DNA from: an uncultured Caldisericota bacterium
Lineage (GTDB): Bacteria > Caldisericota > Caldisericia > UBA6126
NCBI GenBank assembly: GCA_964583965.1
Contig: CAZOYI010000091.1
Span: forward strand, 1-59,101
Direction of reading: 5' to 3'
Length of the DNA: 59,101 bases
Shown here: in pieces, positions 1-59,101 of the stretch
How the letters are laid out: each line of letters begins with the position of its first letter
How positions within the stretch are numbered: the first letter of the stretch is position 1
Notes under the pieces: model-generated
Databases searched by the model: none
What the model saw: the letters and a program-made list of their open reading frames with translations, nothing else
Told to the model about the DNA's origin: nothing
Program-made: the position numbers and the translations under genes

Positions 1-1
1 C

Positions 2-208
2 GCTTTTATTTTTATTGGATTTGTACTTTATTTCTCCGCCATATACCAAGGTAAAAGTTCCGCTGCAGCAATCAATTTAACTGTCAAGCAACCCAACAAA
101 TCTGGGAGTGCACTTCTTTTTCCAGCCTTAGTTGAGACTTATGCTCTGCTGGCTTTTGTTGGTGGTTTTTTACTTTTAACATTCATCCAAGGGTCTTCCA
201 TATTTTAA
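2..208 (+). CDS. atpK: A/V-type ATPase proteolipid subunit K, C-terminal fragment (5' end lies outside the window)
   Basis: The frame is open from the window edge and ends at TAA 206-208. The translation ...IYQGKSSAAAINLTVKQPNKSGSALLFPALVETYALLAFVGGFLLL is a helical hairpin carrying the conserved ion-binding Glu (VETYAL). It lies directly upstream of the E-C-F-A-B-D genes. Confidence 0.75.
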   Translation, partial: AFIFIGFVLYFSAIYQGKSSAAAINLTVKQPNKSGSALLFPALVETYALLAFVGGFLLLTFIQGSSIF

Positions 209-209
209 G

Positions 210-785
210 ATGAATATTCAAAAGCTGAAAGAAGTCGTAACAAATCAAGCTAGAAAAGAAGCGAAAGAACGAATTGATCAGACAAAAAAAGACATAGAAA
301 CACAGCTTGAAGCTTTTATGAAGGCATTGTCTGAAGATAGACAAAAACAACTGAAAGAAGTTGAGAGCTCGTATATTGCTTCGCTGCATCAAGCAGAATT
401 CCACGAGGAGTCTCAGTTTAAAAAAAGAATTCTGCACACAAGACATGATCTTCTTCAAAAACTTAAAAGTAAGCTTATGGAAAAATATCTTTCATCCGTT
501 CAAAGTAATCCACTCGTATTCTTCCAGAGAGTTGTACCCAAGTTTCCTTCCTCTGCTGATATCTATTGCAGCAAAGAACTTGCAAAAACAGTATCAGAAA
601 AAGTTATAACCACCATTGGATTGCAAGAACCGGAGTATAAATTCTGTGGAGTAGATCCACTGCTTCAGCCTGGTATATCATGTATCTCGGGTAAGATAAA
701 ATATTTATTCCTTCTAGAAGAAGAAATTGATCATTACTTAGAGCTGCATCAGAAAGAATTTGGAGACCTTATTCTTCATGACTAA
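210..785 (+). CDS. atpE: A/V-type ATPase subunit E (peripheral stalk)
   Basis: 191 aa. The N-terminus is a highly charged coiled coil (QARKEAKERIDQTKKDIETQLEAF) and the C-terminus is globular. ATG 210 starts one nt after the K stop. The position fits the canonical K-E-C-F-A-B-D order. Confidence 0.8.
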   Translation: MNIQKLKEVVTNQARKEAKERIDQTKKDIETQLEAFMKALSEDRQKQLKEVESSYIASLHQAEFHEESQFKKRILHTRHDLLQKLKSKLMEKYLSSVQSNPLVFFQRVVPKFPSSADIYCSKELAKTVSEKVITTIGLQEPEYKFCGVDPLLQPGISCISGKIKYLFLLEEEIDHYLELHQKEFGDLILHD

Positions 786-1629
786 ACCTTCGATCATAAA
801 AAACACTGTTCCTGATTATGAGTACGGGTATCTTTCTGCGTATCTAAAATCAAGAGAGAGCCATTTCCTTTCTTCTGAACTTGTTACTTCTTTATATCGA
901 AGTGTTACTCTTGAAGAAATTTTTAAACATTTGAGTCAAACCCGGTATTCAGAAATTCCTTTTACTTTGGATCCAAAAGACTTTGAGAATTATGCATGGG
1001 GGCATTATTTCTCTGAAATGGAGAACATAAAATCTGTTCTACCTGAAGATTACATCTTGTTTTTTCTTGAGCGTTTACACTCCGTTATTTTTTCTCAGGA
1101 GGAGATATTTTCCTTTTTAGAGAATGAAGATTTTTCGAAGCGCTTGGTGAGTTTTGTAGCATTAGCTAAAAATGGAACAATCTACACCAAAAAATTATCT
1201 TCCTACATTGTGGATCGATTCAATATTTTTGAATCAATTCGTAGAACTATTGAGCCGTCTTTCTCTACACACACCTACTATATGGGTGGAAATGTTTCTG
1301 AAGATTCAATGAACCGTCTTTTTGAAAGTAACTTTGCACAAATTGATATTTCTTGGATACCGACCCAATGGATCGACTATATTGAGAAAGAGAAACCCGT
1401 GAAAGAATATGATTTCACGTTTATGTTTCGATTTGAAACCTATTGGTGGCAACTTATTTGGAAGCTAATCAAAGAACCTTCTTATGATAATACTGGACTA
1501 GACTATGTTATATCGTATTTCGGGCATTTCATATTAGAAATTGAAATGCTAAAAAAATTGTATATTTGTACAAGATATCAACTGCCTTGTACAAATTTAA
1601 AGGAGATCATTATTCATGCAATCGGATAG
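778..1629 (+). CDS. atpC: A/V-type ATPase subunit C (d-type central collar)
   Basis: About 284-aa helical protein with the N-terminal DYEYGYLSAYLKSRESHFLS motif typical of subunit C. ATG 778 follows GGAG (762-765) and overlaps the atpE stop. The ORF-track start at 760 is a TTG and is less likely. Confidence 0.8.
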   Translation: MTKPSIIKNTVPDYEYGYLSAYLKSRESHFLSSELVTSLYRSVTLEEIFKHLSQTRYSEIPFTLDPKDFENYAWGHYFSEMENIKSVLPEDYILFFLERLHSVIFSQEEIFSFLENEDFSKRLVSFVALAKNGTIYTKKLSSYIVDRFNIFESIRRTIEPSFSTHTYYMGGNVSEDSMNRLFESNFAQIDISWIPTQWIDYIEKEKPVKEYDFTFMFRFETYWWQLIWKLIKEPSYDNTGLDYVISYFGHFILEIEMLKKLYICTRYQLPCTNLKEIIIHAIG

Positions 1630-1963
1630 AATCAAAGGATGTGTGATTGGTGAGCGAGATATTGTAAGGATTTTTTCTGCTTTCTCGTTTCATACGATTG
1701 CTGCGAACGATAAAAAACAGTTTAACCAAGAACTTCGACAAGAAATTTTTACAAAAAATTATCGTTTTTTCATCGTAACCGAGACATTTATTCAACAAAT
1801 ATCCCCTGAAAATGAATTATTGATTCAAGAAAATCATGTGATTGTCATATCCATCCCCACGAATACTGGATCCAGAGCAGCAGCAATTCAAAAGCTCTCC
1901 AATATGATTCGAAGAGCAGTGGGAATTGATATTGTTAAAACTGAAGGAGATTCCTATGAGTAA
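1616..1963 (+). CDS. atpF: A/V-type ATPase subunit F
   Basis: 115 aa. The N-terminus IKGCVIGERDIVRIFSAFSF resembles the subunit-F VIGDxDxVxGFxL pattern. AAGGAG lies upstream of ATG 1616. The gene overlaps both atpC and atpA. Confidence 0.8.
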   Translation: MQSDRIKGCVIGERDIVRIFSAFSFHTIAANDKKQFNQELRQEIFTKNYRFFIVTETFIQQISPENELLIQENHVIVISIPTNTGSRAAAIQKLSNMIRRAVGIDIVKTEGDSYE

Positions 1964-3740
1964 TGAAAAACAACAAGGACGAATTGTCAGTATATCTGGC
2001 CCTCTTATTGTAGCTGAAGAGTTACCTCAAGCGCATATGATGGAAGTAGTCCGAATTGGTAATGAAAAACTCTTTGGAGAGATTATTGAGCTTCACAAAA
2101 ATCTGGTATACATACAATGCTATGAAGAGACTACTGGACTACGACCTGGAGAACCAGTTTTATCCTCTGGATACCCACTTTCTGTAACATTAGGTCCTGG
2201 TATCATTGGATCTATTTACGATGGCGTCCAAAGGCCTTTAAATGTCATATATGATGAACATGGGGATTTTATTGCCAGAGGAATCGATGTAGAACCGTTA
2301 AATTATGCAAAAAAATGGAAATTTCATCCTATTATAAAAAAAGGAGATTCTGTTCGCCAGGGACAAAAAATAGGATGGGTAGAAGAAACTCCAACCATCA
2401 AACATTACATCATGATACCACCTGGACTATCGGGCGTGATTGATCACATTCAGGAAGGTACATTTACTGTAAAAGAAGAAGTAGCGATTGTTCGTGAAAA
2501 AAATGATGCAAGCCACTCTATAACCATGCTTCAGATTTGGCCAGTTCGCACTAAACGACCATTTGAAAAACGTATTGTTCCAACACAACCATTGATTACT
2601 GGACAACGTGTAATTGATATGTTCTTTCCCGTTGCTGAAGGTGGAACAGCTTGTGTTCCTGGTCCTTTTGGTTCTGGAAAGACCGTTATTCAACACCAAT
2701 TAGCAAAATGGGCTTCAGCCGATATGATTGTGTATGTTGGTTGCGGGGAAAGGGGAAATGAAATGACAGATGTGTTAATGGAATTTCCTCACTTGAAAGA
2801 TCCCAAAACTGGGCGCTCTTTGATGGAAAGAACAATTTTGATTGCAAATACCTCCAATATGCCCGTCGCTGCTCGCGAAGCTTCAGTATATAGTGGTATC
2901 ACGATAGCAGAGTATTTCCGTGATATGGGATACAATGTAGCCATTATGGCTGACTCTACATCTAGATGGGCAGAAGCTATGCGAGAAATATCAGGAAGAT
3001 TAGAAGAGATGCCTGGTGAAGAAGGCTATCCAGCGTATTTATCCTCCCGTATTGCGGGTTTTTATGAACGTTCTGGAAAGGTTCAAACACTAGGCGGTGA
3101 TCAGGGAAGTCTTTCTGTAATTGGCGCAGTTTCACCTCCAGGAGGTGACTTATCTGAACCTGTTGTTCAATCTACTCTTCGTGTCGTTAAGGTATTTTGG
3201 TCATTGGAAGCATCATTGGCTTATGCGCGTCATTTTCCCGCCATTAATTGGTTGAATAGCTATTCCTTATATTCCAACATTACAGATTCTTATTTTCAAA
3301 AACAAATTAATGAAAAATGGCCCAAATACCGAATTCAGGCCATGAGCTTGCTTCAAAAAGAAAACGAATTGAATGAAATTGTGCGACTAGTAGGAACAGA
3401 TGCCTTGTCTGAAACTGAGAAACTTGTGATGGAAATTGCGAAATCTATACGTGAGGATTTTCTCCATCAGAATGCTTTTGACGACGTAGATACATTCACA
3501 AGTGGTATGAAACAATACTATATGATACAAAATATCATCAAGATGTATGAAGAATCTCTCTCTCAGCTTAAATTGCATAAAACACTCAAGGTGAGTGATA
3601 TCATGAAATTGCCAGTTCGTGCTTCGATTGCCCGAGTGAAATATATCCCGGAAGAAGAACTCCAAAAATGTGATTTAACTTCTCAAATTAAAGAAGCTAT
3701 TGAGCAATTTTCTTCTACCTTGGAGGAATCGAATGATTAA
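1956..3740 (+). CDS. atpA: A/V-type ATPase catalytic subunit A
   Basis: Walker A GPFGSGKT, then GCGERGNEM, then the [27 protein letters not shown] block. About 594 aa. ATG 1956 ([17 protein letters not shown]) follows GGAG. The in-frame upstream start at 1926 in the track is unlikely. Confidence 0.97.
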
Positions 3741-5109
3741 AGAGTATAGAACTTTATCGGATGTTGCAGGACCTATCATTATTGTGGATGGACTTGAAGG
3801 CTGTAGCTATGGAGAATTGGTTGAAATCTATCTCCCCGACGGTACTATGCGTCATGGCGAAGTATTGAAAGCTGAAGAGCACAAAGCTTTAGTGCAGATG
3901 TTTGAAGGGACACAAAATTTAAACATACAATCTACTCGCATTCGGTTTAGTGGCAAACCATCCGAGATCCATCTATCCCCAGACATCATCGGACGTGTTT
4001 TTAGTGGTTTAGGAAAGCCAATTGATGATGGAGGAGAAATTATCGCACAAGTTACCAGATCTACCATTGGAGAACCGATAAATCCATACGCGCGCGATTA
4101 TCCTTCAGAATTCATTCAAACCGGAATATCTGGTATTGATGGTTTAAATACATTGGTCCGAGGTCAAAAATTACCAATTTTTTCTGGAGCAGGATTACCC
4201 CACAATGAATTAGCTCTACAGATTGCACGGCAAGCAAAAGTATTAAAAAAGAGCGATCAATTTGCCGTTGTCTTTGGTGCAATGGGTGTAACATTTGATG
4301 AATCTAACGAATTTGTAAGTTCTCTTCGAGAAAGCGGAGCGATAGAGCGCTCCGTTATGTTTATTAATTTGGCCAATGACCCAGTTATTGAAAGATTGGC
4401 TGTACCTAAATATGCACTAACTACAGCAGAATATCTTGCCTTTGATTTGGGATATCATGTGCTCGTAATATTAACTGATATGACTAATTATTGCGAAGCA
4501 TTGCGTGAAGTTTCAGCAGCTAGGAAAGAAATACCTGGTCGTAGAGGTTATCCTGGATATATGTATACCGATTTAGCCACTATTTACGAGCGATGTGGGA
4601 GAATAAAGAACAAGAATGGTTCTATTACTATGATGCCTATTCTTTCAATGCCAGATGATGATAAGACTCACCCTATTCCAGATTTAACTGGATATATTAC
4701 TGAAGGCCAGATATTTGTTTCTAGATCTTTGTATGCAAAAGGGTTTTATCCTGCCATTGACGTCCTGCCATCTCTATCACGATTAAAAGACAAAGGAATT
4801 GGTAAGGACAAGACACGCGAAGATCATGCTAATTTAATGAATCAACTATTCGCTGCCTATGCACATGGACGAGAAGTACAAGAATTGGCTGTTATACTCG
4901 GTGAAAGTGCTTTAAGTGACATTGATCAACTCTATATCAAATTTGCTAACGAATTTGAAGAGAGATATGTGAAACAGAACACACGAGAAGATCGAACTAT
5001 CGACGAAACGCTTGATTTAGGTTGGGAGTTATTAAGAATATTACCAGAAACTGAAATGACTCGAATTAGTGATGCATTTATTGAAAAATATTACAAGAAA
5101 AGGCGGTAA
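3733..5109 (+). CDS. atpB: A/V-type ATPase subunit B
   Basis: [18 protein letters not shown] start after GGAGG. Conserved blocks include [28 protein letters not shown] and [32 protein letters not shown]. The start overlaps the atpA stop (ATGATTAA). Confidence 0.97.
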
Positions 5110-5112
5110 GGT

Positions 5113-5742
5113 GTGGCTCAACGTGTAAGTCCTACTCGTATGAAGCTGTTGGAAACACGAAAAAGGCATAAAACAGCAAAAAGAGGACACAAACTTTTAA
5201 AAGAAAAATTGGAAGCTCTTGCTCGAGAACTTGTTGAATTAGCCAAAGAATTTGAGAAGCAAGAGAAAAAAGTTGGAGATCGACTACCTCAGATTCTAGA
5301 ACAATTTTTAATTCTTCGAACGACAGTAACAGACGAAGAAATGAGAAACATTGTGTCGGATTATCCCGCTGAGTTTTCTCTCACAATGTCACAAAAAAAT
5401 GTGATGAATATTGTGTTACCTGAATTCCATATCCACCATATCCACCCATCCAAACCCGTATTCAGCGAGTGTGGTTTGAATCCCGCTTTTGACATTGTTT
5501 TGCGTGAGTTCGATAGGATTCTAGATGACTTATTGAAATTAGCAGAATTGGAATTTTCAATTTATGAAATTGCTCGTATTGTCGAAATGACAAAACGTCG
5601 TGTAAATGCTTTAGAATATGTTTTGGTTCCAGAACTAGAAACCACCATTAAATATATTACATCCAAGCTTGAAGAAAATGAGCGATCCACTACAATTAGG
5701 TTGATGAAAATTAAAGATATCCTGAGTAAACGTTCATATTAG
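5113..5742 (+). CDS. atpD: A/V-type ATPase subunit D (central stalk)
   Basis: GTG start 3 nt after the atpB stop. 209 aa. The N-terminus PTRMKLLETRKRHKTAKRGHKLLKEKLEAL and the C-terminal RRVNALEYVLVPELE helix are hallmark subunit-D coiled-coil arms. Confidence 0.9.
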   Translation: MAQRVSPTRMKLLETRKRHKTAKRGHKLLKEKLEALARELVELAKEFEKQEKKVGDRLPQILEQFLILRTTVTDEEMRNIVSDYPAEFSLTMSQKNVMNIVLPEFHIHHIHPSKPVFSECGLNPAFDIVLREFDRILDDLLKLAELEFSIYEIARIVEMTKRRVNALEYVLVPELETTIKYITSKLEENERSTTIRLMKIKDILSKRSY

Positions 5743-5780
5743 CACTTCCTTAGTGAGACCTAGCAAGAAGGTGGTTTTTT
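5743..5780 (+). terminator. Probable rho-independent terminator of the V-ATPase operon
   Basis: CACTTCCTT (5743-5751) pairs with AAGAAGGTG (5765-5773) over 9 positions, with one mismatch and one G-U pair. G and a T6 run (5775-5780) follow. The hairpin starts right after the atpD stop. Confidence 0.5.
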
Positions 5781-5784
5781 ACAA

Positions 5785-6579
5785 ATGCGAAATCAAATAA
5801 AGTTGCACACCTATGTTATGCAGTGCAATATTGGATCTAGACGGAAATGCGATGAGTTTATTCGTTATGGGTATATTTATGTAAATGGTCAAATCGTTGT
5901 TAAGCCAGAATATTTAATCAATCCTGAGACTGATATCATTTCTTTTAAAGAAAAAAAAATTCAACCTGATATAACTCTTTACTACTTTTTGTTTTACAAG
6001 CCTCTTAAAACTGTTACAACTACATCAGATCCAGAAAAAAGAAGAACTGTGATGAATTTTTTTCCTCCACATCTCCCTATCTTTCCAGTGGGTCGATTGG
6101 ATTATGATTCTGAAGGTCTTGTAATTATGACGAATGATGGAGAATTATCCCATAAAATCACTCATCCACGACATCATATTCCTAAAACTTACATCGTGAG
6201 AGTTAAAGGTGCACCTGAATTAAAAGTTATTGAACGACTTCGAAAGGGAATTTTCATGGATGGATATCGTTCAAAACCAGCTTATATAAGACTGCTGAAT
6301 AAAAATCGACAATCTGCAGTTTATGAAGTTGTGTTAGAAGAGGGTAAAAACCATCAGATTCGTAATATGTTCCTTTATATGGGACACCCGGTTATTGACT
6401 TAAAAAGAGTAGCTATTGGGACATTAAAAATTGATGCACTCAAACCTGGTCAATACAGAGTCATAACCAAAAAAGAGATTCAACAGCTCTTCCAAAAATC
6501 CCTTTCCGTAAAACAAAGGATTGAGAAAAAAAGATCTATTCGAGAACACAAAAAGGAACTGAAAACCACGAAATTCTAA
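5785..6579 (+). CDS. rluB: RsuA/RluB-family rRNA pseudouridine synthase
   Basis: N-terminal S4 domain (KLHTYVMQCNIGSRRKCDEFIRYGYIYVNGQ). Catalytic motif PVGRLDYDSEGLVIMTNDG. Also KTYIVRV and EGKNHQIRNMF, then a basic C-terminal tail. Confidence 0.88.
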   Translation: MRNQIKLHTYVMQCNIGSRRKCDEFIRYGYIYVNGQIVVKPEYLINPETDIISFKEKKIQPDITLYYFLFYKPLKTVTTTSDPEKRRTVMNFFPPHLPIFPVGRLDYDSEGLVIMTNDGELSHKITHPRHHIPKTYIVRVKGAPELKVIERLRKGIFMDGYRSKPAYIRLLNKNRQSAVYEVVLEEGKNHQIRNMFLYMGHPVIDLKRVAIGTLKIDALKPGQYRVITKKEIQQLFQKSLSVKQRIEKKRSIREHKKELKTTKF

Positions 6580-9500
6580 TTCGAAATTTCCTTGCCTATC
6601 AAATACAAATCTTTCAGATTGATTATGTCATCTTGGAAACAATCAAACAATGGGTTCCATGCAGCATCTTTGCTTGTTCTTCCTAAGTTCTGCTGAAACA
6701 GCAAACGATCTTCTTCGTCAATAACGCCATTTTCATTAAAATCACCCATAAGGAATTGTTCTTTTAGAATTAAAGTCGGATGGATGTACTTTTTAAAAAT
6801 ACTTGACGGATATTGATAGGGTAATACTCCATGAATGATGAAGTCAGGTACATACTCTTTTTTATTTGAAGAGGACCGCAAGAAGAACTGAGCAAATGAA
6901 ATGGGATAAGAAGAAACATCTCTTTGACGATGAAGCAATCGAACTGTGTTGGTTTCTTTTTGGACTTCAATGATTCCTTGTTTTTCATGATAACCAGTTA
7001 TTTCGATCGATGGATCGAATGTAATAAATACATCAAAGAGGCCTTCGTAAGCATTGTGGAGTTTTACTTCAAGCTCGAATATTTCTCCCGTTTGAACCTT
7101 TTTTGGGGTACAAATTTCAAGAAATGGATATGGAGGGAGGTTAGAATTCTGAATTGTAAAAGGCAATGGTTCACTTTCTAAGATTTTTGTGTTGGTTTTT
7201 ACTTTACGATGCGTTTCTTTATCGTTCTCAACAGTCGTGTGATAAATTTCTTCATAATACGGAATAACGATTCTAAAATAATAAGAACCATTGGGTAGGA
7301 AAGGCTGTTTGTAAATATTGTATCCATCCCAAAAATACGTATAACGACCAATCGGAATAGTTTCCCCAAAGTGTACAGTGTGAACTTGGTTCCCAAACTC
7401 ATCATAGATGTGGAAGAAGACCTGTTCAGCATAATTACGAGTTTTATCAATACTGCGCAATATGGATCCATCTTCCTTAACAAATGTTGAACGTATAAAT
7501 GTACCAGAATTTAGTTGGAAAAATAGAAATCCATAATTGTCTTTGTTCATGTGAAACGTATCAATAGATAATTGTACATCCGAAATGGGTGCTTTGATAG
7601 TTTTAGTGCTAGTTGCGGATATTACAAATGGGATGTGAAGCGGGGATGTGGGATCAGGGATGTTCTCATCCGGAAGAATTTCAATCCAGATAACTCCTTC
7701 AATAGAATCAGGAAGATTTTCCTTGTTGGGGTATAACCAACACTGGATAGTTTCAGTGGAGTGTTGATCAACCGTGACGTAAGGTTTGTCAAATACTGCG
7801 ATGTAGCCATCAGTAAATTCTTGATGCGATAAAATTTCTGAAGATAAACGCCCTGAAATCACATGATTGGAAGTATTTTTGATTTCGATTTTAACCGGAA
7901 TATCGGTTTTGTTTGATTTCATCATTATTGAAGGTGGTCTTACGATGAAGGGTGAATCCATTGCAGCTTCAAGATTGATTTGCCCTGCACCTTGGTAGAA
8001 AAAGGAAAAAGCAGCATTTGTAAGGGGGTTCTTTAAAAGGGTGGAAGTATTCATCATTAAAGCTGTTGTTTCGTCAATTGAGAGAGAGGGATATGCATAT
8101 CGAAGAATTGCAGCACATCCAGAAATAACGGGTGTAGCCATGGATGTACCTTGTTTTTTAGCCCACATAGGAGTAGGATCTTCTGGTTTGAAGGTAGGCA
8201 CGGCAGAATAGATGGAAGTTCCCGGTGCTGTAATTTCAGGTTTAAAGTATCCTTCATCACCTGAAAAGCAAGGACCTGCGGAAGTATAAGAGGAAATCAA
8301 TGATGATCTTGTTCCAAAGGAGACATATCCAATTCCATCGATTATTCCTTGAAGCGTTTCTTCCATTTTGGCACTCACCATCATGCAGGGTAAAAAATCA
8401 TATTTGTATGGATCTGCTAGCCCTTCTACCATTAGGGTTGGGCTAAAACTACTATCTTCGTAATTAAATATAATACAAGCTTTTGCACCTGCTTCCTTGG
8501 CGTTTAAATTTTTCTCAAAAAAAGTTATCCCATTGTCTTTAGGACCTCTTTGAATAAATGCAATTTTACCTTTTAAATCAGTTTGATTGCATTCATCTTG
8601 GGATCCAAAACCACAATAAACAATTTCTGAACCATCTAAATCTGATGTAAAGGGAGGTGAAAATCGCGAAGACTGACCGAAATATGTTGTTTGATGAATG
8701 GGCGTATGAATTGTGAAAGGTTGCATTATGCGATCATCAGAAGCAGCAACCTGTAGAATAGAGGAAAAAACTCCTGGTGCATCAATAGGCCATGAATTGA
8801 ATTCGGTTCGGCTTCCTCCATTTCCTGCTGCTGCTACAATCATAACACCGCTCTCCTTCGTAGCTTGAAAGGCATCAAAATATGGGCTATCCTCTAAAAT
8901 AGATGGATTTTCGCCTGGATGACCTAAAGATAGATTAATCACAGAGCATTGATCGCGAACTGCATATTCACATGCAGATATAAGGGTGTAAGAAGGAGCT
9001 CCTCCACTTTGGTTCGAAGGGAATACTTTGTATGCATAAAGAGTTGCATCGGGACATATACCATGCAATGAAATAGAGTTGGGATTGTTAGCTGCTGCAA
9101 TGCCAGCTACATGTGTACCATGTCCACCTGTGAACGGTGAATCGTCAATAGGGTCGGGATCACCCGGTGTTTCCTTCTCAAGGTCTTCTTCAGGAAAATA
9201 ACAATCCCAACCTCCTGCAACTTTTGAGTTATCTGTGGAAAAACCAGTAGGATAAAAATCGGGATGCTGATAATCAATCCCTGAATCTACAATTCCTATT
9301 CGAATATCTGGATTCGGATCAATGAGAGTTTGCCCATATGATCCTAAAGAAGAAATCTCATTTCGTCGTATGGTTTCAATTGTGATGTCACGAACGGGGT
9401 AGAATAATTCTTCATCAAAGAATATGGTATCCACTCGAGGATTTTTGGCTATGTAGGGTATTGTATACCCAGGGACAGATACGGCAAAACCATTAAATAC

Positions 9501-9860
9501 ATATTGCCAGGAACCAAGAAGTATCACGTTATTGGCATTGGGGAGAGAGTCCAGTATTTGCTTTTGATTGTTTTTTAGTTGTGAATAGTAGTGGTTTTCA
9601 TTCCAATTATTTAGTAAATTCTCTGACGGAAGATCATTTTGAGAAAGTTTTTTTTCAACCACCGAAAGACCTTTACATTTTACAATAATTGTAGTGGGTT
9701 TTGATGAAGAGAGTAATTCATCATTAGACGGTGAAACACTGGAGATTTTTTCACTAAAAGAGGGGGAAAATGCCCACAATGCTCCGACTATTTTGTGTGG
9801 AACCAAAAAAACCGTGAAAACTACAGCTATAACAATGATTTTAATAAAAGCGTGTTTCAT
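6576..9860 (-). CDS. Secreted subtilisin-like (S8) serine protease with PA domain, FlgD-Ig-like modules and a cohesin-like plus dockerin-like C-terminus
   Basis: Signal peptide MKHAFIKIIVIAVVFTVFLV. Catalytic triad blocks GIVDSGIDYQHPDF, GHGTHVAGIAAA and GTSMATPVISGCAA. A PA insert (GKIAFIQRGPKDNGITFFEKNLNAKEAGAKACIIFN). The C-terminus has GDFNENGVIDEEDRLLF ... DCFQDDIINLKDLYLI. Confidence 0.92.
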   Translation of the reverse strand: MKHAFIKIIVIAVVFTVFLVPHKIVGALWAFSPSFSEKISSVSPSNDELLSSSKPTTIIVKCKGLSVVEKKLSQNDLPSENLLNNWNENHYYSQLKNNQKQILDSLPNANNVILLGSWQYVFNGFAVSVPGYTIPYIAKNPRVDTIFFDEELFYPVRDITIETIRRNEISSLGSYGQTLIDPNPDIRIGIVDSGIDYQHPDFYPTGFSTDNSKVAGGWDCYFPEEDLEKETPGDPDPIDDSPFTGGHGTHVAGIAAANNPNSISLHGICPDATLYAYKVFPSNQSGGAPSYTLISACEYAVRDQCSVINLSLGHPGENPSILEDSPYFDAFQATKESGVMIVAAAGNGGSRTEFNSWPIDAPGVFSSILQVAASDDRIMQPFTIHTPIHQTTYFGQSSRFSPPFTSDLDGSEIVYCGFGSQDECNQTDLKGKIAFIQRGPKDNGITFFEKNLNAKEAGAKACIIFNYEDSSFSPTLMVEGLADPYKYDFLPCMMVSAKMEETLQGIIDGIGYVSFGTRSSLISSYTSAGPCFSGDEGYFKPEITAPGTSIYSAVPTFKPEDPTPMWAKKQGTSMATPVISGCAAILRYAYPSLSIDETTALMMNTSTLLKNPLTNAAFSFFYQGAGQINLEAAMDSPFIVRPPSIMMKSNKTDIPVKIEIKNTSNHVISGRLSSEILSHQEFTDGYIAVFDKPYVTVDQHSTETIQCWLYPNKENLPDSIEGVIWIEILPDENIPDPTSPLHIPFVISATSTKTIKAPISDVQLSIDTFHMNKDNYGFLFFQLNSGTFIRSTFVKEDGSILRSIDKTRNYAEQVFFHIYDEFGNQVHTVHFGETIPIGRYTYFWDGYNIYKQPFLPNGSYYFRIVIPYYEEIYHTTVENDKETHRKVKTNTKILESEPLPFTIQNSNLPPYPFLEICTPKKVQTGEIFELEVKLHNAYEGLFDVFITFDPSIEITGYHEKQGIIEVQKETNTVRLLHRQRDVSSYPISFAQFFLRSSSNKKEYVPDFIIHGVLPYQYPSSIFKKYIHPTLILKEQFLMGDFNENGVIDEEDRLLFQQNLGRTSKDAAWNPLFDCFQDDIINLKDLYLIGKEISN

Positions 9861-9910
9861 AGTTCACCCCATTCGGTTTATTTTTATCAATTTCAATATA
9901 CAATAGATTT

Positions 9911-10369
9911 ATGAGATTTGAAAAATCTTGCGGCGTTATTATTTATCGTTTTGATAAAAAAAGAATCCTTTATTTGATTGTGCGATATAGCGCATATTCA
10001 CGATATTGGGGTTTAGTAAAGGGCCATGTTGAAGCAGAAGAAACCGAACTACAAACAGCAAAAAGAGAAGTTTATGAAGAAGTTGGTTTTCAAAACATCC
10101 AAATTGCTACTGGTTTTCGAGAAACAATCAGTTACAGCCCTTATCCCGATTGCCTAAAAGATGTTGTATTTTTTTTAGGTACAACTAGCGAAGACAAAGT
10201 ACGTTTTATATCCAAAGAGCACGACAAATCTCTTTGGATACCCAAAGAAGATGCATTTGCACACATCAAACACGGGAATGATCGTTTTGTATTACATCGT
10301 GCTGAATTGTTTATCCAAAATAATTTTTTAGATGGAGGTATACATGGCTACGAAAAACAGCATTTATGA
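9911..10369 (+). CDS. NUDIX hydrolase (Ap4A-hydrolase-like)
   Basis: Complete Nudix box GHVEAEETELQTAKREVYEEVGF (Gx5Ex7REVxEExG). 152 aa. The 3' end overlaps the next gene by about 26 nt. Confidence 0.88.
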   Translation: MRFEKSCGVIIYRFDKKRILYLIVRYSAYSRYWGLVKGHVEAEETELQTAKREVYEEVGFQNIQIATGFRETISYSPYPDCLKDVVFFLGTTSEDKVRFISKEHDKSLWIPKEDAFAHIKHGNDRFVLHRAELFIQNNFLDGGIHGYEKQHL

Positions 10370-10736
10370 ATGTGAAATTTGCGGTAACGTTGTAGAAGTA
10401 CTTCGAAGTGGAGCTGCACCACTAATTTGTTGCGGTAAACCTATGGTTGAAAGAAATCCTCAGACAGAAGACAAAGGAAATGAAAAACATAAACCCGTAG
10501 TAGAGTTTCACCCTGATCACATGCTTGTAAAAATTGGTGAAGTACCCCACCCTATGGAAGAAAAACATCATATTGAATGGATTGAATTCCGAGGGAACAA
10601 TGGTTTTGTTGTTCGAAAAGAAGTCATCGGACAAGAAATCGCTCAAACAACAATTGATATTCCTCCTCAAGAAGGCACTGTATTTGCATTTTGTAATATC
10701 CATGGTTTGTGGAAAACTGACGTAAACCCCGAATAA
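10344..10736 (+). CDS. dfx: Desulfoferrodoxin (2Fe superoxide reductase)
   Basis: N-terminal desulforedoxin-type CxxC...CC site (YECEICGNVV...PLICCGKPM). C-terminal SOR centre with HPMEEKHHIEWIE and FCNIHGLW. ATG 10344 follows GGAGG. Confidence 0.93.
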   Translation: MATKNSIYECEICGNVVEVLRSGAAPLICCGKPMVERNPQTEDKGNEKHKPVVEFHPDHMLVKIGEVPHPMEEKHHIEWIEFRGNNGFVVRKEVIGQEIAQTTIDIPPQEGTVFAFCNIHGLWKTDVNPE

Positions 10737-10762
10737 CATCAGTAATTTTAAAGGAGATTGTT

Positions 10763-11272
10763 ATGAACAAAAGAATTGAAGAGAACTTTAACAAACAGAT
10801 CAATGAAGAACTTTACTCTGCATATCTTTACCAATCTATTCGTGCATACTTTGAGAGTATTGGTTTGTCTGGCTTTGCCAATTGGATGAAAGTTCAAGCA
10901 GAAGAAGAAATGTTTCATACTGAAAAGTTTTTTCATCATATCATTCAAAGAGGTGGTCGAATTCATTTAACGGCCATCAAAGAACCAACTTTCGAATGGA
11001 ACTCTCCATTGGATGCATTTAAAGCATCTCTTGAGCATGAAAAACACATTACTTCCTGTATTCACAACTTAGCTGTTGTTGCTGATGAAGAAAAGGATTT
11101 TCCAAGCAAAACTCTTCTTAATTGGTTTGTAGATGAACAAGTCGAGGAAGAAGACAATGTGGGAAAAATTGTGCACGAACTTGAAATGATTCAGAATGAT
11201 GGTAAAGGTATCTTAATGTTAGACCATGAGTTGATGTCTCGAACATTCAATCCTCCTTCAAGCGAAGAATAA
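10763..11272 (+). CDS. ftn: Ferritin (non-haem, Ftn type)
   Basis: 169 aa. Ferroxidase-centre pattern NEELYSAYLYQSIRAYFE ... QAEEEMFHTEKFFHHIIQRGG ... SLEHEKHIT. AAAGGAG RBS. Confidence 0.92.
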   Translation: MNKRIEENFNKQINEELYSAYLYQSIRAYFESIGLSGFANWMKVQAEEEMFHTEKFFHHIIQRGGRIHLTAIKEPTFEWNSPLDAFKASLEHEKHITSCIHNLAVVADEEKDFPSKTLLNWFVDEQVEEEDNVGKIVHELEMIQNDGKGILMLDHELMSRTFNPPSSEE

Positions 11273-11297
11273 TTACGATAAAGTAGGACTCTCCACC

Positions 11298-12914
11298 ATG
11301 AAATACAACAAGAATTTCTCGATAGTTTTATTGATTGCAATCATGTTTATATGTGGTAGTATTTTTTCTTCTTGCAGAAAAGTATCAAATCCACCTATTC
11401 CCATTGATACCAATACTAACGAAACGAACAATTCTAATGAAAATCCAACACCCTCTCCAACCGATCCATCACCAGAAGTTGGAGATGAACAGGAGACTGA
11501 ATCTCTTCTACTTGATCCATCTCTTGGGCAGAAATTAATCCGAGAATCTCTACACTATTATCCAGCTACCATGGGACCCCCCGGATTTAATAGTGTGTGG
11601 AAAGATAATGAAATATTTGTGAGTACTGGGGATTCAGGTTTTACCAAAATAGCCCTTGCCAATAATACTATGATTCCAGAAGAGTCCTACTTTTTTTATC
11701 GATCCTTTATCCATTCTTCTGATGATTATTTCCTTTGTCGAGATAAAAATTACGTGTATTGTTTAGCCAAAAAAAATGCGAAAGAGCTTTGGAAAAAAGA
11801 TTCAAATTCTTCTGGCCAGGATTACTATTTTGCTGTAAATCCTGAAACAGTAACAAATATGCGATTTTCAACCACCATACAAGAGGGTATTGTCACTGGC
11901 TTTAATGCAGAAGATGGACGTACACTATGGACAAAGACTTTACTCAATAAGACACAATCATTTCTTGGATTTTCTCCACACATTCTACTCTTTACAGAGG
12001 GCTCCTCTCTTGTTGGTATTCATCCACGTACGGGAGAAGAATCATGGGAGATTAAAAATATTCTTGATCTAGCCGAAGAACCCTATCAACAAGAATACTT
12101 TAGAAACTTTCGCATTCTTTCTGATGGCACAATATTTATACCTCTTAATGAAAAAGGAACCCCTTTCGCATATAGGATTGACCCCGAGACTGGACAAGTA
12201 TTAACTGAGTATAGAATCGATTCAGCTGATGAACTTCGCTTCCATACTAGTTACACAGAAACCTCATCCAGTATCATTGGAGGTTACCGAAACAAAATGG
12301 AATATTTCTTGATTGCATTTGAAAAACAATCCGGAAGTATTCTATGGGAAACTTCCATAAATACGTATTTGGGAGAATTTGCCAAAAAGTATGGTGTTGA
12401 ATATGAATTTACTACTTTTGGTCAGGCTAATCAAATTATAGTTAAAATATCATATTCAACGATTCTATGTTTAAATATTGACAGTGGTACAATTCAATGG
12501 ATAGTTCATTCAGATTTTTCACAAATGGATACAATTTGGAATGATTCAATCCTTGTACGCCTCGTTGAATTAGAGCATCATCAATGGAGAATCGAATTCA
12601 TTTCTCTTGATAAGGGGGATCTTATTAAGCAATGGTCTTTGCCCGATTCCTACCAGCCTCCCACAGCACCCATTGAATTGTTACACACTACAGACAGCTA
12701 CATTATTCTTAGATTAGATACAAATGATCAATCCAGGTGGTTTTTTTTCCGACCCTCCAATTCTAACATAGAGTATACTGGGTATCTCTCTCCATCTCAA
12801 AATAGTGAATTATCAAGCTTGGTTTTTATTGTATCTTCTCTGAATGATCAATGCTTGTTTTTAACTTCGGGAGAAAATGGATACGAACTAGAAATCATAG
12901 ATATTCTTGATTAA
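11298..12914 (+). CDS. Lipoprotein with PQQ-like beta-propeller repeats
   Basis: Lipobox (IFSSC) followed by a Pro/Thr/Asn-rich linker. Recurring propeller blades of the 'dG..lW' type: AEDGRTLWTKT, PRTGEESWEIK, KQSGSILWETS, IDSGTIQWIVH. Confidence 0.55.
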   Translation: MKYNKNFSIVLLIAIMFICGSIFSSCRKVSNPPIPIDTNTNETNNSNENPTPSPTDPSPEVGDEQETESLLLDPSLGQKLIRESLHYYPATMGPPGFNSVWKDNEIFVSTGDSGFTKIALANNTMIPEESYFFYRSFIHSSDDYFLCRDKNYVYCLAKKNAKELWKKDSNSSGQDYYFAVNPETVTNMRFSTTIQEGIVTGFNAEDGRTLWTKTLLNKTQSFLGFSPHILLFTEGSSLVGIHPRTGEESWEIKNILDLAEEPYQQEYFRNFRILSDGTIFIPLNEKGTPFAYRIDPETGQVLTEYRIDSADELRFHTSYTETSSSIIGGYRNKMEYFLIAFEKQSGSILWETSINTYLGEFAKKYGVEYEFTTFGQANQIIVKISYSTILCLNIDSGTIQWIVHSDFSQMDTIWNDSILVRLVELEHHQWRIEFISLDKGDLIKQWSLPDSYQPPTAPIELLHTTDSYIILRLDTNDQSRWFFFRPSNSNIEYTGYLSPSQNSELSSLVFIVSSLNDQCLFLTSGENGYELEIIDILD

Positions 12915-12924
12915 ATCAAAATAA

Positions 12925-12962
12925 AACGGAGATCCAAGGCAGGCAAAAAATGAATCTCCGTT
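12925..12962 (+). terminator. Hairpin downstream of the propeller lipoprotein gene (weak terminator candidate)
   Basis: AACGGAGAT (12925-12933) pairs perfectly with ATCTCCGTT (12954-12962), and the stem extends to 12 bp with one mismatch. The loop is large and no T-run follows on the plus strand. Confidence 0.3.
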
Positions 12963-13013
12963 GAATAAAATATGCAGAATGCAAAAAAAGTTTCATTTTT
13001 TTTGGTTTTAAAT

Positions 13014-13041
13014 TTCACATTTATTGATTTTTACATACAAT
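13014..13041 (+). promoter_or_regulatory. Candidate sigma70-type promoter for the ATPase gene
   Basis: TTCACA (13014-13019), a 16-nt spacer, then TACAAT (13036-13041). It lies in a 167-nt AT-rich gap, about 40 nt upstream of AAGGAG and ATG 13082. Confidence 0.35.
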
Positions 13042-13081
13042 AAATAAAAATAAAACTCATAATTATTTAAGGAGTTTCAAG

Positions 13082-14434
13082 ATGATCCATAAAAAAGAAT
13101 TTGATTACATGCAGAAGATTTACGAAGAACAGAATTTTAAAATGATTCTGTTACATGGAACCACTGGTGGTGGAAAAACCTATCTTGTAAGAAAATTTCT
13201 TCAAGATAAAAAAGGGTTCTATTTCAAGTGTTTATCACAACATCCTCCCGTTCAAATCAAACGTTTTATTCGTGTTATCCGTAGGCAGTACCCAGATTTC
13301 GAAGCAGATATTACATGGAAAGACTTTATTACCAATCTTTACAATCTAGCCAAAAAAGAAAACCTTATCGTAATTTGGGATGACTTCCATTTCTTGTACA
13401 AAATCACGCAAGACATTCTTAGTATTGTTGAGAAGAATTCAGTAAATTCACACTTTACCATTTTTATTACCTCTTCCTTCCCTCAAGCTAATTTCATTAA
13501 TTTCCGCTTTTCTAGTTTTTCTCAAGAACGTTTTTTATCGATAGAGTTAAAGCCCCTCCTATTTAGTGAATTTAGAGATCATTACGAAGGAATGGATCCA
13601 ATTCGTCAAATTGAATTGTATGGTATCACCGGCGGAGTTTCACGATACATGGAATGGCTGGATCCTAATATGGATCTTTTCCAAAACATTCAAGAGAATT
13701 TTCTATCTCCAAAAAGAGTTCCTTTTTATGACCCAACCTCAGTTCTCCGTTATGAATTCCATGAACCCTCCACGTACTACTCCGTTTTGCAAGTATTGGC
13801 ATACCACGAACTGAAAATTGGTGATCTATCTCATCAACTTAATCTACAAACTCACAACCTAACTTCATTCGTTGATCGCCTCCGTGAAATGAAGTTAATA
13901 GGAAGAGTTGTACCTGGGAATAGCACGAATCCAAAAGTAACCAGAAAGAGCAAATACATGATTAGTGATATGTTCTTGTATTTCTGGTTCCGATATGTTT
14001 ATTACGATCCTGAAGCATTGTTTATGATTGAACCTCAAATCATTATTAATCACCTGAAAGACGATTACCACAATTTCATTGATCACATTGTACTGGAAAT
14101 TGCAAAACAATGGCTATCCAACATAAAAGATCCTTTTGTGCCAGTGATTACTTCCCCTTGGTGGGATTATGAAGCGCATGGCGTAGATATTTTAAGCACA
14201 GACTACAAAAAAGCAATCTTTGGTGACATTTTTATTGACGATACCCAATATACCAAACAGATGTACCGGAATTTTGTAGAAAGCACACAAGTCATACCTT
14301 TTAAATCAAAAATTAGACAAAAGTATTATTACTTTATTAGTAAAAATGGATTCACCCCAGATCTATTAAGAATTATCTCAAACCGCAGAAACATCAAGAT
14401 TTTTGATTTAAAGGAATTTGTTGAAACTGTATAG
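13082..14434 (+). CDS. ATPase of the 'archaeal ATPase'/DUF234 family (P-loop NTPase plus wHTH-like plus C-terminal DUF234-like region)
   Basis: Walker A LLHGTTGGGKTYLV and Walker B LIVIWDDFHFL. The central block ELYGITGGVSRYMEWL is typical of this family. A wHTH-like YYSVLQVLAYHELKIGDLSHQLN follows. The C-terminal GVDILSTDYKKAIFGDIFIDD resembles the family's (E)xD...ExK-like segment but is divergent. Confidence 0.7.
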   Translation: MIHKKEFDYMQKIYEEQNFKMILLHGTTGGGKTYLVRKFLQDKKGFYFKCLSQHPPVQIKRFIRVIRRQYPDFEADITWKDFITNLYNLAKKENLIVIWDDFHFLYKITQDILSIVEKNSVNSHFTIFITSSFPQANFINFRFSSFSQERFLSIELKPLLFSEFRDHYEGMDPIRQIELYGITGGVSRYMEWLDPNMDLFQNIQENFLSPKRVPFYDPTSVLRYEFHEPSTYYSVLQVLAYHELKIGDLSHQLNLQTHNLTSFVDRLREMKLIGRVVPGNSTNPKVTRKSKYMISDMFLYFWFRYVYYDPEALFMIEPQIIINHLKDDYHNFIDHIVLEIAKQWLSNIKDPFVPVITSPWWDYEAHGVDILSTDYKKAIFGDIFIDDTQYTKQMYRNFVESTQVIPFKSKIRQKYYYFISKNGFTPDLLRIISNRRNIKIFDLKEFVETV

Positions 14435-14448
14435 TTAGCACATTAATT

Positions 14449-14483
14449 GTTTAAGCTCCTTCTTAAAGTGAAGGAGCTTAAAC
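14449..14483 (+). terminator. Strong stem-loop after the ATPase gene
   Basis: Perfect 14-bp stem: GTTTAAGCTCCTTC (14449-14462) with GAAGGAGCTTAAAC (14470-14483). 7-nt loop. It begins 15 nt after the stop. There is no clear T-run. Confidence 0.55.
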
Positions 14484-14521
14484 ATTACATGAAGTAAATC
14501 CGAAAAGGGAAAATTTTCAAT

Positions 14522-15163
14522 ATGAAAAGAAAACATACAAATGAATTTTTAGGTCTGTTTGATCCACCTTCGTATGTTTTGTTTGACTTTGAAACTACTG
14601 GATTACAACCTCCAAAAGATAAACCACTCCAATTAGCCTATCTACTTCTTAATCCATATTTTCAAGTGTTGAAAGCGAAGAATTTTTATTTTCAAGTTCA
14701 GGAAGAAATTCCTTTATCTGCTACTAAAATTCATGGATTAACAAAAGCTAAACTTGTAGCATTAGGTGCTAAACCTCTTATACATCATCAAAATGAAATT
14801 CAATCAGATTTTTCTATACTGGGAATATTGCCGATTGCCCATAATGCTAGTTTTGATGTTCTTTTTTTGAAAAACTTTTTTTTGAAAAACTTTTCATTGA
14901 AACTGTTTTGTACAATGAAATACTACACCAACATTATTAAACTTCCAGGACTATATAGCGATTTTAAATGGCCTAAGGTATCTGAGACAATGCAATTTTT
15001 AAATATAGATGAAAAACAGACTCTTTTGACCTGCAAAGAACTTTTCTTGAACGATTCTATAGGATATCACGATGCACGCTTTGATATTGTATGTATTTTA
15101 AAGATGATTCAAAACGATCCTCTTTTGAGAGAACAAATATTGTTGGAAAAACAAAAGCAATAG
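14522..15163 (+). CDS. Stand-alone DEDDh 3'-5' exonuclease (DnaQ/epsilon-like)
   Basis: Exo I YVLFDFETTGL, Exo II IAHNASFDVLFL and Exo III GYHDARFDIV motifs are all present. 213 aa. Confidence 0.85.
   Translation: MKRKHTNEFLGLFDPPSYVLFDFETTGLQPPKDKPLQLAYLLLNPYFQVLKAKNFYFQVQEEIPLSATKIHGLTKAKLVALGAKPLIHHQNEIQSDFSILGILPIAHNASFDVLFLKNFFLKNFSLKLFCTMKYYTNIIKLPGLYSDFKWPKVSETMQFLNIDEKQTLLTCKELFLNDSIGYHDARFDIVCILKMIQNDPLLREQILLEKQKQ
14862..14890 (+). repeat. In-frame tandem duplication (T7-8 GAAAAAC x2, third degenerate copy follows) inside the exonuclease gene
   Basis: TTTTTTTGAAAAAC (14862-14875) is directly followed by TTTTTTTTGAAAAAC (14876-14890) and then TTTTCATTGAAAC. This encodes FLKNFFLKNFSLKLF immediately after the Exo II motif. 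Confidence 0.8.
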
Positions 15164-15222
15164 CAAGAGACTAATATGTGAAGCTGATTTAAAACTGTGA
15201 ATTCAGGTATTAGAAAACTGTT

Positions 15223-15250
15223 ATGTCTGTTATGTACCCTTAACAGACAT
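15223..15250. terminator. Shared hairpin between the convergent exonuclease gene and the oxidoreductase operon
   Basis: ATGTCTGTTA (15223-15232) pairs with TAACAGACAT (15241-15250), a perfect 10-bp stem with an 8-nt loop. On the minus strand it is followed by AACAGTTTTC. Confidence 0.5.
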
Positions 15251-15270
15251 GTAGTAAAAAACAACCAACT

Positions 15271-15825
15271 TTAAAAACGATAAATATTACCGGTTTTCGA
15301 AGCCATATTGTATCCAAATTTGGCAGCTTTAATATTCAATGTAAGTCTGTCATCAGAGAAAAAGTCACTTATTGCTTGTGTAAAAGAAGATAGTTCCAAT
15401 AATTTCGTAATACCAAGCATGTATCCAGTTGCCAAAATATTGGCAGCGAGTCGAGTGCCAAATTCTTCTTCGCAGATTGCCGTAAAAGGTTCAGTAAACG
15501 AAACGGCTTTGGAAATTGGTTCGGAATCAGGTATAAAAAAGCTATCTAAGATTCTAATACCGTTTTCACGAATCAAAATACCATATTTTTGATAGGCTTC
15601 GTGAGTCATCAAAAGTAGAATATCGGGAACTTCAATTTCTGGGAAGAAAATATCACGATCACTGATGATAACTTCACTTTTTGTTGCTCCACCCCTTGCT
15701 TCAGCACCGTATGATTGGGATTGCAAAGCATTTTTTTCTTCACGCAAAGCTGCCCTAGCAATAATACGGGTGGCCGTAATTAAGCCTTGACCACCAGAAC
15801 CTGAATAACGGATTTCTTTTCTCAT
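15271..15825 (-). CDS. 2-oxoacid:ferredoxin oxidoreductase, gamma subunit
   Basis: N-terminus IRYSGSGGQGLITATRIIARAAL and SQSYGAEARGG are hallmark gamma-subunit motifs. It is the last gene of a delta-alpha-beta-gamma set, the same order as Helicobacter oorDABC. Substrate cannot be read from the sequence. Confidence 0.9.
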   Translation of the reverse strand: MRKEIRYSGSGGQGLITATRIIARAALREEKNALQSQSYGAEARGGATKSEVIISDRDIFFPEIEVPDILLLMTHEAYQKYGILIRENGIRILDSFFIPDSEPISKAVSFTEPFTAICEEEFGTRLAANILATGYMLGITKLLELSSFTQAISDFFSDDRLTLNIKAAKFGYNMASKTGNIYRF

Positions 15826-16637
15826 GATTCTCTCACCTTTTTTAAAAGTTGTTCCCGTTTTTCTATATAGGAGTATCGCTGATTGTCTTCAATAAACTCA
15901 CCCATCATAAGATGTGATCTACGATCTTCTTCTGAAAGTGTTTCGTATTTTTCTTTTGTTAGAAGGATTTCTTTTTGCTGCAGCATCATTTTGTAAGGGT
16001 CTAATATACCATTAAGACGACCATAATAAACTGGACATTGTGTAATGACTTCAATCAGGGAGAACCCTTTTCTAGTAAATGCCTTATTCATATACTTTTT
16101 CATGTGTTTGTAATAGTAGCTACCTGTTCTTGCAGCATATGTTGCGCCAGCTCCGATGACAAGGCGCATCAGATCAAATCGATTTTCATAATTACCAAAC
16201 TGTGCAGTTGTTCCTATTTTATATGGGGCAGTTAAGGGAGAAACTTGTCCACCTGTCATACCATAAATGCTATTGTTAAAAACAATGACTGTAATATCTA
16301 TATTTCTTCTTGCCGCATGAATAAGGTGATTCCCACCAATAGCACTTGCATCACCATCGCCTGTGAAGACAATCACTTTTTTATCCGGACGTGAAAGTTT
16401 AATAGCAGTAGCAAATGGGATAGCTCGACCATGGAGTGTATGAACTTGATCAAACTGTGTATATGTACCAGATCGGGAAGAGCAACCAATACCGGAAACA
16501 CAGACTACATCATTTTTTGTACAATTCATCTCTTCTAGAGTTTCTAAAGCAGCATGCAAAACAATCCCATTACCACACCCAGGGCACCATATTGTGGGCA
16601 AACGGTCTGGGTTAAAAAATTTTTCACCTTTAATCAT
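15822..16637 (-). CDS. 2-oxoacid:ferredoxin oxidoreductase, beta (TPP-binding) subunit
   Basis: WCPGCGNGIVL cluster/TPP N-terminus. TGDGDASAIGGNHLIHAARRN TPP-Mg motif. IYGMTGGQVSP. Confidence 0.93.
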   Translation of the reverse strand: MIKGEKFFNPDRLPTIWCPGCGNGIVLHAALETLEEMNCTKNDVVCVSGIGCSSRSGTYTQFDQVHTLHGRAIPFATAIKLSRPDKKVIVFTGDGDASAIGGNHLIHAARRNIDITVIVFNNSIYGMTGGQVSPLTAPYKIGTTAQFGNYENRFDLMRLVIGAGATYAARTGSYYYKHMKKYMNKAFTRKGFSLIEVITQCPVYYGRLNGILDPYKMMLQQKEILLTKEKYETLSEEDRRSHLMMGEFIEDNQRYSYIEKREQLLKKVRES

Positions 16638-17754
16638 GGATATCCTCGATTCTTCTTAACATTTCTTTGGGTGGAATAAGTTCTCCTCCAATTTTTTCCA
16701 TAAGGTGAACTTTTTTATCGGGTAAGATTCTTTGCATTTCATATACATATTGACCTAGATTAAGTTCTGTGACGATGATTTTTTTTGCATTTCTTGTAGC
16801 ATTTTGAATTTTGATAGGGTCGATAGGGAAAAGAATTTTAGGTCGAATAAGACCAATTTCAGGATGATCAGAATAAAGCAGCGATTTTACTGTGCGACTT
16901 GCTACGCCATAGGATATAAACATGATTTCAGCATCAGGGTTGATAATTTCAACTTCATATAATTCTGAAGTGTGTTTTTCAATTTTGCGATGAATTCTAC
17001 GAATCAGTCTGTCGGCTACTTCGTAATCAGCACTTTGGAAACCATTTTCCATATGGATTAATCCCGTCACGCTTGTTCCAAGACCATCACCAATATTCCC
17101 TATGATTGGAACGTCATCTATAAATTTACCATAGGACAAATAAGAATCTCCAGGCTTTAGGTCGGGAAGAATGCGGTTAATAATAGTAACATTTTCGTGT
17201 GGATCAATTTCAATCTTTTCACGCATATGGACAATTGTTTCGGTAGTAAGAATAATAACTGGAGTGCGGTATTTTTCAGATAAATTAAAAGCTTGTATTG
17301 TCATCTCGTACAATTCTTGAACAGAAGATGGGCTTAACACAATTATTGGATGATCACCATGAGAACCCCACCTAGATTGCATTACGTCACCTTGAGCAAC
17401 TTTTGTTGGTAGACCCGTGGATGGTCCACCCCGCTGAACATTGACAATGACTATTGGCACTTCTACCATAGCTGCATAACCAAGTCCCTCTTGCATAAGA
17501 GAAAAGCCAGGACCAGAGGTTGCAGTCATTGATTTTTTACCAGCAAGAGAAGCACCAATGATAGCAGTAACGCTAGCAATTTCATCTTCCATTTGAATAA
17601 AAATCTTTTCTTCTCTGGCTAGAACAGTAGACAACAGCTCAGCTATTTCGGTGGAAGGAGTGATTGGATATCCAGCAAAAAAGCCTATACCCGCTTTTAA
17701 AGCTCCTCTTACGCAGGCCTCGGCACCTTGCAATATTTCTGTCTGTTTACTCAT
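16630..17754 (-). CDS. 2-oxoacid:ferredoxin oxidoreductase, alpha subunit
   Basis: GAEACVRGALKAGIGFFAGYPITPSTEI, TATSGPGFSLMQEGLGYA and VNVQRGGPSTGLPT blocks. I prefer ATG 17754 (MSKQTEIL), which overlaps the delta stop, over the track start at 17769. Confidence 0.93.
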   Translation of the reverse strand: MSKQTEILQGAEACVRGALKAGIGFFAGYPITPSTEIAELLSTVLAREEKIFIQMEDEIASVTAIIGASLAGKKSMTATSGPGFSLMQEGLGYAAMVEVPIVIVNVQRGGPSTGLPTKVAQGDVMQSRWGSHGDHPIIVLSPSSVQELYEMTIQAFNLSEKYRTPVIILTTETIVHMREKIEIDPHENVTIINRILPDLKPGDSYLSYGKFIDDVPIIGNIGDGLGTSVTGLIHMENGFQSADYEVADRLIRRIHRKIEKHTSELYEVEIINPDAEIMFISYGVASRTVKSLLYSDHPEIGLIRPKILFPIDPIKIQNATRNAKKIIVTELNLGQYVYEMQRILPDKKVHLMEKIGGELIPPKEMLRRIEDIHD

Positions 17755-17947
17755 GAAAATACACCTCAATTGCTAAATCTGGGCAATGTTCTTGGCATGC
17801 TAGACAGCCAATACATGCAGAAATATTTTCTACAAAAACATAACCAGTTGAATCCATGGCAAAAACGTTTTTCGGACAAATATTAACACAAATACTACAT
17901 CTCTTGCATCGTTTCTCATTAATCAAAACATCTTTAACTTTTTTCAA
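17747..17947 (-). CDS. 2-oxoacid:ferredoxin oxidoreductase, delta subunit (2x[4Fe-4S] ferredoxin)
   Basis: 66 aa with CKRCSICVNICP and CIGCLACQEHCP. TTG start (plus-strand CAA at 17945-17947). Confidence 0.85.
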   Translation of the reverse strand: MKKVKDVLINEKRCKRCSICVNICPKNVFAMDSTGYVFVENISACIGCLACQEHCPDLAIEVYFHE

Positions 17948-18014
17948 GATATTTACCTGCTTTCAAAGCTTTGATTACGTTGACCATTAAAGAAAACATT
18001 CCAGTTTTGTCAAT

Positions 18015-20981
18015 TTACAGAAATGAAAAATAGGAAGAATTTTTCTTCTTTTCTACAAAAAGATGTTGATGGAATGAATTTTTGAAATCCTCCTGGTGAG
18101 TAATAAATATCATTTTTTGGAATTGTTTTTGGATTTTTAATATTGTGTACATAACTTGATTTTTGCTGGATGCATCAAGAGTTCCTAGGTCCTGATCAAT
18201 ACATAAAAAGTCAGTTTTTAGCGATTGATTCTTGTGCAAAATATACGAAAGAGCGAGACGAAATGCTATATGTAATGAAAACTGTTCACCTTGACTTAAA
18301 AAAGGGAAGTCAACGGCATTTCCAAAATGATAAATTGCGACTCGAATTCCTTTTTCTGCATCAGATTTGGCATCAAGGTGAATCTGTATGGAAAGCGAAT
18401 CTTTAGATATATTGCGTAGAATTCGATTCACATCTCTTTCTATGAGAGGTAATATGCGATAAAGAATGTATGCTGGAAGGTTTTCTTGAGAAAATATTTG
18501 TTGGCAAAATGTAACTATTTCGGTTTGTTTTCGAAGTTCCGTTAATTCTCTTAGTGATTTGTCATATTCTTTTTGAACTTCATACATTACTTCCATGTCT
18601 CTTTCATGCCTAGCAATAGAAGAGATGATGGTTTCTTTATCATATTGATACTTATCCATGGATTCTTCAAGTTGATTTAATCGCCCTTCTGCTTCTTCTA
18701 GATCATGTTTTTGATAAGGTATATCTTTAATTTTTTCAATTTGTTCCTTAAGATCGATTTCAAGTTTTTCTAGTTTTTGTTCAACATCGTTTAACTGGTT
18801 TAATATTCGATTTTTCTCATCCAGTTTTTCATCCATTATCCTTTTTTCTGATTCAAAATACTTAAGTTGATTAATTTTATTCTTAATTGTTTCGTGTTCG
18901 GGAGCACTATAGTGGATCGCAAAAAATTTCTTTTTCACATCATTTATTTTCTTCCATTGATCTGTCGCATAATTTTTTGTTTCAATCCTACGTTTAATAT
19001 CAATGAGTTGTTTTGTAATTAGAGGTAACTTTTGATCTGCCTCTAGTGCACTTGATATTTGCAGTTGAAGGTCGCTTAAAGCACTTTCGAGTATGGATTG
19101 ACTAGAAACGGCATACATAGCTTCTACATAGTGTTTATCGATCGTTTTAAATCGGCTTTTTAAATTTGTAATCTTATATAAAGTTTTGTTCATTTCTTCT
19201 TCGATTTTGGATTCCTGTAATTTTGCTCGATAGTGATTTTCTGTTATTTTTCCTAGATTGGATTTGTAATCTTGGATACGCAAATAAAACGCTTGTAGTT
19301 CTTCTTCCTGGTCAAAATCTGATGAGAGAACGAGTATTTCACTTTTCAGTGTTTCAATTTTATTGGTAATGCGTTGGATAGTGTTTTTGTTCTTTTCAAG
19401 AGTAGTTTCTCTCATTTCAAGATCTCTACGGTAGTTCAGTAAAATATCTGCTTCTTTGTCTTTGTTGAGTGGTGTACCGCATAATGGACACCTATTTTCA
19501 GTGCTTTTAGGAAGTTCAAGAAAGTGAATTTTTTCACGTAGACGAACTGCCATTTCGTCGAATTTTTCATTTTGAGTCAGGAGATTTTGTTTTTTGTTTT
19601 GTTCAATTTCAATGTTGTTTTGGAGTAACTTTACTTTTTCTTTATTCTCGTGAATTGTCTGAAGTTTTTTCTTTGTCAGGGTTTCCTTTTGCATTACCTG
19701 TTTATATTCAGAAATTTGCTTTGCGATTGTATTGCAGGTCTCAAGAAAACTTATTTTTTCTTGTTTTAATGAACCAATTTTCTCATTTAAACTGTCAACC
19801 TGATCTTGAATATGACGTTTTTCTTGTTCTATGTTATCAATTTGGTAACGCTTTTTTTCCATCTCTTTCAATTTGGATTGTATTTCATGCATTTTGAGAT
19901 TCAGATCGGGCAAGAGGCTTTTTTTCTCAGAATACTCAATTTCCGTTTGCTCAAGTTCATTGCGCTTTGTTTTTAAATCCATCTCTTCTTGTTCAATGTT
20001 ATTTTGAATTTCCTTCATTTGGAGTTCTAATCTCTGTCTTTGTTCAAGATTTTCATTAAACACTTTGTTTCTTTGTATAAGATCAAGCAATTGCTTGTAG
20101 CCATTTTCAATTTCATGCTGTAGTTGAATTGATTGCTGGAGTTCATTGATTGTTTCAAGTAACGTGCTTCTTTCTTTGTGACGGTCGTTTTGATAGTTAC
20201 GTAATTGATGGATTTGATCCATCAGATTCGATTTGCGTTCCAAAAGATGATGGATCGTATGGATTTGATTTTTTAATTCTTGAATTGCTTCTTTGGAGTC
20301 ATTGATATGTTCTTCTAGCTTCTCTCTTTGGCTGATTTCTTCATCAATTCTTTTTTGAAAAACTTTCTTCTGAATAAGTTTATCTTTATTTTTTTGAATA
20401 AAATTTTCCAAAAGGCTCTCTCTAATTTTGTTTTGTGTAAAATCAACCTGAGTTTTTCGAAAAGATTCCTGATATGCTTCCAGTCTCAGAAAACGTGATA
20501 GTCTTTGATATCGTTCGCTTGGAGAATTTTCTAAAAACTCTTTATGGTTAGAAAAAGAAGAGCTCATCAAAGTCGTCATGAGGAGATTCTCAAGACTTAC
20601 ATTCACAAAAGAATGAACAAAGTTTTGATTTTCTTCATCTGTTGGTTTTGTTATTGTTTTCCAATAGGACTTTTTTCTTTCTTTTATCTCTATAGAAGGA
20701 CTCGGAGAGATATTTCGTTTCACCTTCCATATCGAATTTTCGTGCTGGAAAGTACATTCAGTAAATGAATCATGTTCTCCAAAGTGTACAAGAGAAGTGT
20801 CTGCATGATTTTGGGGATTTCTGGCAAAACCAAAAAGTGTAAATAACATTGCATCGAGGATGCTGCTTTTTCCTGCCCCGTTATTTCCGGTTATCATGGT
20901 ACTTCTGGCATTTGAAAGGTCGAGATGATGTGTTCCCTGATAAGATAAAAAATTATGGAGTGTGATTTCAATTGGAATCAT
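18015..20981 (-). CDS. SbcC/Rad50-like SMC-type ATPase with degenerate hydrolysis motifs
   Basis: 988 aa. Walker A ITGNNGAGKSSILDA. An approximately 700-aa Lys/Glu/Gln-rich coiled coil with a central zinc hook (NRCPLCGTPL). C-terminal head: signature LSQGE (canonical LSGGE), Walker B FLCIDQDLGTLD (canonical hhhhDEGFGTLD, so Glu is replaced by Gln; codon at 18192-18194), and H-loop IFITHQ. Confidence 0.85.
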   Translation of the reverse strand: MIPIEITLHNFLSYQGTHHLDLSNARSTMITGNNGAGKSSILDAMLFTLFGFARNPQNHADTSLVHFGEHDSFTECTFQHENSIWKVKRNISPSPSIEIKERKKSYWKTITKPTDEENQNFVHSFVNVSLENLLMTTLMSSSFSNHKEFLENSPSERYQRLSRFLRLEAYQESFRKTQVDFTQNKIRESLLENFIQKNKDKLIQKKVFQKRIDEEISQREKLEEHINDSKEAIQELKNQIHTIHHLLERKSNLMDQIHQLRNYQNDRHKERSTLLETINELQQSIQLQHEIENGYKQLLDLIQRNKVFNENLEQRQRLELQMKEIQNNIEQEEMDLKTKRNELEQTEIEYSEKKSLLPDLNLKMHEIQSKLKEMEKKRYQIDNIEQEKRHIQDQVDSLNEKIGSLKQEKISFLETCNTIAKQISEYKQVMQKETLTKKKLQTIHENKEKVKLLQNNIEIEQNKKQNLLTQNEKFDEMAVRLREKIHFLELPKSTENRCPLCGTPLNKDKEADILLNYRRDLEMRETTLEKNKNTIQRITNKIETLKSEILVLSSDFDQEEELQAFYLRIQDYKSNLGKITENHYRAKLQESKIEEEMNKTLYKITNLKSRFKTIDKHYVEAMYAVSSQSILESALSDLQLQISSALEADQKLPLITKQLIDIKRRIETKNYATDQWKKINDVKKKFFAIHYSAPEHETIKNKINQLKYFESEKRIMDEKLDEKNRILNQLNDVEQKLEKLEIDLKEQIEKIKDIPYQKHDLEEAEGRLNQLEESMDKYQYDKETIISSIARHERDMEVMYEVQKEYDKSLRELTELRKQTEIVTFCQQIFSQENLPAYILYRILPLIERDVNRILRNISKDSLSIQIHLDAKSDAEKGIRVAIYHFGNAVDFPFLSQGEQFSLHIAFRLALSYILHKNQSLKTDFLCIDQDLGTLDASSKNQVMYTILKIQKQFQKMIFITHQEDFKNSFHQHLFVEKKKNSSYFSFL

Positions 20982-22137
20982 GCAAACCTTCTTCAGAGAG
21001 ATATCTTAAGTAAGCTTTACGAATGTCAATTTGAAGTTCATTTGGAAACTTAGATTGTTTTTCATCAAAGAATGCATTCATATAGTAATCAAGAGGTAGT
21101 ATTTCTTCGTCTCCTACATAACAAAGTTTTTTACCTTGTTGCTCAATGCTATGTATATGGTAACAGTGATCTTCAAAAAGATGATAAATCTCGTAAAGCG
21201 AGAGTTTGGCGTCAGTATGGAGTAGTATTCTAGTAATGTGTTCTCGGTAATTATTGAGTAAGAATTCTTCATTTAGCTTTTCAATTGTTTCTTTTTCGGA
21301 ATTAGCATTGATACGAATTAATGCGGTTTTTCTTTGCTTTTCATTGTGTATAAAAACAGGAGGTGCAGACGTCTGTAAAGTGTCATATATCATAAAACCA
21401 CGTTCAATGGAAGAATCCGAAAATTCAAACTCTCCTAATGAACCTGGATATGACAACCAAGGGCCAGCGTTGTTTAACTGTTCAATTCTCTTATATGGTT
21501 GTCCTCCCAATGCGTAGAACTGAAAAGGAAGCTGATGAAGGTATTCTAAATCAAGAATTGGTAAATCAGGTAAGAGGAAGAAGGGCTCAAGGGATGGTAT
21601 TTGTGCTTGCATGAATAGAATTGGAAATTGTTCATTTTGAATTTTAGGAATCAGCTTAGCAATATGTTTTTTAGCTGATTCTGACAGTGATGTGGGATTT
21701 TCAGCTGTAGAGTGAAAGGTATTGTATGGGATTGCAGCAATTTGGAGGATTTCTTGTTCTTTTCGGATGGGAATGCAATCATTCTTGAGAATAATATGAA
21801 GATAATCATTAGAAAGAGACTGTAAGATTTGCAAAAAAGAATATCCTTGACAGTCTTGATCGTATTTGCCCTCTAGAACAACAACATGGATTTTCGAATG
21901 AATACAATCTCGGATTCCATCCATAATTATAGATTGAAGATAATCATTGGGAAGAGATGAAAAGAAAAAGTTTCCAGAAAACAAAATAATATCGATGAAG
22001 TTGTTTTTTGCATATTGAGTAACATATGTCCAATATCTAGCATAATCATGAATTTGTGAAAAATGATACAACGAAGATTCATTTTTGCCCATGTTCTGAA
22101 TTCCAAGAAAAAAATCTCCTGACTGTAAAATCTTCAT
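20968..22137 (-). CDS. SbcD/Mre11-like protein lacking the metallophosphoesterase metal ligands (intact ORF, predicted non-nuclease)
   Basis: 389 aa, collinear with SbcD. MKILQSGDFFLG vs MRILHTSDWHLG. IILFSGNFFF vs IIVAGDVFD. VVVLEGKYD vs VVLAGNHD. FYALGGQPY vs YIALGHIH. The start forms an ATGA overlap with the minE stop, and the 3' end overlaps the sbcC-like start by 14 nt. Confidence 0.75.
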   Translation of the reverse strand: MKILQSGDFFLGIQNMGKNESSLYHFSQIHDYARYWTYVTQYAKNNFIDIILFSGNFFFSSLPNDYLQSIIMDGIRDCIHSKIHVVVLEGKYDQDCQGYSFLQILQSLSNDYLHIILKNDCIPIRKEQEILQIAAIPYNTFHSTAENPTSLSESAKKHIAKLIPKIQNEQFPILFMQAQIPSLEPFFLLPDLPILDLEYLHQLPFQFYALGGQPYKRIEQLNNAGPWLSYPGSLGEFEFSDSSIERGFMIYDTLQTSAPPVFIHNEKQRKTALIRINANSEKETIEKLNEEFLLNNYREHITRILLHTDAKLSLYEIYHLFEDHCYHIHSIEQQGKKLCYVGDEEILPLDYYMNAFFDEKQSKFPNELQIDIRKAYLRYLSEEGLHDSN

Positions 22138-22367
22138 TGATCTTTTTCTAATTCACTTCTTTTAATAGGCATATCAGCAGTTAACTCGTAAGCAGTTTGG
22201 TAATGAGTACGAGTTATTCGAATATGAAGCTTTCTTTTATCAATGGGAAAATACTGACTTAATATAGCTGCTAATTTTTTCCGTAGGTCACGTTCACTTT
22301 TTGGAGAAAGAACTTTACGATCTTCATCCAAAATACGCTTTAAGCGATCTGTTAATTTTGAAGCCAT
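22134..22367 (-). CDS. minE: Cell-division topological specificity factor MinE
   Basis: 77 aa, directly after minD. The pattern LKRIL..DR...SP......LRKKLAAILSQYFPIDKRKLHIRITRT ... LTADMPIK matches clostridial-type MinE. Confidence 0.8.
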   Translation of the reverse strand: MASKLTDRLKRILDEDRKVLSPKSERDLRKKLAAILSQYFPIDKRKLHIRITRTHYQTAYELTADMPIKRSELEKDQ

Positions 22368-22376
22368 ACTATCTCC

Positions 22377-23174
22377 TTATGAAGCATTGTTTTTCATTTT
22401 CTCCCAAATAGATTTTGAAGCAGGGACTTTGTTGTGTATGGGTTTCTTTTTGTCGATAAGTTTTTCAGCGACGAGTTTAATATCGTTGGTAATCGTGAAA
22501 CTACTTTGATAAACAAAAGGTACGCCTGAATTATTTTGACGTAAAACACGTTCATCTTCTGAAATAACGCCTATACAGGGAACATTCAATAGGCTAATAA
22601 TATCTGGGGAAGTTATATAGTAGCTACGGCGACTTAACTCTTTACGGTATCGATTAATGAGGAGAAAAATTTCTTTCTTAATTCGATGGTTTTCAAGTAA
22701 AGCCAACACTCTATCAGCATCACGGATGGATGATATCTCGGGGTTTACGACAACAATTGCTTTTTTTGCAAAAAAGATAGATTTGTTGAAGCCTTCTTCA
22801 ATTCCTGCAGGTGAATCTATTATAATGTAATCAAACAGGGTTTCTAAATCCGTAAGTACTTGATGGAATTTAAAAAGGTTAACATCCTTCTTTAGGTCAC
22901 TTTGTGAAGCTGCAATAAGGGCTAGATAACTATGTGTCCTTTTGTCATATACCAATGCTTCTTCTAGCGAACATAAGCCTTTCGTCAGATCAACAATATT
23001 GGACTTTACTTTTCGTTCAAGTCCAATGATCATGTCTAAATTGCGTAAACCGATATCCATATCAATTACAACAACACTTCTTTTTTGAAGCGCGATACTG
23101 GTACCTATATTAGCAACCAAAGTTGACTTACCTACACCCCCTTTACCGGAGGTGAAAACAATAATTTGTGCCAT
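22377..23174 (-). CDS. minD: Septum site-determining ATPase MinD
   Basis: Deviant Walker A TSGKGGVGKSTLVAN. DMDIGLRNLD switch. IIIDSPAGIE. 265 aa, located between minC and minE. Confidence 0.93.
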   Translation of the reverse strand: MAQIIVFTSGKGGVGKSTLVANIGTSIALQKRSVVVIDMDIGLRNLDMIIGLERKVKSNIVDLTKGLCSLEEALVYDKRTHSYLALIAASQSDLKKDVNLFKFHQVLTDLETLFDYIIIDSPAGIEEGFNKSIFFAKKAIVVVNPEISSIRDADRVLALLENHRIKKEIFLLINRYRKELSRRSYYITSPDIISLLNVPCIGVISEDERVLRQNNSGVPFVYQSSFTITNDIKLVAEKLIDKKKPIHNKVPASKSIWEKMKNNAS

Positions 23175-23175
23175 A

Positions 23176-23898
23176 CTAATTCTGTGTCATTTTAATTGTA
23201 CTCACTTCTCCCTCATTATAATATATATAAACTGGTATGGAAACTTCTTTTAGTGAAGAGATTGAGTTATCTAGAGTTTTATTCGCAACGTAAACACGCA
23301 TTGCCTTCATTTCTTGGCATGCAAGAAGAGCTTGCTTACATTCTGGTTTTTTTGCAAAACCAACCTCTCCCTTGATAGAACCAAAAACATACAGTGATTT
23401 TCCTGCAAAAACTTTGGCTCCAGAATGTACATCCCCGAAAACCACAATATTTCCTGGGGATTGTACAACTACACCAGCTCTAACAGTCTTCCCGATCACA
23501 AGAAATTCATTAAAATCAAATGATTCTTCAGAAGAAGAAGGCGAAGATTCCGTTATATTCTTAAGATTTGAGGGAGATGTTGCTACGTAAACAGATGTCT
23601 GATCGATAGATTCTGATGGAGTTTCTCGATAGGTAAAAACCTGTTTGTTCATGAGGTAATGGAACATTGTGCGTACCATTCCGCCTTCATCGTCTGTTAA
23701 TTCTCTGTCAAAACCTGTTGCATATAAATCAACACTGGAACCAAAAAAATCCTGTTTCTTTTTATATATAGAAGCAGCTTTGCGGATGACTCGATCAAAT
23801 TCAAAGTCTTTTAGCATCAAGGACATAAGGATTCCTCCCGAGAATCCTTTAAAACTTACCACTGAGTCTGGTGTTCTTTTTGAGGGCAATTGTTTCAC
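23176..23898 (-). CDS. minC: Septum site-determining protein MinC
   Basis: 240 aa. C-terminal beta-helix repeats (VRAGVVVQSPGNIVVFGDVHSGAKVFAGKSLYVFGSIKGEV). A Ser-rich linker. GGAGGTG RBS. Located upstream of minD. Confidence 0.85.
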   Translation of the reverse strand: MKQLPSKRTPDSVVSFKGFSGGILMSLMLKDFEFDRVIRKAASIYKKKQDFFGSSVDLYATGFDRELTDDEGGMVRTMFHYLMNKQVFTYRETPSESIDQTSVYVATSPSNLKNITESSPSSSEESFDFNEFLVIGKTVRAGVVVQSPGNIVVFGDVHSGAKVFAGKSLYVFGSIKGEVGFAKKPECKQALLACQEMKAMRVYVANKTLDNSISSLKEVSIPVYIYYNEGEVSTIKMTQN

Positions 23899-23904
23899 CT
23901 CCGC

Positions 23905-25704
23905 TTAGTAAAGTTCATCATAGTATAGTATAAAATCTTTCAAGTAAGGTGCTAGTTCACTAGCATATTCAAATGAAGAATTTTCAAACATAAGGAAAGC
24001 GACACTTGACGGTTTTTCGTAAGGAAACATTGCACCCATCCATAAGTGTTGCTGTGTTTCTCTTTGACCTTCTACAAGAGCAGTACCTGTTTTTGCGGCA
24101 ATTTGGATAGATGGGATATAAAGTCCAGTTGCTGTCCCTGGGTAAATTGTTGTTTTGAAAAGTCCTTCCAAAACAACCTTATAGTATTCTTCAGAAATGT
24201 CAAAGGTTGTGGATTGATTTTTAGCCTGGGAGTGAAGATCTGCAAAAGTCTTTTCGGTAGATGTTTTTTTAAGGAGATGTGGAGTAATATGTGAATCATG
24301 AGTAGCGATAATGCCATATAATTTTGTCATCTGAAGTGGTGTAACAGAAAGAAAACCTTGTCCAATTCCTAGATTCATGGAATCGCCACGATACCAAGAA
24401 ACTCCTTTAAATTTTTCTTTCCACTCTGGGGTACCAAGAAAACCACTTTCTTCATAAGTTAGATCAATACCTGTTTTACGTGAAATACCACCATATTCTA
24501 CAGCAAAATCTACAAAACCATCAATATTGAATCGGTCTGCTAATTTATAAAAAAATACATCGCATGATACTTGAATGGCTTCAATAAGCTTAATGTAGCC
24601 ATGAGAAGAAGGATATACCCAGCACCGATATTTATCTTTTTGTCCTGGAATATTCAATGCCCCTTCACAAAGAATACTTTCTTGTGTAGTTACCAAGGAT
24701 TCCGTTAATCCATAAAGTGCTATGAGTGGTTTAAATGTAGAACCTGGTGGATACTGACCCATGGAAGCAATATTGAAGAAAGAACGATTTTCAATCCATT
24801 GATTCCATTTTTCCACAGGTCTTGGTCCTGAGAAAAAATTTGGATCAAAACCGGGATTAGAAACAAATGTAAGAATTTCTCCTGATGGAATATCCATGAG
24901 AAGCAAACATCCACGATGGTCTGATATGATTTCTTCTGCTTTTTTTTGCAACCGAATATCAATGGTGAGATAAACATCATCCCCCTTGATAACTTCTTTT
25001 TCTATGGTTTCTTCTTGAATAGACCCAAATACATTGATGGTTTGGTGTACTATACCCGGATAACCATGGAGAATGTCTTCATAATATCTTTCTACACCAG
25101 TTTGACCTATTCGTTCATTTGGTTTAAAACGAACTAAAGTGGGATTCTGCAGATCTTCTTTTGTAAGCATTCCAGTGTACCCCAAGACATGACATAATGA
25201 AGAATTATGTGGATAGTATCGCTTAAATCCCTCCTTCATAAAGATCCCTTTAAATTTATATTTATTTTCTTCTACACGCGTTTTTTCTTCGTAGGATAAA
25301 TTTTCTTTCAAAAGGACTTCTGAGTAAGAGTATTGATCTTTAATAGTATTCACTGTTGTTTCTTGTGGTAAACCAATATACTGTTCTAAAAGAGATGCCA
25401 TATGCTTTATATCAGGTATCTCATTTGGGGATGCATATAAATGAAAAGTAGGAACATCTTTGGCTACTACTATTCCATTTCTATCGTATATATTTCCTCT
25501 TGGGCTTTCTTGGGTAAGGGTTCTAGTATAGTTGTTAATAGCCATATTTTTAAATTCTTCCTGGTGAAAAGCCTGCATGTTGAATATACGAACAATTAGA
25601 AAGATTAAACTTACCAAGATTAGAAATGAAAACAAGATCATTTTAAAAGGGTGAATATCTTTGTGAATTAGAACTTGTAGAGTATTATGAGAACGGAATC
25701 TCAT
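23905..25704 (-). CDS. mrdA: Penicillin-binding protein 2 (elongasome class-B transpeptidase)
   Basis: N-terminal anchor and PBP dimerisation domain. Transpeptidase motifs GSTFKP (SxxK), VSCD (SxD as in PBP2) and KTGTA. It immediately follows mreD. Confidence 0.88.
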   Translation of the reverse strand: MRFRSHNTLQVLIHKDIHPFKMILFSFLILVSLIFLIVRIFNMQAFHQEEFKNMAINNYTRTLTQESPRGNIYDRNGIVVAKDVPTFHLYASPNEIPDIKHMASLLEQYIGLPQETTVNTIKDQYSYSEVLLKENLSYEEKTRVEENKYKFKGIFMKEGFKRYYPHNSSLCHVLGYTGMLTKEDLQNPTLVRFKPNERIGQTGVERYYEDILHGYPGIVHQTINVFGSIQEETIEKEVIKGDDVYLTIDIRLQKKAEEIISDHRGCLLLMDIPSGEILTFVSNPGFDPNFFSGPRPVEKWNQWIENRSFFNIASMGQYPPGSTFKPLIALYGLTESLVTTQESILCEGALNIPGQKDKYRCWVYPSSHGYIKLIEAIQVSCDVFFYKLADRFNIDGFVDFAVEYGGISRKTGIDLTYEESGFLGTPEWKEKFKGVSWYRGDSMNLGIGQGFLSVTPLQMTKLYGIIATHDSHITPHLLKKTSTEKTFADLHSQAKNQSTTFDISEEYYKVVLEGLFKTTIYPGTATGLYIPSIQIAAKTGTALVEGQRETQQHLWMGAMFPYEKPSSVAFLMFENSSFEYASELAPYLKDFILYYDELY

Positions 25705-26177
25705 GATAGAATTCTTCTTTTTTCATACTGAGTAAGGATTCTTCTTTTTAAATAGAGCAATATGGGATAAGGGATCATAAGCACAACGAGAATTTGAATG
25801 ATAAAAGAAGTCCATATCGACAAAGAGACAAACTGTGAAACCAGAAGTAAGTAAATTGGGAAAAGAAAAACAATTTCTGTTTGAAACAAGACAAGTGAAG
25901 AGATTTGAAAAACTTTCTGAAAAATATAATAAAATAGAACTATACAACTATATGCTAGAAATATTGGCAGTATTAGGTTGTGTGGGAGAAAACTAAATTT
26001 TAAAAGTAGCAAAGGAATGGACAACACAAAAAAGGTACTTTCCAAAAGAGACAATCCCCCTAGGAAAACAACAATAGAAATATCAATCCAATATTGAGAT
26101 GGAAAAAGAGAGGGGAAAAAAAATAAATCGAGAAACACTGCCCCAAGCTGGAGGATAAAAAAAATAACCCGCGTCAT
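25701..26177 (-). CDS. mreD: Rod shape-determining protein MreD
   Basis: 158-aa polytopic membrane protein. It overlaps the mreC stop and the mrdA start by 4 nt each. Canonical position. Confidence 0.72.
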   Translation of the reverse strand: MTRVIFFILQLGAVFLDLFFFPSLFPSQYWIDISIVVFLGGLSLLESTFFVLSIPLLLLKFSFLPHNLILPIFLAYSCIVLFYYIFQKVFQISSLVLFQTEIVFLFPIYLLLVSQFVSLSIWTSFIIQILVVLMIPYPILLYLKRRILTQYEKRRILS

Positions 26178-26995
26178 TGAAATATAAATACTTCAGTTAG
26201 AGTCGAAGTGTTAAATGAGGGTTGAACGATAGCTATTGAATGAATAGATGAAGATGATTCAATTTGATCAATAATACCAAGAACTAGATTGTTGGGTAGA
26301 GAGGAGTAACTACTTACAACGACAACATCACTCTTTTGAAAATCCTGCTCTTGGTAAAACTTGATGAATAATAGACCTCTTTTCTTATCATAGGATAATG
26401 TACCGTTGGCATTGTTACGAAGGTTCCGGATACTTATGGAAGATGATTCGTCATATATAGATAAGACGTCTGACTCCATGATACCGACGCGAGAAATTCT
26501 TCCAATCAATTGAAAATGAACTTTCACTGCTGATGTTGAGATAGGACTTACCACAGCTGCATTTTCGTTTACTCCCAAGTTCGTTCCCGCATTTACAGTA
26601 AAATTCATAGGGTTTGTAGCGTCTCTAATTAAGATGGAGCATGGCAAGAGATTATTGTATTGTTGCTGAATCCTGAAAAAAGATAATAAACGTTTATTCT
26701 CTTCTTCCACTTGCTTTAATACAGCAATTTCACTGCGTAATCTTTCGTTTTCATCTTGTAGGGAAATAGCTTTTTCGTTTAACAACGGGTATTGCCCTAT
26801 ATGCTTGAAGAATCTTTGAATTGAATTTGAACTGTTGGAAAGCACACCGCCTATGGGTGCAAGAACGGACCTTGATAGAGTAATAGTAACTTTGGAGAAA
26901 TTTGATGTCGAGTAAATAGACCAAAAAACAACCACAATTACAGATAGCAGAATGGTGAAGATTAAAAGGGACCAACTTTTTTTTGGAGTAGCCAT
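26174..26995 (-). CDS. mreC: Rod shape-determining protein MreC
   Basis: N-terminal anchor, coiled coil (LQDENERLRSEIAVLKQVEEENKRL), then beta-barrel domains (GRISRVGIMESDV). Starts 3 nt after mreB. Confidence 0.85.
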   Translation of the reverse strand: MATPKKSWSLLIFTILLSVIVVVFWSIYSTSNFSKVTITLSRSVLAPIGGVLSNSSNSIQRFFKHIGQYPLLNEKAISLQDENERLRSEIAVLKQVEEENKRLLSFFRIQQQYNNLLPCSILIRDATNPMNFTVNAGTNLGVNENAAVVSPISTSAVKVHFQLIGRISRVGIMESDVLSIYDESSSISIRNLRNNANGTLSYDKKRGLLFIKFYQEQDFQKSDVVVVSSYSSLPNNLVLGIIDQIESSSSIHSIAIVQPSFNTSTLTEVFIFQ

Positions 26996-26998
26996 GGT

Positions 26999-28036
26999 TT
27001 ATCGATAATACTTCACTTTTAAAAGCAAGGGTATAAGTTTTTCAAGGTTTTCAACAATTTTACCAGCACCAAGTGCAACACATAAAACAGGATTTTCAGC
27101 ATTTGAAACTAAAATACCGGTACCTTCAGAAATATATCTTGCCATACCGCGAATTAGAGAGCCTCCACCGGCTAAAAAAATACCTCGGTCAATAATATCA
27201 GCAGCTAGGTCAGGGGGTGTTACTTCTAATGTTGCTTTTAATGCTTCCATGATGCTTATCAATACATCGTTTAGTGCAATTCTAGTTTCTTCAGAGGTTA
27301 TTGTAACAGTCCTCGGAAGTCCAGTTATCAAATCTCTTCCTTTAATTTCAGCTGATGCGATATCGTTGGATGGATAGGCAGCACCAATTTCAATTTTAAT
27401 TTCTTCAGCAGTATAAATACCAACGAGAAGATTGTATTGGCGTTTTAAGTATTGAAGAATGGCTTCGTTCATTTCGTCACCGGCGATTCGAATCGAATTC
27501 TTTGCTACAATACCATTAAGAGAGACTACTGCAACTTCGCATGTACCACCACCTATATCAACGATCATATTGCCCGTAGGTTCATTTACGGGTAAATTGG
27601 CTCCAAGTGCTGCTGCCATAGGCTCTTGAACTAAACCAACATATTTTGCACCAGCTTGATATCCGGCTTCAATAACTGCTCTCATTTCAACTTCAGTGAT
27701 ACCAGACGGAATTCCAATAACAAGTCTTGGACGAATCCTTCCCAAAAGGCCTTTACAAGCTCCAACTTTTTGGATCAGGTATTCAATTAGTTTTTGAGTG
27801 ACTTCAAAATTTGCAATAACTCCATCTTTTAATGGACGAATGATCTGTATAGCTTCGGGGACTCTTCCTGCCATTCGTTTTGCTTCATTGCCAATAGCAA
27901 TGATTTGCCCATTTTCTCTTTGTACTGCCACAATTGAAGGTTCTCGTAGCATTATTCCTTTACCAGCAATATATACAAGTGTGTTTGCTGTTCCTAAATC
28001 AATTGCAATATCTTTACTAAAATGACCAAATCTCAT
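26999..28036 (-). CDS. mreB: Actin-like rod shape-determining protein MreB
   Basis: DIAIDLGTANTLVY, VIGIPSGITEVE, MIVDIGGGTCEVAVVSL and GIFLAGGGSLIRG motifs. 345 aa. Confidence 0.97.
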   Translation of the reverse strand: MRFGHFSKDIAIDLGTANTLVYIAGKGIMLREPSIVAVQRENGQIIAIGNEAKRMAGRVPEAIQIIRPLKDGVIANFEVTQKLIEYLIQKVGACKGLLGRIRPRLVIGIPSGITEVEMRAVIEAGYQAGAKYVGLVQEPMAAALGANLPVNEPTGNMIVDIGGGTCEVAVVSLNGIVAKNSIRIAGDEMNEAILQYLKRQYNLLVGIYTAEEIKIEIGAAYPSNDIASAEIKGRDLITGLPRTVTITSEETRIALNDVLISIMEALKATLEVTPPDLAADIIDRGIFLAGGGSLIRGMARYISEGTGILVSNAENPVLCVALGAGKIVENLEKLIPLLLKVKYYR

Positions 28037-28058
28037 GATTCACTCCAATTAAATAAAT

Positions 28059-28577
28059 TTATGTCACAGTTTGATTAATCTTTGGTAGTGCTATCGTAAC
28101 AATCCATCCTGTGATAAAGCCTCCAAAAAAACCAGAAATTATCAGTAACGGTACATAGTATAGTAAATATTTATCAGGAATAAAAAAAAGAACAATCAAT
28201 AATTGTCCAATATTGTGTGCAATCGCTCCGACAATACTCATGTTAATAATCTTTTTAGGAGACAATGCTACGATTATATACATTCCAGCAAGACTCAGTA
28301 GTATCCCACCAAAAGCAATGCATATAGTTACAGCATTGATGGAAGGCTCGAATAAGCCTGATAAAATAGCCCTAGAAAGAGATAAAAAAACTGCATCACG
28401 AAAACTCAATAAATAGATGCAAAACAAAACAACAATATTGGAAATACCTGGTTTTAGTAAGTAACCACCAATCGGAATGGAGATGTAGGACTCCAAAAAG
28501 TGAAGAATAACACCGATTCCTAGAAGTAATGCAAAAAAAGTAAATCTATGAACCGTAGTTCTCTGCATAGATTTCAT
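28059..28577 (-). CDS. Gx transporter family membrane protein (heptaprenyl-diphosphate-synthase component I-like)
   Basis: 172 aa, about 5 TM. Family-typical blocks LKPGISNIVVLF and SIVGAIAHNIGQLLIV. It overlaps the apbE 3' end, a frequent partnership. Confidence 0.72.
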   Translation of the reverse strand: MKSMQRTTVHRFTFFALLLGIGVILHFLESYISIPIGGYLLKPGISNIVVLFCIYLLSFRDAVFLSLSRAILSGLFEPSINAVTICIAFGGILLSLAGMYIIVALSPKKIINMSIVGAIAHNIGQLLIVLFFIPDKYLLYYVPLLIISGFFGGFITGWIVTIALPKINQTVT

Positions 28578-29556
28578 ACTCGTGAGAAAGGTGATAAAAA
28601 TAAATTGATGATTGAGCTACGAATTGATTTTGTATACTTAGGTGAGGATGATGACCAACAAGAAAAAAATAGGTAGATAAAAAATCTGATTCTAAACCAC
28701 TCCAAGTAGCTACTGTTACTGAAGAGATTTCTGGTATAGCAGATCCAGTTTTAGGGTGTACGATATGAGTATATGTTATTCCATCTTGCTGGAACGACTG
28801 GTGCTTTGAAGAAGAAGTTGAAACAAATCCTCTGTGAATATAAAAACCTTTTTTTACGGCTTTATTGAATGGATTTTCAATACCAACGTATAAGGGTTTT
28901 TCTGTTGCGATGCACAAATTACCACCAAAATCTACAACGAATTGTTCTATGCCGTTTTGGAGAAAGTAATCAGCAATTTTATCCAATGTATATCCTTTCA
29001 ATAATCCTGACAAATCTATATACATACCATTTTTTGGTAAATACACTGTGTTTTCATTTGCATTCAGAATGATTTTCTGATAATTAACGTATCGCAAAGC
29101 ATTACGAATCTCCTTATTTGACGGAACGTGTGGGTGTGAATCTTCAAAACGGTACAATTCTAAAAGCGGTCCGATGGTTATATCAAAAACTCCGTCTGCT
29201 TCTTGGCATAAACGGTATGCTTGCTTGATCAAAAAAAAAGTCTCGACATCTACATGAATAGGGACATATCCAGCATTCTGTTTGATACGATACAAATCAG
29301 AACCAATGGTGTAAACATTCATTTTTCCATCAATTTCTTGAACAATCTTCATGATATTGTCGATATGGTGATCTGAGTATTCTGTAGAGGGCATCTTGAT
29401 GGATAAAAATGTGTTCATTGAAAAAAAAGTACGTTCAGTCCATGTAGAAATATCAGAAGGGTAACATGACAAAAGAAAAGACCCGATAAAACATAATATG
29501 GTGACAATACAAGTGACTCTGATATAGCGAATGGGTTGTTTGATGAGATCAATCAT
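28546..29556 (-). CDS. apbE: FAD:protein FMN transferase ApbE (lipoprotein)
   Basis: Lipobox (FLLSC). FSMNTFLSI, GVFDITIGPL, IDLSGLLKGY, VVDFGGNL and THIVHPKTG motifs. Confidence 0.9.
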   Translation of the reverse strand: MIDLIKQPIRYIRVTCIVTILCFIGSFLLSCYPSDISTWTERTFFSMNTFLSIKMPSTEYSDHHIDNIMKIVQEIDGKMNVYTIGSDLYRIKQNAGYVPIHVDVETFFLIKQAYRLCQEADGVFDITIGPLLELYRFEDSHPHVPSNKEIRNALRYVNYQKIILNANENTVYLPKNGMYIDLSGLLKGYTLDKIADYFLQNGIEQFVVDFGGNLCIATEKPLYVGIENPFNKAVKKGFYIHRGFVSTSSSKHQSFQQDGITYTHIVHPKTGSAIPEISSVTVATWSGLESDFLSTYFFLVGHHPHLSIQNQFVAQSSIYFYHLSHEYEIYAENYGS

Positions 29557-32329
29557 CCTTGGATTGTAATCGCTTTACAATGTCATGAACTGAATATACA
29601 TTAATCCCCTGCAGCATTTTCGGTAAACGATATGAGGTGATATAATATCGAATTCTTATCTTTTTACACAATGCAAATGCTTTTCCCGCTTCTTCAAAAG
29701 TATTGCAAACATCCGACATAGTAGTTGCCTTAGCAATGTCATTGGAATTCAGTTTAACTGTCTTTAACAGGGATACTACTGAAGGATTCAATTTTTTCGA
29801 TGAAATCGATGATATGAAACCCTTCGTGAAATGGTCTAGATATCCTTCAATAAACAAACGGTTTGCTGCTCCAGGATCAAATACAACTGAAGTATAAAAG
29901 AGGTTTTCAAAGTTTGAAACCATCGATTCTTTACTATGTTTTTCTAGAACGGGTTCTTGATAAATCTTTTGAATCATTTCTTTTTTTATCGTAGATATTG
30001 AAGTGTCTTCGGTTTCTTTGCAAGTTTCAGAAAGGGTATGTTTTAGGGTATCCTTGGAAGTGATAAGGTCATCAGAATGATTTATCGTAGACGTAGATGA
30101 ACCAGTTGTAGACGAGTTTTCTATATTATCATTTGGAATAATACTTTCTTGTTTTGGTTGATGAATTTCGTTAAAGATCTTCTCTTCGTCAAGATGTAAG
30201 GAAGGAATTTCTGTTTGAAAATCAATATTTTCCATAATAGGCTCAGATATTCGCAAGCCTTTACGATATTTCTGAGAAGTAGAATTTGTAGCAGAGGAGG
30301 GAGAATCTTCTTTTTGATCTTTACTTTCAGTTGGATCTTGGTTTAACCACTTCGGTTTGTGTGCAGGATCTAGACGAATTTTCTTTTTGGTTTCTATATT
30401 GGATTCTTCTGAAGAATCTATTTCATTTGATGTTGAGGTAGCAGATTCTGTTTCTTCTGCAGAACTTTCATCAGAATTCATGGTAGCAGTAGTCCCAGGA
30501 GTAGCAATAGAATCATTTGAACGAAGATGTTTTCTTACACTTTGTATTGATGAAAAATCCTCTTCATCTTCTGTTGGCGAACAATCCTTAAAAACTCGTG
30601 AGAGTGAATTATTCGAGGGTATTTTGGTTAGTTGCGATCCAACAATCGTGTCAACCTTGGGATGTTTTTTTAAAATCAACAATAAACCAAGAATAAGGAA
30701 AAGTAAGATTAATCCACCAAAGAAAATGGTAAAAATGAGAAGAGTAGGATTAAGGATTTGATGAGAAAATGCTTTCCATCTATATACTGAGAAAAACATA
30801 CTATAGTGAAACATGCCATCAGTAGGATTTGCAAAAAGGGCTCCCTCGCTTGAAGGGGATGTATGAAATGAATACGATAATTGGGAATTCTCAATGGGAG
30901 GAATATAATAAAAAAGCCCCTTATTCGTGTAATTGTGTAATTGGAGACACAAAATTGAGTTATCAGAAGTAATATTGATTTTCTCCAATGGAACAGTTGA
31001 ATAGTAGTTATAGATAGTATATTGATCCAAGGTAACATCCTGATTATTGGAAGGATCAGTGGTTGAAATTTTAGCCTTAGTGTGGGGATGTTGACTGTAT
31101 AGTTCAATTAAGCCTTTTTGGTCTTTCGAAAACTCTTTGGAAATTCGAGAAGATAGTATTGTAAAATCGTTGTCTAAATAGGTACCGTGGCGTCCTGGAG
31201 AAAACTCACCGCCAAAATTTTTACCTGTAGAGAAAGTAAGCACGTAGAATGGTACGTTTGAAGAGGCTGTAAAATATATGTATTCTGGCAGTGAAGGTGT
31301 ATAGCTTTGAATGAGAGATACAACTTTAGATTCTCCAGCTTTACGTAAGGTCACAGTGTCTTTTTTTTCTTTGTATTGAATGCGAATATCGGCATTGTCA
31401 AAAGGAGAATAGAAAAGAAGATCACCAAAACAAAATCCATTCACAGTAGAGTAATTCCCAAATACATAAGAGAAATTTTCATTGTCCAGATATCCAAACT
31501 GCGCTGTGATTGGACTACTTGCAGAAATAGAATAAGCCCCAGGTTGTAGATCATGAATAAAAACACCTTGTTCAGGTTGAACCGTTATATTTTTAACCTG
31601 AAGCTGGTTCTCATCAAGAATTTTTACAATGGTATCTTTTTGATAGGATGATAGCCACAAATGGCCGGGGTGATAGAAAAATAGATGATCCCCAAATAAG
31701 GTTGTTGTATCACTATCTTCAGCTTCCTTGTTTGAGAGTGGATCTGATGCTAAGGAGCTTGCATATATATATACAGGTTTTTGGGATTGAACAAGAATAT
31801 TTGTAGGATTCATCGATGAATATGTATACATTTTGCCTTTTTGTAAAACAAATGATTCAAGTAGCTTTTTGCTGTCAGTGAATATTTCAATCTTGTTTTC
31901 GTCTTCGCAAGAAATGATATGAGCATTTTCGTAATTTACGAAATGATACAATGTGCCTGCTTCCGTAGATATAGGAAGAATTGATGATATTGAGTCTTTT
32001 CGTTCTAGAATTTGAAAAATTTTAATTTCTTCACTTTTTAAAGGAGCATTTAGGAGTAAAAGGTTTTCCTGGGGTGATATACTTGTTGTACAGTGAATAG
32101 ATAAAGTGCCAGATTTAGCCCCTTCTTCAATAAACTGGTAACTTCCATTTGGAGGATTTTGAAGGGGTATCCGAATTTGAGCTCTAGAATAAGATGTTGC
32201 ACTATTGTTTTTGATGGTCAAGTATTGGGGTTTTGCTCCATATACAAAAACAATTGGTAATACCAAAAAAATCGCGAATATGGAAAGTAAAACATTTCGT
32301 ATCATCGAAAGAAATTTTTTATTATTCAT
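29549..32329 (-). CDS. Hypothetical 926-aa bitopic membrane protein (beta-rich ectodomain, TM helix, acidic low-complexity linker, C-terminal globular domain)
   Basis: Signal/anchor LLSIFAIFLVLPIVFVYG. An approximately 500-aa Ser/Tyr/Asn-rich ectodomain with recurring '..S.KPVYIY / SSPITAQF / SSNVPFYV' strands. TM helix LLIFTIFFGGLILLFLILGLLLIL. About 250 aa of S/T/E/D/N-rich sequence. The last 125 aa or so are globular (VVFDPGAANRLFIEGYLD...). I recognise no family. It overlaps rnfB and apbE by 8 nt each. Confidence 0.6.
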   Translation of the reverse strand: MNNKKFLSMIRNVLLSIFAIFLVLPIVFVYGAKPQYLTIKNNSATSYSRAQIRIPLQNPPNGSYQFIEEGAKSGTLSIHCTTSISPQENLLLLNAPLKSEEIKIFQILERKDSISSILPISTEAGTLYHFVNYENAHIISCEDENKIEIFTDSKKLLESFVLQKGKMYTYSSMNPTNILVQSQKPVYIYASSLASDPLSNKEAEDSDTTTLFGDHLFFYHPGHLWLSSYQKDTIVKILDENQLQVKNITVQPEQGVFIHDLQPGAYSISASSPITAQFGYLDNENFSYVFGNYSTVNGFCFGDLLFYSPFDNADIRIQYKEKKDTVTLRKAGESKVVSLIQSYTPSLPEYIYFTASSNVPFYVLTFSTGKNFGGEFSPGRHGTYLDNDFTILSSRISKEFSKDQKGLIELYSQHPHTKAKISTTDPSNNQDVTLDQYTIYNYYSTVPLEKINITSDNSILCLQLHNYTNKGLFYYIPPIENSQLSYSFHTSPSSEGALFANPTDGMFHYSMFFSVYRWKAFSHQILNPTLLIFTIFFGGLILLFLILGLLLILKKHPKVDTIVGSQLTKIPSNNSLSRVFKDCSPTEDEEDFSSIQSVRKHLRSNDSIATPGTTATMNSDESSAEETESATSTSNEIDSSEESNIETKKKIRLDPAHKPKWLNQDPTESKDQKEDSPSSATNSTSQKYRKGLRISEPIMENIDFQTEIPSLHLDEEKIFNEIHQPKQESIIPNDNIENSSTTGSSTSTINHSDDLITSKDTLKHTLSETCKETEDTSISTIKKEMIQKIYQEPVLEKHSKESMVSNFENLFYTSVVFDPGAANRLFIEGYLDHFTKGFISSISSKKLNPSVVSLLKTVKLNSNDIAKATTMSDVCNTFEEAGKAFALCKKIRIRYYITSYRLPKMLQGINVYSVHDIVKRLQSKDD

Positions 32330-33146
32330 CTTTCTCCGTTAAAGCTTGGCGCAAAGATAAGGAATGAACTGGACATATTGTAACACAAATTCCGCAAAGA
32401 TCACATTTTTCAATATCAATAACGGGTAGATTATTTTTAAATGTAATAGCTTTCTGTGGGCATTTTTTTGCACATAAACCGCAAGATATACAACCTACCT
32501 TACATGCTTTACGCACAAGAGAACCTGTGTCGCTGTTACTACATAAGCATAATACTCTTTTTGTGTCGGAAAAAAGATGTATAATGTGTCGAGGACATTT
32601 TTCTACGCAGATTCCACAACCTGTACATATTGATGTATCAATTATTGGTAAGCCATTTTTACCCATTGTTATAGCACTGAATGGACAAGCCTTTGCACAA
32701 TCACCATAGCCAAGGCATCCAAAATTGCACACTCGATCTGATAGTCGCAAATAATGGGCCATAAGACAAGAGCTTGCGCCTCGAGCATCTGCATTGATAA
32801 GTGCTTCATCAATGCCACCTTTGCACAATACTACAGCTACGTATCTGGTTTGCGTTTCTTTTTGAGTGACTCCCATGATTTTTGCTAAAGAATCGATAGT
32901 TTCTTGACCACCTGCTACACAGCCGTTTATTGGAGCATCACCCCTGGCAACTGCTTCTGCAAAAGAACTACAACCCGAATACCCACAAGCACCACAATTT
33001 GCCTGTGTAAGGGCATTCTTTATTTTTTCAACTAAAGGGTTTTCCTTTACATGGAATACATTGGAGAATACTCCTAACATCCAACCAAATAAAAGACCAA
33101 GAGATAATAATATTACTACAGATGAAACTACAATGATCCAGTTCAT
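32322..33146 (-). CDS. rnfB: Rnf complex subunit B (polyferredoxin)
   Basis: N-terminal anchor. CGACGYSGCSSFAEAV motif. Several CxxCxxCxxxCP clusters follow (CTGCGICVEKCP, CISCGLCAKKCP, CDLCGICVTICP). Confidence 0.92.
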   Translation of the reverse strand: MNWIIVVSSVVILLSLGLLFGWMLGVFSNVFHVKENPLVEKIKNALTQANCGACGYSGCSSFAEAVARGDAPINGCVAGGQETIDSLAKIMGVTQKETQTRYVAVVLCKGGIDEALINADARGASSCLMAHYLRLSDRVCNFGCLGYGDCAKACPFSAITMGKNGLPIIDTSICTGCGICVEKCPRHIIHLFSDTKRVLCLCSNSDTGSLVRKACKVGCISCGLCAKKCPQKAITFKNNLPVIDIEKCDLCGICVTICPVHSLSLRQALTEKDE

Positions 33147-33722
33147 TTAACCACCTAATCCTTGCAAACCCATAAAAGCAATAGCAATAAATGAAGCAGC
33201 AATAAATACTATGGGCGCTCCTTTAAAGAATGCTGGGATATTCGAATCCCTCATACGAATTCTGACAGCAGTCATTAGAATCATAGCTAACGTAAAACCA
33301 AGGGAAGACCCAAAAGCAAAAAAGACAGTTTCCAATATAGAGTAGCTTTCTTGTATGTTAATTAGGGTAACACCAAGAATCATACAGTTGGTGGTAATTA
33401 GGGGTAAATAAATCCCCATTACTTTGTAAAGATTCGGGATCATTTTTTTCAGATAGATCTCTACTAATTGTACAAAGACTGCAATGGTTAAAATAAAGAC
33501 AATTGTCTGCAAATACTCTACACCGAATGGAATTAAAACGAAGTAATAAACAAAATAACTTACAACAGAAGCCATTACCGTAACAAATGTAACTGCTCCT
33601 CCCATCCCTATGGAAGAATCCATATCATTGGTGAGTCCAAAAAATGGACATAAACCTAGAAAACGCATAAAAATGAAGTTTTGGGAAAAAACGGTTTGAA
33701 TTAAGATATTGATAAGGCTCAT
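33147..33722 (-). CDS. rnfA: Rnf complex subunit A
   Basis: 191-aa 6-TM NqrE/RnfA-type protein (FLGLCPFFG, YLPLITTNCMILG). Position in the rnfCDGEAB order. Confidence 0.9.
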   Translation of the reverse strand: MSLINILIQTVFSQNFIFMRFLGLCPFFGLTNDMDSSIGMGGAVTFVTVMASVVSYFVYYFVLIPFGVEYLQTIVFILTIAVFVQLVEIYLKKMIPNLYKVMGIYLPLITTNCMILGVTLINIQESYSILETVFFAFGSSLGFTLAMILMTAVRIRMRDSNIPAFFKGAPIVFIAASFIAIAFMGLQGLGG

Positions 33723-34336
33723 CTTGAAACTCCTTTTTTGGAAGTTCTTTTAGTAATGTGGTTCATGATTCCCATTTCAATACCAATAACTAAAAATGCT
33801 CCAGGAGGGAGAATAAACATTAGAGCAGGTTCGTAACTTGAACCAAGAATGGGAAACCCAAGAATAGTCCCATTTCCAAGTATTTCTCGAACGATGGCGA
33901 TGCACACAATTGCAATACCATATCCTAAACTAATGCCTAAACCATCTAATATGGATTCAAATATAGGCTTTTTCGAAGCAAAGGATTCAATCCGTCCAAT
34001 AATGATGCAGTTGACTACAATCAAAGGAATAAAGATACCCAAAGCCTTATTTAGGGAGGGCATATAAGCTTGTAAAAAGAATTGCAGTATTGTAACAAAG
34101 CTTGCTATCACGACAATAAAAATGGGGATACGCAAGCTTTTTGGAATCCATTTCCTAAGAAGGGAGATGGTTACTTCTGAAAGAATAGTGACAAAAGTAA
34201 AAGCTAATGTCATGCCAAGAGCATTTACAACAGATACTGAAACAGCTAATACGCTACACAAACCTAGCATTAAAACGAAAACAGGGTTTTCTTTTAAAAG
34301 ACCCTTGGTTAAAAGATTTTTAAAGTTAGCTTTCAT
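33719..34336 (-). CDS. rnfE: Rnf complex subunit E
   Basis: 205-aa NqrD/RnfE-type protein (NPVFVLMLGLCSVLAV, FIPLIVVNCIIIGR). Position in the operon. Confidence 0.9.
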   Translation of the reverse strand: MKANFKNLLTKGLLKENPVFVLMLGLCSVLAVSVSVVNALGMTLAFTFVTILSEVTISLLRKWIPKSLRIPIFIVVIASFVTILQFFLQAYMPSLNKALGIFIPLIVVNCIIIGRIESFASKKPIFESILDGLGISLGYGIAIVCIAIVREILGNGTILGFPILGSSYEPALMFILPPGAFLVIGIEMGIMNHITKRTSKKGVSR

Positions 34337-34931
34337 TTTCTAGCTCCGATACATGCTCTAAAACAAAGGACACGCTTTTTTTTATCCCATCTGCAAGAGC
34401 TTTTGATGTAATCGTGGATGCGGTAATTGGTGTAATATCTTGTTTAACTATAAAGTTATCAGTTATAGATTTACTTTGAAATTGATCTAAGAAAGATGGT
34501 TTTGTAACATTAGCTCCCAAACCTGGTGTCTCAGAATGTTCAATGATAGAAACAGAATGTATTGTTTCATCAGGGTTTAATCCATAAATGAAAAGAATGA
34601 TCCCTCCATATCCAAGAGTAGAGCCTTTTACAAGGTATCCTAAAAAGGTATCATCATTTGAAAATCCTTTGTATATACAATCTAATGTAATATTGTTTTC
34701 AATCAATTGATTATGGAAGATTGGGGTTTCATTATCACTTATGCATAAGACAAATGACGTTGCATCTGGGTAGATGCTCTTCATGCTTTCTTCGGTTACC
34801 TTTTTTTGCTGGTATTGAATTTGCGGAAGAGTCACTGAATATGTAATGCTTAGTGCTAATCCAGCAACAATACAATAAATTGATAAGACTAGTCCAAGCT
34901 TTACAATTTGTTTTGTAGGATTTTGTTTCAT
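34326..34931 (-). CDS. rnfG: Rnf complex subunit G (FMN-binding)
   Basis: 201 aa. N-terminal anchor and FMN_bind domain (HSETPGLG). Flavinylation-type segment DITPITASTITSKAL. Confidence 0.88.
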   Translation of the reverse strand: MKQNPTKQIVKLGLVLSIYCIVAGLALSITYSVTLPQIQYQQKKVTEESMKSIYPDATSFVLCISDNETPIFHNQLIENNITLDCIYKGFSNDDTFLGYLVKGSTLGYGGIILFIYGLNPDETIHSVSIIEHSETPGLGANVTKPSFLDQFQSKSITDNFIVKQDITPITASTITSKALADGIKKSVSFVLEHVSELENES

Positions 34932-35881
34932 GAGGATTTCTCCTTAATATAACCAACGGGACGTTTGATACGACTATCTAAAAGTGGGGTGATCACATTC
35001 ATCAGTAATATCGCAAATGTAGTGCCTTCGGGCATATTCGCAAAAAAACGAATAAGAACATTTAAAAAACCACATCCAAACCCATAGATAATTTTGCTAG
35101 AAGGTAGCATTGGAGAAGTGACATAGTCTGTTGCCATAAAAAAAGCACCAAACATAACCCCACCGCTAAGTATTGAAAATATCGGATCCATACCAAACAG
35201 CCAAGAGAAAACAAATACCGTCAGAATATATATCGTAGGAATATACCATTGAATCGTTTTGGAAACTAGTAAAACAATAAGTCCGATAAGGATTCCGGGA
35301 ATAAAAACTTCGCCGATGCAACCCCCGCGTATTCCAAAAAACATATTATTATACAAAACTGGGAGAGATTCCTGAAACAGATGAATTACTCCATCCATTC
35401 CATTTTCTGCAAAAACTGCCAAAGGAGTAGAGGTGGTAATGATATCAAAAGGTTTTAACCATGAGGTCATGTGTGCGGGAAATGATAACACTAAGAAAGC
35501 TCGACCAATCAAAGCTGGGTTGAAAGGATTATGACCCAAACCACCAAATACCTGTTTTGAAAAGATAGCAAAAAAACTCCCTATTGCGGGAAGCCAAAGT
35601 GGTATACCCGGAGGACAGCATAGCGCAAGTAAAAAGCCTGTTACTAAAGCACTGCCGTCGAGATAGGTTAAAGGTATTCGCAGAATCTTTTGTAAAACTA
35701 CTTCACTTAAGATTGCAGAAGCAATCGATACTACAATAAGGGGGAGCGTGTTTGTCCACCCAAAAATAAGTATTCCTCCAATGGTTGAAGGAATCAAAGA
35801 AATACTGACCATATTCATAAGAAAAGCAGTATTGATTTTAGAACGTATATGGGGTGATGCAGTGATTACATAATTCTTCAT
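34928..35881 (-). CDS. rnfD: Rnf complex subunit D
   Basis: 317-aa polytopic NqrB/RnfD-type protein. SPHIRS N-terminus. DIITTSTPL flavinylation-type motif. MATDYVTSP. Confidence 0.9.
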   Translation of the reverse strand: MKNYVITASPHIRSKINTAFLMNMVSISLIPSTIGGILIFGWTNTLPLIVVSIASAILSEVVLQKILRIPLTYLDGSALVTGFLLALCCPPGIPLWLPAIGSFFAIFSKQVFGGLGHNPFNPALIGRAFLVLSFPAHMTSWLKPFDIITTSTPLAVFAENGMDGVIHLFQESLPVLYNNMFFGIRGGCIGEVFIPGILIGLIVLLVSKTIQWYIPTIYILTVFVFSWLFGMDPIFSILSGGVMFGAFFMATDYVTSPMLPSSKIIYGFGCGFLNVLIRFFANMPEGTTFAILLMNVITPLLDSRIKRPVGYIKEKSS

Positions 35882-37218
35882 CGTTCACTCCTCTTTCGTT
35901 TTATCTCCTGTTTTGTGACTCGAATGTAGTTCAATATTGGAATTCTTGCAGGGCAGTTATATGTGCACAGACCGCATTCAATGCAAGAGGCTACATAGTA
36001 ACGATTTGCTTGAGAATAGTTATTTCTCTTTGCAAGTTCAACAAAACGATAGGGCATGAGTCCGCTTGGACAATTTTGAATGCATCTTCCGCACCGGATA
36101 CACGATGATTCATTTAAGGGTTCCAAATGGCTAAGAAAAATAACGCCTGATGTTCCTTTTAGGACTGGGACATCCTGTGAGCGTTGATTAATACCCATCA
36201 TAGGTCCACCAAAAACAAGTTCTTTGGGTTCTTCAATAAATCCACCACAAAATTCAACAATATCAGACAAAAGAGTACCAATAGGTGCACGTATGTTCTT
36301 AGGTTCTTTAAGACAATCACCACTGGCTGTAAAAACGCGATGTATTAGTGGCGTACCCTTTCGGAAAGCATTAGAAATTGCAATCAACGTACCAACATTT
36401 TGAACAATGCAACCAACTGCAAAAGGAAGTTTACCCATGGGTACAATTCTCTTTGTAAGAGCATTGATTAGGCTTTTTTCAGCTCCTTGAGGGTATTTTT
36501 TTTCTAATGATACTACCTGAACGGAGGGTTCCATTGGATGATCTTTGATATATTGCAAAAGATGCTGGATAGCATTCATCTTGTTACATTCTATTCCGAT
36601 AAGGATTTCTTTAAAGTGTAGAAACGACTGAACGATTTGTATTCCATCAAACAACTCTTTTGTGTTCTCTAACATGAGTCTATGATCACAAGTTAAATAT
36701 GGTTCGCATTCTGCACCATTAATAATATATGTGTCAACGGTGACATTGGGTGGTGGGTTGAGCTTTAAGTGAGTTGGGAATGTAGCTCCACCCATGCCTA
36801 CAATACCAGATTCCTGAATAAATGAAACAAATGCTTCTAGGTCATGTTGTCGTTCAAAATCAGGAAGATTCGCCGTAGATAAAGGACTATAATGAAAGTC
36901 ATTTTCTATGTGGATTGCTATTCCTAGACCCGTAATGGGGTGTGGGTATTCTTTGATGTCTTTTACGGTACCTGATACTGAAGCATGGATGTTTGAAGAA
37001 AAATCACCTTGTGCTTTGGCAATTAGTTGACCAACAAGAACTTCTTGACCTATTTCTACAACTGGTTCAGCGGGAATACCTACGTGTTGTGAAAGAGGAA
37101 ATAATAAGTCTTTCCCAGGGTTCATGTCAATAATAGGTAAATCTTCTGTTTGGTTTTTGTGTCCGGGGACATGCATTCCTCCGGGCTGAAATGTTCTAAT
37201 TTTCATGTTTATTGACAT
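35878..37218 (-). CDS. rnfC: Rnf complex subunit C
   Basis: FQPGGMHVPGHK N-terminus, GMGGATFPTHLK, NGAECEPYLTCDHRLM, and two clusters (CIRCGRCIQNCP, CIECGLCTYNCP). An alternative start exists at ATG 37206. Confidence 0.93.
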   Translation of the reverse strand: MSINMKIRTFQPGGMHVPGHKNQTEDLPIIDMNPGKDLLFPLSQHVGIPAEPVVEIGQEVLVGQLIAKAQGDFSSNIHASVSGTVKDIKEYPHPITGLGIAIHIENDFHYSPLSTANLPDFERQHDLEAFVSFIQESGIVGMGGATFPTHLKLNPPPNVTVDTYIINGAECEPYLTCDHRLMLENTKELFDGIQIVQSFLHFKEILIGIECNKMNAIQHLLQYIKDHPMEPSVQVVSLEKKYPQGAEKSLINALTKRIVPMGKLPFAVGCIVQNVGTLIAISNAFRKGTPLIHRVFTASGDCLKEPKNIRAPIGTLLSDIVEFCGGFIEEPKELVFGGPMMGINQRSQDVPVLKGTSGVIFLSHLEPLNESSCIRCGRCIQNCPSGLMPYRFVELAKRNNYSQANRYYVASCIECGLCTYNCPARIPILNYIRVTKQEIKRKRSER

Positions 37219-37702
37219 CCTTTTCTTTGTGTTCGCAATATGGACAAACCATCCAGCTAATTTCGATCAATCTTTTGCAATGAGGACATTCTTTTCGAAG
37301 TTTTGTAAAGCAATTTGGGCAAATGGTGAAATCCTTTTCAATGGGTAATCCACAAACAGGACATATATTCCCAGCTTTACTTAATTCATATTCATAGTAT
37401 TTTTTTGTTAAATCACGGAGTCGTTGATCAGTTTCGATCGTAGAAATTTCATCTTGTGTAAATTCTGGTCGAATGATTGAATAAACAATCCACAAAAAAA
37501 TGGAAATCAAGAGCCATTCAATATTTCCTGTACCAATAAAAGCATTCACAAGAAATGGTCCAAAAGTGATTCCTAAAACAATAGATGGGACAATCCACTT
37601 ATTTTGATATCTGCGAAAAGAATCAAAGACAATCCAGAGAGTTATTACAATGGCCACGGCTACAATTAAAAAGATTATCCACATTTCAGTATTAAAGGAC
37701 AT
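37196..37702 (-). CDS. Membrane protein with cytoplasmic double zinc-ribbon
   Basis: 168 aa. Three hydrophobic helices at the N-terminus, then CPVCGLPIEKDFTICPNCFTKLRKECPHCKRLIEISWMVCPYCEH (four CxxC pairs). The 3' end overlaps the rnfC start. Confidence 0.6.
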   Translation of the reverse strand: MSFNTEMWIIFLIVAVAIVITLWIVFDSFRRYQNKWIVPSIVLGITFGPFLVNAFIGTGNIEWLLISIFLWIVYSIIRPEFTQDEISTIETDQRLRDLTKKYYEYELSKAGNICPVCGLPIEKDFTICPNCFTKLRKECPHCKRLIEISWMVCPYCEHKEKDVNKHEN

Positions 37703-37711
37703 ATTACCTCC

Positions 37712-39007
37712 TTATGATGAAGTCAAAAAAAGAGTACGAAAAAAACTAGTAAGTATTAGTGAACCCGTAATAAGAACTGGTTGTTGACTAGATTGAATGG
37801 TATCAAGAAACGAAGTGGATTCTGAAGAATAGTAGCAATGGATAGGTCTAGAGAAATGAAAACTCTCAACAATTTCACAAAGCACCTCCAAGGGAGTAGA
37901 GTGCATTTCGGGTATATCAGTAAAAATAAATGAAGATGCTATTTCGAGCAATGGTTTGATGAGTAATTGAGCATTTTTGTTGTGTTTGCATCCAAAAATA
38001 ATCGGTATTTTTTGGTTGGGATATCTTTCTTTGATGGTTTTAGAAACAAAATCGCATGAATGAAATGTATGAGCTCCATCAAGAATCCAAGTAATGTTGT
38101 TTTTTTTGATGGTTTCAAAACGACAAGGGATAGAAATCTTGGATAAAGAATCACGAAAATTTTTTTCATTAACAATAAAACCGCTCTTGGTTAACAATTC
38201 CGAAGCAATGATAGCTACGGAGGCATTACCAACTTGATGACTACCCAATGTTTTGCAATGAATATCTCGATACGTGTTGCCTGTAATACCACTGTTTAGA
38301 GTAAAAGTCTCGAAAGGGTCGGTAAATCGACTTGTTCGTTGAATATAGGAATGTTGATCCATTGAATATAACTTCACACCTTTTCGTGAAGCTTGTTCCT
38401 GAATCACAAGAGCGGCCTCTAATGTTTGCTTGGCCATTAAAACAGATGTATGAGAACGAATAATTCCTGCTTTTTCTTTAGCAATTTGTTCAACGGTAGT
38501 TCCGAGTTTGGCAGTGTGTTCGAGTTCAATGAAAGTAATGATAGAAAGACTAGGATCAGGAATAGCTGTTGTGGCATCTAGGCGACCCCCAAGACCTGTT
38601 TCGATAAAAGCAATATCAATATTGTTTTTTTTATAGGCCATAACGGCGAGAAGAGTCATTGTTTCGAAAAAAGTGAGTTCGTCAAAAAGATGTGGCGGAA
38701 GGATTTGTTGGAGAGTTTCGAAAAGTTCGTTAAAAAACATGGATTCAATAGGTTCATTTTGTATCGTGATTCGTTCTCGAATGGAATGAATATGAGGAGA
38801 AACAAATAGACCAGTTTTATATCCTGATTGTTGATAAATTGAAGCAAGTATTGAACTTACAGATCCTTTTCCTTTGGAACCAGCAACTTGAACCCAAGAA
38901 AAAGGTAAAATATCTGCGTCAATATAACTCAGAGCTGATTTAATGCGATCCAGGGTTGGAGTTTCATGAAAACGTGGCAATCGAATAATGATTTCTTCTG
39001 CCAACAT
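37712..39007 (-). CDS. folC: Folylpolyglutamate synthase / dihydrofolate synthase
   Basis: Mur-ligase P-loop VAGSKGKGSVSS, ETGLGGRLDAT and LDGAHT motifs. Starts 1 nt after valS (valS-folC synteny as in Bacillus). Confidence 0.88.
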   Translation of the reverse strand: MLAEEIIIRLPRFHETPTLDRIKSALSYIDADILPFSWVQVAGSKGKGSVSSILASIYQQSGYKTGLFVSPHIHSIRERITIQNEPIESMFFNELFETLQQILPPHLFDELTFFETMTLLAVMAYKKNNIDIAFIETGLGGRLDATTAIPDPSLSIITFIELEHTAKLGTTVEQIAKEKAGIIRSHTSVLMAKQTLEAALVIQEQASRKGVKLYSMDQHSYIQRTSRFTDPFETFTLNSGITGNTYRDIHCKTLGSHQVGNASVAIIASELLTKSGFIVNEKNFRDSLSKISIPCRFETIKKNNITWILDGAHTFHSCDFVSKTIKERYPNQKIPIIFGCKHNKNAQLLIKPLLEIASSFIFTDIPEMHSTPLEVLCEIVESFHFSRPIHCYYSSESTSFLDTIQSSQQPVLITGSLILTSFFRTLFLTSS

Positions 39008-39008
39008 G

Positions 39009-41630
39009 TTATTTTCCTAATAAGTCTTCAATGCGCAGTGAAATAGCCTGCTTTTGTTGTGAAAACTCTTCAAAATTGGATCGAACTTCTTGAATCAAAT
39101 TTTCTGATGCATGTTTCATGAAATTTTCATTGGATAATTTTTGTTGTAGTCTTTCGAGTTCTTTCTCAATTTTCTGAATTCGCTGTTTCTTGTTTTGAAT
39201 TTCACTATCAATGTCTAAAAGGTCTTTTGAAAAAAATACAGTTGTGGATGAATCAACTACGGTTGCAATTAAGTTAGAGCTTGAATGTTCTTCGTAAAAT
39301 ATCTCTTCTACTTTGGCCAGATCTGAAATAGTACGAATGTTTTTTTCAATAGTCTCCTTGAAAGAAGCATCTTTAGTTTGAATACTTGCTCGAATACCAG
39401 AAGGTTTAGAAAGATGGAATTCTGCTTTCGTATTTCGAATCACCCTAATTAGGTCTTGAAGCCTTTGAACAACCAAAGATGTACTGTTGAGAATGGTCTC
39501 CGACATTTCAAATGTTGAGGGCCACTTGCTATACATGATTGAAGCATTAACGTTTTCTTCCATTAATAACCATAAAGCTTCTGTTACAAATGGTGTAATA
39601 GGATGCATCATCTGTAGGGATTTGGAAAAGATATTACGCAAAAGTGATGGATTCGAGTTTGTTTTGGATATTTCGATATACCAATCGCAGAAATCATGCC
39701 AAAAAAAAGCATATACAGATTGGGCTGCATCATTAAAACTATAGGTTTCAATGCTGTTTTTCACCGATGTTACGGTTTCATTGTAGCGGTGGATTATCCA
39801 TTGATCCCAAATTGAAAGAGTAGATAAATCCATTGTGTATGATGAAAAGCAATTGGTATTCTCTAGCACATAGTGTCCAGCATTCCAAATTTTATTCATA
39901 AAATTTCGTGAAGTCTTGTTTTTTTGGATATCAAAACGAATATCCTGACCAGCGGAGTTACTATATGAAGTAACGGTATAACGTAGAGCATCAGCGCCGT
40001 ATTCTTGAATCAGAGAAGTAGGATCCACTGCATTAGAAGAGGATTTACTCATTTTTTTACCTTGGTTATCAAGGATCAATCCATGGTAATAGACTTTTTC
40101 AAAAGGAATTGCATTCACAAAATGAAGAGAAGAGAAGATCATTCGAGAGACCCAAAAAAAGATAATGTCAAAGCCTGTAACCATCAAACTAGAAGGATAA
40201 TAACGATGAAGCAATTCTGAGTCTTCTGGCCATCCCATGCAGGCAAATGGCCACAGTGCAGAACCAAACCAAGTATCCAATACATCTTCTTCTTGACGTA
40301 AATGATAGGAAGTACATTCCGGACAGTTTTTTGGAGGTGTTTCAGAGACGATCATTTCACCACAGTTGTCGCAATACCATACAGGAATACGTATCCCCCA
40401 CCATATTTGTCGAGATATACACCAATCCATGATGTTTTCCATCCAGTCTTGGTATACCTTTTTCCAACGATTTGGAATGAATTGAATATCACCTTGTTGA
40501 ACAGATTTTAAACCTTTATCTGCTAAAGATTTTGTTCGAAGATACCATTGGTCAGAAATGATAGGTTCAAGTATATGTTTACATCGATCACAATGACCAA
40601 CAGAATGAGTAAATGGTTCTACATGAATCAAATACCCTTGTTCCTGTAAGTCATTCTTTATTTTTTCTCTTGCATCTTGCAAAGATAGACCTTTGTATAT
40701 ACCAGCATGTTCGTTCATTTCTTTTCCATGATCAATTACACTGATAAAATCTAAATTGTGTTTAATACCTAAATTGAAATCATTGGGATCATGACTTGGA
40801 GTGACTTTTAATGCACCGGAACCAAAGTCTTTATCTACATATTCATCTGTAATGATTGGAATCTTCCGATTCACAAGAGGAAGGATGGCAAATTTACCGT
40901 GATACTTCTTATATCTAGGATCATCCGGGTGAACAGCAATAGCAGTATCCCCTAACATGGTTTCAACTCGTGTTGTAGCGATAGTAATGTATTCAGTAGA
41001 GTTTTCAATGTAGTATTTTAATGTTACCAACTCTCCCTTGATATTTTGATGATCAACTTCAATGTCAGATAAAGCAGTTTTGCAACGAGGGCAATACTGC
41101 ACCATTCGTTTGCCCCGATAAATCAATCCTTGTTCGAAGTAAGTTACGAAGGCTTTTATGACAGCTTTTTCGTATTCTTCATCTTTGGTAAATCGTAGTT
41201 TTGTCCAATCAGCTGAAGTACCTAGCAGTTTCATCTGCTCAATAATTTTGTTACCGTAAACAGATTTCCATTCCAAGACTTTTTCAATGAAAGCTTCGCG
41301 TCCAATATCCTCTTTCAAGATTCCTTGTTTTTTTAGAAAAGCTTCTACTTTGTTGTCTGTAGCTAAACCAGCTTGATCTGTGCCAGGGAACCAGCACACA
41401 GAATAACCATTCATTCGTTTGAATCGGCAAATTATATCAGGGAGAGTTAAGTCTAGCGCATGACCAAGATGGAGTGCACCTGTGATATTGGGTGGAGGCA
41501 TCGTGATGCTGAAAACACGGTCACTTGTTGTATCGGCAGGCTGAAACAAGTGGTTCGATTCCCAATATTCATATATTTGAGGTTCAATTTCATCGGCAGA
41601 ATAAGCTCCTTTGGTATACTTTAACATCAA
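39009..41630 (-). CDS. valS: Valine--tRNA ligase
   Basis: PPPNITGALHLGHA (HIGH), KMSKSSSN (KMSKS), editing-domain blocks, and a C-terminal coiled coil. 873 aa. Confidence 0.97.
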   Translation of the reverse strand: MMLKYTKGAYSADEIEPQIYEYWESNHLFQPADTTSDRVFSITMPPPNITGALHLGHALDLTLPDIICRFKRMNGYSVCWFPGTDQAGLATDNKVEAFLKKQGILKEDIGREAFIEKVLEWKSVYGNKIIEQMKLLGTSADWTKLRFTKDEEYEKAVIKAFVTYFEQGLIYRGKRMVQYCPRCKTALSDIEVDHQNIKGELVTLKYYIENSTEYITIATTRVETMLGDTAIAVHPDDPRYKKYHGKFAILPLVNRKIPIITDEYVDKDFGSGALKVTPSHDPNDFNLGIKHNLDFISVIDHGKEMNEHAGIYKGLSLQDAREKIKNDLQEQGYLIHVEPFTHSVGHCDRCKHILEPIISDQWYLRTKSLADKGLKSVQQGDIQFIPNRWKKVYQDWMENIMDWCISRQIWWGIRIPVWYCDNCGEMIVSETPPKNCPECTSYHLRQEEDVLDTWFGSALWPFACMGWPEDSELLHRYYPSSLMVTGFDIIFFWVSRMIFSSLHFVNAIPFEKVYYHGLILDNQGKKMSKSSSNAVDPTSLIQEYGADALRYTVTSYSNSAGQDIRFDIQKNKTSRNFMNKIWNAGHYVLENTNCFSSYTMDLSTLSIWDQWIIHRYNETVTSVKNSIETYSFNDAAQSVYAFFWHDFCDWYIEISKTNSNPSLLRNIFSKSLQMMHPITPFVTEALWLLMEENVNASIMYSKWPSTFEMSETILNSTSLVVQRLQDLIRVIRNTKAEFHLSKPSGIRASIQTKDASFKETIEKNIRTISDLAKVEEIFYEEHSSSNLIATVVDSSTTVFFSKDLLDIDSEIQNKKQRIQKIEKELERLQQKLSNENFMKHASENLIQEVRSNFEEFSQQKQAISLRIEDLLGK

Positions 41631-41636
41631 ATACTC

Positions 41637-42578
41637 CTACATTGCCGCATTTAAGATTTCATGATGAATATGGTTCGCAGCAATTGCTCCATCATTCATT
41701 GCGGTAACAATTTGTCGAAGTGACTTAGAGAGAATGTCTCCCACGGCATATAGACCAAGTGTTTTTGTTTCTTTTTCAGCATTTGCTCTAATATATCCTT
41801 TTTCATCAACATTTATAATAGTCCTGCATATACCAGTATCAGGTATATAACCAGCAAATACAAAAACACCATCGACGGGAATTTTAAATGTTTGATCGGT
41901 TGTTACGTTTTTATATGTGATGGAGTGAACCATCTCATTTCCATGAATTTCAATTGGTATTGACGAATAATGAATTTGTATCGTCGGAATGTCTTGAATT
42001 TTCTTTACGAGGATGTCGAAACCACGAAAAGCATCTCTTCGGTGAAATAAATGAATGCTTTTTGCATAAGAACTTAAAAACAATGTTTCTGTTAACGCAG
42101 TGTCTCCACCACCAACAACAGCAATAGTCTTGTTTTTAAACAAAGGACCATCGCATGTCCCACATGTACTTACTCCTTTTCCAGTCCACTCTTTTTCGCC
42201 AGGGATATTCAACGGTCTATTTTTAGTTCCAATCCCACAAATAACGTAATTTGCAAGCAATGTTTCATTATTGTCTAGGCTAATTGTGAATAGGTTTTTA
42301 CCTTCATGTTTAATTTCTGTAACTTTTTGGTGGATAATGGGAATGTTTAAATCTTGTACATGCTGATGTAAAATGGAAGCAAATTCGAATCCGTTTATTC
42401 CTTTCGGAAAGCCCAAATAGTTCTCAATGATATGAGGGATCATTACTTGTCCTCCCAATATTGGATTTGGCTCTATGACAGTAACTTCATGAGAGAAACG
42501 GCGAAGATAGATTGCTGCAGCAACACCAGCAGGGCCGCCACCAACTACAAAAATGTTCTCATTTTGCATTTTGTTCAA
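41637..42578 (-). CDS. trxB: Thioredoxin-disulfide reductase
   Basis: VVGGGPAGVAAAIY FAD fold. Redox-active CGTCDG. VVGGGDTALTE plus HRRDAFRG NADPH site. YAVGD. Confidence 0.92.
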   Translation of the reverse strand: MNKMQNENIFVVGGGPAGVAAAIYLRRFSHEVTVIEPNPILGGQVMIPHIIENYLGFPKGINGFEFASILHQHVQDLNIPIIHQKVTEIKHEGKNLFTISLDNNETLLANYVICGIGTKNRPLNIPGEKEWTGKGVSTCGTCDGPLFKNKTIAVVGGGDTALTETLFLSSYAKSIHLFHRRDAFRGFDILVKKIQDIPTIQIHYSSIPIEIHGNEMVHSITYKNVTTDQTFKIPVDGVFVFAGYIPDTGICRTIINVDEKGYIRANAEKETKTLGLYAVGDILSKSLRQIVTAMNDGAIAANHIHHEILNAAM

Positions 42579-43068
42579 TCCTTTCTAGTAAAGAGTTTGC
42601 AATCGTAAAATGAGCAGTTTGACGATTTGGATCATATTGAAAAATGCCTTCAAAATGAACCTGGTCAGTTTGTATATAACCTCTATAATGTTCAATTTCC
42701 ATGTTCAAAGGAGAACTTGTATGAAATGGATCAATTTCATTTGAGCCAGTCTCAGTATTTTTTTTAAAAGGAATTTTACCGGTAATTTTGATTGTAGCAT
42801 TGGAAAATAATTCGTATAGAAAAGGGTATTGATCAGAGCACAAAAAATCAGTAGATCGATTGGGTAAAGGATCTTTCATCTGATCTGATGAAATGTGAAA
42901 CTGTTCAATTGTTCCACAAAGAATGATTTTCTGGTTATCCAGTAACGATTGCAAATTTTCTTCAATGGTTTGGAAATAGGGGCCTTGCTCAAATAGAGAA
43001 CAACTACATACACTGAAAAACATGAAAATTATAATCAAGAACTCAGCAATAGCTTTGTACGGAGTCAC
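42559..43068 (-). CDS. Hypothetical lipoprotein
   Basis: GTG start. Signal peptide with a Cys-containing lipobox-like end (FFSVCSC). 169 aa. No recognisable motifs. Confidence 0.5.
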   Translation of the reverse strand: MTPYKAIAEFLIIIFMFFSVCSCSLFEQGPYFQTIEENLQSLLDNQKIILCGTIEQFHISSDQMKDPLPNRSTDFLCSDQYPFLYELFSNATIKITGKIPFKKNTETGSNEIDPFHTSSPLNMEIEHYRGYIQTDQVHFEGIFQYDPNRQTAHFTIANSLLERIEQNAK

Positions 43069-43781
43069 TATGTGCCTTCGGAAGATTTAAAATTCCATTC
43101 AAATGAAAGCCCATCAACATATAGGAAATACTTCTCTAAATGAGATGGGATTAAACCGAGAAATCGGAGTGCAGCTACTTCATTCTTTTTTAAAAAAGTT
43201 GGATAATCGCATGTCATCAATGACTCAGAAATATATCGGTCAATGGGATACTGGTTACCATCTTCATCATAGAAATAGATAGGAATGTCTTCAAGCAATA
43301 CTTTTTTTCTAGTTCTGTTTTGTAAAGATAAAGAAACCATGGCAATATGATATTGAGGATCAACAGGTTTCATTTCAGCACTGTACCGATTTATCATGTA
43401 GGAAGCATTGGTTTTTTCAGGTAAGTCCGATAAATCTTCAGGTTCTTCAATAATGTAGGCCGTTTTTACGTTTGGTTTATCGATTAATAAATCGAGAGTA
43501 TTACCATCTCTGGTAATTTTGACGATTCTCATAGGATTTCCTTCAACTTGTAAATACGTAAAAGGAAATTTCCGAATATTAGTAATGGAAGTAGGTATCC
43601 TAAGAGAGGGGACAGAAACTATGTTTTGAAATACAACAGAGAGGTAGGATTCACTGTTTACCATTTCAGAAGCCTGATATGTTTTTGTTACATCACTAAT
43701 GTCAATTGGTGGAGAACAGCTTTGAAACAAAAACAGACTTAGAAAAAAAACAAATACCCAACAATAGTAAAAATTTTTCAT
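43068..43781 (-). CDS. Hypothetical lipoprotein (possible DUF4352-like Ig-fold)
   Basis: Lipobox (LFQSC). The C-terminal segment VSLSLQNRTRKKVLLEDIPIYFYDEDGNQYPI resembles the DUF4352 beta-sandwich pattern. Confidence 0.5.
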   Translation of the reverse strand: MKNFYYCWVFVFFLSLFLFQSCSPPIDISDVTKTYQASEMVNSESYLSVVFQNIVSVPSLRIPTSITNIRKFPFTYLQVEGNPMRIVKITRDGNTLDLLIDKPNVKTAYIIEEPEDLSDLPEKTNASYMINRYSAEMKPVDPQYHIAMVSLSLQNRTRKKVLLEDIPIYFYDEDGNQYPIDRYISESLMTCDYPTFLKKNEVAALRFLGLIPSHLEKYFLYVDGLSFEWNFKSSEGT

Positions 43782-43809
43782 AACTACCTCAGTTTGTGTT
43801 TTTTTAAAA

Positions 43810-44127
43810 CTAGTTAATCGTATCTTCGTCCACTTGATCGTAATCTGATATTTTTTCTTTAATATCCTTCTCTAGGGATTGAAATTTATGGCTTGCATTT
43901 TTCTCAATCTCTTTTACAAAATCTTTTCCCTTACGGATCATCTCATCGGTTTCTTTTTTGACTTTTTGAGAAAGGTTTTTTAAATTTGTTTGGATATCTT
44001 CGGTCGTTTCTATGAGTTTACGTCGAGTTTCTTCTCCTGTACTTGGAGCTAACAATATTCCAGCCAATGCACCAAGCAAGACGCCAAAAATTAGACCAAT
44101 ACCGAAATTGTTAGTTTGTTTTTCCAT
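43810..44127 (-). CDS. YtxH domain-containing protein
   Basis: GLIFGVLLGALAGILLAPSTGEETRRKL is the YtxH signature helix, followed by a charged coiled-coil tail. 105 aa. Confidence 0.85.
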   Translation of the reverse strand: MEKQTNNFGIGLIFGVLLGALAGILLAPSTGEETRRKLIETTEDIQTNLKNLSQKVKKETDEMIRKGKDFVKEIEKNASHKFQSLEKDIKEKISDYDQVDEDTIN

Positions 44128-44128
44128 G

Positions 44129-44491
44129 TTAAACTCCTTTTCTAGTTTTTTTAAACATTTGAATAAAATTAAAGAGAATAGTGCCGATTGTTACTACTTT
44201 ATTTGCTATGTCAGCCCATTTTTTTGTTTCGTGCTCAGTTTCTGGTGGAGGGATTATCCGACGGTTTAATTGCTCCAACGCCTTAGAAGCTTGATTTCCA
44301 ATATCATTTGATTTTTCTTTAAGAGTTTCAACTAGGGAATCAATGCTCTCTGTTAAACGGGTAACTCGATTTAACAATATTTTCCCAGCAACTAAATAAA
44401 AAAGTAATCGAATCAGAATTGCCGCTGCTATAACAATAATAGAAATCGCAACAACCCATACAATTAAATCTGGTAGTCTCATACGTGTCAC
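44129..44491 (-). CDS. DUF948-like membrane-anchored coiled-coil protein
   Basis: One N-terminal TM (LIVWVVAISIIVIAAAILI), then LNRVTRLTESIDSLVETLKEKSNDIGNQ. Paired with a YtxH gene, as in the Bacillus ytxGH pair. The track start is GTG at 44491. ATG at 44482 with AGGGTGA upstream is an alternative. Confidence 0.6.
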   Translation of the reverse strand: MTRMRLPDLIVWVVAISIIVIAAAILIRLLFYLVAGKILLNRVTRLTESIDSLVETLKEKSNDIGNQASKALEQLNRRIIPPPETEHETKKWADIANKVVTIGTILFNFIQMFKKTRKGV

Positions 44492-44518
44492 CCTGCTTTC
44501 TTTAAATTACCTATTTGT

Positions 44519-44527
44519 ATTATAGCA
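44519..44527 (-). promoter_or_regulatory. Extended -10 element (TGCTATAAT) for the 30-gene minus-strand array
   Basis: The plus strand reads ATTATAGCA at 44519-44527, which is TGCTATAAT on the minus strand. It lies about 28 nt upstream of the first start codon. No good -35 element is present. Confidence 0.4.
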
Positions 44528-44689
44528 AATTCTTTCTTGTTTCTACAGTTCCATATTTTTAACGAATTTCCATTAAGTTACAAAAAAGTAACAGATACAA
44601 ACCTGGCAAAATGAGTAATACAACCCACGGTAAGCAAATATACTAACGTTAAGAGCTTCTTTTTGGTAAAGAATAAACTTTTATATCCC

Positions 44690-44717
44690 TTGATCAAAGC
44701 AGCTTAACAGGTAAAAT
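44690..44717 (+). promoter_or_regulatory. Candidate sigma70-type promoter for the SLH-protein cluster
   Basis: TTGATC (44690-44695), a 16-nt spacer, then TAAAAT (44712-44717). GGAGG at 44738-44742 and GTG at 44748 follow. Confidence 0.4.
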
Positions 44718-44747
44718 TAAAGAAATTTGTAACTTTTGGAGGTATAT

Positions 44748-47700
44748 GTGTTGAAGAGTATTAAGCGTATTGTATTTGTAACGCTCACTTTACTCATGGC
44801 ATGTAGTGTTGTATTTGTAAATATGCCAAAAACGAGTGCTTTAGACATATTCCCTTTTGTGGTTTTATGTACTGGTAATGTCAGAGGACAATTGACCCCT
44901 TTTGAGTATGGTCCCAATGTCAACGAAGGTGGATTATCAAAGATTGCAACGGTCGTTAAAAGTATCCGAAAAGAAACTGAAGATCGTGAAGGATACCACA
45001 TGACGATTGACGCCGGTAATACCCTTTTTGGATCAGATTTGGCAACTTATTATACACAAAAACCTATGGCTGGAAAACCACATCCAGTTGTAGCTGTAAT
45101 GAATGAACTTGTATATGATGCAGCCGGGTATACCTCTCTTGATTTTTCAATGCCTCCACAAATTCGTGATGCAAGAAAAAGAGAAAGTGATTTTACTTGG
45201 GTCTGTACGAATGCTTATAGAAGCGGAAGCTTGTATGCTTCTGATCATAGAATGCTTGTATATGATGTACCCGATTCCGCCCACGTATTAAAAATAGCTA
45301 TTATTTCATTACCGGATCCATCAAGAAAAAATGCTATCCCACCTGAAAGTATTAGTGGTTTAGAATTTTATGATCCCATTGAAGAAGTTGTACGATCAAG
45401 TGATGTTTTAAAAGAAATTGAACGTGCTGACTTCATTATTCTACTAACAGACATGAAGTGGGAAAATGACCCCGATAAACGAGAGAACTCCTTTTTAAAC
45501 GAACTTCTCTTCCGTTCTAGAATTGACATTTGCATAACCACTTCTGATGATACAATTCCTGGGGAACAAGTCGTATATCCTGATTCCGATGAGTTTCCTG
45601 AGCACGACGTTCTCATATCTTCCCCGGGACGCTATGGTTTAGGTCTTTCTCGTATTGAACTCATGCTCGAAAAGTGTAAATGTCCTGTAAAACCTTATGA
45701 GGTTATGAAAAAAGAAAACGGAAATCGAATGATTACAGGAAAAGTTGTGAAAATTGGACAGGCAATTTCCGAGAATCAAGAAGTTCGCAATCTTATTGAT
45801 TCATACAGAAAGAATGCTAGCAATATATTTGATGAATTGGTGGGAACTGCTTCCCAAACATTTACTTTTTCCGGTAGTACGTATCGGCCAACAAGTTTGT
45901 CCAATTTAATGCTTGATACAATGACACAAGTAACACAAACACCCTTAGCAATGTGCCAACCCTCCGAAATATTACACAATCTCAATAAAGGTCCTCTAAC
46001 TTACGGAGATATCTATAGTTTTGTTGCATCTGAAGACACCATATATAAAGTCTCTTTATCAGGCAAGACTATAAAAGATACTCTTGAGGATGTGGGGAAT
46101 AGCCTTGCATTTGGTATTGAAAGTGCAGGATTAAGTACCAAAGGTTTTTCCTATCGCATGGATTTAAGAAAACCCGATGGACAAAAAATTATTGAACTGA
46201 AAGTTTTGGGGAGTCCGATTGACCCTAATAAATATTATGATGTTGCTGTTACCGCCGGTTTGATATGTGGTTCTGGAAGACCTGATTCGTTGTCTAACGT
46301 GGGTATTAAAGAAAACTCTAGAAAAACCATACGCCGGGCTTTGGTAGATTCTTTTTATGATATCCCCAATAAGACGGTTTCTCCAATAACCTATGGTACA
46401 TGGTATGTTGTTCCTGACTATCTAGACCATTGGGGCGAAGAAGCAATCAGTTTTCTAGTAGATAAAACTGTAATCAAGGGCTATACTGACGGAAGTTTTA
46501 AACCCAACAATGATATTACAAGAGCTGAATATACCACCGTTGTATTGAATGCTTACAATATTCCTCAAATTAAACCCAAAACTCCATCTTTTAAAGATGT
46601 AAAAACAACTGACTGGTTTTATGGCATTGTGGAAGGTGCTCAAGCTAAGAAAATGATCCCTTTTGCAACCAATGATCTTTTTATGCCAAACAAACCCATT
46701 ACTCGACAAGAAGCGATGATTGAGCTTGTTATTGCGTATCGAGCCAATCCCGAACCTCCAGAAGTTTCAGACCAAAGCCTTGTCTTTTTCAAAGAAAAGG
46801 TAAAAGACTGGCAAAGCATTTCTAAACTTGCACTTCCATTCATGATATATGCGTATGAAAAGAATCTTATTACAGGTTATGCGGACGGCACAATACGACC
46901 AGAAAAATCAATTTCAAGAGCTGAAACTGCTACCATTGTTTTTAGGGCTCATTATCCTGTAATCATGATCGGTTCTAGCGGAAATGTTGCAAATGAAATT
47001 AGGTCTCTGTATCGTGATCCTAACGAAGATCGACCTATTGGCGGTTTTGCCTCTGTTGCATCGTATTTTGATCAATTAGCAAAGATAAATCCGAACTTTA
47101 TGGCTATTGATGCTGGTAACTTTTTGATGGGATCTTCTTTATCCTATCTTACCAAAGGTGAGTATGTTGTAAAACAATATGAACCCATGAATTACGGCGC
47201 TATAGGACTATCAGATGAAGATTTCTTTTATGGATTTGAGTACCTTGATTTAATTAATAAGGATATTGATATTGTTGCTGCAGACATTTATAGTAAGGCA
47301 ACTGGAAAAGTTTTATACAAAGATTCCGTTATACATGAACTTTCTGGTATTAAAATTGGTATTACTGGTATAACAGGGATTTCGATCGAAAAGCCATATA
47401 TCCATCCTGAGGTTTTAGAGAGAATTGACATTAAGGATTCTGTTGAATCCGCAAATAATATGCTTCAATCTCTTGTTGATGGAGGATCGAGTATAACTGT
47501 TCTTACCGTTGGAATGGACAGCCGCGTGAACCTTGATAACGAATTATCTCCTGTACTTGTAAATTTTATCGATCAGCTTAATCCAAAACCTTCTTTCATT
47601 ATTGCATTGAACGGAGAATTTGGCTATACATTTCATCATAATGGGATTCCCGTCATAGCTGCGGGTAAATATGGCAATTCTTTAGGACAAACCAAAATCA

Positions 47701-48413
47701 TTATGGATGCTATTACAAAGAAAATTGAACGAATAACTCTGCACAATCAATACTCGTACATTGATGATATGGAACCCTCTGCCACTTCATTTGAGATTCA
47801 AAACGAATACAAAAAAGAGTATGAGATTGAATTGCAAGAAGTTATTGGAAAGTCCAATAACGGAATGAAAATCAGTATTGGCGGAGAATCTCCACTTGGT
47901 AATCTGATCTCCGATGTTATGAGATATACAATGGAAGAAGATGGTGCCCAAGTAGCCTGCATTACCCCTGGACTTATTAAAGAAAATATCGATGCTGGTG
48001 ATATCACCGCAGAAGAAATTTATGCTGTTTTACCGAAAGATGAAGATCTTGTATTAATCGAAATGCTCGGAGAAGACTTATTAATGGTATTTGAACACGG
48101 TTGTACTTTTAGTGCTGGTATGGTGCAAATTTCTGGTGCGAAATTTGCTTACGACAACCTTCGTTTTTTATATGATCGAATTGTAGAATGCAAGATTGAT
48201 GACGTTGGAGAACTTGTTTATGAAGAAACCTACAGAGTTGTAACTACCGAATCGATGCGAAGAGGACTTGATGGTTATGAATGGTTTGCCAACGGCAAAG
48301 TAGTGAAGTACTACGAAAAAACTCTTCGAGAAAGTTTATTTGAGTATATCGAAAAAGAAGGTACTGTTGATCGTGGAATTGAAGATCGTATTGTGTTAGT
48401 ATATACTGGTTAA
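44748..48413 (+). CDS. Cell-envelope protein: two tandem UshA/5'-nucleotidase-like modules with degenerate metal sites, separated by three SLH domains
   Basis: Signal peptide (LTLLMACSVVFVNMPKTSA). Module 1 carries VLCTGNVRGQL, IDAGNTLFGS and a 5_nucleotid_C-like block (SLSNLMLDTM...). The three SLH repeats span about 46426-46955 (WGEEAISFLVDKTVIKGYTDGSFKPNNDITRAE; TDWFYGIVEGAQ...PITRQEA; ALPFMIYAYEKNLITGYADGTIRPEKSISRAE). Module 2 carries IDAGNFLMGSS and ESPLGNLISDVMRY. I prefer the GTG 44748 start over the track's TTG 44736. Confidence 0.8.
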   Translation: MLKSIKRIVFVTLTLLMACSVVFVNMPKTSALDIFPFVVLCTGNVRGQLTPFEYGPNVNEGGLSKIATVVKSIRKETEDREGYHMTIDAGNTLFGSDLATYYTQKPMAGKPHPVVAVMNELVYDAAGYTSLDFSMPPQIRDARKRESDFTWVCTNAYRSGSLYASDHRMLVYDVPDSAHVLKIAIISLPDPSRKNAIPPESISGLEFYDPIEEVVRSSDVLKEIERADFIILLTDMKWENDPDKRENSFLNELLFRSRIDICITTSDDTIPGEQVVYPDSDEFPEHDVLISSPGRYGLGLSRIELMLEKCKCPVKPYEVMKKENGNRMITGKVVKIGQAISENQEVRNLIDSYRKNASNIFDELVGTASQTFTFSGSTYRPTSLSNLMLDTMTQVTQTPLAMCQPSEILHNLNKGPLTYGDIYSFVASEDTIYKVSLSGKTIKDTLEDVGNSLAFGIESAGLSTKGFSYRMDLRKPDGQKIIELKVLGSPIDPNKYYDVAVTAGLICGSGRPDSLSNVGIKENSRKTIRRALVDSFYDIPNKTVSPITYGTWYVVPDYLDHWGEEAISFLVDKTVIKGYTDGSFKPNNDITRAEYTTVVLNAYNIPQIKPKTPSFKDVKTTDWFYGIVEGAQAKKMIPFATNDLFMPNKPITRQEAMIELVIAYRANPEPPEVSDQSLVFFKEKVKDWQSISKLALPFMIYAYEKNLITGYADGTIRPEKSISRAETATIVFRAHYPVIMIGSSGNVANEIRSLYRDPNEDRPIGGFASVASYFDQLAKINPNFMAIDAGNFLMGSSLSYLTKGEYVVKQYEPMNYGAIGLSDEDFFYGFEYLDLINKDIDIVAADIYSKATGKVLYKDSVIHELSGIKIGITGITGISIEKPYIHPEVLERIDIKDSVESANNMLQSLVDGGSSITVLTVGMDSRVNLDNELSPVLVNFIDQLNPKPSFIIALNGEFGYTFHHNGIPVIAAGKYGNSLGQTKIIMDAITKKIERITLHNQYSYIDDMEPSATSFEIQNEYKKEYEIELQEVIGKSNNGMKISIGGESPLGNLISDVMRYTMEEDGAQVACITPGLIKENIDAGDITAEEIYAVLPKDEDLVLIEMLGEDLLMVFEHGCTFSAGMVQISGAKFAYDNLRFLYDRIVECKIDDVGELVYEETYRVVTTESMRRGLDGYEWFANGKVVKYYEKTLRESLFEYIEKEGTVDRGIEDRIVLVYTG

Positions 48414-48429
48414 CTTTATAGGAGGTATC

Positions 48430-49461
48430 ATGAAAGTCCTGATGAAACAATTTTTTGTTCTCTTTCTTATTTTTGCAGTCGGATCTGCTTTACTCATGGG
48501 CTGCGGTGGTAACGGTGCAGACAATGGATCTGTTGACAATGGGGGTAGTTCCCAAAACGAAACTCCTGGCGAAAAACCAGAAGATGTTACCGATACCATA
48601 GTGGAATGTCGTTTTGTAGATGCACAGCCTACTATTGATGGCATAGGTGACGAAGAAGTTTGGTCCAACATTGAGCTAACCACCGTTGAACTCGAAAGCG
48701 GAATGTGGGTAGATGTTAAAACTTACTATGATAATGATAACATCTATTTTTTATATGATTGGATCTCAGATATGACCAACACAGCAGAAGATAGTACTGC
48801 TGGCCAATGGAAAAAAGATGCCGAAGGAAATTGGACATGGGATTCCAAAATGGATGCATTGGCTATTGCTTGGGATTTAAGTGATATCCCTGAATTTTTA
48901 ACCACTGGATGCACTCCTCTTTGCCATGATCAGTCCAATTCCTTAGACAACCGTTACATGGCTACAGAAATACCTGGTGATATCGTTGAATTATGGGTAT
49001 GGAGCCCAGCAGTGAGTGGTATGAAAAACATTATGGCCTCTTACATCATAACTGATGTACCGGCCGGTACCGACACCGAAGATCCAAACTTCGACAACAA
49101 GATGTCTTGGGAAAAACTACCAGGTGAATATGGTTTCTTCTACAATCGGGACGAAAACGAAAAGCAACCGATGGAGGGTGGTGAAGGTGCTCCGCTGTAC
49201 ATCATCAACGAAGAAAATCCTGAAGGAGAAGCTGCATTAATTCAAGCAGTGGGTAAATTTGAATTTGGTGGATATAAACTAGAGATCGCTCGACCTAGAA
49301 ATCCGTCCAACCGTGATTTAACTCATTTTGAAGTAAGCGACAATGGCTATGCTGATTTTTATTTTGCTATTACTATGCATAGTATGGAAGAACGTGAGTA
49401 TCACAAAACTGCCGAAACTGCGTCTACTCTTCGCTTAATTGGAAAAAGTGTCGCTGAATAA
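48430..49461 (+). CDS. Lipoprotein with DOMON/CBM9-like (EB_dh-type) domain
   Basis: Lipobox (LLMGC) and a Gly/Asn-rich linker. FVDAQPTIDGIGDEEVWSNIE ... DNDNIYFLYDW is the characteristic opening of the EB_dh/CBM9 beta-sandwich. It contains CTPLCH at 48910-48927. Confidence 0.55.
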   Translation: MKVLMKQFFVLFLIFAVGSALLMGCGGNGADNGSVDNGGSSQNETPGEKPEDVTDTIVECRFVDAQPTIDGIGDEEVWSNIELTTVELESGMWVDVKTYYDNDNIYFLYDWISDMTNTAEDSTAGQWKKDAEGNWTWDSKMDALAIAWDLSDIPEFLTTGCTPLCHDQSNSLDNRYMATEIPGDIVELWVWSPAVSGMKNIMASYIITDVPAGTDTEDPNFDNKMSWEKLPGEYGFFYNRDENEKQPMEGGEGAPLYIINEENPEGEAALIQAVGKFEFGGYKLEIARPRNPSNRDLTHFEVSDNGYADFYFAITMHSMEEREYHKTAETASTLRLIGKSVAE

Positions 49462-49476
49462 CACAGGAGTGTTTTT

Positions 49477-50859
49477 ATGAATTTTAAAAAGGTTCTCTCA
49501 TTTACTGTTATTGCTTTAATACTTACCAGTATCCAATTTATACCAGGAAGCTTAAGTTCTAGTACTGAAGCTGCATCTCCTGATAAAATTGGTATTTATA
49601 CCAATTCATTTGGATACTATGTCTATGTTACAGACCCTATTAAGAATCGCGTACTGAAATATTCCACCGAAGGAACTTATCTATCCATCATTATTCCTAC
49701 AGTATCAACTCACACATCGGGTGAAAAGTGGATTTTAAAGAAATGTGTTGATGTTGTTACCTGTCGTCTCACTGATGTAATCGGATTAGCAGATGCTCTA
49801 ACTGGGCACTCTTTTATCTATGAACTTAATGGACACACGCACCACAAAAACGGTGAGATGGGAACTGGACCCGGTAAGTTAACTGAAATGTGGGACGTAG
49901 CTATGACTGAGATTGATGAAATTAAATCTCAAGCACTTCTTGATCGAAAACAAAGCAAAGTATCTCATTGGACTCCACCGCCAGGTGGTATTAAAGACCC
50001 CCGTGATGGTACATTTGTACGTGATTTTGGAAATACTGGTTCTGCTACTGAGAAGCTAAAAAACCCTGAAGGTATGTGTTATGCCAAAGACACCACGCTA
50101 CTTGTTGCCGATACTGGTAACAAGCGCATCGCTATATATGACTTAAAAGGTCGCTATACTGGCGAAATTAAGAGTTCTTTTGGAGACATATGTGATGTTG
50201 GTGTAGACTTTTTAGCATCTCAGGGTAACAAGATTTATATCTTGGATCGCGGATCCAAAAAAGTCCATGTATTCTCGCAAGATTACAAGTTTGTTAAATC
50301 TGTTAATCTACCAGGTATGGGCACCGCAGCTGCTCTTACAATAGACACAGAAAACTATATTTGGGTTACCGATATTGCTCAGAATAAAGTCTTTAAATAT
50401 GACCAATCTGGAAAACAGATGCTTGTGATCAACAATGCAATTAACCCTCCAAACATGACCAGACAAATCGTTCGTGTCTATATCAAAAAGTACATCATGA
50501 TGGTAAATGATGACATTAAGAAATTGGATGCTCCCCCATATATTGACAAAGGTCGTACTATGGTTCCCCTTCGTGCAATCTCTGAAGGCTTAGGTGCTGT
50601 GGTAAGTTGGGATGGAAAGGAACAGAAAGTGACTGTTAAACTTGGTAGCAATACCGTGGAGATTTGGATTGGAAAAACTACTGGAAGAATCAATGGAAAA
50701 CCATATCAAATTCCTGATGGTGTTGCACCCACCATTGTACGCGGCAGAACGTTTGTTCCCATTCGTTTTGTTGCTGAAGCTTTAGATTGTTACGTTGGTT
50801 GGAATCCAAAAGACCTGAGATATAGTGCCTCTGCGGTCACTGTATACTATCCTAAATAA
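49477..50859 (+). CDS. Secreted NHL-repeat beta-propeller fused to a copper-amine-oxidase-N-terminal-like (wall-associated) domain
   Basis: Signal peptide. NHL blades (LKNPEGMCYAKDTTLLVADTGNKRIAIYDLKGRY; IWVTDIAQNKVFKYDQSGK). C-terminal Cu_amine_oxidN1 pattern (GRTMVPLRAISEGLGAVVSWDGKEQKVTV ... GRTFVPIRFVAEALDCYVGWNP). Confidence 0.75.
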   Translation: MNFKKVLSFTVIALILTSIQFIPGSLSSSTEAASPDKIGIYTNSFGYYVYVTDPIKNRVLKYSTEGTYLSIIIPTVSTHTSGEKWILKKCVDVVTCRLTDVIGLADALTGHSFIYELNGHTHHKNGEMGTGPGKLTEMWDVAMTEIDEIKSQALLDRKQSKVSHWTPPPGGIKDPRDGTFVRDFGNTGSATEKLKNPEGMCYAKDTTLLVADTGNKRIAIYDLKGRYTGEIKSSFGDICDVGVDFLASQGNKIYILDRGSKKVHVFSQDYKFVKSVNLPGMGTAAALTIDTENYIWVTDIAQNKVFKYDQSGKQMLVINNAINPPNMTRQIVRVYIKKYIMMVNDDIKKLDAPPYIDKGRTMVPLRAISEGLGAVVSWDGKEQKVTVKLGSNTVEIWIGKTTGRINGKPYQIPDGVAPTIVRGRTFVPIRFVAEALDCYVGWNPKDLRYSASAVTVYYPK

Positions 50860-50873
50860 GAAACCCTATATAA

Positions 50874-50902
50874 CTTCTCTCCACCGCATTGGTGGAGAGA
50901 AG
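50874..50902 (+). terminator. Hairpin terminator after the NHL-propeller gene
   Basis: Perfect 12-bp stem: CTTCTCTCCACC (50874-50885) with GGTGGAGAGAAG (50891-50902). 5-nt loop. It begins 15 nt after the stop. The track's 50889 start for the next gene sits inside this stem. Confidence 0.6.
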
Positions 50903-50912
50903 TATTAGCATC

Positions 50913-51608
50913 ATGGAAAAAACTGCTTCAAAAAAACTTGGGAATCTGATCAATATTTTTGTTCTTTTGATGTTTCTAACATTTGTTTTTTATTTTTATC
51001 AGCGAAATTTAACTCAATATACGATTCATAAAAATTCCCCCACCATTATTATGGATGAACAAACGGTTCAAGATAACCTTATGAGAGTTTATCTAAAATC
51101 AGTTTTAAACCCTGAACACACACCATCATGGCTTCAAGAAATCTCCTTTAAAATAATGAATTATCTCGCAATAGCCCCTTTTAGTGCCTATATGGTTTCT
51201 TATATCCATTCCAAACAAGATTGGGTTATGGATTGTTCAGAATGTTCACTTGATGGACCTTGCGAAGATTTAGAGAAGGATCAATTCTTTTATCCTTTGA
51301 GCATAAACTATGATACTCTTGAAGAAATACAAAATCGATATCAAGAAGTCTTTATTATTGATGTGCGTCCAACTGATCAATGGGAAAAAGGACATATTCC
51401 TTCTTCGGTTACAGTTCCATTAACAGATGTAGCTCCCTACTTGTTTCCTATGAATCGATGGCATGAGATTGTTCTTGTAGGTGACAACTACTTAGAAACT
51501 AAACTAGCTGGAGAAGCACTAATTCAACTTAATTTTCATCGAGTATATCGCATCAATCAACCGGTATATCAATATCCAGGGGAATTGGAAACTATTTATG
51601 GAAACTAA
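50913..51608 (+). CDS. Membrane-anchored rhodanese-like protein lacking the catalytic cysteine
   Basis: ATG 50913 (MEKTASKK) lies after the hairpin. One TM (LINIFVLLMFLTFVFYFY). A Cys cluster (CSECSLDGPCED). Rhodanese fold (FIIDVRPTDQWEKGHIPSSVTVPL), but the active-site loop reads IVLVGDNYLETK, with Gly where the catalytic Cys belongs. Confidence 0.7.
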   Translation: MEKTASKKLGNLINIFVLLMFLTFVFYFYQRNLTQYTIHKNSPTIIMDEQTVQDNLMRVYLKSVLNPEHTPSWLQEISFKIMNYLAIAPFSAYMVSYIHSKQDWVMDCSECSLDGPCEDLEKDQFFYPLSINYDTLEEIQNRYQEVFIIDVRPTDQWEKGHIPSSVTVPLTDVAPYLFPMNRWHEIVLVGDNYLETKLAGEALIQLNFHRVYRINQPVYQYPGELETIYGN

Positions 51609-52269
51609 AGATATTACCCTAGTAGGCGTTGTCAGTGCCGTTGGAGCTATATTTTACCTTGCAACAGCTCCTCTTATTGAAACAACCGTTCCTGTTATTG
51701 GTTGCGTTATGCGACCCGTCGTGTTTATTTCGTTTATCATGAGTAAATTCCACTTTAATATCAAAAAACTTCTATGGGTCGCAATACTGAGTACTTTTTT
51801 ATACTCCTTGATTATTCCTTGTTTCATAAACTATGTTTCTCTTCCTATCAGCATTATTTATGTACTTATTGTTGCTGGTTTTCGTACGAAAATCAATGCA
51901 TTTTGGCTAACATTTATTGGAACTATTGTAGCTTTTATTGGTCTACTTCTTTTTACTTTTCTTTTTGCTACCAGTGCAGCTGAGTGGTTATTTTATTTGA
52001 AATATTTCTTTCCTGTTGTTATACTTGGAGCGATTGTTGGTGCATTGCGACAAAAATTTGGTAAATTTAGCTGTGTAGGTTGCGATTTATGTAACAAGCC
52101 AAATGCTGAAGTATATTTTGAAAAACGAGAAAAAGAAAAACACCGTAAAAAAAATGAATCAAACAACAAGAATTTGGGTAATATTGGTATGCAAACTGAT
52201 ATGATTGATAAAAATAAAGACCGTTATTCCGATGAAAACGTAAAGGATGAGATGAAAAATGAAGAATAA
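51598..52269 (+). CDS. Hypothetical 6-TM membrane protein with Lys/Glu-rich cytoplasmic tail
   Basis: 223 aa. Six hydrophobic segments, with Cys residues within TM2 (VIGCVMRP) and TM3 (IIPCFINY). A CVGCDLC motif sits after the last TM. It overlaps both flanking genes by 11 nt. Confidence 0.5.
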   Translation: METKDITLVGVVSAVGAIFYLATAPLIETTVPVIGCVMRPVVFISFIMSKFHFNIKKLLWVAILSTFLYSLIIPCFINYVSLPISIIYVLIVAGFRTKINAFWLTFIGTIVAFIGLLLFTFLFATSAAEWLFYLKYFFPVVILGAIVGALRQKFGKFSCVGCDLCNKPNAEVYFEKREKEKHRKKNESNNKNLGNIGMQTDMIDKNKDRYSDENVKDEMKNEE

Positions 52270-53170
52270 GTGGATTGCTTTCTTTGCTTCTTTACTATTA
52301 TTTTGTTCTTTTGTTCGCACCTTTGCCTCTACTAGTCCTTCATTTCCATCTGATATTACTTTTTACAAGAATAAATATGTCTTCAAAATTGAAGGGCATC
52401 CCGTCGAGATGCCAGTCAAGGTTTTCTTTGACGAAGTCTTACAGTCTTATATGATACCATTACGTTTTCTTGCAGATTCACTTCGATACACTGTTGAATG
52501 GGATTCACAGGAATCTATTGCATATTTTACTTCAAAACAAAATCATTTTTCCATTAAGATAAATGGACAAGATTCCCTTGGCATATTATCATCAACCCAA
52601 AAGAATGGTCATTTTACCTTGAAACATGATCGTATATATGCCGATGAACAAACTGTAGCTCGTCTCTTTGAAATTGATTTGAAAGGCGCCAGTGAGCCAA
52701 ATACTGTCGTTTTCACAACCATGCGTGACCGCATTTATATTCCTGCCCCAAATTTCACATTGCTCGATACTAAAGGTCAAACATTTGATTTGTATCAAGA
52801 ATTAGAAAAACCAGAAAATAAATATATCATTCTTAACTTTTATGCTACCCGTTGTCCATTTTGCTTAAAAGCACTACCCATGCTTGTAGAGTTATCCGAT
52901 GATTATGTAGACAAAAATGTTTCTGTTGTCGGATTGAATACAGATACGGCGGGTCAAGAAAAAGAAAGGGACAAAAAATTAAAGAAATACAATGTTCGAT
53001 ATACAGTAGTCCAGGATATCAACAACATCGTCTATGATCGATATCGTGTTGCTGGGGTACCCAATTTTTATGTAGTAAATCAAGACCATGAAATCGTTTT
53101 TCATAACTTATTTGCTGATGAAGAGCAAATTAGTTTACTAAGGCAATGGTTGGATTTAAAATTAAAATAA
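52259..53170 (+). CDS. Secreted TlpA/ResA-like thiol-disulfide oxidoreductase fused to a copper-amine-oxidase-N-like domain
   Basis: Signal peptide. Cu_amine_oxidN1-like part (MIPLRFLADSLRYTVEWDSQESIAYF). Thioredoxin fold with IILNFYATRCPFCLKALP (CxxC) and VAGVPNFYVV. Confidence 0.8.
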   Translation: MKNKWIAFFASLLLFCSFVRTFASTSPSFPSDITFYKNKYVFKIEGHPVEMPVKVFFDEVLQSYMIPLRFLADSLRYTVEWDSQESIAYFTSKQNHFSIKINGQDSLGILSSTQKNGHFTLKHDRIYADEQTVARLFEIDLKGASEPNTVVFTTMRDRIYIPAPNFTLLDTKGQTFDLYQELEKPENKYIILNFYATRCPFCLKALPMLVELSDDYVDKNVSVVGLNTDTAGQEKERDKKLKKYNVRYTVVQDINNIVYDRYRVAGVPNFYVVNQDHEIVFHNLFADEEQISLLRQWLDLKLK

Positions 53171-53207
53171 TAAGAATGTAAGAAATTATTTTTATTGGAG
53201 GTTTACA

Positions 53208-53672
53208 ATGATGTTAAAAGAACGTATCTACGATGATTTCATGCGTGCCTATAAGGCTAAGGAGACTCTTAGAGCCGAGTTACTTAAAATGGTTAAATCT
53301 GCTATTCAGTACAAAGAAGTTGAATGCAAAGCAAAACAAAAAGAACTAACAGATCAAGATGTTGTTCATATCCTTAAAACCGAATTAAAAAAACACAAAG
53401 AATCTATTGAACAGTTTGTTCAAGCAGGTCGTCTTGATGCTGCTGAAAAAGAAAAAAATGAAATGAAGATTATTCAAGAATATCTTCCAAAACCAATGCC
53501 TTTTGATGAAGTTTATGAAAAAGTTAAATCTTTGTTTGAACAAGATGAGGAAAACAGAATATCTATCGGTCAATTCAAGAAAGAAGCTTTTGATAAGCTT
53601 AAAAACGATGCAGAAGGTGATGATATTAAAGAAGCTGTTGACCGATTATGGGATAAAGTCAAAAACGCATAG
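53208..53672 (+). CDS. yqeY: GatB/YqeY domain-containing protein
   Basis: LKERIYDDFMRAYKAKETLRAELLKMVKSAIQYKEVE and the LTDQDVVHILKTELKKHKESIEQF pattern. 154 aa. GGAGG RBS. Confidence 0.88.
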   Translation: MMLKERIYDDFMRAYKAKETLRAELLKMVKSAIQYKEVECKAKQKELTDQDVVHILKTELKKHKESIEQFVQAGRLDAAEKEKNEMKIIQEYLPKPMPFDEVYEKVKSLFEQDEENRISIGQFKKEAFDKLKNDAEGDDIKEAVDRLWDKVKNA

Positions 53673-54591
53673 ATATAACCTTGAAAGGTTTATCGACTTC
53701 ATAGAATAGATTCACTGCTTCAATAGTGTTTGAAATCTTGTATACTCCTGGGTGATGTGTATGTCCACAAATTATTTTTCTTAGTTTTGGATGCGTTATT
53801 ACAAAATCACCCAGGAATTTGCATCCACGATATGCATTGTAAAATTCCTCTTCATACGAGGAATACCTGTAAATGCAATCCTCAAACATAACATGATGAG
53901 AAAGAAATACGAGATGATCAATGGAAGAATCAATATCTTGAAATTGTTGATTGATGGTTTTGTAGCAAATATGACAAAACTCAACATCATCCATTCCCGA
54001 TGGCCATTTGATATAGAACAAATCATTCCATGCACACATTCGTATAGGTTTATGATTTTCATCATAGGCCCATAGCTCTTTTTTTTCCAAATCTTCGTAT
54101 GTCATTTCAAACCAATGAAACTCCTTATTAGTGCTCCGTCGTACAAAAGTAAAAGGTTCTGAAACAGGTGGTTCTAGCGGGGAAAAAAAGGAAAAGTCGT
54201 ACCAGCCAATATTACCAATAAATCCTATGCGGTTCAATACAAAAGGATTCTGATCAAGATATTGAAAACCTGTATTTTTACAGATCTCAGGAAGAATTGA
54301 TGTGTAGATTTCAAAAGAATTCAAAGAAGAATATGGGGATCGTTTAGACATAGTTTGCGACCAAATATCATGATTTCCCGCGACAAAAATTTTTGGTATT
54401 TCAAGAGAAGAAAATTCTGAAAGATAATCATGTAATTTTAGAAGATTTTGCGAAACATCACCCAAGATAGCAAAAATGATCTCTTCGGTGGGGTGTTGAT
54501 TCATGTATTCACGTATATGTTTAGGCAAGTTCAAAGAATCCATATTTTTTGATTTGTCAATATGAATATCTGATGTAACAAGGAGCTTCAT
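53659..54591 (-). CDS. Metallophosphoesterase (all five motifs intact)
   Basis: VTSDIHID (DxH), AILGDVSQ (GD), VAGNHDIW (GNHD), LSHHVMF (H) and CGHTHHPG (GHxH). 310 aa. The 3' end overlaps yqeY by 14 nt. Confidence 0.85.
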   Translation of the reverse strand: MKLLVTSDIHIDKSKNMDSLNLPKHIREYMNQHPTEEIIFAILGDVSQNLLKLHDYLSEFSSLEIPKIFVAGNHDIWSQTMSKRSPYSSLNSFEIYTSILPEICKNTGFQYLDQNPFVLNRIGFIGNIGWYDFSFFSPLEPPVSEPFTFVRRSTNKEFHWFEMTYEDLEKKELWAYDENHKPIRMCAWNDLFYIKWPSGMDDVEFCHICYKTINQQFQDIDSSIDHLVFLSHHVMFEDCIYRYSSYEEEFYNAYRGCKFLGDFVITHPKLRKIICGHTHHPGVYKISNTIEAVNLFYEVDKPFKVISMRF

Positions 54592-54608
54592 ATTACTTTA
54601 TTCTCCTA

Positions 54609-54636
54609 CTGACCGAATTACGAAAAATGGTACAAT
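54609..54636 (+). promoter_or_regulatory. Candidate promoter for the second S8 protease
   Basis: CTGACC (54609-54614), a 16-nt spacer ending in TGG, then TACAAT (54631-54636). GAGG and ATG 54673 lie downstream. Confidence 0.4.
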
Positions 54637-54672
54637 AGTAAAATAATATCACAAAAAGTGAGGAACCGTAAG

Positions 54673-57378
54673 ATGAAGAAGTTCAACAAATTGCGTCATA
54701 TTATCATGACAGTATGTTTCATTATGTTTTTTTCTTCTATTCTTCCTTCACACGCCGTTTTGGCAATTAATCAAGCTAATACTCTTTCGCAAGATGAAGC
54801 ACAATATATAATAGAATTTCGCGGACCACCCATTGTAGAACTCTTCCAAGATGTTAATCCACAGAATCGTTTTAAAATGAAATCCATTATTGATCACCAG
54901 CATACACTGTTTCTAAAAGAATGTTTCAGGACTATCCCAACGGATATTGATGTAGAGTTTGAATACTTCCATGTTATGAACGGAATGTCAATACGTACAA
55001 CACAACAAACGATTCAAAGAATACAAGAATCCTCTTTTGTTAAAACAATCTATTTAGCACAAGAGTACTATTTACAAAGAGAAATCTCCGTACCAACTAC
55101 CGATGCTCCTTTTTGCTGGGATCAAAAAAATAGTGTTGGCGAATTTTATAAAGGTCAGGGTGTACTTGTTGGTGTTATTGATACAGGAGTCGATTACTGG
55201 CATGGCGAACTTGGGGGTGGACTAGGTAAAACATGGGACAATGAATGGTACAAGGTTCGTTTCGGATATGATTTTTCTGAGATGAAATCTATTCCTTATT
55301 CTATTGGTTTAAGCAATCATGGTACACATGTTGCAGGTATTATTGCAGGAAACGGTGAAAATGGAATAGCAATTGGGAAGAATAATGCCTCTGGTATGGC
55401 ACCAAGCGCTTCTCTTTGCATATACAAAGTCTTTACCAGTCAAAAAAATTCAACTGGAGAAGCTGCTCTTCTAATGGCACTTGAACAAGCTTCAATAGAT
55501 GGATGTGATGTTATAAATCTAAGCTTAGGCAAAAACTATGGTTGGACGAACGATCCGTTATCTATCGCATGTGATCGTTTGTCTGAAGCTGGTGTTTTGG
55601 TAGTTGCTTCCGCCGGTAATTCAGGAATGCGGAACCAACATTACAACCGCTTTCCTGTTCATGCTCCAGGAAGTAGTATTTCTTCATTATCAGTAGCTGC
55701 TTCTGATGCAACATTAAAAGATGGATTTTACTTCAACGTTTCGGATAAAACCAGAAGATTTGCCATAGGAAATCACTTTGATTCTACTCCAAAGGCTTCT
55801 TCTGAAATAATAGAGCTTGTCATTATTGAAGAATCGGATGTAAGCAGTATAAGCCAAACAGTTTTCCAAGGAAAAGCGATTTTGATTTTTCAATCCAAAC
55901 TCTCTCTGACAGAATTGGTTGAAGCTGCCACTAATACTAGCATTCACTCACTCATTGTAGTACATACCAAGGATTATCCTTCTTCTGAGAAAATTCTAAC
56001 AACAACAAATCGAATCCCAGTAATGAGTATTTCAAGTTCATCTGGTAATGCTCTGCGAACTTTAACAGATTATCATACTGAAAACATACAGATTCAGTAT
56101 GCATATGGGGTATCTTTCATTACCATGTCCTCTTTTTCATCAGAAGGACCTACTCCCGATCTTTTCCTGAAACCCGAAATCACTGCACCAGGAGTTCGTA
56201 TCAATTCAACTCTTACAAATCACCAATATGGTAATATGAGCGGTACTAGCATGTCCAGTCCACACGTAGCAGGAGGTGCAGCTCTTTTAATCCAAAAACA
56301 CCCCGATTGGACACCTTCTGAAATCAAGTCCTGTTTGGTTAACTATTCCAGACCTATAGAGAATCCATTAACTGGAGATCGTTATTCGATTTATCAGCAG
56401 GGCGGGGGAGAAATGAATTTAAAGAACTCCTTTTCAGCCTCTTTGCTTATGGATCCACCTACAATTTCTTTTGGAGAAGTTGAAAAGAATACAACAAAAT
56501 CAATTAAACTTACAAACAAAGGTTCAAATCAGCAATCGATAGAAATATTTTGTTCTTCCCCTCAAAAACTGAACGCTTCGGTTGTAGTTTCTCCTTATCG
56601 GATGAACATAAAACCAGATGAATCAGTTACTATAGATGTTACTCTTGAGATCCAAAACGACACGGTCGGTGGATTTTGTGAATTCTGGATTGAAGGTCGT
56701 GACGATTCTGGGAGTATCTTTCAAGTTCCTTGCATTTTCCACCACGGTTCATTAGAAAAAATGGATGCTATACTACACTCTTACATGTTCCCAAACCTTG
56801 CGTGTTCACCTAATTCTGATGGATATAGTGATGAGACTAATTACATTTGTTTAAGTCCTTATAATATTGACGGAATTGAAATTGATTTGTTTAACGAGGA
56901 AGAAGTGTTTATCCAAAATCTTTTTTACCACAGAGGATCGATTGGTGCTGGCTATTATTCCATACCTTTTTATGGCAAAAAAAACAGTATTCCACTACCA
57001 GATGGACTTTATACGATACGATCTTTTGTTTTACCTACCGGAAAAAATTACAAAAAAGTAACGAATTGGGAGTTTGGCAAAGAATCAAAAGCTCTTATTG
57101 ATACAAAATCGCCAAACCTTTTACTGAATTCACAGTGGTTACAATATGATATTGTAAAAGTTACAGGGAGAATCAATGACGAAAATGCAGCTTTTGGATT
57201 GTTTCTTTATTATGAACTTGATTATGACGATGGTTCAATCCTATCTCTCAATGACGATGGATCTTTTGAGCATACCATTAAAATACAACAGGAGCATTGT
57301 TTTATTCGTTTCACTGCCCAAGATTTAGCTGGTAATCGTACTTCTATTAAGAAAAGAATACCAAATGCAAGTTTTTAG
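54673..57378 (+). CDS. Secreted subtilisin-like (S8) serine protease with I9-type propeptide, PA domain and C-terminal Ig-like modules
   Basis: Signal peptide. Propeptide (YIIEFRGPP...). Triad blocks GVIDTGVDYWHGEL, NHGTHVAGIIAG and GTSMSSPHVAGGAAL. PA insert (FQGKAILIFQSK...). FlgD-Ig-like segment (GAGYYSIPFYGKKNSIPLPDGLYTIRSF). I prefer ATG 54673 over the track's GTG 54658. Confidence 0.92.
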   Translation: MKKFNKLRHIIMTVCFIMFFSSILPSHAVLAINQANTLSQDEAQYIIEFRGPPIVELFQDVNPQNRFKMKSIIDHQHTLFLKECFRTIPTDIDVEFEYFHVMNGMSIRTTQQTIQRIQESSFVKTIYLAQEYYLQREISVPTTDAPFCWDQKNSVGEFYKGQGVLVGVIDTGVDYWHGELGGGLGKTWDNEWYKVRFGYDFSEMKSIPYSIGLSNHGTHVAGIIAGNGENGIAIGKNNASGMAPSASLCIYKVFTSQKNSTGEAALLMALEQASIDGCDVINLSLGKNYGWTNDPLSIACDRLSEAGVLVVASAGNSGMRNQHYNRFPVHAPGSSISSLSVAASDATLKDGFYFNVSDKTRRFAIGNHFDSTPKASSEIIELVIIEESDVSSISQTVFQGKAILIFQSKLSLTELVEAATNTSIHSLIVVHTKDYPSSEKILTTTNRIPVMSISSSSGNALRTLTDYHTENIQIQYAYGVSFITMSSFSSEGPTPDLFLKPEITAPGVRINSTLTNHQYGNMSGTSMSSPHVAGGAALLIQKHPDWTPSEIKSCLVNYSRPIENPLTGDRYSIYQQGGGEMNLKNSFSASLLMDPPTISFGEVEKNTTKSIKLTNKGSNQQSIEIFCSSPQKLNASVVVSPYRMNIKPDESVTIDVTLEIQNDTVGGFCEFWIEGRDDSGSIFQVPCIFHHGSLEKMDAILHSYMFPNLACSPNSDGYSDETNYICLSPYNIDGIEIDLFNEEEVFIQNLFYHRGSIGAGYYSIPFYGKKNSIPLPDGLYTIRSFVLPTGKNYKKVTNWEFGKESKALIDTKSPNLLLNSQWLQYDIVKVTGRINDENAAFGLFLYYELDYDDGSILSLNDDGSFEHTIKIQQEHCFIRFTAQDLAGNRTSIKKRIPNASF

Positions 57379-57383
57379 TATGG

Positions 57384-57411
57384 TTGTGACTTTTCCTATA
57401 AGTCATATAAT
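57384..57411 (+). promoter_or_regulatory. Candidate sigma70-type promoter for the second oxidoreductase operon
   Basis: TTGTGA (57384-57389), a 16-nt spacer, then TATAAT (57406-57411). AAAGGAG and ATG 57442 lie downstream. Confidence 0.45.
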
Positions 57412-57441
57412 AAACTTAGCTCTATAAGTAAAGGAGTAGTT

Positions 57442-58500
57442 ATGGGTGACAAAATTTTAATGAAGGGCGCTGAAGTTATCGGCGAAGCTGCTGTCAAGGC
57501 AGGTTGTAGACTTTATTTTGGGTATCCAATTACACCTCAAAATGAAGCTCCAGCATATATGGCAAAACGATTGCCTGAAGTTGGAGGAACGTTTGTTCAG
57601 GCAGAAAGTGAAGTTGCCGCAGTAAATATGTTGTATGGTGCGTCTGCTGCTGGACACCGTGTTATGACGAGTTCTTCAAGTCCTGGTATTAGCTTGATGA
57701 TGGAAGGTATTTCCTATTGTGCAGGATCAGAACTCCCCGTTGTAATTGTTAATGTTATGCGAGGAGGACCTGGGCTTGGTGGCATTGGACCTTCTCAATC
57801 TGATTATTTCCAATCAACTAAAGGTGGCGGTCATGGTGATTACCGTATGATTACTCTTGCACCAACTAATCTGCAGGAACAATCTGATTTAATGAAAACC
57901 GCTTTTGATTTAGCAGATAAATATCGTATTCCTGTAATGGTGTTAAGCGATGGACTTCTCGGACAAATCATGGAAGCTGTAGAATTCAAATTTGACGTTG
58001 ATCCTGCAACTTTACCATATAAAGAATGGGCAGCTGATGGTAGAAAAAACCGTGAAAAACACCTTATCAATTCATTGGATCTAGATTTAGATGGCCTTGA
58101 ACACCACAATGAAAAACTACAAGCTCGGTATAAAAAAATCGAAGAGAATGAAGTATTGTGTGAAGATTATCAGGTTGATGACGCTAAAGTTGTTATTGTA
58201 GCTTATGGTACAACGGCTAGAATAGCCAAAACTGCTGTTGAAATGCTTCGAGAAGAAGGATATAAAGTTGGTTTAATTCGACCTATCACTCTATGGCCTT
58301 ATCCAGTAAAGAATATCCAAAAATCAGTTCAAAATTCCTCCACAGAATCTTTTTATGTTTTTGAAATGAATGCTGGTCAAATGCTAGAAGATGTTCAACT
58401 TGCTGTGAATGGGAAAAAACCAATTCGTTTCTATGGTCGAATGGGTGGTAATGTTCCTAGTCCTATTGAGCTTATCTCTAAAATTAAAGACATCTATTAA
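57442..58500 (+). CDS. 2-oxoacid:ferredoxin/acceptor oxidoreductase, alpha subunit (second, two-gene-type set)
   Basis: GAEVIGEAAVKAGCRLYFGYPITPQNE, SSSSPGISLMMEGISY and VNVMRGGPGLGG blocks, paralogous to 16630-17754. 352 aa. Confidence 0.9.
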   Translation: MGDKILMKGAEVIGEAAVKAGCRLYFGYPITPQNEAPAYMAKRLPEVGGTFVQAESEVAAVNMLYGASAAGHRVMTSSSSPGISLMMEGISYCAGSELPVVIVNVMRGGPGLGGIGPSQSDYFQSTKGGGHGDYRMITLAPTNLQEQSDLMKTAFDLADKYRIPVMVLSDGLLGQIMEAVEFKFDVDPATLPYKEWAADGRKNREKHLINSLDLDLDGLEHHNEKLQARYKKIEENEVLCEDYQVDDAKVVIVAYGTTARIAKTAVEMLREEGYKVGLIRPITLWPYPVKNIQKSVQNSSTESFYVFEMNAGQMLEDVQLAVNGKKPIRFYGRMGGNVPSPIELISKIKDIY

Positions 58501-58513
58501 GGGAGGCGACAAA

Positions 58514-59101
58514 ATGAACGAAATGAAACAAATCTTTAAAGTGACTCCCTTACTATCAAAAACAAAACGTTCTTATTGCCCAGGTTGTACTCATGGGGTG
58601 ATTCATCGTTTAGTATGTGAAGTCATAGAAGAACTCGATCAGTTCGAAAATTCTGTTATTATTGTTCCTGTAGGTTGCTCAACTCTCGCAATTCACTATT
58701 TTGAAATGGATACTGTACAAGCTTCCCATGGCAGAGCTCCCGCAGTAGCCACTGGAATGAAAAGAGCAATGCCATCCAAGACTATTGTTACGTATCAAGG
58801 CGATGGAGATCTTGCATCCATTGGAACAGCCGAAATAGTTCATGCAGCTACCAGGGGTGAAAAAATAACCACCATATTTGTCAACAACGGTGTTTATGGA
58901 ATGACCGGCGGACAAATGGCACCTACAACTTTAGAAGGATGGAAAACTGAAACCTCCCCTTATGGGCGAGATGTAAGGAAAGAAGGTTATCCAATCCGCA
59001 TTTGTGAAATGTTGAGTCAGTTAAATGGACCGGCATATATCGCTAGAACTAGCGTTCATAATCCTGCTAATATCGTGAAAACCAAAAAAGCTATCCGCAA
59101 G
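58514..59101 (+). CDS. 2-oxoacid:ferredoxin/acceptor oxidoreductase, beta (TPP) subunit, 5' fragment (runs off the window)
   Basis: Not in the ORF track because no stop is reached. My translation from ATG 58514 (after GGGAGG) gives MNEMKQIFKVTPLLSKTKRSYCPGCTHGVIHRL...YQGDGDLASIGTAEIVHAATRGEKITTIFVNNGVYGMTGGQMAP... The frame is open for 196 codons to the window edge. Confidence 0.88.
   Translation, partial: MNEMKQIFKVTPLLSKTKRSYCPGCTHGVIHRLVCEVIEELDQFENSVIIVPVGCSTLAIHYFEMDTVQASHGRAPAVATGMKRAMPSKTIVTYQGDGDLASIGTAEIVHAATRGEKITTIFVNNGVYGMTGGQMAPTTLEGWKTETSPYGRDVRKEGYPIRICEMLSQLNGPAYIARTSVHNPANIVKTKKAIRK

Follow-up and report, generated by a model that had tools for sequence, protein, structure and literature searches.

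A group of uncultured Caldisericia was found to keep, under strong selection, an SbcD/SbcC (Mre11/Rad50-type) pair that lacks the residues for cutting and ATP hydrolysis, at the position where relatives carry the normal enzyme. The pair lies in a 59,101-nucleotide (nt) window (the whole stretch of DNA analyzed) from an uncultured Caldisericota bacterium, at the end of nine contiguous minus-strand genes for MreBCD, MrdA, MinCDE, and the SbcD-like and SbcC-like proteins (Table 1). On the present balance of sequence evidence we favor, with somewhat better than even confidence, the view that the pair derives from SbcCD and is now a structural complex that binds ATP, does not cut, and acts as a DNA clamp or hook-mediated tether; a non-cutting structural role, as proposed in the initial annotation, is the most economical reading. 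That annotation also knew of no such system, and a search of the accessible literature turned up no description of a catalytically dead SbcCD pair.

The mre-min cluster and its SbcD/SbcC-like pair

The nine-gene order and every previously given junction (mreB +3 mreC −4 mreD −4 mrdA +6 minC +1 minD +9 minE −4 SbcD-like −14 SbcC-like) agreed with the open reading frame (ORF) coordinates re-read from the sequence. Gene identities were taken from Pfam and NCBIfam, which confirmed MreB, MreC, PBP2, MinC, MinD, and MinE; PBP2 exceeded the cut-off of TIGR03423 (pbp2_mrdA; 490 versus 455 bits), MinC stayed under that of TIGR01222 (52.4 bits), and MinD has both a Walker A motif and a C-terminal amphipathic helix. 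The mreD-sized ORF had no family match in Pfam, and a 157- to 159-amino-acid (aa) ORF, also without a Pfam match, occupies this position in all related loci that span it. The tight array extends well beyond the nine genes, to about 31 genes across 29 kb (44491 to 15271), and concatenates trxB-like, valS, folC-like, rnf, apbE, mre, min, the pair, and kor alike, so that tight packing does not set the pair apart. The widest gap of the array (67 nt) lies immediately past the SbcC-like gene, before the korD-like ferredoxin gene; no terminator-like hairpin was found between the SbcC-like stop and this gene, and the initial annotation had seen no hairpin between minE and the pair. The ferredoxin gene is the first past the pair and belongs to the context, outside the system; a Fer4 gene is also found in the korD-like position at loci L012, L018, L019, and L023. 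A GAAGG sequence sits 5 nt upstream of the SbcC-like ATG.

Table 1. Coordinates of the genes, junctions, and motifs discussed in the text
Feature	Position in window	Strand	Basis
mreB, 345 aa	26999..28036	-	Pfam MreB_Mbl, 437.9 bits
mreC, 273 aa	26174..26995	-	Pfam MreC, 72.7 bits
mreD-sized ORF, 158 aa	25701..26177	-	Assigned by size and position only
mrdA (PBP2), 599 aa	23905..25704	-	Pfam PBP_dimer and Transpeptidase
minC, 240 aa	23176..23898	-	Pfam MinC_C, 56.8 bits
minD, 265 aa	22377..23174	-	TIGR01968 minD_bact, 269 bits (cut-off, 212.9)
minE, 77 aa	22134..22367	-	Pfam MinE, 39.4 bits (cut-off, 25)
SbcD/Mre11-like pseudo-nuclease, 389 aa	20968..22137	-	Mre11 profile and Foldseek matches
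SbcC/Rad50-like, degenerate ATPase, 988 aa	18015..20981	-	AAA_23, AAA_29, and SMC_N matches (Pfam)
ATGA overlap, minE stop/SbcD-like start	22134..22137	-	Read from sequence
14-nt overlap, SbcD-like stop/SbcC-like start	20968..20981	-	Read from sequence
korD-like 2x[4Fe-4S] ferredoxin, 66 aa	17747..17947	-	ORF and Cys motifs
SbcD-like, former Mre11 motif I, D8-F9-F10 (canonical D-x-H)	22108..22116	-	Alignments
SbcD-like, former motif II, G55-N56 (canonical G-D)	21970..21975	-	Alignments
SbcD-like, former motif III, G90-K91-Y92-D93 (canonical G-N-H-D)	21859..21870	-	Alignments
SbcD-like, former motif V, G211-G212-Q213-P214 (canonical G-H-x-H; GHIH to GGQP)	21496..21507	-	Alignments
SbcD-like aa 272-301 (LIRINANSEKETIEKLNEEFLLNNYREHITRI), strand-helix-strand, capping-domain region	21235..21324	-	Identity shift; AF2 model
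SbcC-like Walker A GNNGAGKS, aa 32-39, kept	20865..20888	-	Alignments
SbcC-like Q-loop position S140-S142, canonical Gln lost	20556..20564	-	Alignments
SbcC-like zinc hook C498-P-L-C501	19479..19490	-	Alignments; hook loop aa 490-506 in AF2 model
SbcC-like degenerate signature L895-S-Q-G-E899 (canonical LSGGE; SGGE to SQGE)	18285..18299	-	Alignments
SbcC-like Walker B F925-L-C-I-D929-Q930 (canonical hhhhDE; DE to DQ)	18192..18209	-	Alignments
SbcC-like H-loop His962 (ITH), kept	18096..18098	-	Alignments

Profile, fold, and alignment evidence upheld the reading of the pair as real Mre11/Rad50-family members that have lost catalytic residues and kept the architecture. The SbcD-like protein had no match in a Pfam search and did not reach the cut-off of TIGR00619 (37.8 versus 77.65 bits). 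It is homologous to Mre11/SbcD: its profile matched Thermotoga maritima Mre11 in the PDB (E = 1.3e-7), an HMM from intact SbcD found it at E = 3.7e-41, and the top 46 Foldseek matches in the PDB were all Mre11/SbcD. The nuclease metal ligands had been called lost, and in the alignments every His/Asn ligand is indeed replaced: the five His ligands (that of motif IV being gone as well), the motif II Asp, and the motif III Asn have become F, Y, K, Q, N, G, or P, and D8 and D93 persist. Across the clade that shares the degenerate pair, F10, N56, F58, F59, S60, S61, Y92, D93, and Q94 are invariant in the former motif I to III regions, with the GN of motif II followed by an invariant FFSS. Residues 272 to 301, modeled by AF2 as a strand-helix-strand, are a newly constrained element (mean pairwise identity of 0.61 in this clade versus 0.22 in the clade with intact motifs).

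The SbcC-like protein matched Rad50_zn_hook below threshold, and every match to a Rad50 or SbcC model of NCBIfam fell under its cut-off. Its AF2 model (pLDDT, 80.5), for which the best Foldseek match was Rad50, runs in the order head, coiled coil, hook, coiled coil, head, with the coiled coil at about aa 168 to 859. Walker A, the coiled coil (about 690 aa), the CPLC hook, and the H-loop are retained, as originally described. The Q-loop Gln is Ser or Thr throughout the degenerate clade (Ser in the window). Loss of the Walker-B catalytic Glu holds for the window (Gln) but not clade-wide, the position being Q, Q, N, E, and D across five lineages, with Q limited to the window's close relatives; an "ATP-locked" state through E-to-Q exchange had to be abandoned as a family trait, given the Glu, Asp, and Asn found in one lineage each. 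The restriction to Q/N/E/D would fit a polar nucleotide-site residue at which catalysis is no longer selected. The net charge of the heads showed no informative pattern.

Synteny with intact orthologues and selection on the pair

The degenerate pair defines a small clade of six GTDB species genomes, five of them with Caldisericota or Caldisericia in their titles, whose members are only 34 to 48% identical to each other in the pair proteins. In all five other Caldisericia loci examined (L012, L018, L019, L020, and L023; P0114 and P0261-P0283), sbcDC with all motifs intact occupies the post-minE slot (minE-sbcD-sbcC-korDABG, with abutting or overlapping junctions), its sbcD being the positional orthologue of the SbcD-like gene. 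The intact-clade proteins match Pfam Metallophos and SbcC_Walker_B and are 19 to 26% (SbcD) and 25 to 30% (SbcC) identical to those of the degenerate clade. In a motif table of five degenerate and four intact Caldisericia loci, DLH, GD, GNHD, H, and GHIH of SbcD and MQG, SGGE, and IDE of SbcC were invariant in the intact clade and lost from the degenerate one, which keeps GxNGAGKS, the Walker-B Asp, LD, T/SH, and CPxC. The order apbE, Hpre-like gene, mreBCD, mrdA, minCDE, sbcD, sbcC, kor is the same in the region-spanning degenerate-clade loci and recurs identically in the five intact-clade loci.

The initial annotation had suggested that the pair may have been recruited to the Min/Mre machinery and had asked whether min adjacency co-occurs with the degenerate motifs. 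Since all five intact loci show min adjacency too, it predates the inactivation and is not specific to the degenerate motifs; the shared slot, together with the 29 kb of packed unrelated genes, indicates that the pair was inactivated in place, not recruited. Intact orthologues away from min genes had been named as the mark of a decaying copy; intact orthologues do exist in relatives, but they are min-linked, and the degenerate pair is clade-wide and under selection.

Between the window and locus L005, the SbcD-like gene had a dN/dS of 0.097 and the SbcC-like gene one of 0.057, both inside the range of their neighbors (MreB, 0.013, to ApbE, 0.155). Each degenerate-clade locus that covers the two ORFs completely has them intact. 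The loss is an ancient one under selection and does not represent decay in a single strain; it is clade-wide at 34 to 48% identity with a dN/dS of about 0.06 to 0.10. Relative to housekeeping genes, the pair evolves about twice as fast as the intact pair (Wdead/Wintact of 1.26 to 1.44 for the pair, versus 0.29 to 0.86), and constraint is therefore reduced overall. MreB is 92 to 98% identical within the degenerate clade. The weight of constraint has shifted away from the ATPase heads and towards the coiled coil, the hook, and the new SbcD patch: comparing degenerate with intact clade, of which the former is the more closely related set of organisms, mean identity is 0.37/0.41 versus 0.66/0.72 in the heads and 0.51 to 0.65 versus 0.45 to 0.55 in the coiled coils and hook. 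The arms (322 and 353 aa) are invariant in length, and the nine loci compared show no net indel over 675 residues of coiled coil. Least conserved are the SbcD C terminus and the coiled-coil base, the expected SbcD-SbcC contact regions.

A putative clamp or tether and its alternatives

By position and sequence, the pair is orthologous to the sbcDC that ends the Caldisericia mreBCD-mrdA-minCDE cluster. All metal-binding His/Asn ligands of the Mre11-type partner disappeared along the stem of a single clade, as did the canonical signature motif and the Q-loop Gln of the Rad50-type partner; the Walker-B Glu was lost later, separately in several lineages. Purifying selection has kept the P-loop, Walker-B Asp, D-loop, and H-loop, a set that fits nucleotide binding and head engagement, along with two fixed-length coiled-coil arms and the CPxC zinc hook. 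The Mre11 fold has also been kept; its former active site is remodeled into a cluster of invariant aromatic residues, and the capping-domain region has a newly conserved element. Rad50 and other ABC ATPases with E-to-Q or Q-loop mutations bind ATP and hydrolyze it poorly; closed, ATP-bound Mre11-Rad50 binds and tethers DNA with the nuclease occluded, and its hook and coiled-coil functions are independent of the nuclease. A complex of two SbcD-like and two SbcC-like subunits may bind ATP with slow or no turnover, would therefore remain in the closed, DNA-binding Mre11-Rad50 state, and could serve as a non-cutting clamp or hook-mediated tether, a nuclease-independent structural function of Mre11-Rad50. 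The pair is probably co-transcribed with the cluster, and the SbcD-like protein may be translated in step with MinE via the ATGA overlap. Loss of the signature Gly and of the Q-loop Gln could weaken ATP-dependent head dimerization, and the closed clamp state is therefore uncertain.

A link of the pair to Min function is possible, and we consider it unlikely in its strong form, in which the dead complex acts physically with MinCDE, tethers or senses chromosomal DNA, and couples it to division-site selection; such DNA might be, e.g., unsegregated or terminus DNA, and the role would resemble a checkpoint or nucleoid occlusion, in a refined version of the idea of the initial annotation. All degenerate-clade loci covering the junction share the ATGA overlap with minE, and MinC of this clade has gained a linker insertion. 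In a comparison covering nine loci and one clade split, normalized branch lengths between the clades were 1.17 for MinC, 1.10 for MinD, 1.43 for MinE, and 1.32 for both SbcD and SbcC, against 0.34 to 0.74 for nine control proteins of the same cluster (exact rank test of the three Min proteins versus the nine controls, 1/220). Degenerate/intact score ratios against generic TIGRFAM profiles were 0.63 (MinC), 0.85 (MinD), and 0.79 (MinE), compared with 0.99 (KorA), 1.0 (KorB), and 0.92 (MrdA), and the window MinD scored under an intact-clade MinD against 7/7 PDB MinD sequences. The shared long branch of the Min proteins and the pair is a modest hint of co-evolution. However, replacement of the five contiguous min-sbc genes as a block from a divergent relative would mimic this pattern with no functional link, the 29-kb array joins unrelated modules just as tightly, and in other Caldisericia the intact enzyme shows the same adjacency and overlap, so the linkage does not track the change in function.

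Less probable again is a protein scaffold with no DNA role, a cytoskeleton-like or envelope-associated coiled-coil structure analogous to arcadin-4. Constraint centered on the coiled coil, hook, and mid-arm blocks (aa 283 to 322 and 643 to 722) and not on the heads, invariant arm lengths, and the neighboring genes for MreB, MreC, MreD, and PBP2 are all compatible with it, as is a weak, 42-bit match of the SbcC-like N terminus to NF053563, the NCBIfam model of arcadin-4. But that match is limited to the P-loop region (aa 5 to 51) and lies far under the 860-bit cut-off, the SbcC-like protein keeps Walker A and the H-loop, and the mid-arm blocks and fixed arm lengths occur in the intact, presumably DNA-processing orthologues as well and are therefore not new features.

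We regard as improbable that the genes are drifting towards loss once the nuclease became dispensable. Such drift would agree with the missing catalytic motifs, with heads that are conserved less than any other part, with a variable Walker-B position, and with a relative rate raised about 2-fold, but the low dN/dS, the coiled coil without indels, the full-length state of both ORFs in all spanning loci despite divergence to 34 to 43% identity, and the new invariant residues of the former motif regions together with the newly constrained aa 272 to 301 largely refute a decaying copy.

Very little weight can be given to a Lamassu-like anti-phage or anti-plasmid sensor: Lamassu is a documented SbcCD exaptation (PMC12663957), and the SbcC-like protein weakly matches LmuB in PADLOC (74.9 bits), but PADLOC yielded neither an LmuA-like effector gene nor an LmuC match nor any match to the SbcD-like protein, the coiled coils are full length, and the pair sits in a conserved housekeeping cluster instead of a variable island. 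Equally remote is activity through non-canonical residues, for which D8, D93, and the Glu and Asp of two lineages at the Walker-B position could speak, against the replacement of every other ligand named above and the absence of the Q-loop Gln from every member.

Comparison with known systems

Engineered Rad50 Walker-B E-to-Q and nuclease-dead (His-to-Asn-type) Mre11 mutants separate ATP-bound DNA binding and tethering from cutting. The degenerate pair shows the same substitution classes, but its changes arose naturally and in both subunits together, go much further, and are long fixed. Arcadin-4 (Rkd4) is a Rad50-like protein of the crenarchaeal crenactin ("arcade") cluster; it resembles the SbcC-like protein as a Rad50-like coiled-coil protein encoded beside an actin/MreB-family cytoskeletal gene and differs in being archaeal, without an Mre11-like partner or Min linkage, the real sequence relationship being confined to the P-loop. 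In Lamassu (LmuABC), an SbcC-like zinc-hook ATPase and an SbcD-derived partner have been exapted beyond repair (PMC12663957), with features that the degenerate pair lacks: the LmuA effector, shortened coiled coils, only the C-terminal part of SbcD, and a location in defense islands.

Bacterial SbcCD (Escherichia coli, PDB 6S6V and 6S85; T. maritima, PDB 3QG5) shares with the pair the overlapping genes in the order sbcD, sbcC, the Mre11 phosphoesterase fold, capping domain, and C-terminal helices of the SbcD-like protein, and a Rad50 ABC head interrupted by about 690 aa of coiled coil that carries a CxxC zinc hook. Unlike this enzyme, the degenerate pair has lost the SGG signature, the Q-loop Gln, all but one (an Asp) of the nuclease metal ligands, and, as far as the window is concerned, the Walker-B Glu; it falls under every curated SbcC, SbcD, and Rad50 cut-off, and has its constraint inverted, with the coiled coil more conserved than the heads. 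The intact Caldisericia sbcDC, in which all catalytic motifs absent from the degenerate pair are present, has the same slot, junction type, and arm lengths and shares its mid-arm and hook sequence blocks.

Fold and catalytic motifs of the SbcD-like and SbcC-like proteins

The 389-amino-acid SbcD-like protein encoded after minE gave no match in Pfam, including Metallophos, and its TIGR00619 (sbcd) score of 37.8 bits is below the cut-off of 77.65. An HMM built from intact SbcD proteins matched it at E=3.7e-41, its own family profile matched T. maritima Mre11 (E=1.3e-7, amino acids [aa] 1-262), and the top 46 Foldseek PDB matches of its AF2 model (pLDDT 63) were all Mre11/SbcD proteins (E down to 7e-13). 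With a calcineurin-like phosphoesterase fold and a capping domain, it is clearly an Mre11/SbcD homologue. Residue-level alignments, from which the motifs of both proteins were called, revealed that the five di-metal phosphoesterase motifs are all kept in intact Caldisericia and other homologues and are lost across the whole dead clade, that is, the window and the related Caldisericia loci with a catalytically degenerate pair.

The SbcC-like protein missed all curated SbcC/Rad50 cut-offs by far (TIGR00618 sbcc, 62.1 bits versus 478.5; best Rad50 model, 107 versus 1000); the Pfam Rad50_zn_hook match was subthreshold (19.7 versus 24.3 bits), and PF13558 (SbcC_Walker_B) gave no match, unlike in intact orthologues. 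Its best Foldseek match was Rad50, and its AF2 model (pLDDT 80.5) has the Rad50/SbcC layout of head, coiled coil, hook, coiled coil, and head, with helices at aa 168-489 and 507-859 flanking the hook loop (aa 490-506). The alignments and the model confirmed the initial annotation in that Walker A, the coiled coil, the CPLC hook, and the H-loop are kept. Judged by these alignments, neither protein qualifies as SbcD or SbcC on catalytic grounds, but both are orthologues by descent and architecture.

Catalytic and structural motifs of the pair in the window, in the dead clade, and in the intact clade (Caldisericia with canonical sbcDC in the same slot)
Protein	Motif	Canonical	Window	Dead clade	Intact clade
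SbcD-like	I	D-x-H	D-F-F	D-F-F	kept
SbcD-like	II	G-D	G-N	G-N	kept
SbcD-like	III	G-N-H-D	G-K-Y-D	G-K-Y-D	kept
SbcD-like	IV	His	absent	absent	kept
SbcD-like	V	G-H-x-H	G-G-Q-P	G-G-Q-P	kept
SbcC-like	Walker A (P-loop)		GNNGAGKS, kept	GxNGAGKS, invariant	
SbcC-like	Q-loop	Gln	Ser	Ser or Thr in 5/5 lineages	MQG, invariant
SbcC-like	Zinc hook CxxC		CPLC (aa 498-501), kept		
SbcC-like	Signature	SGGE (S-G-G-[EQ])	SQGE, Ser retained	SSGE, STAE in relatives	SGGE
SbcC-like	Walker B	D-E	D-Q	Q, Q, N, E, D at the catalytic position in five lineages	D-E
SbcC-like	D-loop		LD, kept		
SbcC-like	H-loop		His kept; ITH/ISH		

Since the changes to the nuclease ligands, the Q-loop, and the signature are universal in the dead clade, these features were likely lost on its stem, with loss of the Walker-B Glu following afterwards and repeatedly. 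The initial annotation had described the Walker-B Glu as lost and the complex as ATP-locked; the D-Q of the window stands, but one of the five lineages has Glu, and with the residues differing among lineages, locking by an E-to-Q change is no family trait. In locus L011, the SbcC-like protein (P0013) retains the Glu in its Walker B (FLFIDED), yet its Q-loop is lost, its signature is altered, and its SbcD partner is dead, which suggests that ATPase decay came after nuclease loss, step by step.

Two blocks of the SbcC-like protein (aa 283-322 and 643-722) lie opposed across the antiparallel arm and are conserved in both clades. In the AF2 model, both coincide with low pLDDT, the descending block also with helix breaks, and they resemble a conserved mid-arm joint, or a site for docking, peculiar to the SbcC of Caldisericia.

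Position of the pair in the mre-min cluster

The nine ORFs from mreB to the SbcC-like gene, with every junction between them, were re-read from the sequence and agree with the initial annotation. Pfam and NCBIfam matches confirmed MreB, MreC, PBP2/MrdA, MinC, MinD, and MinE; mreD is called from size and position alone. The stop of minE and the start of the SbcD-like gene coincide in an ATGA, the two genes of the pair overlap by 14 nt with GAAGG just 5' of the SbcC-like ATG, and they are adjacent and co-oriented in the order sbcD then sbcC, as in the sbcDC operon. The tightly packed nine-gene array had been taken as a sign of co-transcription and translational coupling. Its junctions are exact, but the nine genes belong to a co-directional run of ~31 genes of unrelated function that is equally tight, so packing characterizes this genome generally and counts as weak evidence of functional linkage. 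The run comprises, in order, ytxH-like, two unknown genes, trxB-like, valS, folC-like, a zinc-ribbon gene, rnfCDGEAB, orf926 (a 926-aa ORF), apbE, a heptaprenyl-synthase-I-like gene, mreBCD, mrdA, minCDE, the pair, and korDABG, with junctions of ≤28 nt or overlaps and a single exception of 67 nt after the SbcC-like gene. Promoter and terminator consensus scans of 15-34 kb returned counts at shuffle expectation, with no notable site between minE and the pair or downstream of the latter, and are thus uninformative on transcription units. Folding of the 101 nt after the SbcC-like stop was not unusual (z=-0.06).

Coordinates of the features discussed
Feature	Position	Strand	Description
Co-directional run	15271-44491	minus	~31 genes, including the nine from mreB to the SbcC-like gene
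SbcC-like gene	18015-20981	minus	988 aa
Mid-arm block, aa 643-722	~18816-19055	minus	within the SbcC-like gene
Mid-arm block, aa 283-322	~20016-20135	minus	within the SbcC-like gene
SbcD-like gene	20968-22137	minus	389 aa
minC	23176-23898	minus	dead-clade form
orf926	29549-32329	minus	between rnfB and apbE, 8-nt overlap with each
Surface protein gene	6576-9860	minus	1,094 aa, predicted; subtilase with PA and FlgD-Ig domains
Surface protein gene	44736-48413	plus	1,225 aa, predicted; SLH domains and 5'-nucleotidase C-terminal domain

Two very large predicted surface proteins are encoded outside the run. Within it, orf926 had no Pfam, NCBIfam, or PADLOC match; every dead-clade locus reaching that position has it, at 42-77% identity, and three intact-clade loci likewise have a large ORF there. 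Given where it lies, orf926 may be linked with Rnf/ApbE.

HMMs from intact homologues matched this pair alone, with no second sbcC or sbcD within the window. Among canonical proteins, P0114 is the closest relative of the SbcD-like protein; its gene context is mrdA-minC-minD-minE-sbcD-sbcC-korDABG, and its SbcC partner has an intact Q-loop, SGGE, IDE, and CPVC. Relatives of P0114 share 44-76% identity with it (NCBI names two of them "Caldisericia bacterium"), and at four further loci of such relatives the cluster is identical, with matches to Metallophos and SbcC_Walker_B and abutting or overlapping minE/sbcD junctions in all four. The window pair therefore occupies the slot that intact sbcDC has at five Caldisericia loci, with identical coiled-coil lengths, which makes the pair a positional orthologue that was inactivated in place. 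The dead clade shares one gene order from orf926 to kor, and each intact-clade locus that spans the interval from apbE to kor has that order there too; by this synteny, an sbcDC ending the mre-min cluster characterizes the class Caldisericia as a whole. The proposed recruitment of the pair to the Min/Mre machinery was not supported as stated, as intact orthologues are at the same position. On the first check proposed in the initial annotation, min adjacency does not co-occur specifically with the degenerate motifs, the five intact loci being equally min-adjacent, and recruitment to Min because of inactivation is rejected.

The next outgroup, P0284 (35% identical), is found not at min but in a nurA-herA-mre11 module adjoining recA; in its loci L021 and L022, this is a bacterial module by recA-recX. 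Two other near matches to the SbcD-like profile, P0115 and P0116, were set aside as irrelevant to the question: P0115 came from short contigs, and P0116 (loci L016 and L017) lies in a phage-like module for replication that also encodes gp32, RecA, a family A DNA polymerase, and a 5'-3' exonuclease.

When the SbcD-like profile was run exhaustively with HMMER against 1.84 billion representatives, only three clusters passed E<1e-30; the score then falls from 325 bits to the 107 bits at which canonical SbcD proteins start. Among GTDB species genomes, six records carry the dead SbcD-like family (contig prefixes DAIMET01, CAZBOU01, CAYRWA01, JAXGOZ01, JAGLCW01, and CAYRBR01/GCA_964422555.1), five of them titled Caldisericota or Caldisericia. 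The sixth (L005, DAIMET010000003.1) is titled Calditrichota, a doubtful label because its proteins are 80-98% identical to those of the window and of the Caldisericia genome L008; "Calditrichota bacterium" is probably wrong.

Selection on the pair and the long branch shared with Min

The ORFs of the pair are full-length in every dead-clade locus spanning both whole, at identities down to 34-37% (SbcD-like) and 43-48% (SbcC-like). Between the window and L005, dN/dS was 0.097 for the SbcD-like and 0.057 for the SbcC-like gene (approximate values, with dS near saturation), inside the range of the neighbours (0.013 for MreB to 0.155 for ApbE). The distribution of constraint differs between the clades: in intact orthologues, the ATPase heads are best conserved (mean pairwise identity, 0.66/0.72) and the coiled coils worst (0.45-0.47), whereas the dead clade, although made up of closer relatives, has only 0.37/0.41 in the heads and 0.51-0.65 in the coiled coils and hook. 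The arms measure 322 and 353 aa in 9/9 Caldisericia loci compared, with zero net indel. New invariant residues (F10, N56, F58, F59, S60, S61, Y92, D93, and Q94) occupy what were the regions of motifs I-III in the SbcD-like protein, in which a strand-helix-strand element at aa 272-301 has a conservation of 0.61 in the dead clade versus 0.22 in the intact clade. The pair evolves, relative to housekeeping neighbours, at ~2x the rate of the intact pair. A relic in decay is nonetheless rated low: strain-specific decay, which the initial annotation had named as a possible refutation, was not seen, the motif losses being common to the dead clade, and the purifying selection and relocated constraint read from these comparisons indicate that the pair is not a decaying copy.

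The Min proteins of the window are recognizable (MinD, 269 bits against a cut-off of 212.9; MinE Pfam, 39.4 against 25; MinC_C, 56.8 against 33.2), and MinD has its P-loop and C-terminal amphipathic membrane helix; the TIGR minE and minC scores are below the cut-offs. For 14 cluster proteins, the internal branch between dead and intact clades was normalised by within-clade divergence. Nine controls (MreB, MreC, MrdA, ApbE, the heptaprenyl-synthase-I-like protein, orf926, KorA, KorB, and KorG) gave 0.34-0.74, MinC 1.17, MinD 1.10, MinE 1.43, and SbcD and SbcC 1.32 each. All three Min proteins outrank all nine controls (exact one-sided rank probability, 1/220, in a small sample), and since their within-clade rates are normal, the excess is confined to the stem. 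With generic TIGRFAM profiles, dead-clade MinC, MinD, and MinE score 0.63, 0.85, and 0.79 of the intact-clade values, compared with 0.99, 1.0, and 0.92 for KorA, KorB, and MrdA.

These branches are a hint of joint change in the Min proteins and the pair. Alternatively, the genes from minC to sbcC might have been replaced as a single block from a divergent relative; the five are contiguous, and such a replacement would give the same branch pattern. Against transfer from a lineage near a known MinD, the window MinD scores below an intact-clade MinD with all seven PDB MinD sequences, which places the change on the dead-clade side, and its uniformly greater distance favours acceleration. Transfer from some other, fast-evolving donor is a less favoured alternative.

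Dead-clade MinC is ~25 aa longer than intact-clade Caldisericia MinC because of a Ser/Pro-rich linker gained between its two domains. Its N-terminal domain has no Pfam MinC_N match, which the MinC proteins of the intact-clade loci L020 and L023 have.

Possible role of the pair and comparison with known systems

Mre11-Rad50/SbcCD is, to our knowledge, always regarded as a nuclease driven by ATP, and its structural roles (tethering, hook, and coiled coil) have been isolated only with engineered mutants. The pair appears to be a natural complex in which both subunits are dead and which purifying selection maintains throughout a clade. Its study would reveal what matters without chemistry (arm length, hook, mid-arm joint, and P-loop) and would offer the Mre11-Rad50 field a clean natural experiment on nuclease-independent roles. 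The position of sbcDC at the mre-min tail, with the MinCDE burst on the inactivation branch, would also allow a link of DNA-end or terminus processing to placement of the division site to be tested in a deep-branching phylum. The support is comparative throughout, drawn from uncultured organisms with genomes assembled from metagenomes; on it, we regard homology, orthology, catalytic-residue loss in both partners, purifying selection with relocated constraint, and class-wide synteny as established. In the searchable literature, neither a naturally dead SbcCD nor a min-linked sbcCD turned up.

From what is established for mutants of Rad50 and ABC ATPases, the complex would still bind nucleotide and engage its heads, with slow or no hydrolysis; the restriction of the Walker-B site to Q/N/E/D, with an invariant P-loop and H-loop, fits retained nucleotide binding. 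Such a complex may stay closed and DNA-binding, its fixed-length arms and zinc hook forming a non-cutting clamp or tether, a nuclease-independent structural function of Mre11-Rad50. The fuller proposal is that SbcCD became a non-enzymatic coiled-coil DNA tether or sensor working with MinCDE, which would read chromosome state (unsegregated, unreplicated, or terminus DNA) at the division site in a nucleoid-occlusion- or checkpoint-like role, MinC, MinD, and MinE having co-evolved at inactivation; this we consider unlikely as a whole. Cryptic residual activity of the pair is rated low. So is a DNA-independent scaffold. Heads and domains of the dead and intact clades showed no pattern in net charge or pI, which is thus uninformative as to DNA binding.

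A Lamassu-like defence system, also rated low, is rejected, PADLOC being negative for the pair as a system, with generic weak LmuB, DndD, PbeC, and JetC matches for the ATPase and none for the SbcD-like partner. Lamassu (LmuABC) is defined by an LmuA effector, an LmuC partner, a short-coil LmuB, and a defence context, which the pair does not share; its LmuB matches are weak (≤74.9 bits), and the conserved housekeeping locus has no effector gene. Hinge-type SMC, MukB, and Wadjet JetC proteins have a hinge dimerisation domain and kleisin/KITE partners, whereas the SbcC-like protein has a zinc hook and an Mre11-fold partner, and its JetC/SMC matches are confined to the P-loop or coiled coil. Lamassu does provide a precedent for the exaptation of SbcCD (PMC12663957). 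By its sequence, the pair is a pseudo-enzyme derivative of SbcCD rather than a new kind of system.

Follow-up and report, generated by a model that had tools for sequence, protein, structure and literature searches.

An SbcD/Mre11 homologue with a dismantled metal site and its degenerate SbcC-like partner in uncultured Caldisericia

In the window (the whole 59,101-nucleotide stretch analyzed), a 389-amino-acid SbcD/Mre11 homologue (20968-22137, minus strand, as are all features of the pair described below) has a nuclease site from which six of seven metal ligands have disappeared along with the catalytic His, as found in a profile alignment with canonical SbcDs and supported by further alignments. 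It is followed by a 988-amino-acid SbcC/Rad50-like partner (18015-20981), whose ATPase head is degenerate and whose coiled coil and hook are conserved. The dead version is shared by at least four deep lineages, which form one clade of uncultured Caldisericia with identities of 35 to 87%. Both genes are intact and under strong purifying selection, so the SbcDC complex probably now has a non-enzymatic job; that the dead nuclease is maintained for a non-nucleolytic function is very likely. We lean, by a small measure, toward a putative pseudo-nuclease/pseudo-ATPase complex that would bind ATP without cutting DNA and serve as a coiled-coil tether or scaffold. The literature searched contained no account of a dead SbcCD complex.

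Homology and the dismantled metal site

The pseudo-sbcD frame runs without stops from an ATG to a TGA. Its start codon shares the tetranucleotide ATGA with the minE stop (a 4-nt overlap), and its 3' end overlaps the start of the SbcC-like ORF by 14 nt, matching the intact frame and double overlap reported in a preliminary description of this DNA. The membership in the SbcD/Mre11 family proposed there is borne out by a profile-profile alignment (hhalign) of the pseudo-SbcD family with 16 canonical SbcDs (probability 100%, E = 2e-40, 381 columns); residues 1-261 align with Thermotoga maritima Mre11 in the family profile. The structures matched by AF2 models (pLDDT of 70 with 7 sequences and 85.9 with 55) are all Mre11/SbcD, such as 3qg5 (E = 1.3e-17) and Staphylococcus aureus SbcD 7dog (TM, 0.79). 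The fold comprises a nuclease domain, a capping domain and two C-terminal helices (residues 349-359 and 366-382; 20992-21093) that correspond in alignments to the helix-loop-helix by which canonical SbcD binds SbcC/Rad50. The Pfam Metallophos profile does not match the protein, and the NCBIfam sbcd model TIGR00619 yields 37.8 bits (E = 1.7e-9), under its cut-off of 77.65 bits. All SbcD-like members of the dead clade fail these thresholds (0 to 17.5 bits for Metallophos, 37.8 to 51.5 bits for TIGR00619), whereas L012, a canonical orthologue at the syntenic position, exceeds both with 54.7 and 137.9 bits, respectively.

The preliminary description called all five phosphoesterase motifs degenerate. 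Every motif is indeed altered, but the Asp residues of motif I and of GNHD survive; the estimate of roughly six lost ligands out of seven holds in the ligand columns of the profile alignment. Motif I, canonically GDLHLG, reads GDFFLG (G7 to G12; 22102-22119), where D8, equivalent to canonical D12, is kept and His is replaced by Phe at F10, the codon of which lies at 22108-22110, as first reported. The motif II remnant SGNFFF (S54 to F59; 21961-21978; canonical AGDIY) has Asn in place of Asp at N56. In motif III, EGKYDQ (E89 to Q94; 21856-21873; canonical GNHDS), Asn is replaced by Lys (K91) and the catalytic His by Tyr (Y92), and D93 is kept. The motif IV remnant FMQAQI (F175 to I180; 21598-21615; canonical TAHLT), in which His has become Gln (Q177), is followed by a 5-residue deletion. 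Finally, both His residues are missing from motif V, LGGQPY (L210 to Y215; 21493-21510; canonical LGHIHK), where GHIH/GHxH has become GGQP. A metallophosphoesterase in the same window (53659-54591, minus strand), put forward earlier as a control, does retain all of its motifs (DIH, GD, GNHD, SHH and GHTHH) and scores 42 bits against Metallophos.

The same ligand substitutions were present in every family member found in searches of 5.8 and 1.84 billion proteins and in six GTDB species genomes. Such recurrence rules out chance and sequencing error as explanations. As judged from the aligned sequences, the ancestor of the clade dismantled the di-metal nuclease site.

Could the former site still support chemistry? 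Constraint on the pocket persists, since N56, Y92, D93, Q94 and Q177 do not vary within the dead clade; D8 is kept in three of the four lineages, and one lineage (L011) retains one motif V His together with the Walker-B DE pair of SbcC. Hydrolytic chemistry involving these residues and D8, for example at a single-metal or Tyr-dependent site, combined with slow ATP hydrolysis, is nevertheless improbable. Metal coordination is impossible for Phe at position 10 and for the motif V replacements, which vary by lineage (GGQP, SNFPF or SGQPF), unlike an active site; D8 itself is Ser in lineage L001. Conservation, moreover, drops most at the motifs relative to canonical relatives, with an identity of 0.32 versus 0.74 over residues 91-120. 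In Mre11, single ligand substitutions (such as D8N or His to Asn) suffice to abolish nuclease activity.

The SbcC-like partner

The SbcC partner in the dead clade has also lost catalytic ATPase residues, which had gone unnoticed in the preliminary description. Its Walker A motif (G32-NNGAGK-S39; 20865-20888) is intact in all lineages, the zinc hook CPLC (C498 to C501, a CxxC motif; 19479-19490) is invariant, the D-loop GTLD just after Walker B is kept, and the H-loop His962 (18096-18098) is conserved. The former Q-loop, VMIMQGKAD in canonical relatives, reads LMSSSFSN (20547-20570), with the Gln lost and a 2-residue insertion. The signature motif, canonically FSGGE, is LSQGE (L895 to E899; 18285-18299) and in other lineages LSSGE or LSTAE, and Walker B (FLCIDQ, F925 to Q930 with D929; 18192-18209) has DQ in place of DE, that is, Gln instead of the catalytic Glu. 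Elsewhere in the dead clade, this position is occupied by Asn, Asp or Glu. Thus, by the same alignments, the Q-loop Gln and the canonical signature disappeared from the co-translated SbcC, as did the Walker-B Glu in three of the four deep lineages. Since L011 combines a dead SbcD with an unchanged Walker-B DE, nuclease loss preceded the Walker-B change.

Walker-B Glu-to-Gln mutants of Rad50 and SMC proteins bind ATP and engage their heads but hydrolyze poorly, and complexes with nuclease-dead Mre11 still form and still tether DNA. Given that the C-terminal helix-loop-helix, Walker A, D-loop, H-loop and CxxC hook are all kept, we infer that assembly into an (SbcD-like)2(SbcC-like)2 particle persists. 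ATP binding would still drive head engagement, with no DNA cutting and no efficient ATP hydrolysis, making the complex a long nucleotide-switched tether or clamp with a structural, SMC-like role instead of that of a repair nuclease. Its length might be about 2 x 45 nm, a rough, uncomputed estimate from ~300 coiled-coil residues per arm. We give an ATP-binding, hydrolysis-impaired tether an even chance; some ATP hydrolysis may persist, as one lineage has the Walker-B Glu and another has Asp. The weakest step concerns the cargo. DNA, for example chromosome segments bridged or anchored in division, is the best, though tentative, candidate, put forward with rather low confidence. The N-lobe of the Rad50 head bears a DNA-binding surface, and in the SbcC-like protein this lobe is the least conserved part (identity, 0.29 to 0.34) and contains less Lys plus Arg (10 to 12%, versus 14 to 17% in canonical relatives), which counts against the DNA clamp in this proposal.

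Selection and genome neighborhood

The ~4.1-kb ORF pair is intact in all of the ~10 species-level genomes, from four lineages that share only 35 to 44% identity. By the NG86 method on unsaturated pairs (dS of about 0.6 to 0.8), dN/dS is 0.08 to 0.10 for the SbcD-like protein (0.081 to 0.091) and 0.05 to 0.06 for the SbcC-like protein (0.054 to 0.061), compared with 0.09 to 0.11 for mreC and 0.025 to 0.03 for minD. The proposed maintenance of the gene, as opposed to decay, is therefore upheld: its dN/dS is close to that of mreC in the same operon, and the dead motifs are conserved even between lineages of 35% identity. Relative to neighboring genes, the dead-clade proteins evolve about twice as fast as canonical SbcDC. 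This looks like relaxed selection and, together with the failed family thresholds, is what would be expected of genes on their way out, the function lost and the ORFs kept by relaxed, residual or polar constraints such as translational coupling for downstream por expression. An omega of ~0.1 is nonetheless far from neutrality; with new lineage-wide invariant residues and a 67-nt gap, hence no overlap with por, between the pair and the next gene, decay is strongly disfavored and very improbable.

The relaxation, approximately two-fold relative to canonical orthologues, is specific to the catalytic modules. Identity in the SbcC heads is 0.29 to 0.54 in the dead clade versus 0.55 to 0.85 in canonical relatives, and the dead/canonical identity ratio over SbcD residues 61-240 is 0.43 to 0.77, whereas coiled-coil identity is similar in both groups (0.52 to 0.63 versus 0.48 to 0.63). 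Regional dN/dS is 0.07 to 0.11 in the nuclease domain, 0.013 to 0.07 in the capping domain, 0.03 to 0.04 in the coiled coil and 0.08 to 0.15 in the ATPase heads. The best-conserved SbcD-like stretch of the clade, a strand-helix-strand of the capping domain at residues 271-300 (...ALIRINANSEKETIEKLNEEFLLNNYREHI; 21238-21327), has an identity of 0.59 versus 0.27 in canonical relatives, a ratio of 2.2, and is a candidate new functional surface. Thus, the nuclease core and ATPase head lost constraint, the coiled coil and hook retained it, and it rose at residues 271-300.

This pattern could also fit a protein scaffold for which DNA is no longer the ligand, the coiled coil, hook and capping surface having been co-opted as a cytoskeleton-like element that binds Min, Mre or divisome proteins or self-assembles. 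The coiled coil and hook as the best-conserved parts, with their low omega, the N-lobe poor in conservation and basic residues, the capping-domain surface and the translational coupling of pseudo-sbcD to minE within an mre/min operon all agree with it, as do the precedent of arcadin-4, a Rad50-like protein of the crenactin cluster in archaea, and a weak N-terminal match to the NCBIfam Rkd4 model. That match and a weak ASRP match are far under cut-offs, however, and canonical SbcC gives them equally. The coiled coil is about as conserved in canonical Caldisericia SbcC, so its constraint is not new, and the strict conservation of Walker A, the D-loop and the H-loop points to a continuing need for a nucleotide switch. 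We regard this scaffold as unlikely.

The operon context is likewise ancestral. Upstream, a same-strand block (22134-28036, minus) contains mreB (26999-28036), mreC (26174-26995), mreD (25701-26177), pbp2 (23905-25704), minC (23176-23898), minD (22377-23174) and minE (22134-22367). The order ApbE / Hpre_diP_synt_I / mreBCD-pbp2-minCDE-sbcD-sbcC-fdx-porABG is identical in the dead lineages (the window, L001, L003, L005-L009 and L011) and in five canonical Caldisericia lineages with intact sbcD-sbcC (L012, L019-22, L023-24, L025 and L027), and the minE-sbcD overlap is present in both. The pair is thus the positional orthologue of normal sbcDC in the class Caldisericia and may be expressed as the tail of the mreBCD-pbp2-minCDE operon; because canonical sbcDC shares this neighborhood, it is no evidence of a new, division-related role.

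Such vertical inheritance in a core operon, with no adjacent effector gene, also argues against a Lamassu-like or other Rad50-derived defense sensor with a non-nuclease Mre11-like partner and a separate effector. The SbcC-like protein matches the PADLOC LmuB model (74.9 bits), and LmuC of the MC1 type is Mre11-like and without a nuclease domain (bioRxiv 10.1101/2025.03.14.643221). The LmuB match is generic, however, as canonical Caldisericia SbcC scores higher (96.9 bits), and the SbcD-like protein has no PADLOC match; a defense sensor is disfavored and can be given hardly any weight.

Comparison with known systems

The closest relatives are canonical SbcCD complexes (Escherichia coli SbcCD, T. 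maritima Mre11-Rad50 and Caldisericia L012, L019, L023, L025 and L027), which share the pseudo-SbcD fold and the two-gene sbcD-sbcC arrangement with overlapping ORFs; the Caldisericia orthologues also share the position behind minE. Canonical SbcC resembles its dead-clade counterpart in size (~990 amino acids), zinc hook, Walker A, D-loop and H-loop. The dead pair differs in its replaced ligands and catalytic His, its failure at curated HMM thresholds, the lost Q-loop Gln, the altered signature, the Gln, Asn or Asp at the Walker-B Glu position in most lineages, and an inverted conservation pattern, with the coiled coil more conserved than the head.

Laboratory mutants provide the nearest functional parallel. 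Nuclease-dead Mre11 (H129N/H125N classes) and Rad50 Walker-B Glu-to-Gln lose cleavage or hydrolysis, yet their complexes still form, engage their heads in an ATP-dependent manner and bind or tether DNA. These separation-of-function mutants carry the same kinds of substitutions at the same positions, whereas those of the dead pair are natural, multiple and fixed clade-wide, and the catalytic modules then diverged further.

Lamassu LmuB-LmuC (MC1 type) likewise joins a Rad50-like zinc-hook ATPase, of low activity in LmuB, to an Mre11-derived partner without nuclease activity. LmuC, however, lacks the nuclease domain altogether, whereas pseudo-SbcD keeps an inactivated one, and Lamassu has an LmuA effector and resides in mobile defense islands, unlike this effector-free core-operon orthologue. 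The calcineurin-like phosphoesterase fold also became a protein-protein scaffold after ligand loss in retromer Vps29 and in the B-subunits of eukaryotic DNA polymerases alpha, delta and epsilon. These belong to an unrelated lineage with unrelated partners; to our knowledge, none is an Mre11/SbcD orthologue or is paired with a degenerate Rad50. Finally, arcadin-4/Rkd4 (crenactin) and the archaea-specific SMC-related proteins resemble the dead pair in having a Rad50-like head and coiled coil beside actin-family (MreB/crenactin) genes. They have no known Mre11-like partner, and the MreB association of the dead pair was inherited from a canonical ancestor.

Identity and metal site of the SbcD-like protein

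The SbcD-like open reading frame (ORF) at positions 20968 to 22137 of the minus strand opens with ATG, ends with TGA, and comprises 389 codons. It meets minE in an ATGA junction, in which its ATG overlaps the minE stop codon, and its final 14 nt are shared with the 5' end of a 988-codon SbcC-like ORF (18015 to 20981, minus strand); the preliminary description was thus correct in reporting an intact frame that overlaps both neighbors. Its assignment of the product to the SbcD/Mre11 family was borne out by both profile and structure comparisons. The NCBIfam model TIGR00619 matches the protein with an E value of 1.7e-9 and 37.8 bits, below the curated cut-off of 77.65, and Pfam PF00149 (Metallophos) does not match it. 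A phmmer search against PDB chains matched P. furiosus Mre11 (E = 5.6e-4), pairing GNFFFSS with GDLFHSS, EGKYD with EGNHD, and ALGGQPYKR with ALG-HIHKR. T. maritima Mre11 was aligned by the family profile over residues 1 to 261, and profile-profile alignment with hhalign joined the SbcD-like family to 16 canonical SbcDs across 381 columns (probability 100%, E = 2e-40). AF2 modeling reached a pLDDT of 70 from a 7-sequence alignment and 85.9 (84.7 to 85.9 across five models) from a 55-sequence alignment dominated by canonical sequences. Structural comparison, which had been proposed as a check, matched both models only to Mre11/SbcD (3qg5, E = 1.3e-17; S. aureus SbcD 7dog, TM 0.79), and the top 49 Foldseek matches all belonged to this family. 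The phosphoesterase and capping domains of an Mre11-type fold are both present, and helices 349 to 359 and 366 to 382 align with the canonical C terminus, the predicted SbcC-binding helix-loop-helix. The overlapping SbcC/Rad50 ATPase gene is predicted to be cotranslated. The protein is SbcD by descent and fold.

The canonical active site consists of five phosphoesterase motifs with seven di-Mn ligands (D, H, D, N, H, H, H) together with the catalytic histidine of GNHD. Ligand columns were read from the hhalign alignment, with canonical residues numbered as in P0009, the best canonical match of the family profile. F10 replaces H14, N56 replaces D60, K91 replaces N95, Y92 replaces the catalytic H96, Q177 replaces H194, G212 replaces H233, and P214 replaces H235; D12 and D97 are kept as D8 and D93, with D8 being the sole ligand retained. 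The protein has therefore lost six of the seven metal ligands together with the catalytic histidine, in agreement with the earlier by-eye estimate of roughly six of seven, and the profile alignments restored no conserved ligands. The statement that all five motifs are degenerate holds in that each contains a ligand replacement and has to be tempered for D8 and D93. As judged from the alignment columns, the nuclease site is dismantled, and Mn2+-dependent exo- or endonuclease activity is predicted to be absent; because the protein lacks the catalytic features and fails both curated SbcD/Mre11 thresholds, it should not carry a nuclease annotation.

A metallophosphoesterase encoded elsewhere in the window (53659 to 54591, minus strand) contains DIH, GD, GNHD, SHH, and GHTHH and matches Pfam Metallophos; its use as a motif-complete internal control is sound. 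The nearest family model is TIGR03729 (“putative phosphoesterase”), at 72.5 bits against a cut-off of 148; the protein lacks an SbcC-like neighbor and is not an SbcD paralog.

Distribution of the altered pair and changes in the SbcC-like partner

Searched against a database of 5.8 billion proteins, the SbcD-like query yielded only 7 matching proteins, of which one bears the name “Caldisericia bacterium.” When 1.84 billion cluster representatives were searched exhaustively with the family profile, a single lineage was added (P0008, 323 bits), below which scores drop to 106 bits, where ordinary SbcDs start. The gene is present in 6 GTDB species genomes, all Caldisericota MAGs (one labeled Calditrichota), and on 3 metagenome contigs; the metagenome loci all come from lineages already known. 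In these searches, the altered pair is restricted to an uncultured clade. The locus titled “Calditrichota bacterium” (DAIMET010000003.1) encodes proteins 80 to 98% identical to, and is fully syntenic with, the Caldisericia loci, and its taxon label is probably wrong.

The Caldisericia with a dismantled metal site, here termed the dead clade, fall into four deep lineages (the window locus with L005 and L009; L003 with L006, L007, and L008; L001; and L011) with 35 to 87% identity. All four carry the altered motifs [D/S]-x-F, G-N, [GN]-[KQ]-Y-D-Q, and x-Q-[AL], with motif V reading GGQPY, SGQPF, SNFPF, or GGYHI; N56, Y92, D93, Q94, and Q177 are invariant. A single ancestral loss of the metal site would be the parsimonious explanation. 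Residual catalysis by these proteins is unlikely, given that neither F10 nor the motif V replacements, which vary, can bind metal and that D8 is a serine in one lineage. In a neighbor-joining tree of SbcDs, the dead clade is monophyletic on a long branch, which, together with midpoint rooting, makes it unplaceable within Caldisericia by tree, so that orthology rests on synteny.

The SbcC-like partner keeps the Walker A motif (GNNGAGKS), D-loop (GTLD), H-loop (ITH), zinc hook (CPLC, residues 498 to 501), and long antiparallel coiled coil; its Pfam matches are AAA_23 (60.6 bits) and Rad50_zn_hook (19.7 bits, below the gathering score). The catalytic set, namely, the Q-loop glutamine, the (L/F)SGGE signature, and the Walker B Asp-Glu, is altered, as read by alignment to Rad50 structures and canonical Caldisericia SbcC. 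The Q-loop glutamine is gone (MSSSFS, with a 2-residue insertion, versus canonical IMQGKAD). The signature is LSQGE in the window and LSSGE or LSTAE in other lineages, versus canonical FSGGE, and the Walker B catalytic glutamate of canonical IDEG is replaced, giving D-Q in the window (CIDQ), D-N in L003 and L008, and D-D in L001. The TIGR00618 score is 62 bits (cut-off, 478.5), and the SbcC_Walker_B model does not match. These alignments show that the residues predicted to support efficient ATP hydrolysis are lost in most lineages. In L011, the Walker B D-E is still present beside an already dead SbcD, which argues that the nuclease was lost first and that the ATPase residues eroded later.

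Synteny with canonical sbcD-sbcC loci

P0009 contains every motif and scores 54.7 bits with Metallophos and 137.9 bits with TIGR00619 (values for the syntenic canonical ortholog, L012); its SbcC partner has IMQG, FSGGE, IDEG, and ITH. Its gene order, pbp2-minC-minD-minE-sbcD-sbcC-ferredoxin-porABG, is the same as in the dead loci. Sister lineages were reached through this top canonical match and its homologs, which include proteins named “Caldisericia bacterium”; a word-index protein search with MinE gave 5 close relatives. The identical arrangement occurs in four more canonical lineages (L019 to L022, L023 and L024, L025, and L027), which also share the upstream ApbE, Hpre_diP_synt_I, and mreBCD genes and the minE/sbcD overlap. 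The minE-sbcD-sbcC-fdx-por block is thus common to five canonical Caldisericia lineages, and none of the canonical copies found comes from a MAG carrying the dead version. The dead pair is the ancestral sbcDC pair, altered in place. On gene order and overlap, sbcDC is the putative translationally coupled tail of an mreBCD-pbp2-minCDE block throughout the sampled Caldisericia, canonical and dead (in the window, mreB-mreC-mreD-pbp2-minC-minD-minE spans 22134 to 28036 and sbcD-sbcC spans 18015 to 22137). This synteny makes the min/mre context ancestral, and alone it does not speak for a newly acquired role in division. Across positions 15000 to 30000, promoter and terminator scans stayed at the level of shuffled sequence, so that operon boundaries are not callable, and a literature search did not find a min-sbc operon that would tie a nuclease acting on DNA ends to the selection of the division site.

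The next-best profile matches, P0010 and P0011, both SbcD relatives from outside the clade, were rejected as Caldisericia-type loci: one belongs to a phage replication module, and its counterpart sits on a short contig that lacks minE. Linkage of sbcD to minE is accordingly not a general feature. The third-best match, P0011 (L017, 1 to 13182), is a canonical Mre11-like gene. It lies in an apparent phage replication module with genes for a UDG-domain-containing DNA polymerase A, gp32, RecA, a 5'-3' exonuclease, and a protein resembling NUMOD3 homing endonucleases; an adjoining Rad50 gene was not called.

The dead pair resembles the LmuB-LmuC core of Lamassu, which raises the possibility of a defense role of the LmuA-LmuB-LmuC type. 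Such a role is unlikely, as the SbcD-like protein has neither an LmuC match nor any other match in PADLOC, an adjoining effector gene is absent, the neighbors being minE and ferredoxin/POR, and the pair sits in a vertically inherited core locus. The LmuB match of the SbcC-like protein (PADLOC, 74.9 bits) is generic, with a canonical SbcC control scoring higher (96.9 bits).

Several other features of these loci deserve mention. A 66-amino-acid (aa) 4Fe-4S ferredoxin ORF (17747 to 17947) lies between the sbcC-like gene and porA in the window and is missing among the genes called in L001, L003, and L011. The POR alpha ORF (16630 to 17769, minus strand) was given a mechanical TTG start 5 codons upstream of the methionine used in L001, L008, L011, and L012; the true start is probably M6. 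In L009 (8531 to 9761, MAG JAXGOZ01), minC and minD are truncated, with 103 and 153 aligned residues versus about 237 and 265, between intact flanks; either a frameshift or an assembly error could account for this. A 926-aa ORF (29549 to 32329, minus strand) has no Pfam match at E ≤ 1e-5, and in L001, L003, and L011, large ORFs (at least 778 to 953 aa, cut by the locus ends) occupy the corresponding place upstream of ApbE, one with only a faint IgGFc_binding match. Finally, a 1,225-aa protein (44736 to 48413, plus strand) with S-layer-homology repeats and two 5'-nucleotidase C-terminal domains, together with two large subtilases (6576 to 9860, minus strand, 1,094 aa; 54658 to 57378, plus strand, 906 aa), suggests a surface-anchored apparatus for nucleotide and protein scavenging.

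Constraint, possible function, and comparison with known systems

Both ORFs are intact in all loci. NG86 estimates from pairs with unsaturated dS (about 0.6 to 0.8) gave a dN/dS of about 0.08 to 0.10 for the SbcD-like gene (0.081 to 0.091 over its whole length) and about 0.05 to 0.06 for the SbcC-like gene (0.054 to 0.061 over its whole length); the values for mreC, pbp2, and minD were 0.09 to 0.11, 0.05 to 0.08, and 0.025 to 0.03, respectively. Decay is thereby excluded and a pseudogene, expected to show frameshifts or stops and a dN/dS near 1, was rejected, so that the earlier claim of a maintained gene stands. By region, dN/dS was 0.07 to 0.11 in the SbcD-like nuclease domain, 0.013 to 0.07 in its capping domain, 0.03 to 0.04 in the SbcC-like coiled coil, and 0.08 to 0.15 in the SbcC-like heads.

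Relative divergence was computed as the negative logarithm of identity per pair, divided by the mean of pbp2, minC, minD, porA, and porB. It is 2.2 to 2.7 for SbcD in the dead clade versus 1.24 to 1.67 in canonical pairs, and 1.9 to 2.1 versus 1.0 to 1.25 for SbcC. Constraint on the dead pair is thus relaxed relative to the canonical orthologs, in a regional pattern. Of the two signs of a pseudogene in the making named in the preliminary description, relaxed selection was found in this comparative sense and frameshifts were not. Among dead lineages, identity in the SbcC head segment is 0.29 to 0.54, versus 0.55 to 0.85 among canonical ones, whereas the coiled coil (residues 251 to 750) is unchanged (0.52 to 0.63 versus 0.48 to 0.63), which inverts the usual Rad50 pattern of heads more conserved than coil. 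In SbcD, the dead/canonical identity ratio is 0.43 to 0.77 over residues 61 to 240, and identity in the motif III region is 0.32, versus 0.74 in canonical proteins. Conversely, residues 271 to 300 (...EKLNEEFLLN...), which form a strand-helix-strand in the capping domain, have a higher identity in the dead clade (0.59) than in canonical proteins (0.27). These data show that selection has preserved the fold, the C-terminal helices, the hook, the coiled coil, and the Walker A, D-loop, and H-loop motifs.

From what is established for nuclease-dead Mre11 and for Rad50 E→Q mutants, we infer that the complex would still assemble and that the SbcC-like protein would still bind ATP to engage its heads. 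The complex may then act as a holder only, a long, zinc-hooked, nucleotide-switched tether or clamp. The head N-lobe has lost conservation and basic residues, which weakens the version in which DNA is clamped; head net charge and Lys+Arg content give a weak, ambiguous signal on DNA binding. A scaffold that holds proteins instead of DNA is consistent with the same N-lobe losses and with the newly conserved capping-domain surface, and it is retained as a live alternative. More speculatively, the whole SbcCD may have been converted into a noncatalytic structural machine serving the Mre/Min shape and division apparatus, with which it is predicted to be cotranscribed, the zinc-hooked coils and new capping-domain surface acting, for example, as a chromosome-to-division-site tether or a cytoskeletal ruler; we consider this conversion doubtful. 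If it did occur, a bacterial MR complex would have been exapted from DNA repair to cell organization, and the host organisms may live without any SbcCD nuclease.

To our knowledge, Mre11-Rad50/SbcCD occurs universally, and work on the “structural” functions that do not depend on its nuclease (tethering, signaling, and clamp formation) has so far relied mainly on engineered point mutants. A literature search found no description of a dead SbcCD complex. The dead pair represents a natural double separation of function, in which nuclease and ATPase residues are removed and purifying selection has maintained the complex across at least four deep lineages, with intact same-locus orthologs in sister lineages as a built-in natural control. 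It thus offers a comparative system for the parts of MR that matter without catalysis (coiled coil, hook, Walker A, and capping-domain helix) and for the role of a noncutting MR complex. The automated labels “SbcCD nuclease subunit” and “hypothetical protein” are both misleading for these proteins. The pair is the natural counterpart of an engineered nuclease-dead Mre11 combined with a Rad50 E→Q mutant, and it resembles Vps29 and the polymerase B-subunits, which are pseudoenzymes of the metallophosphoesterase fold.
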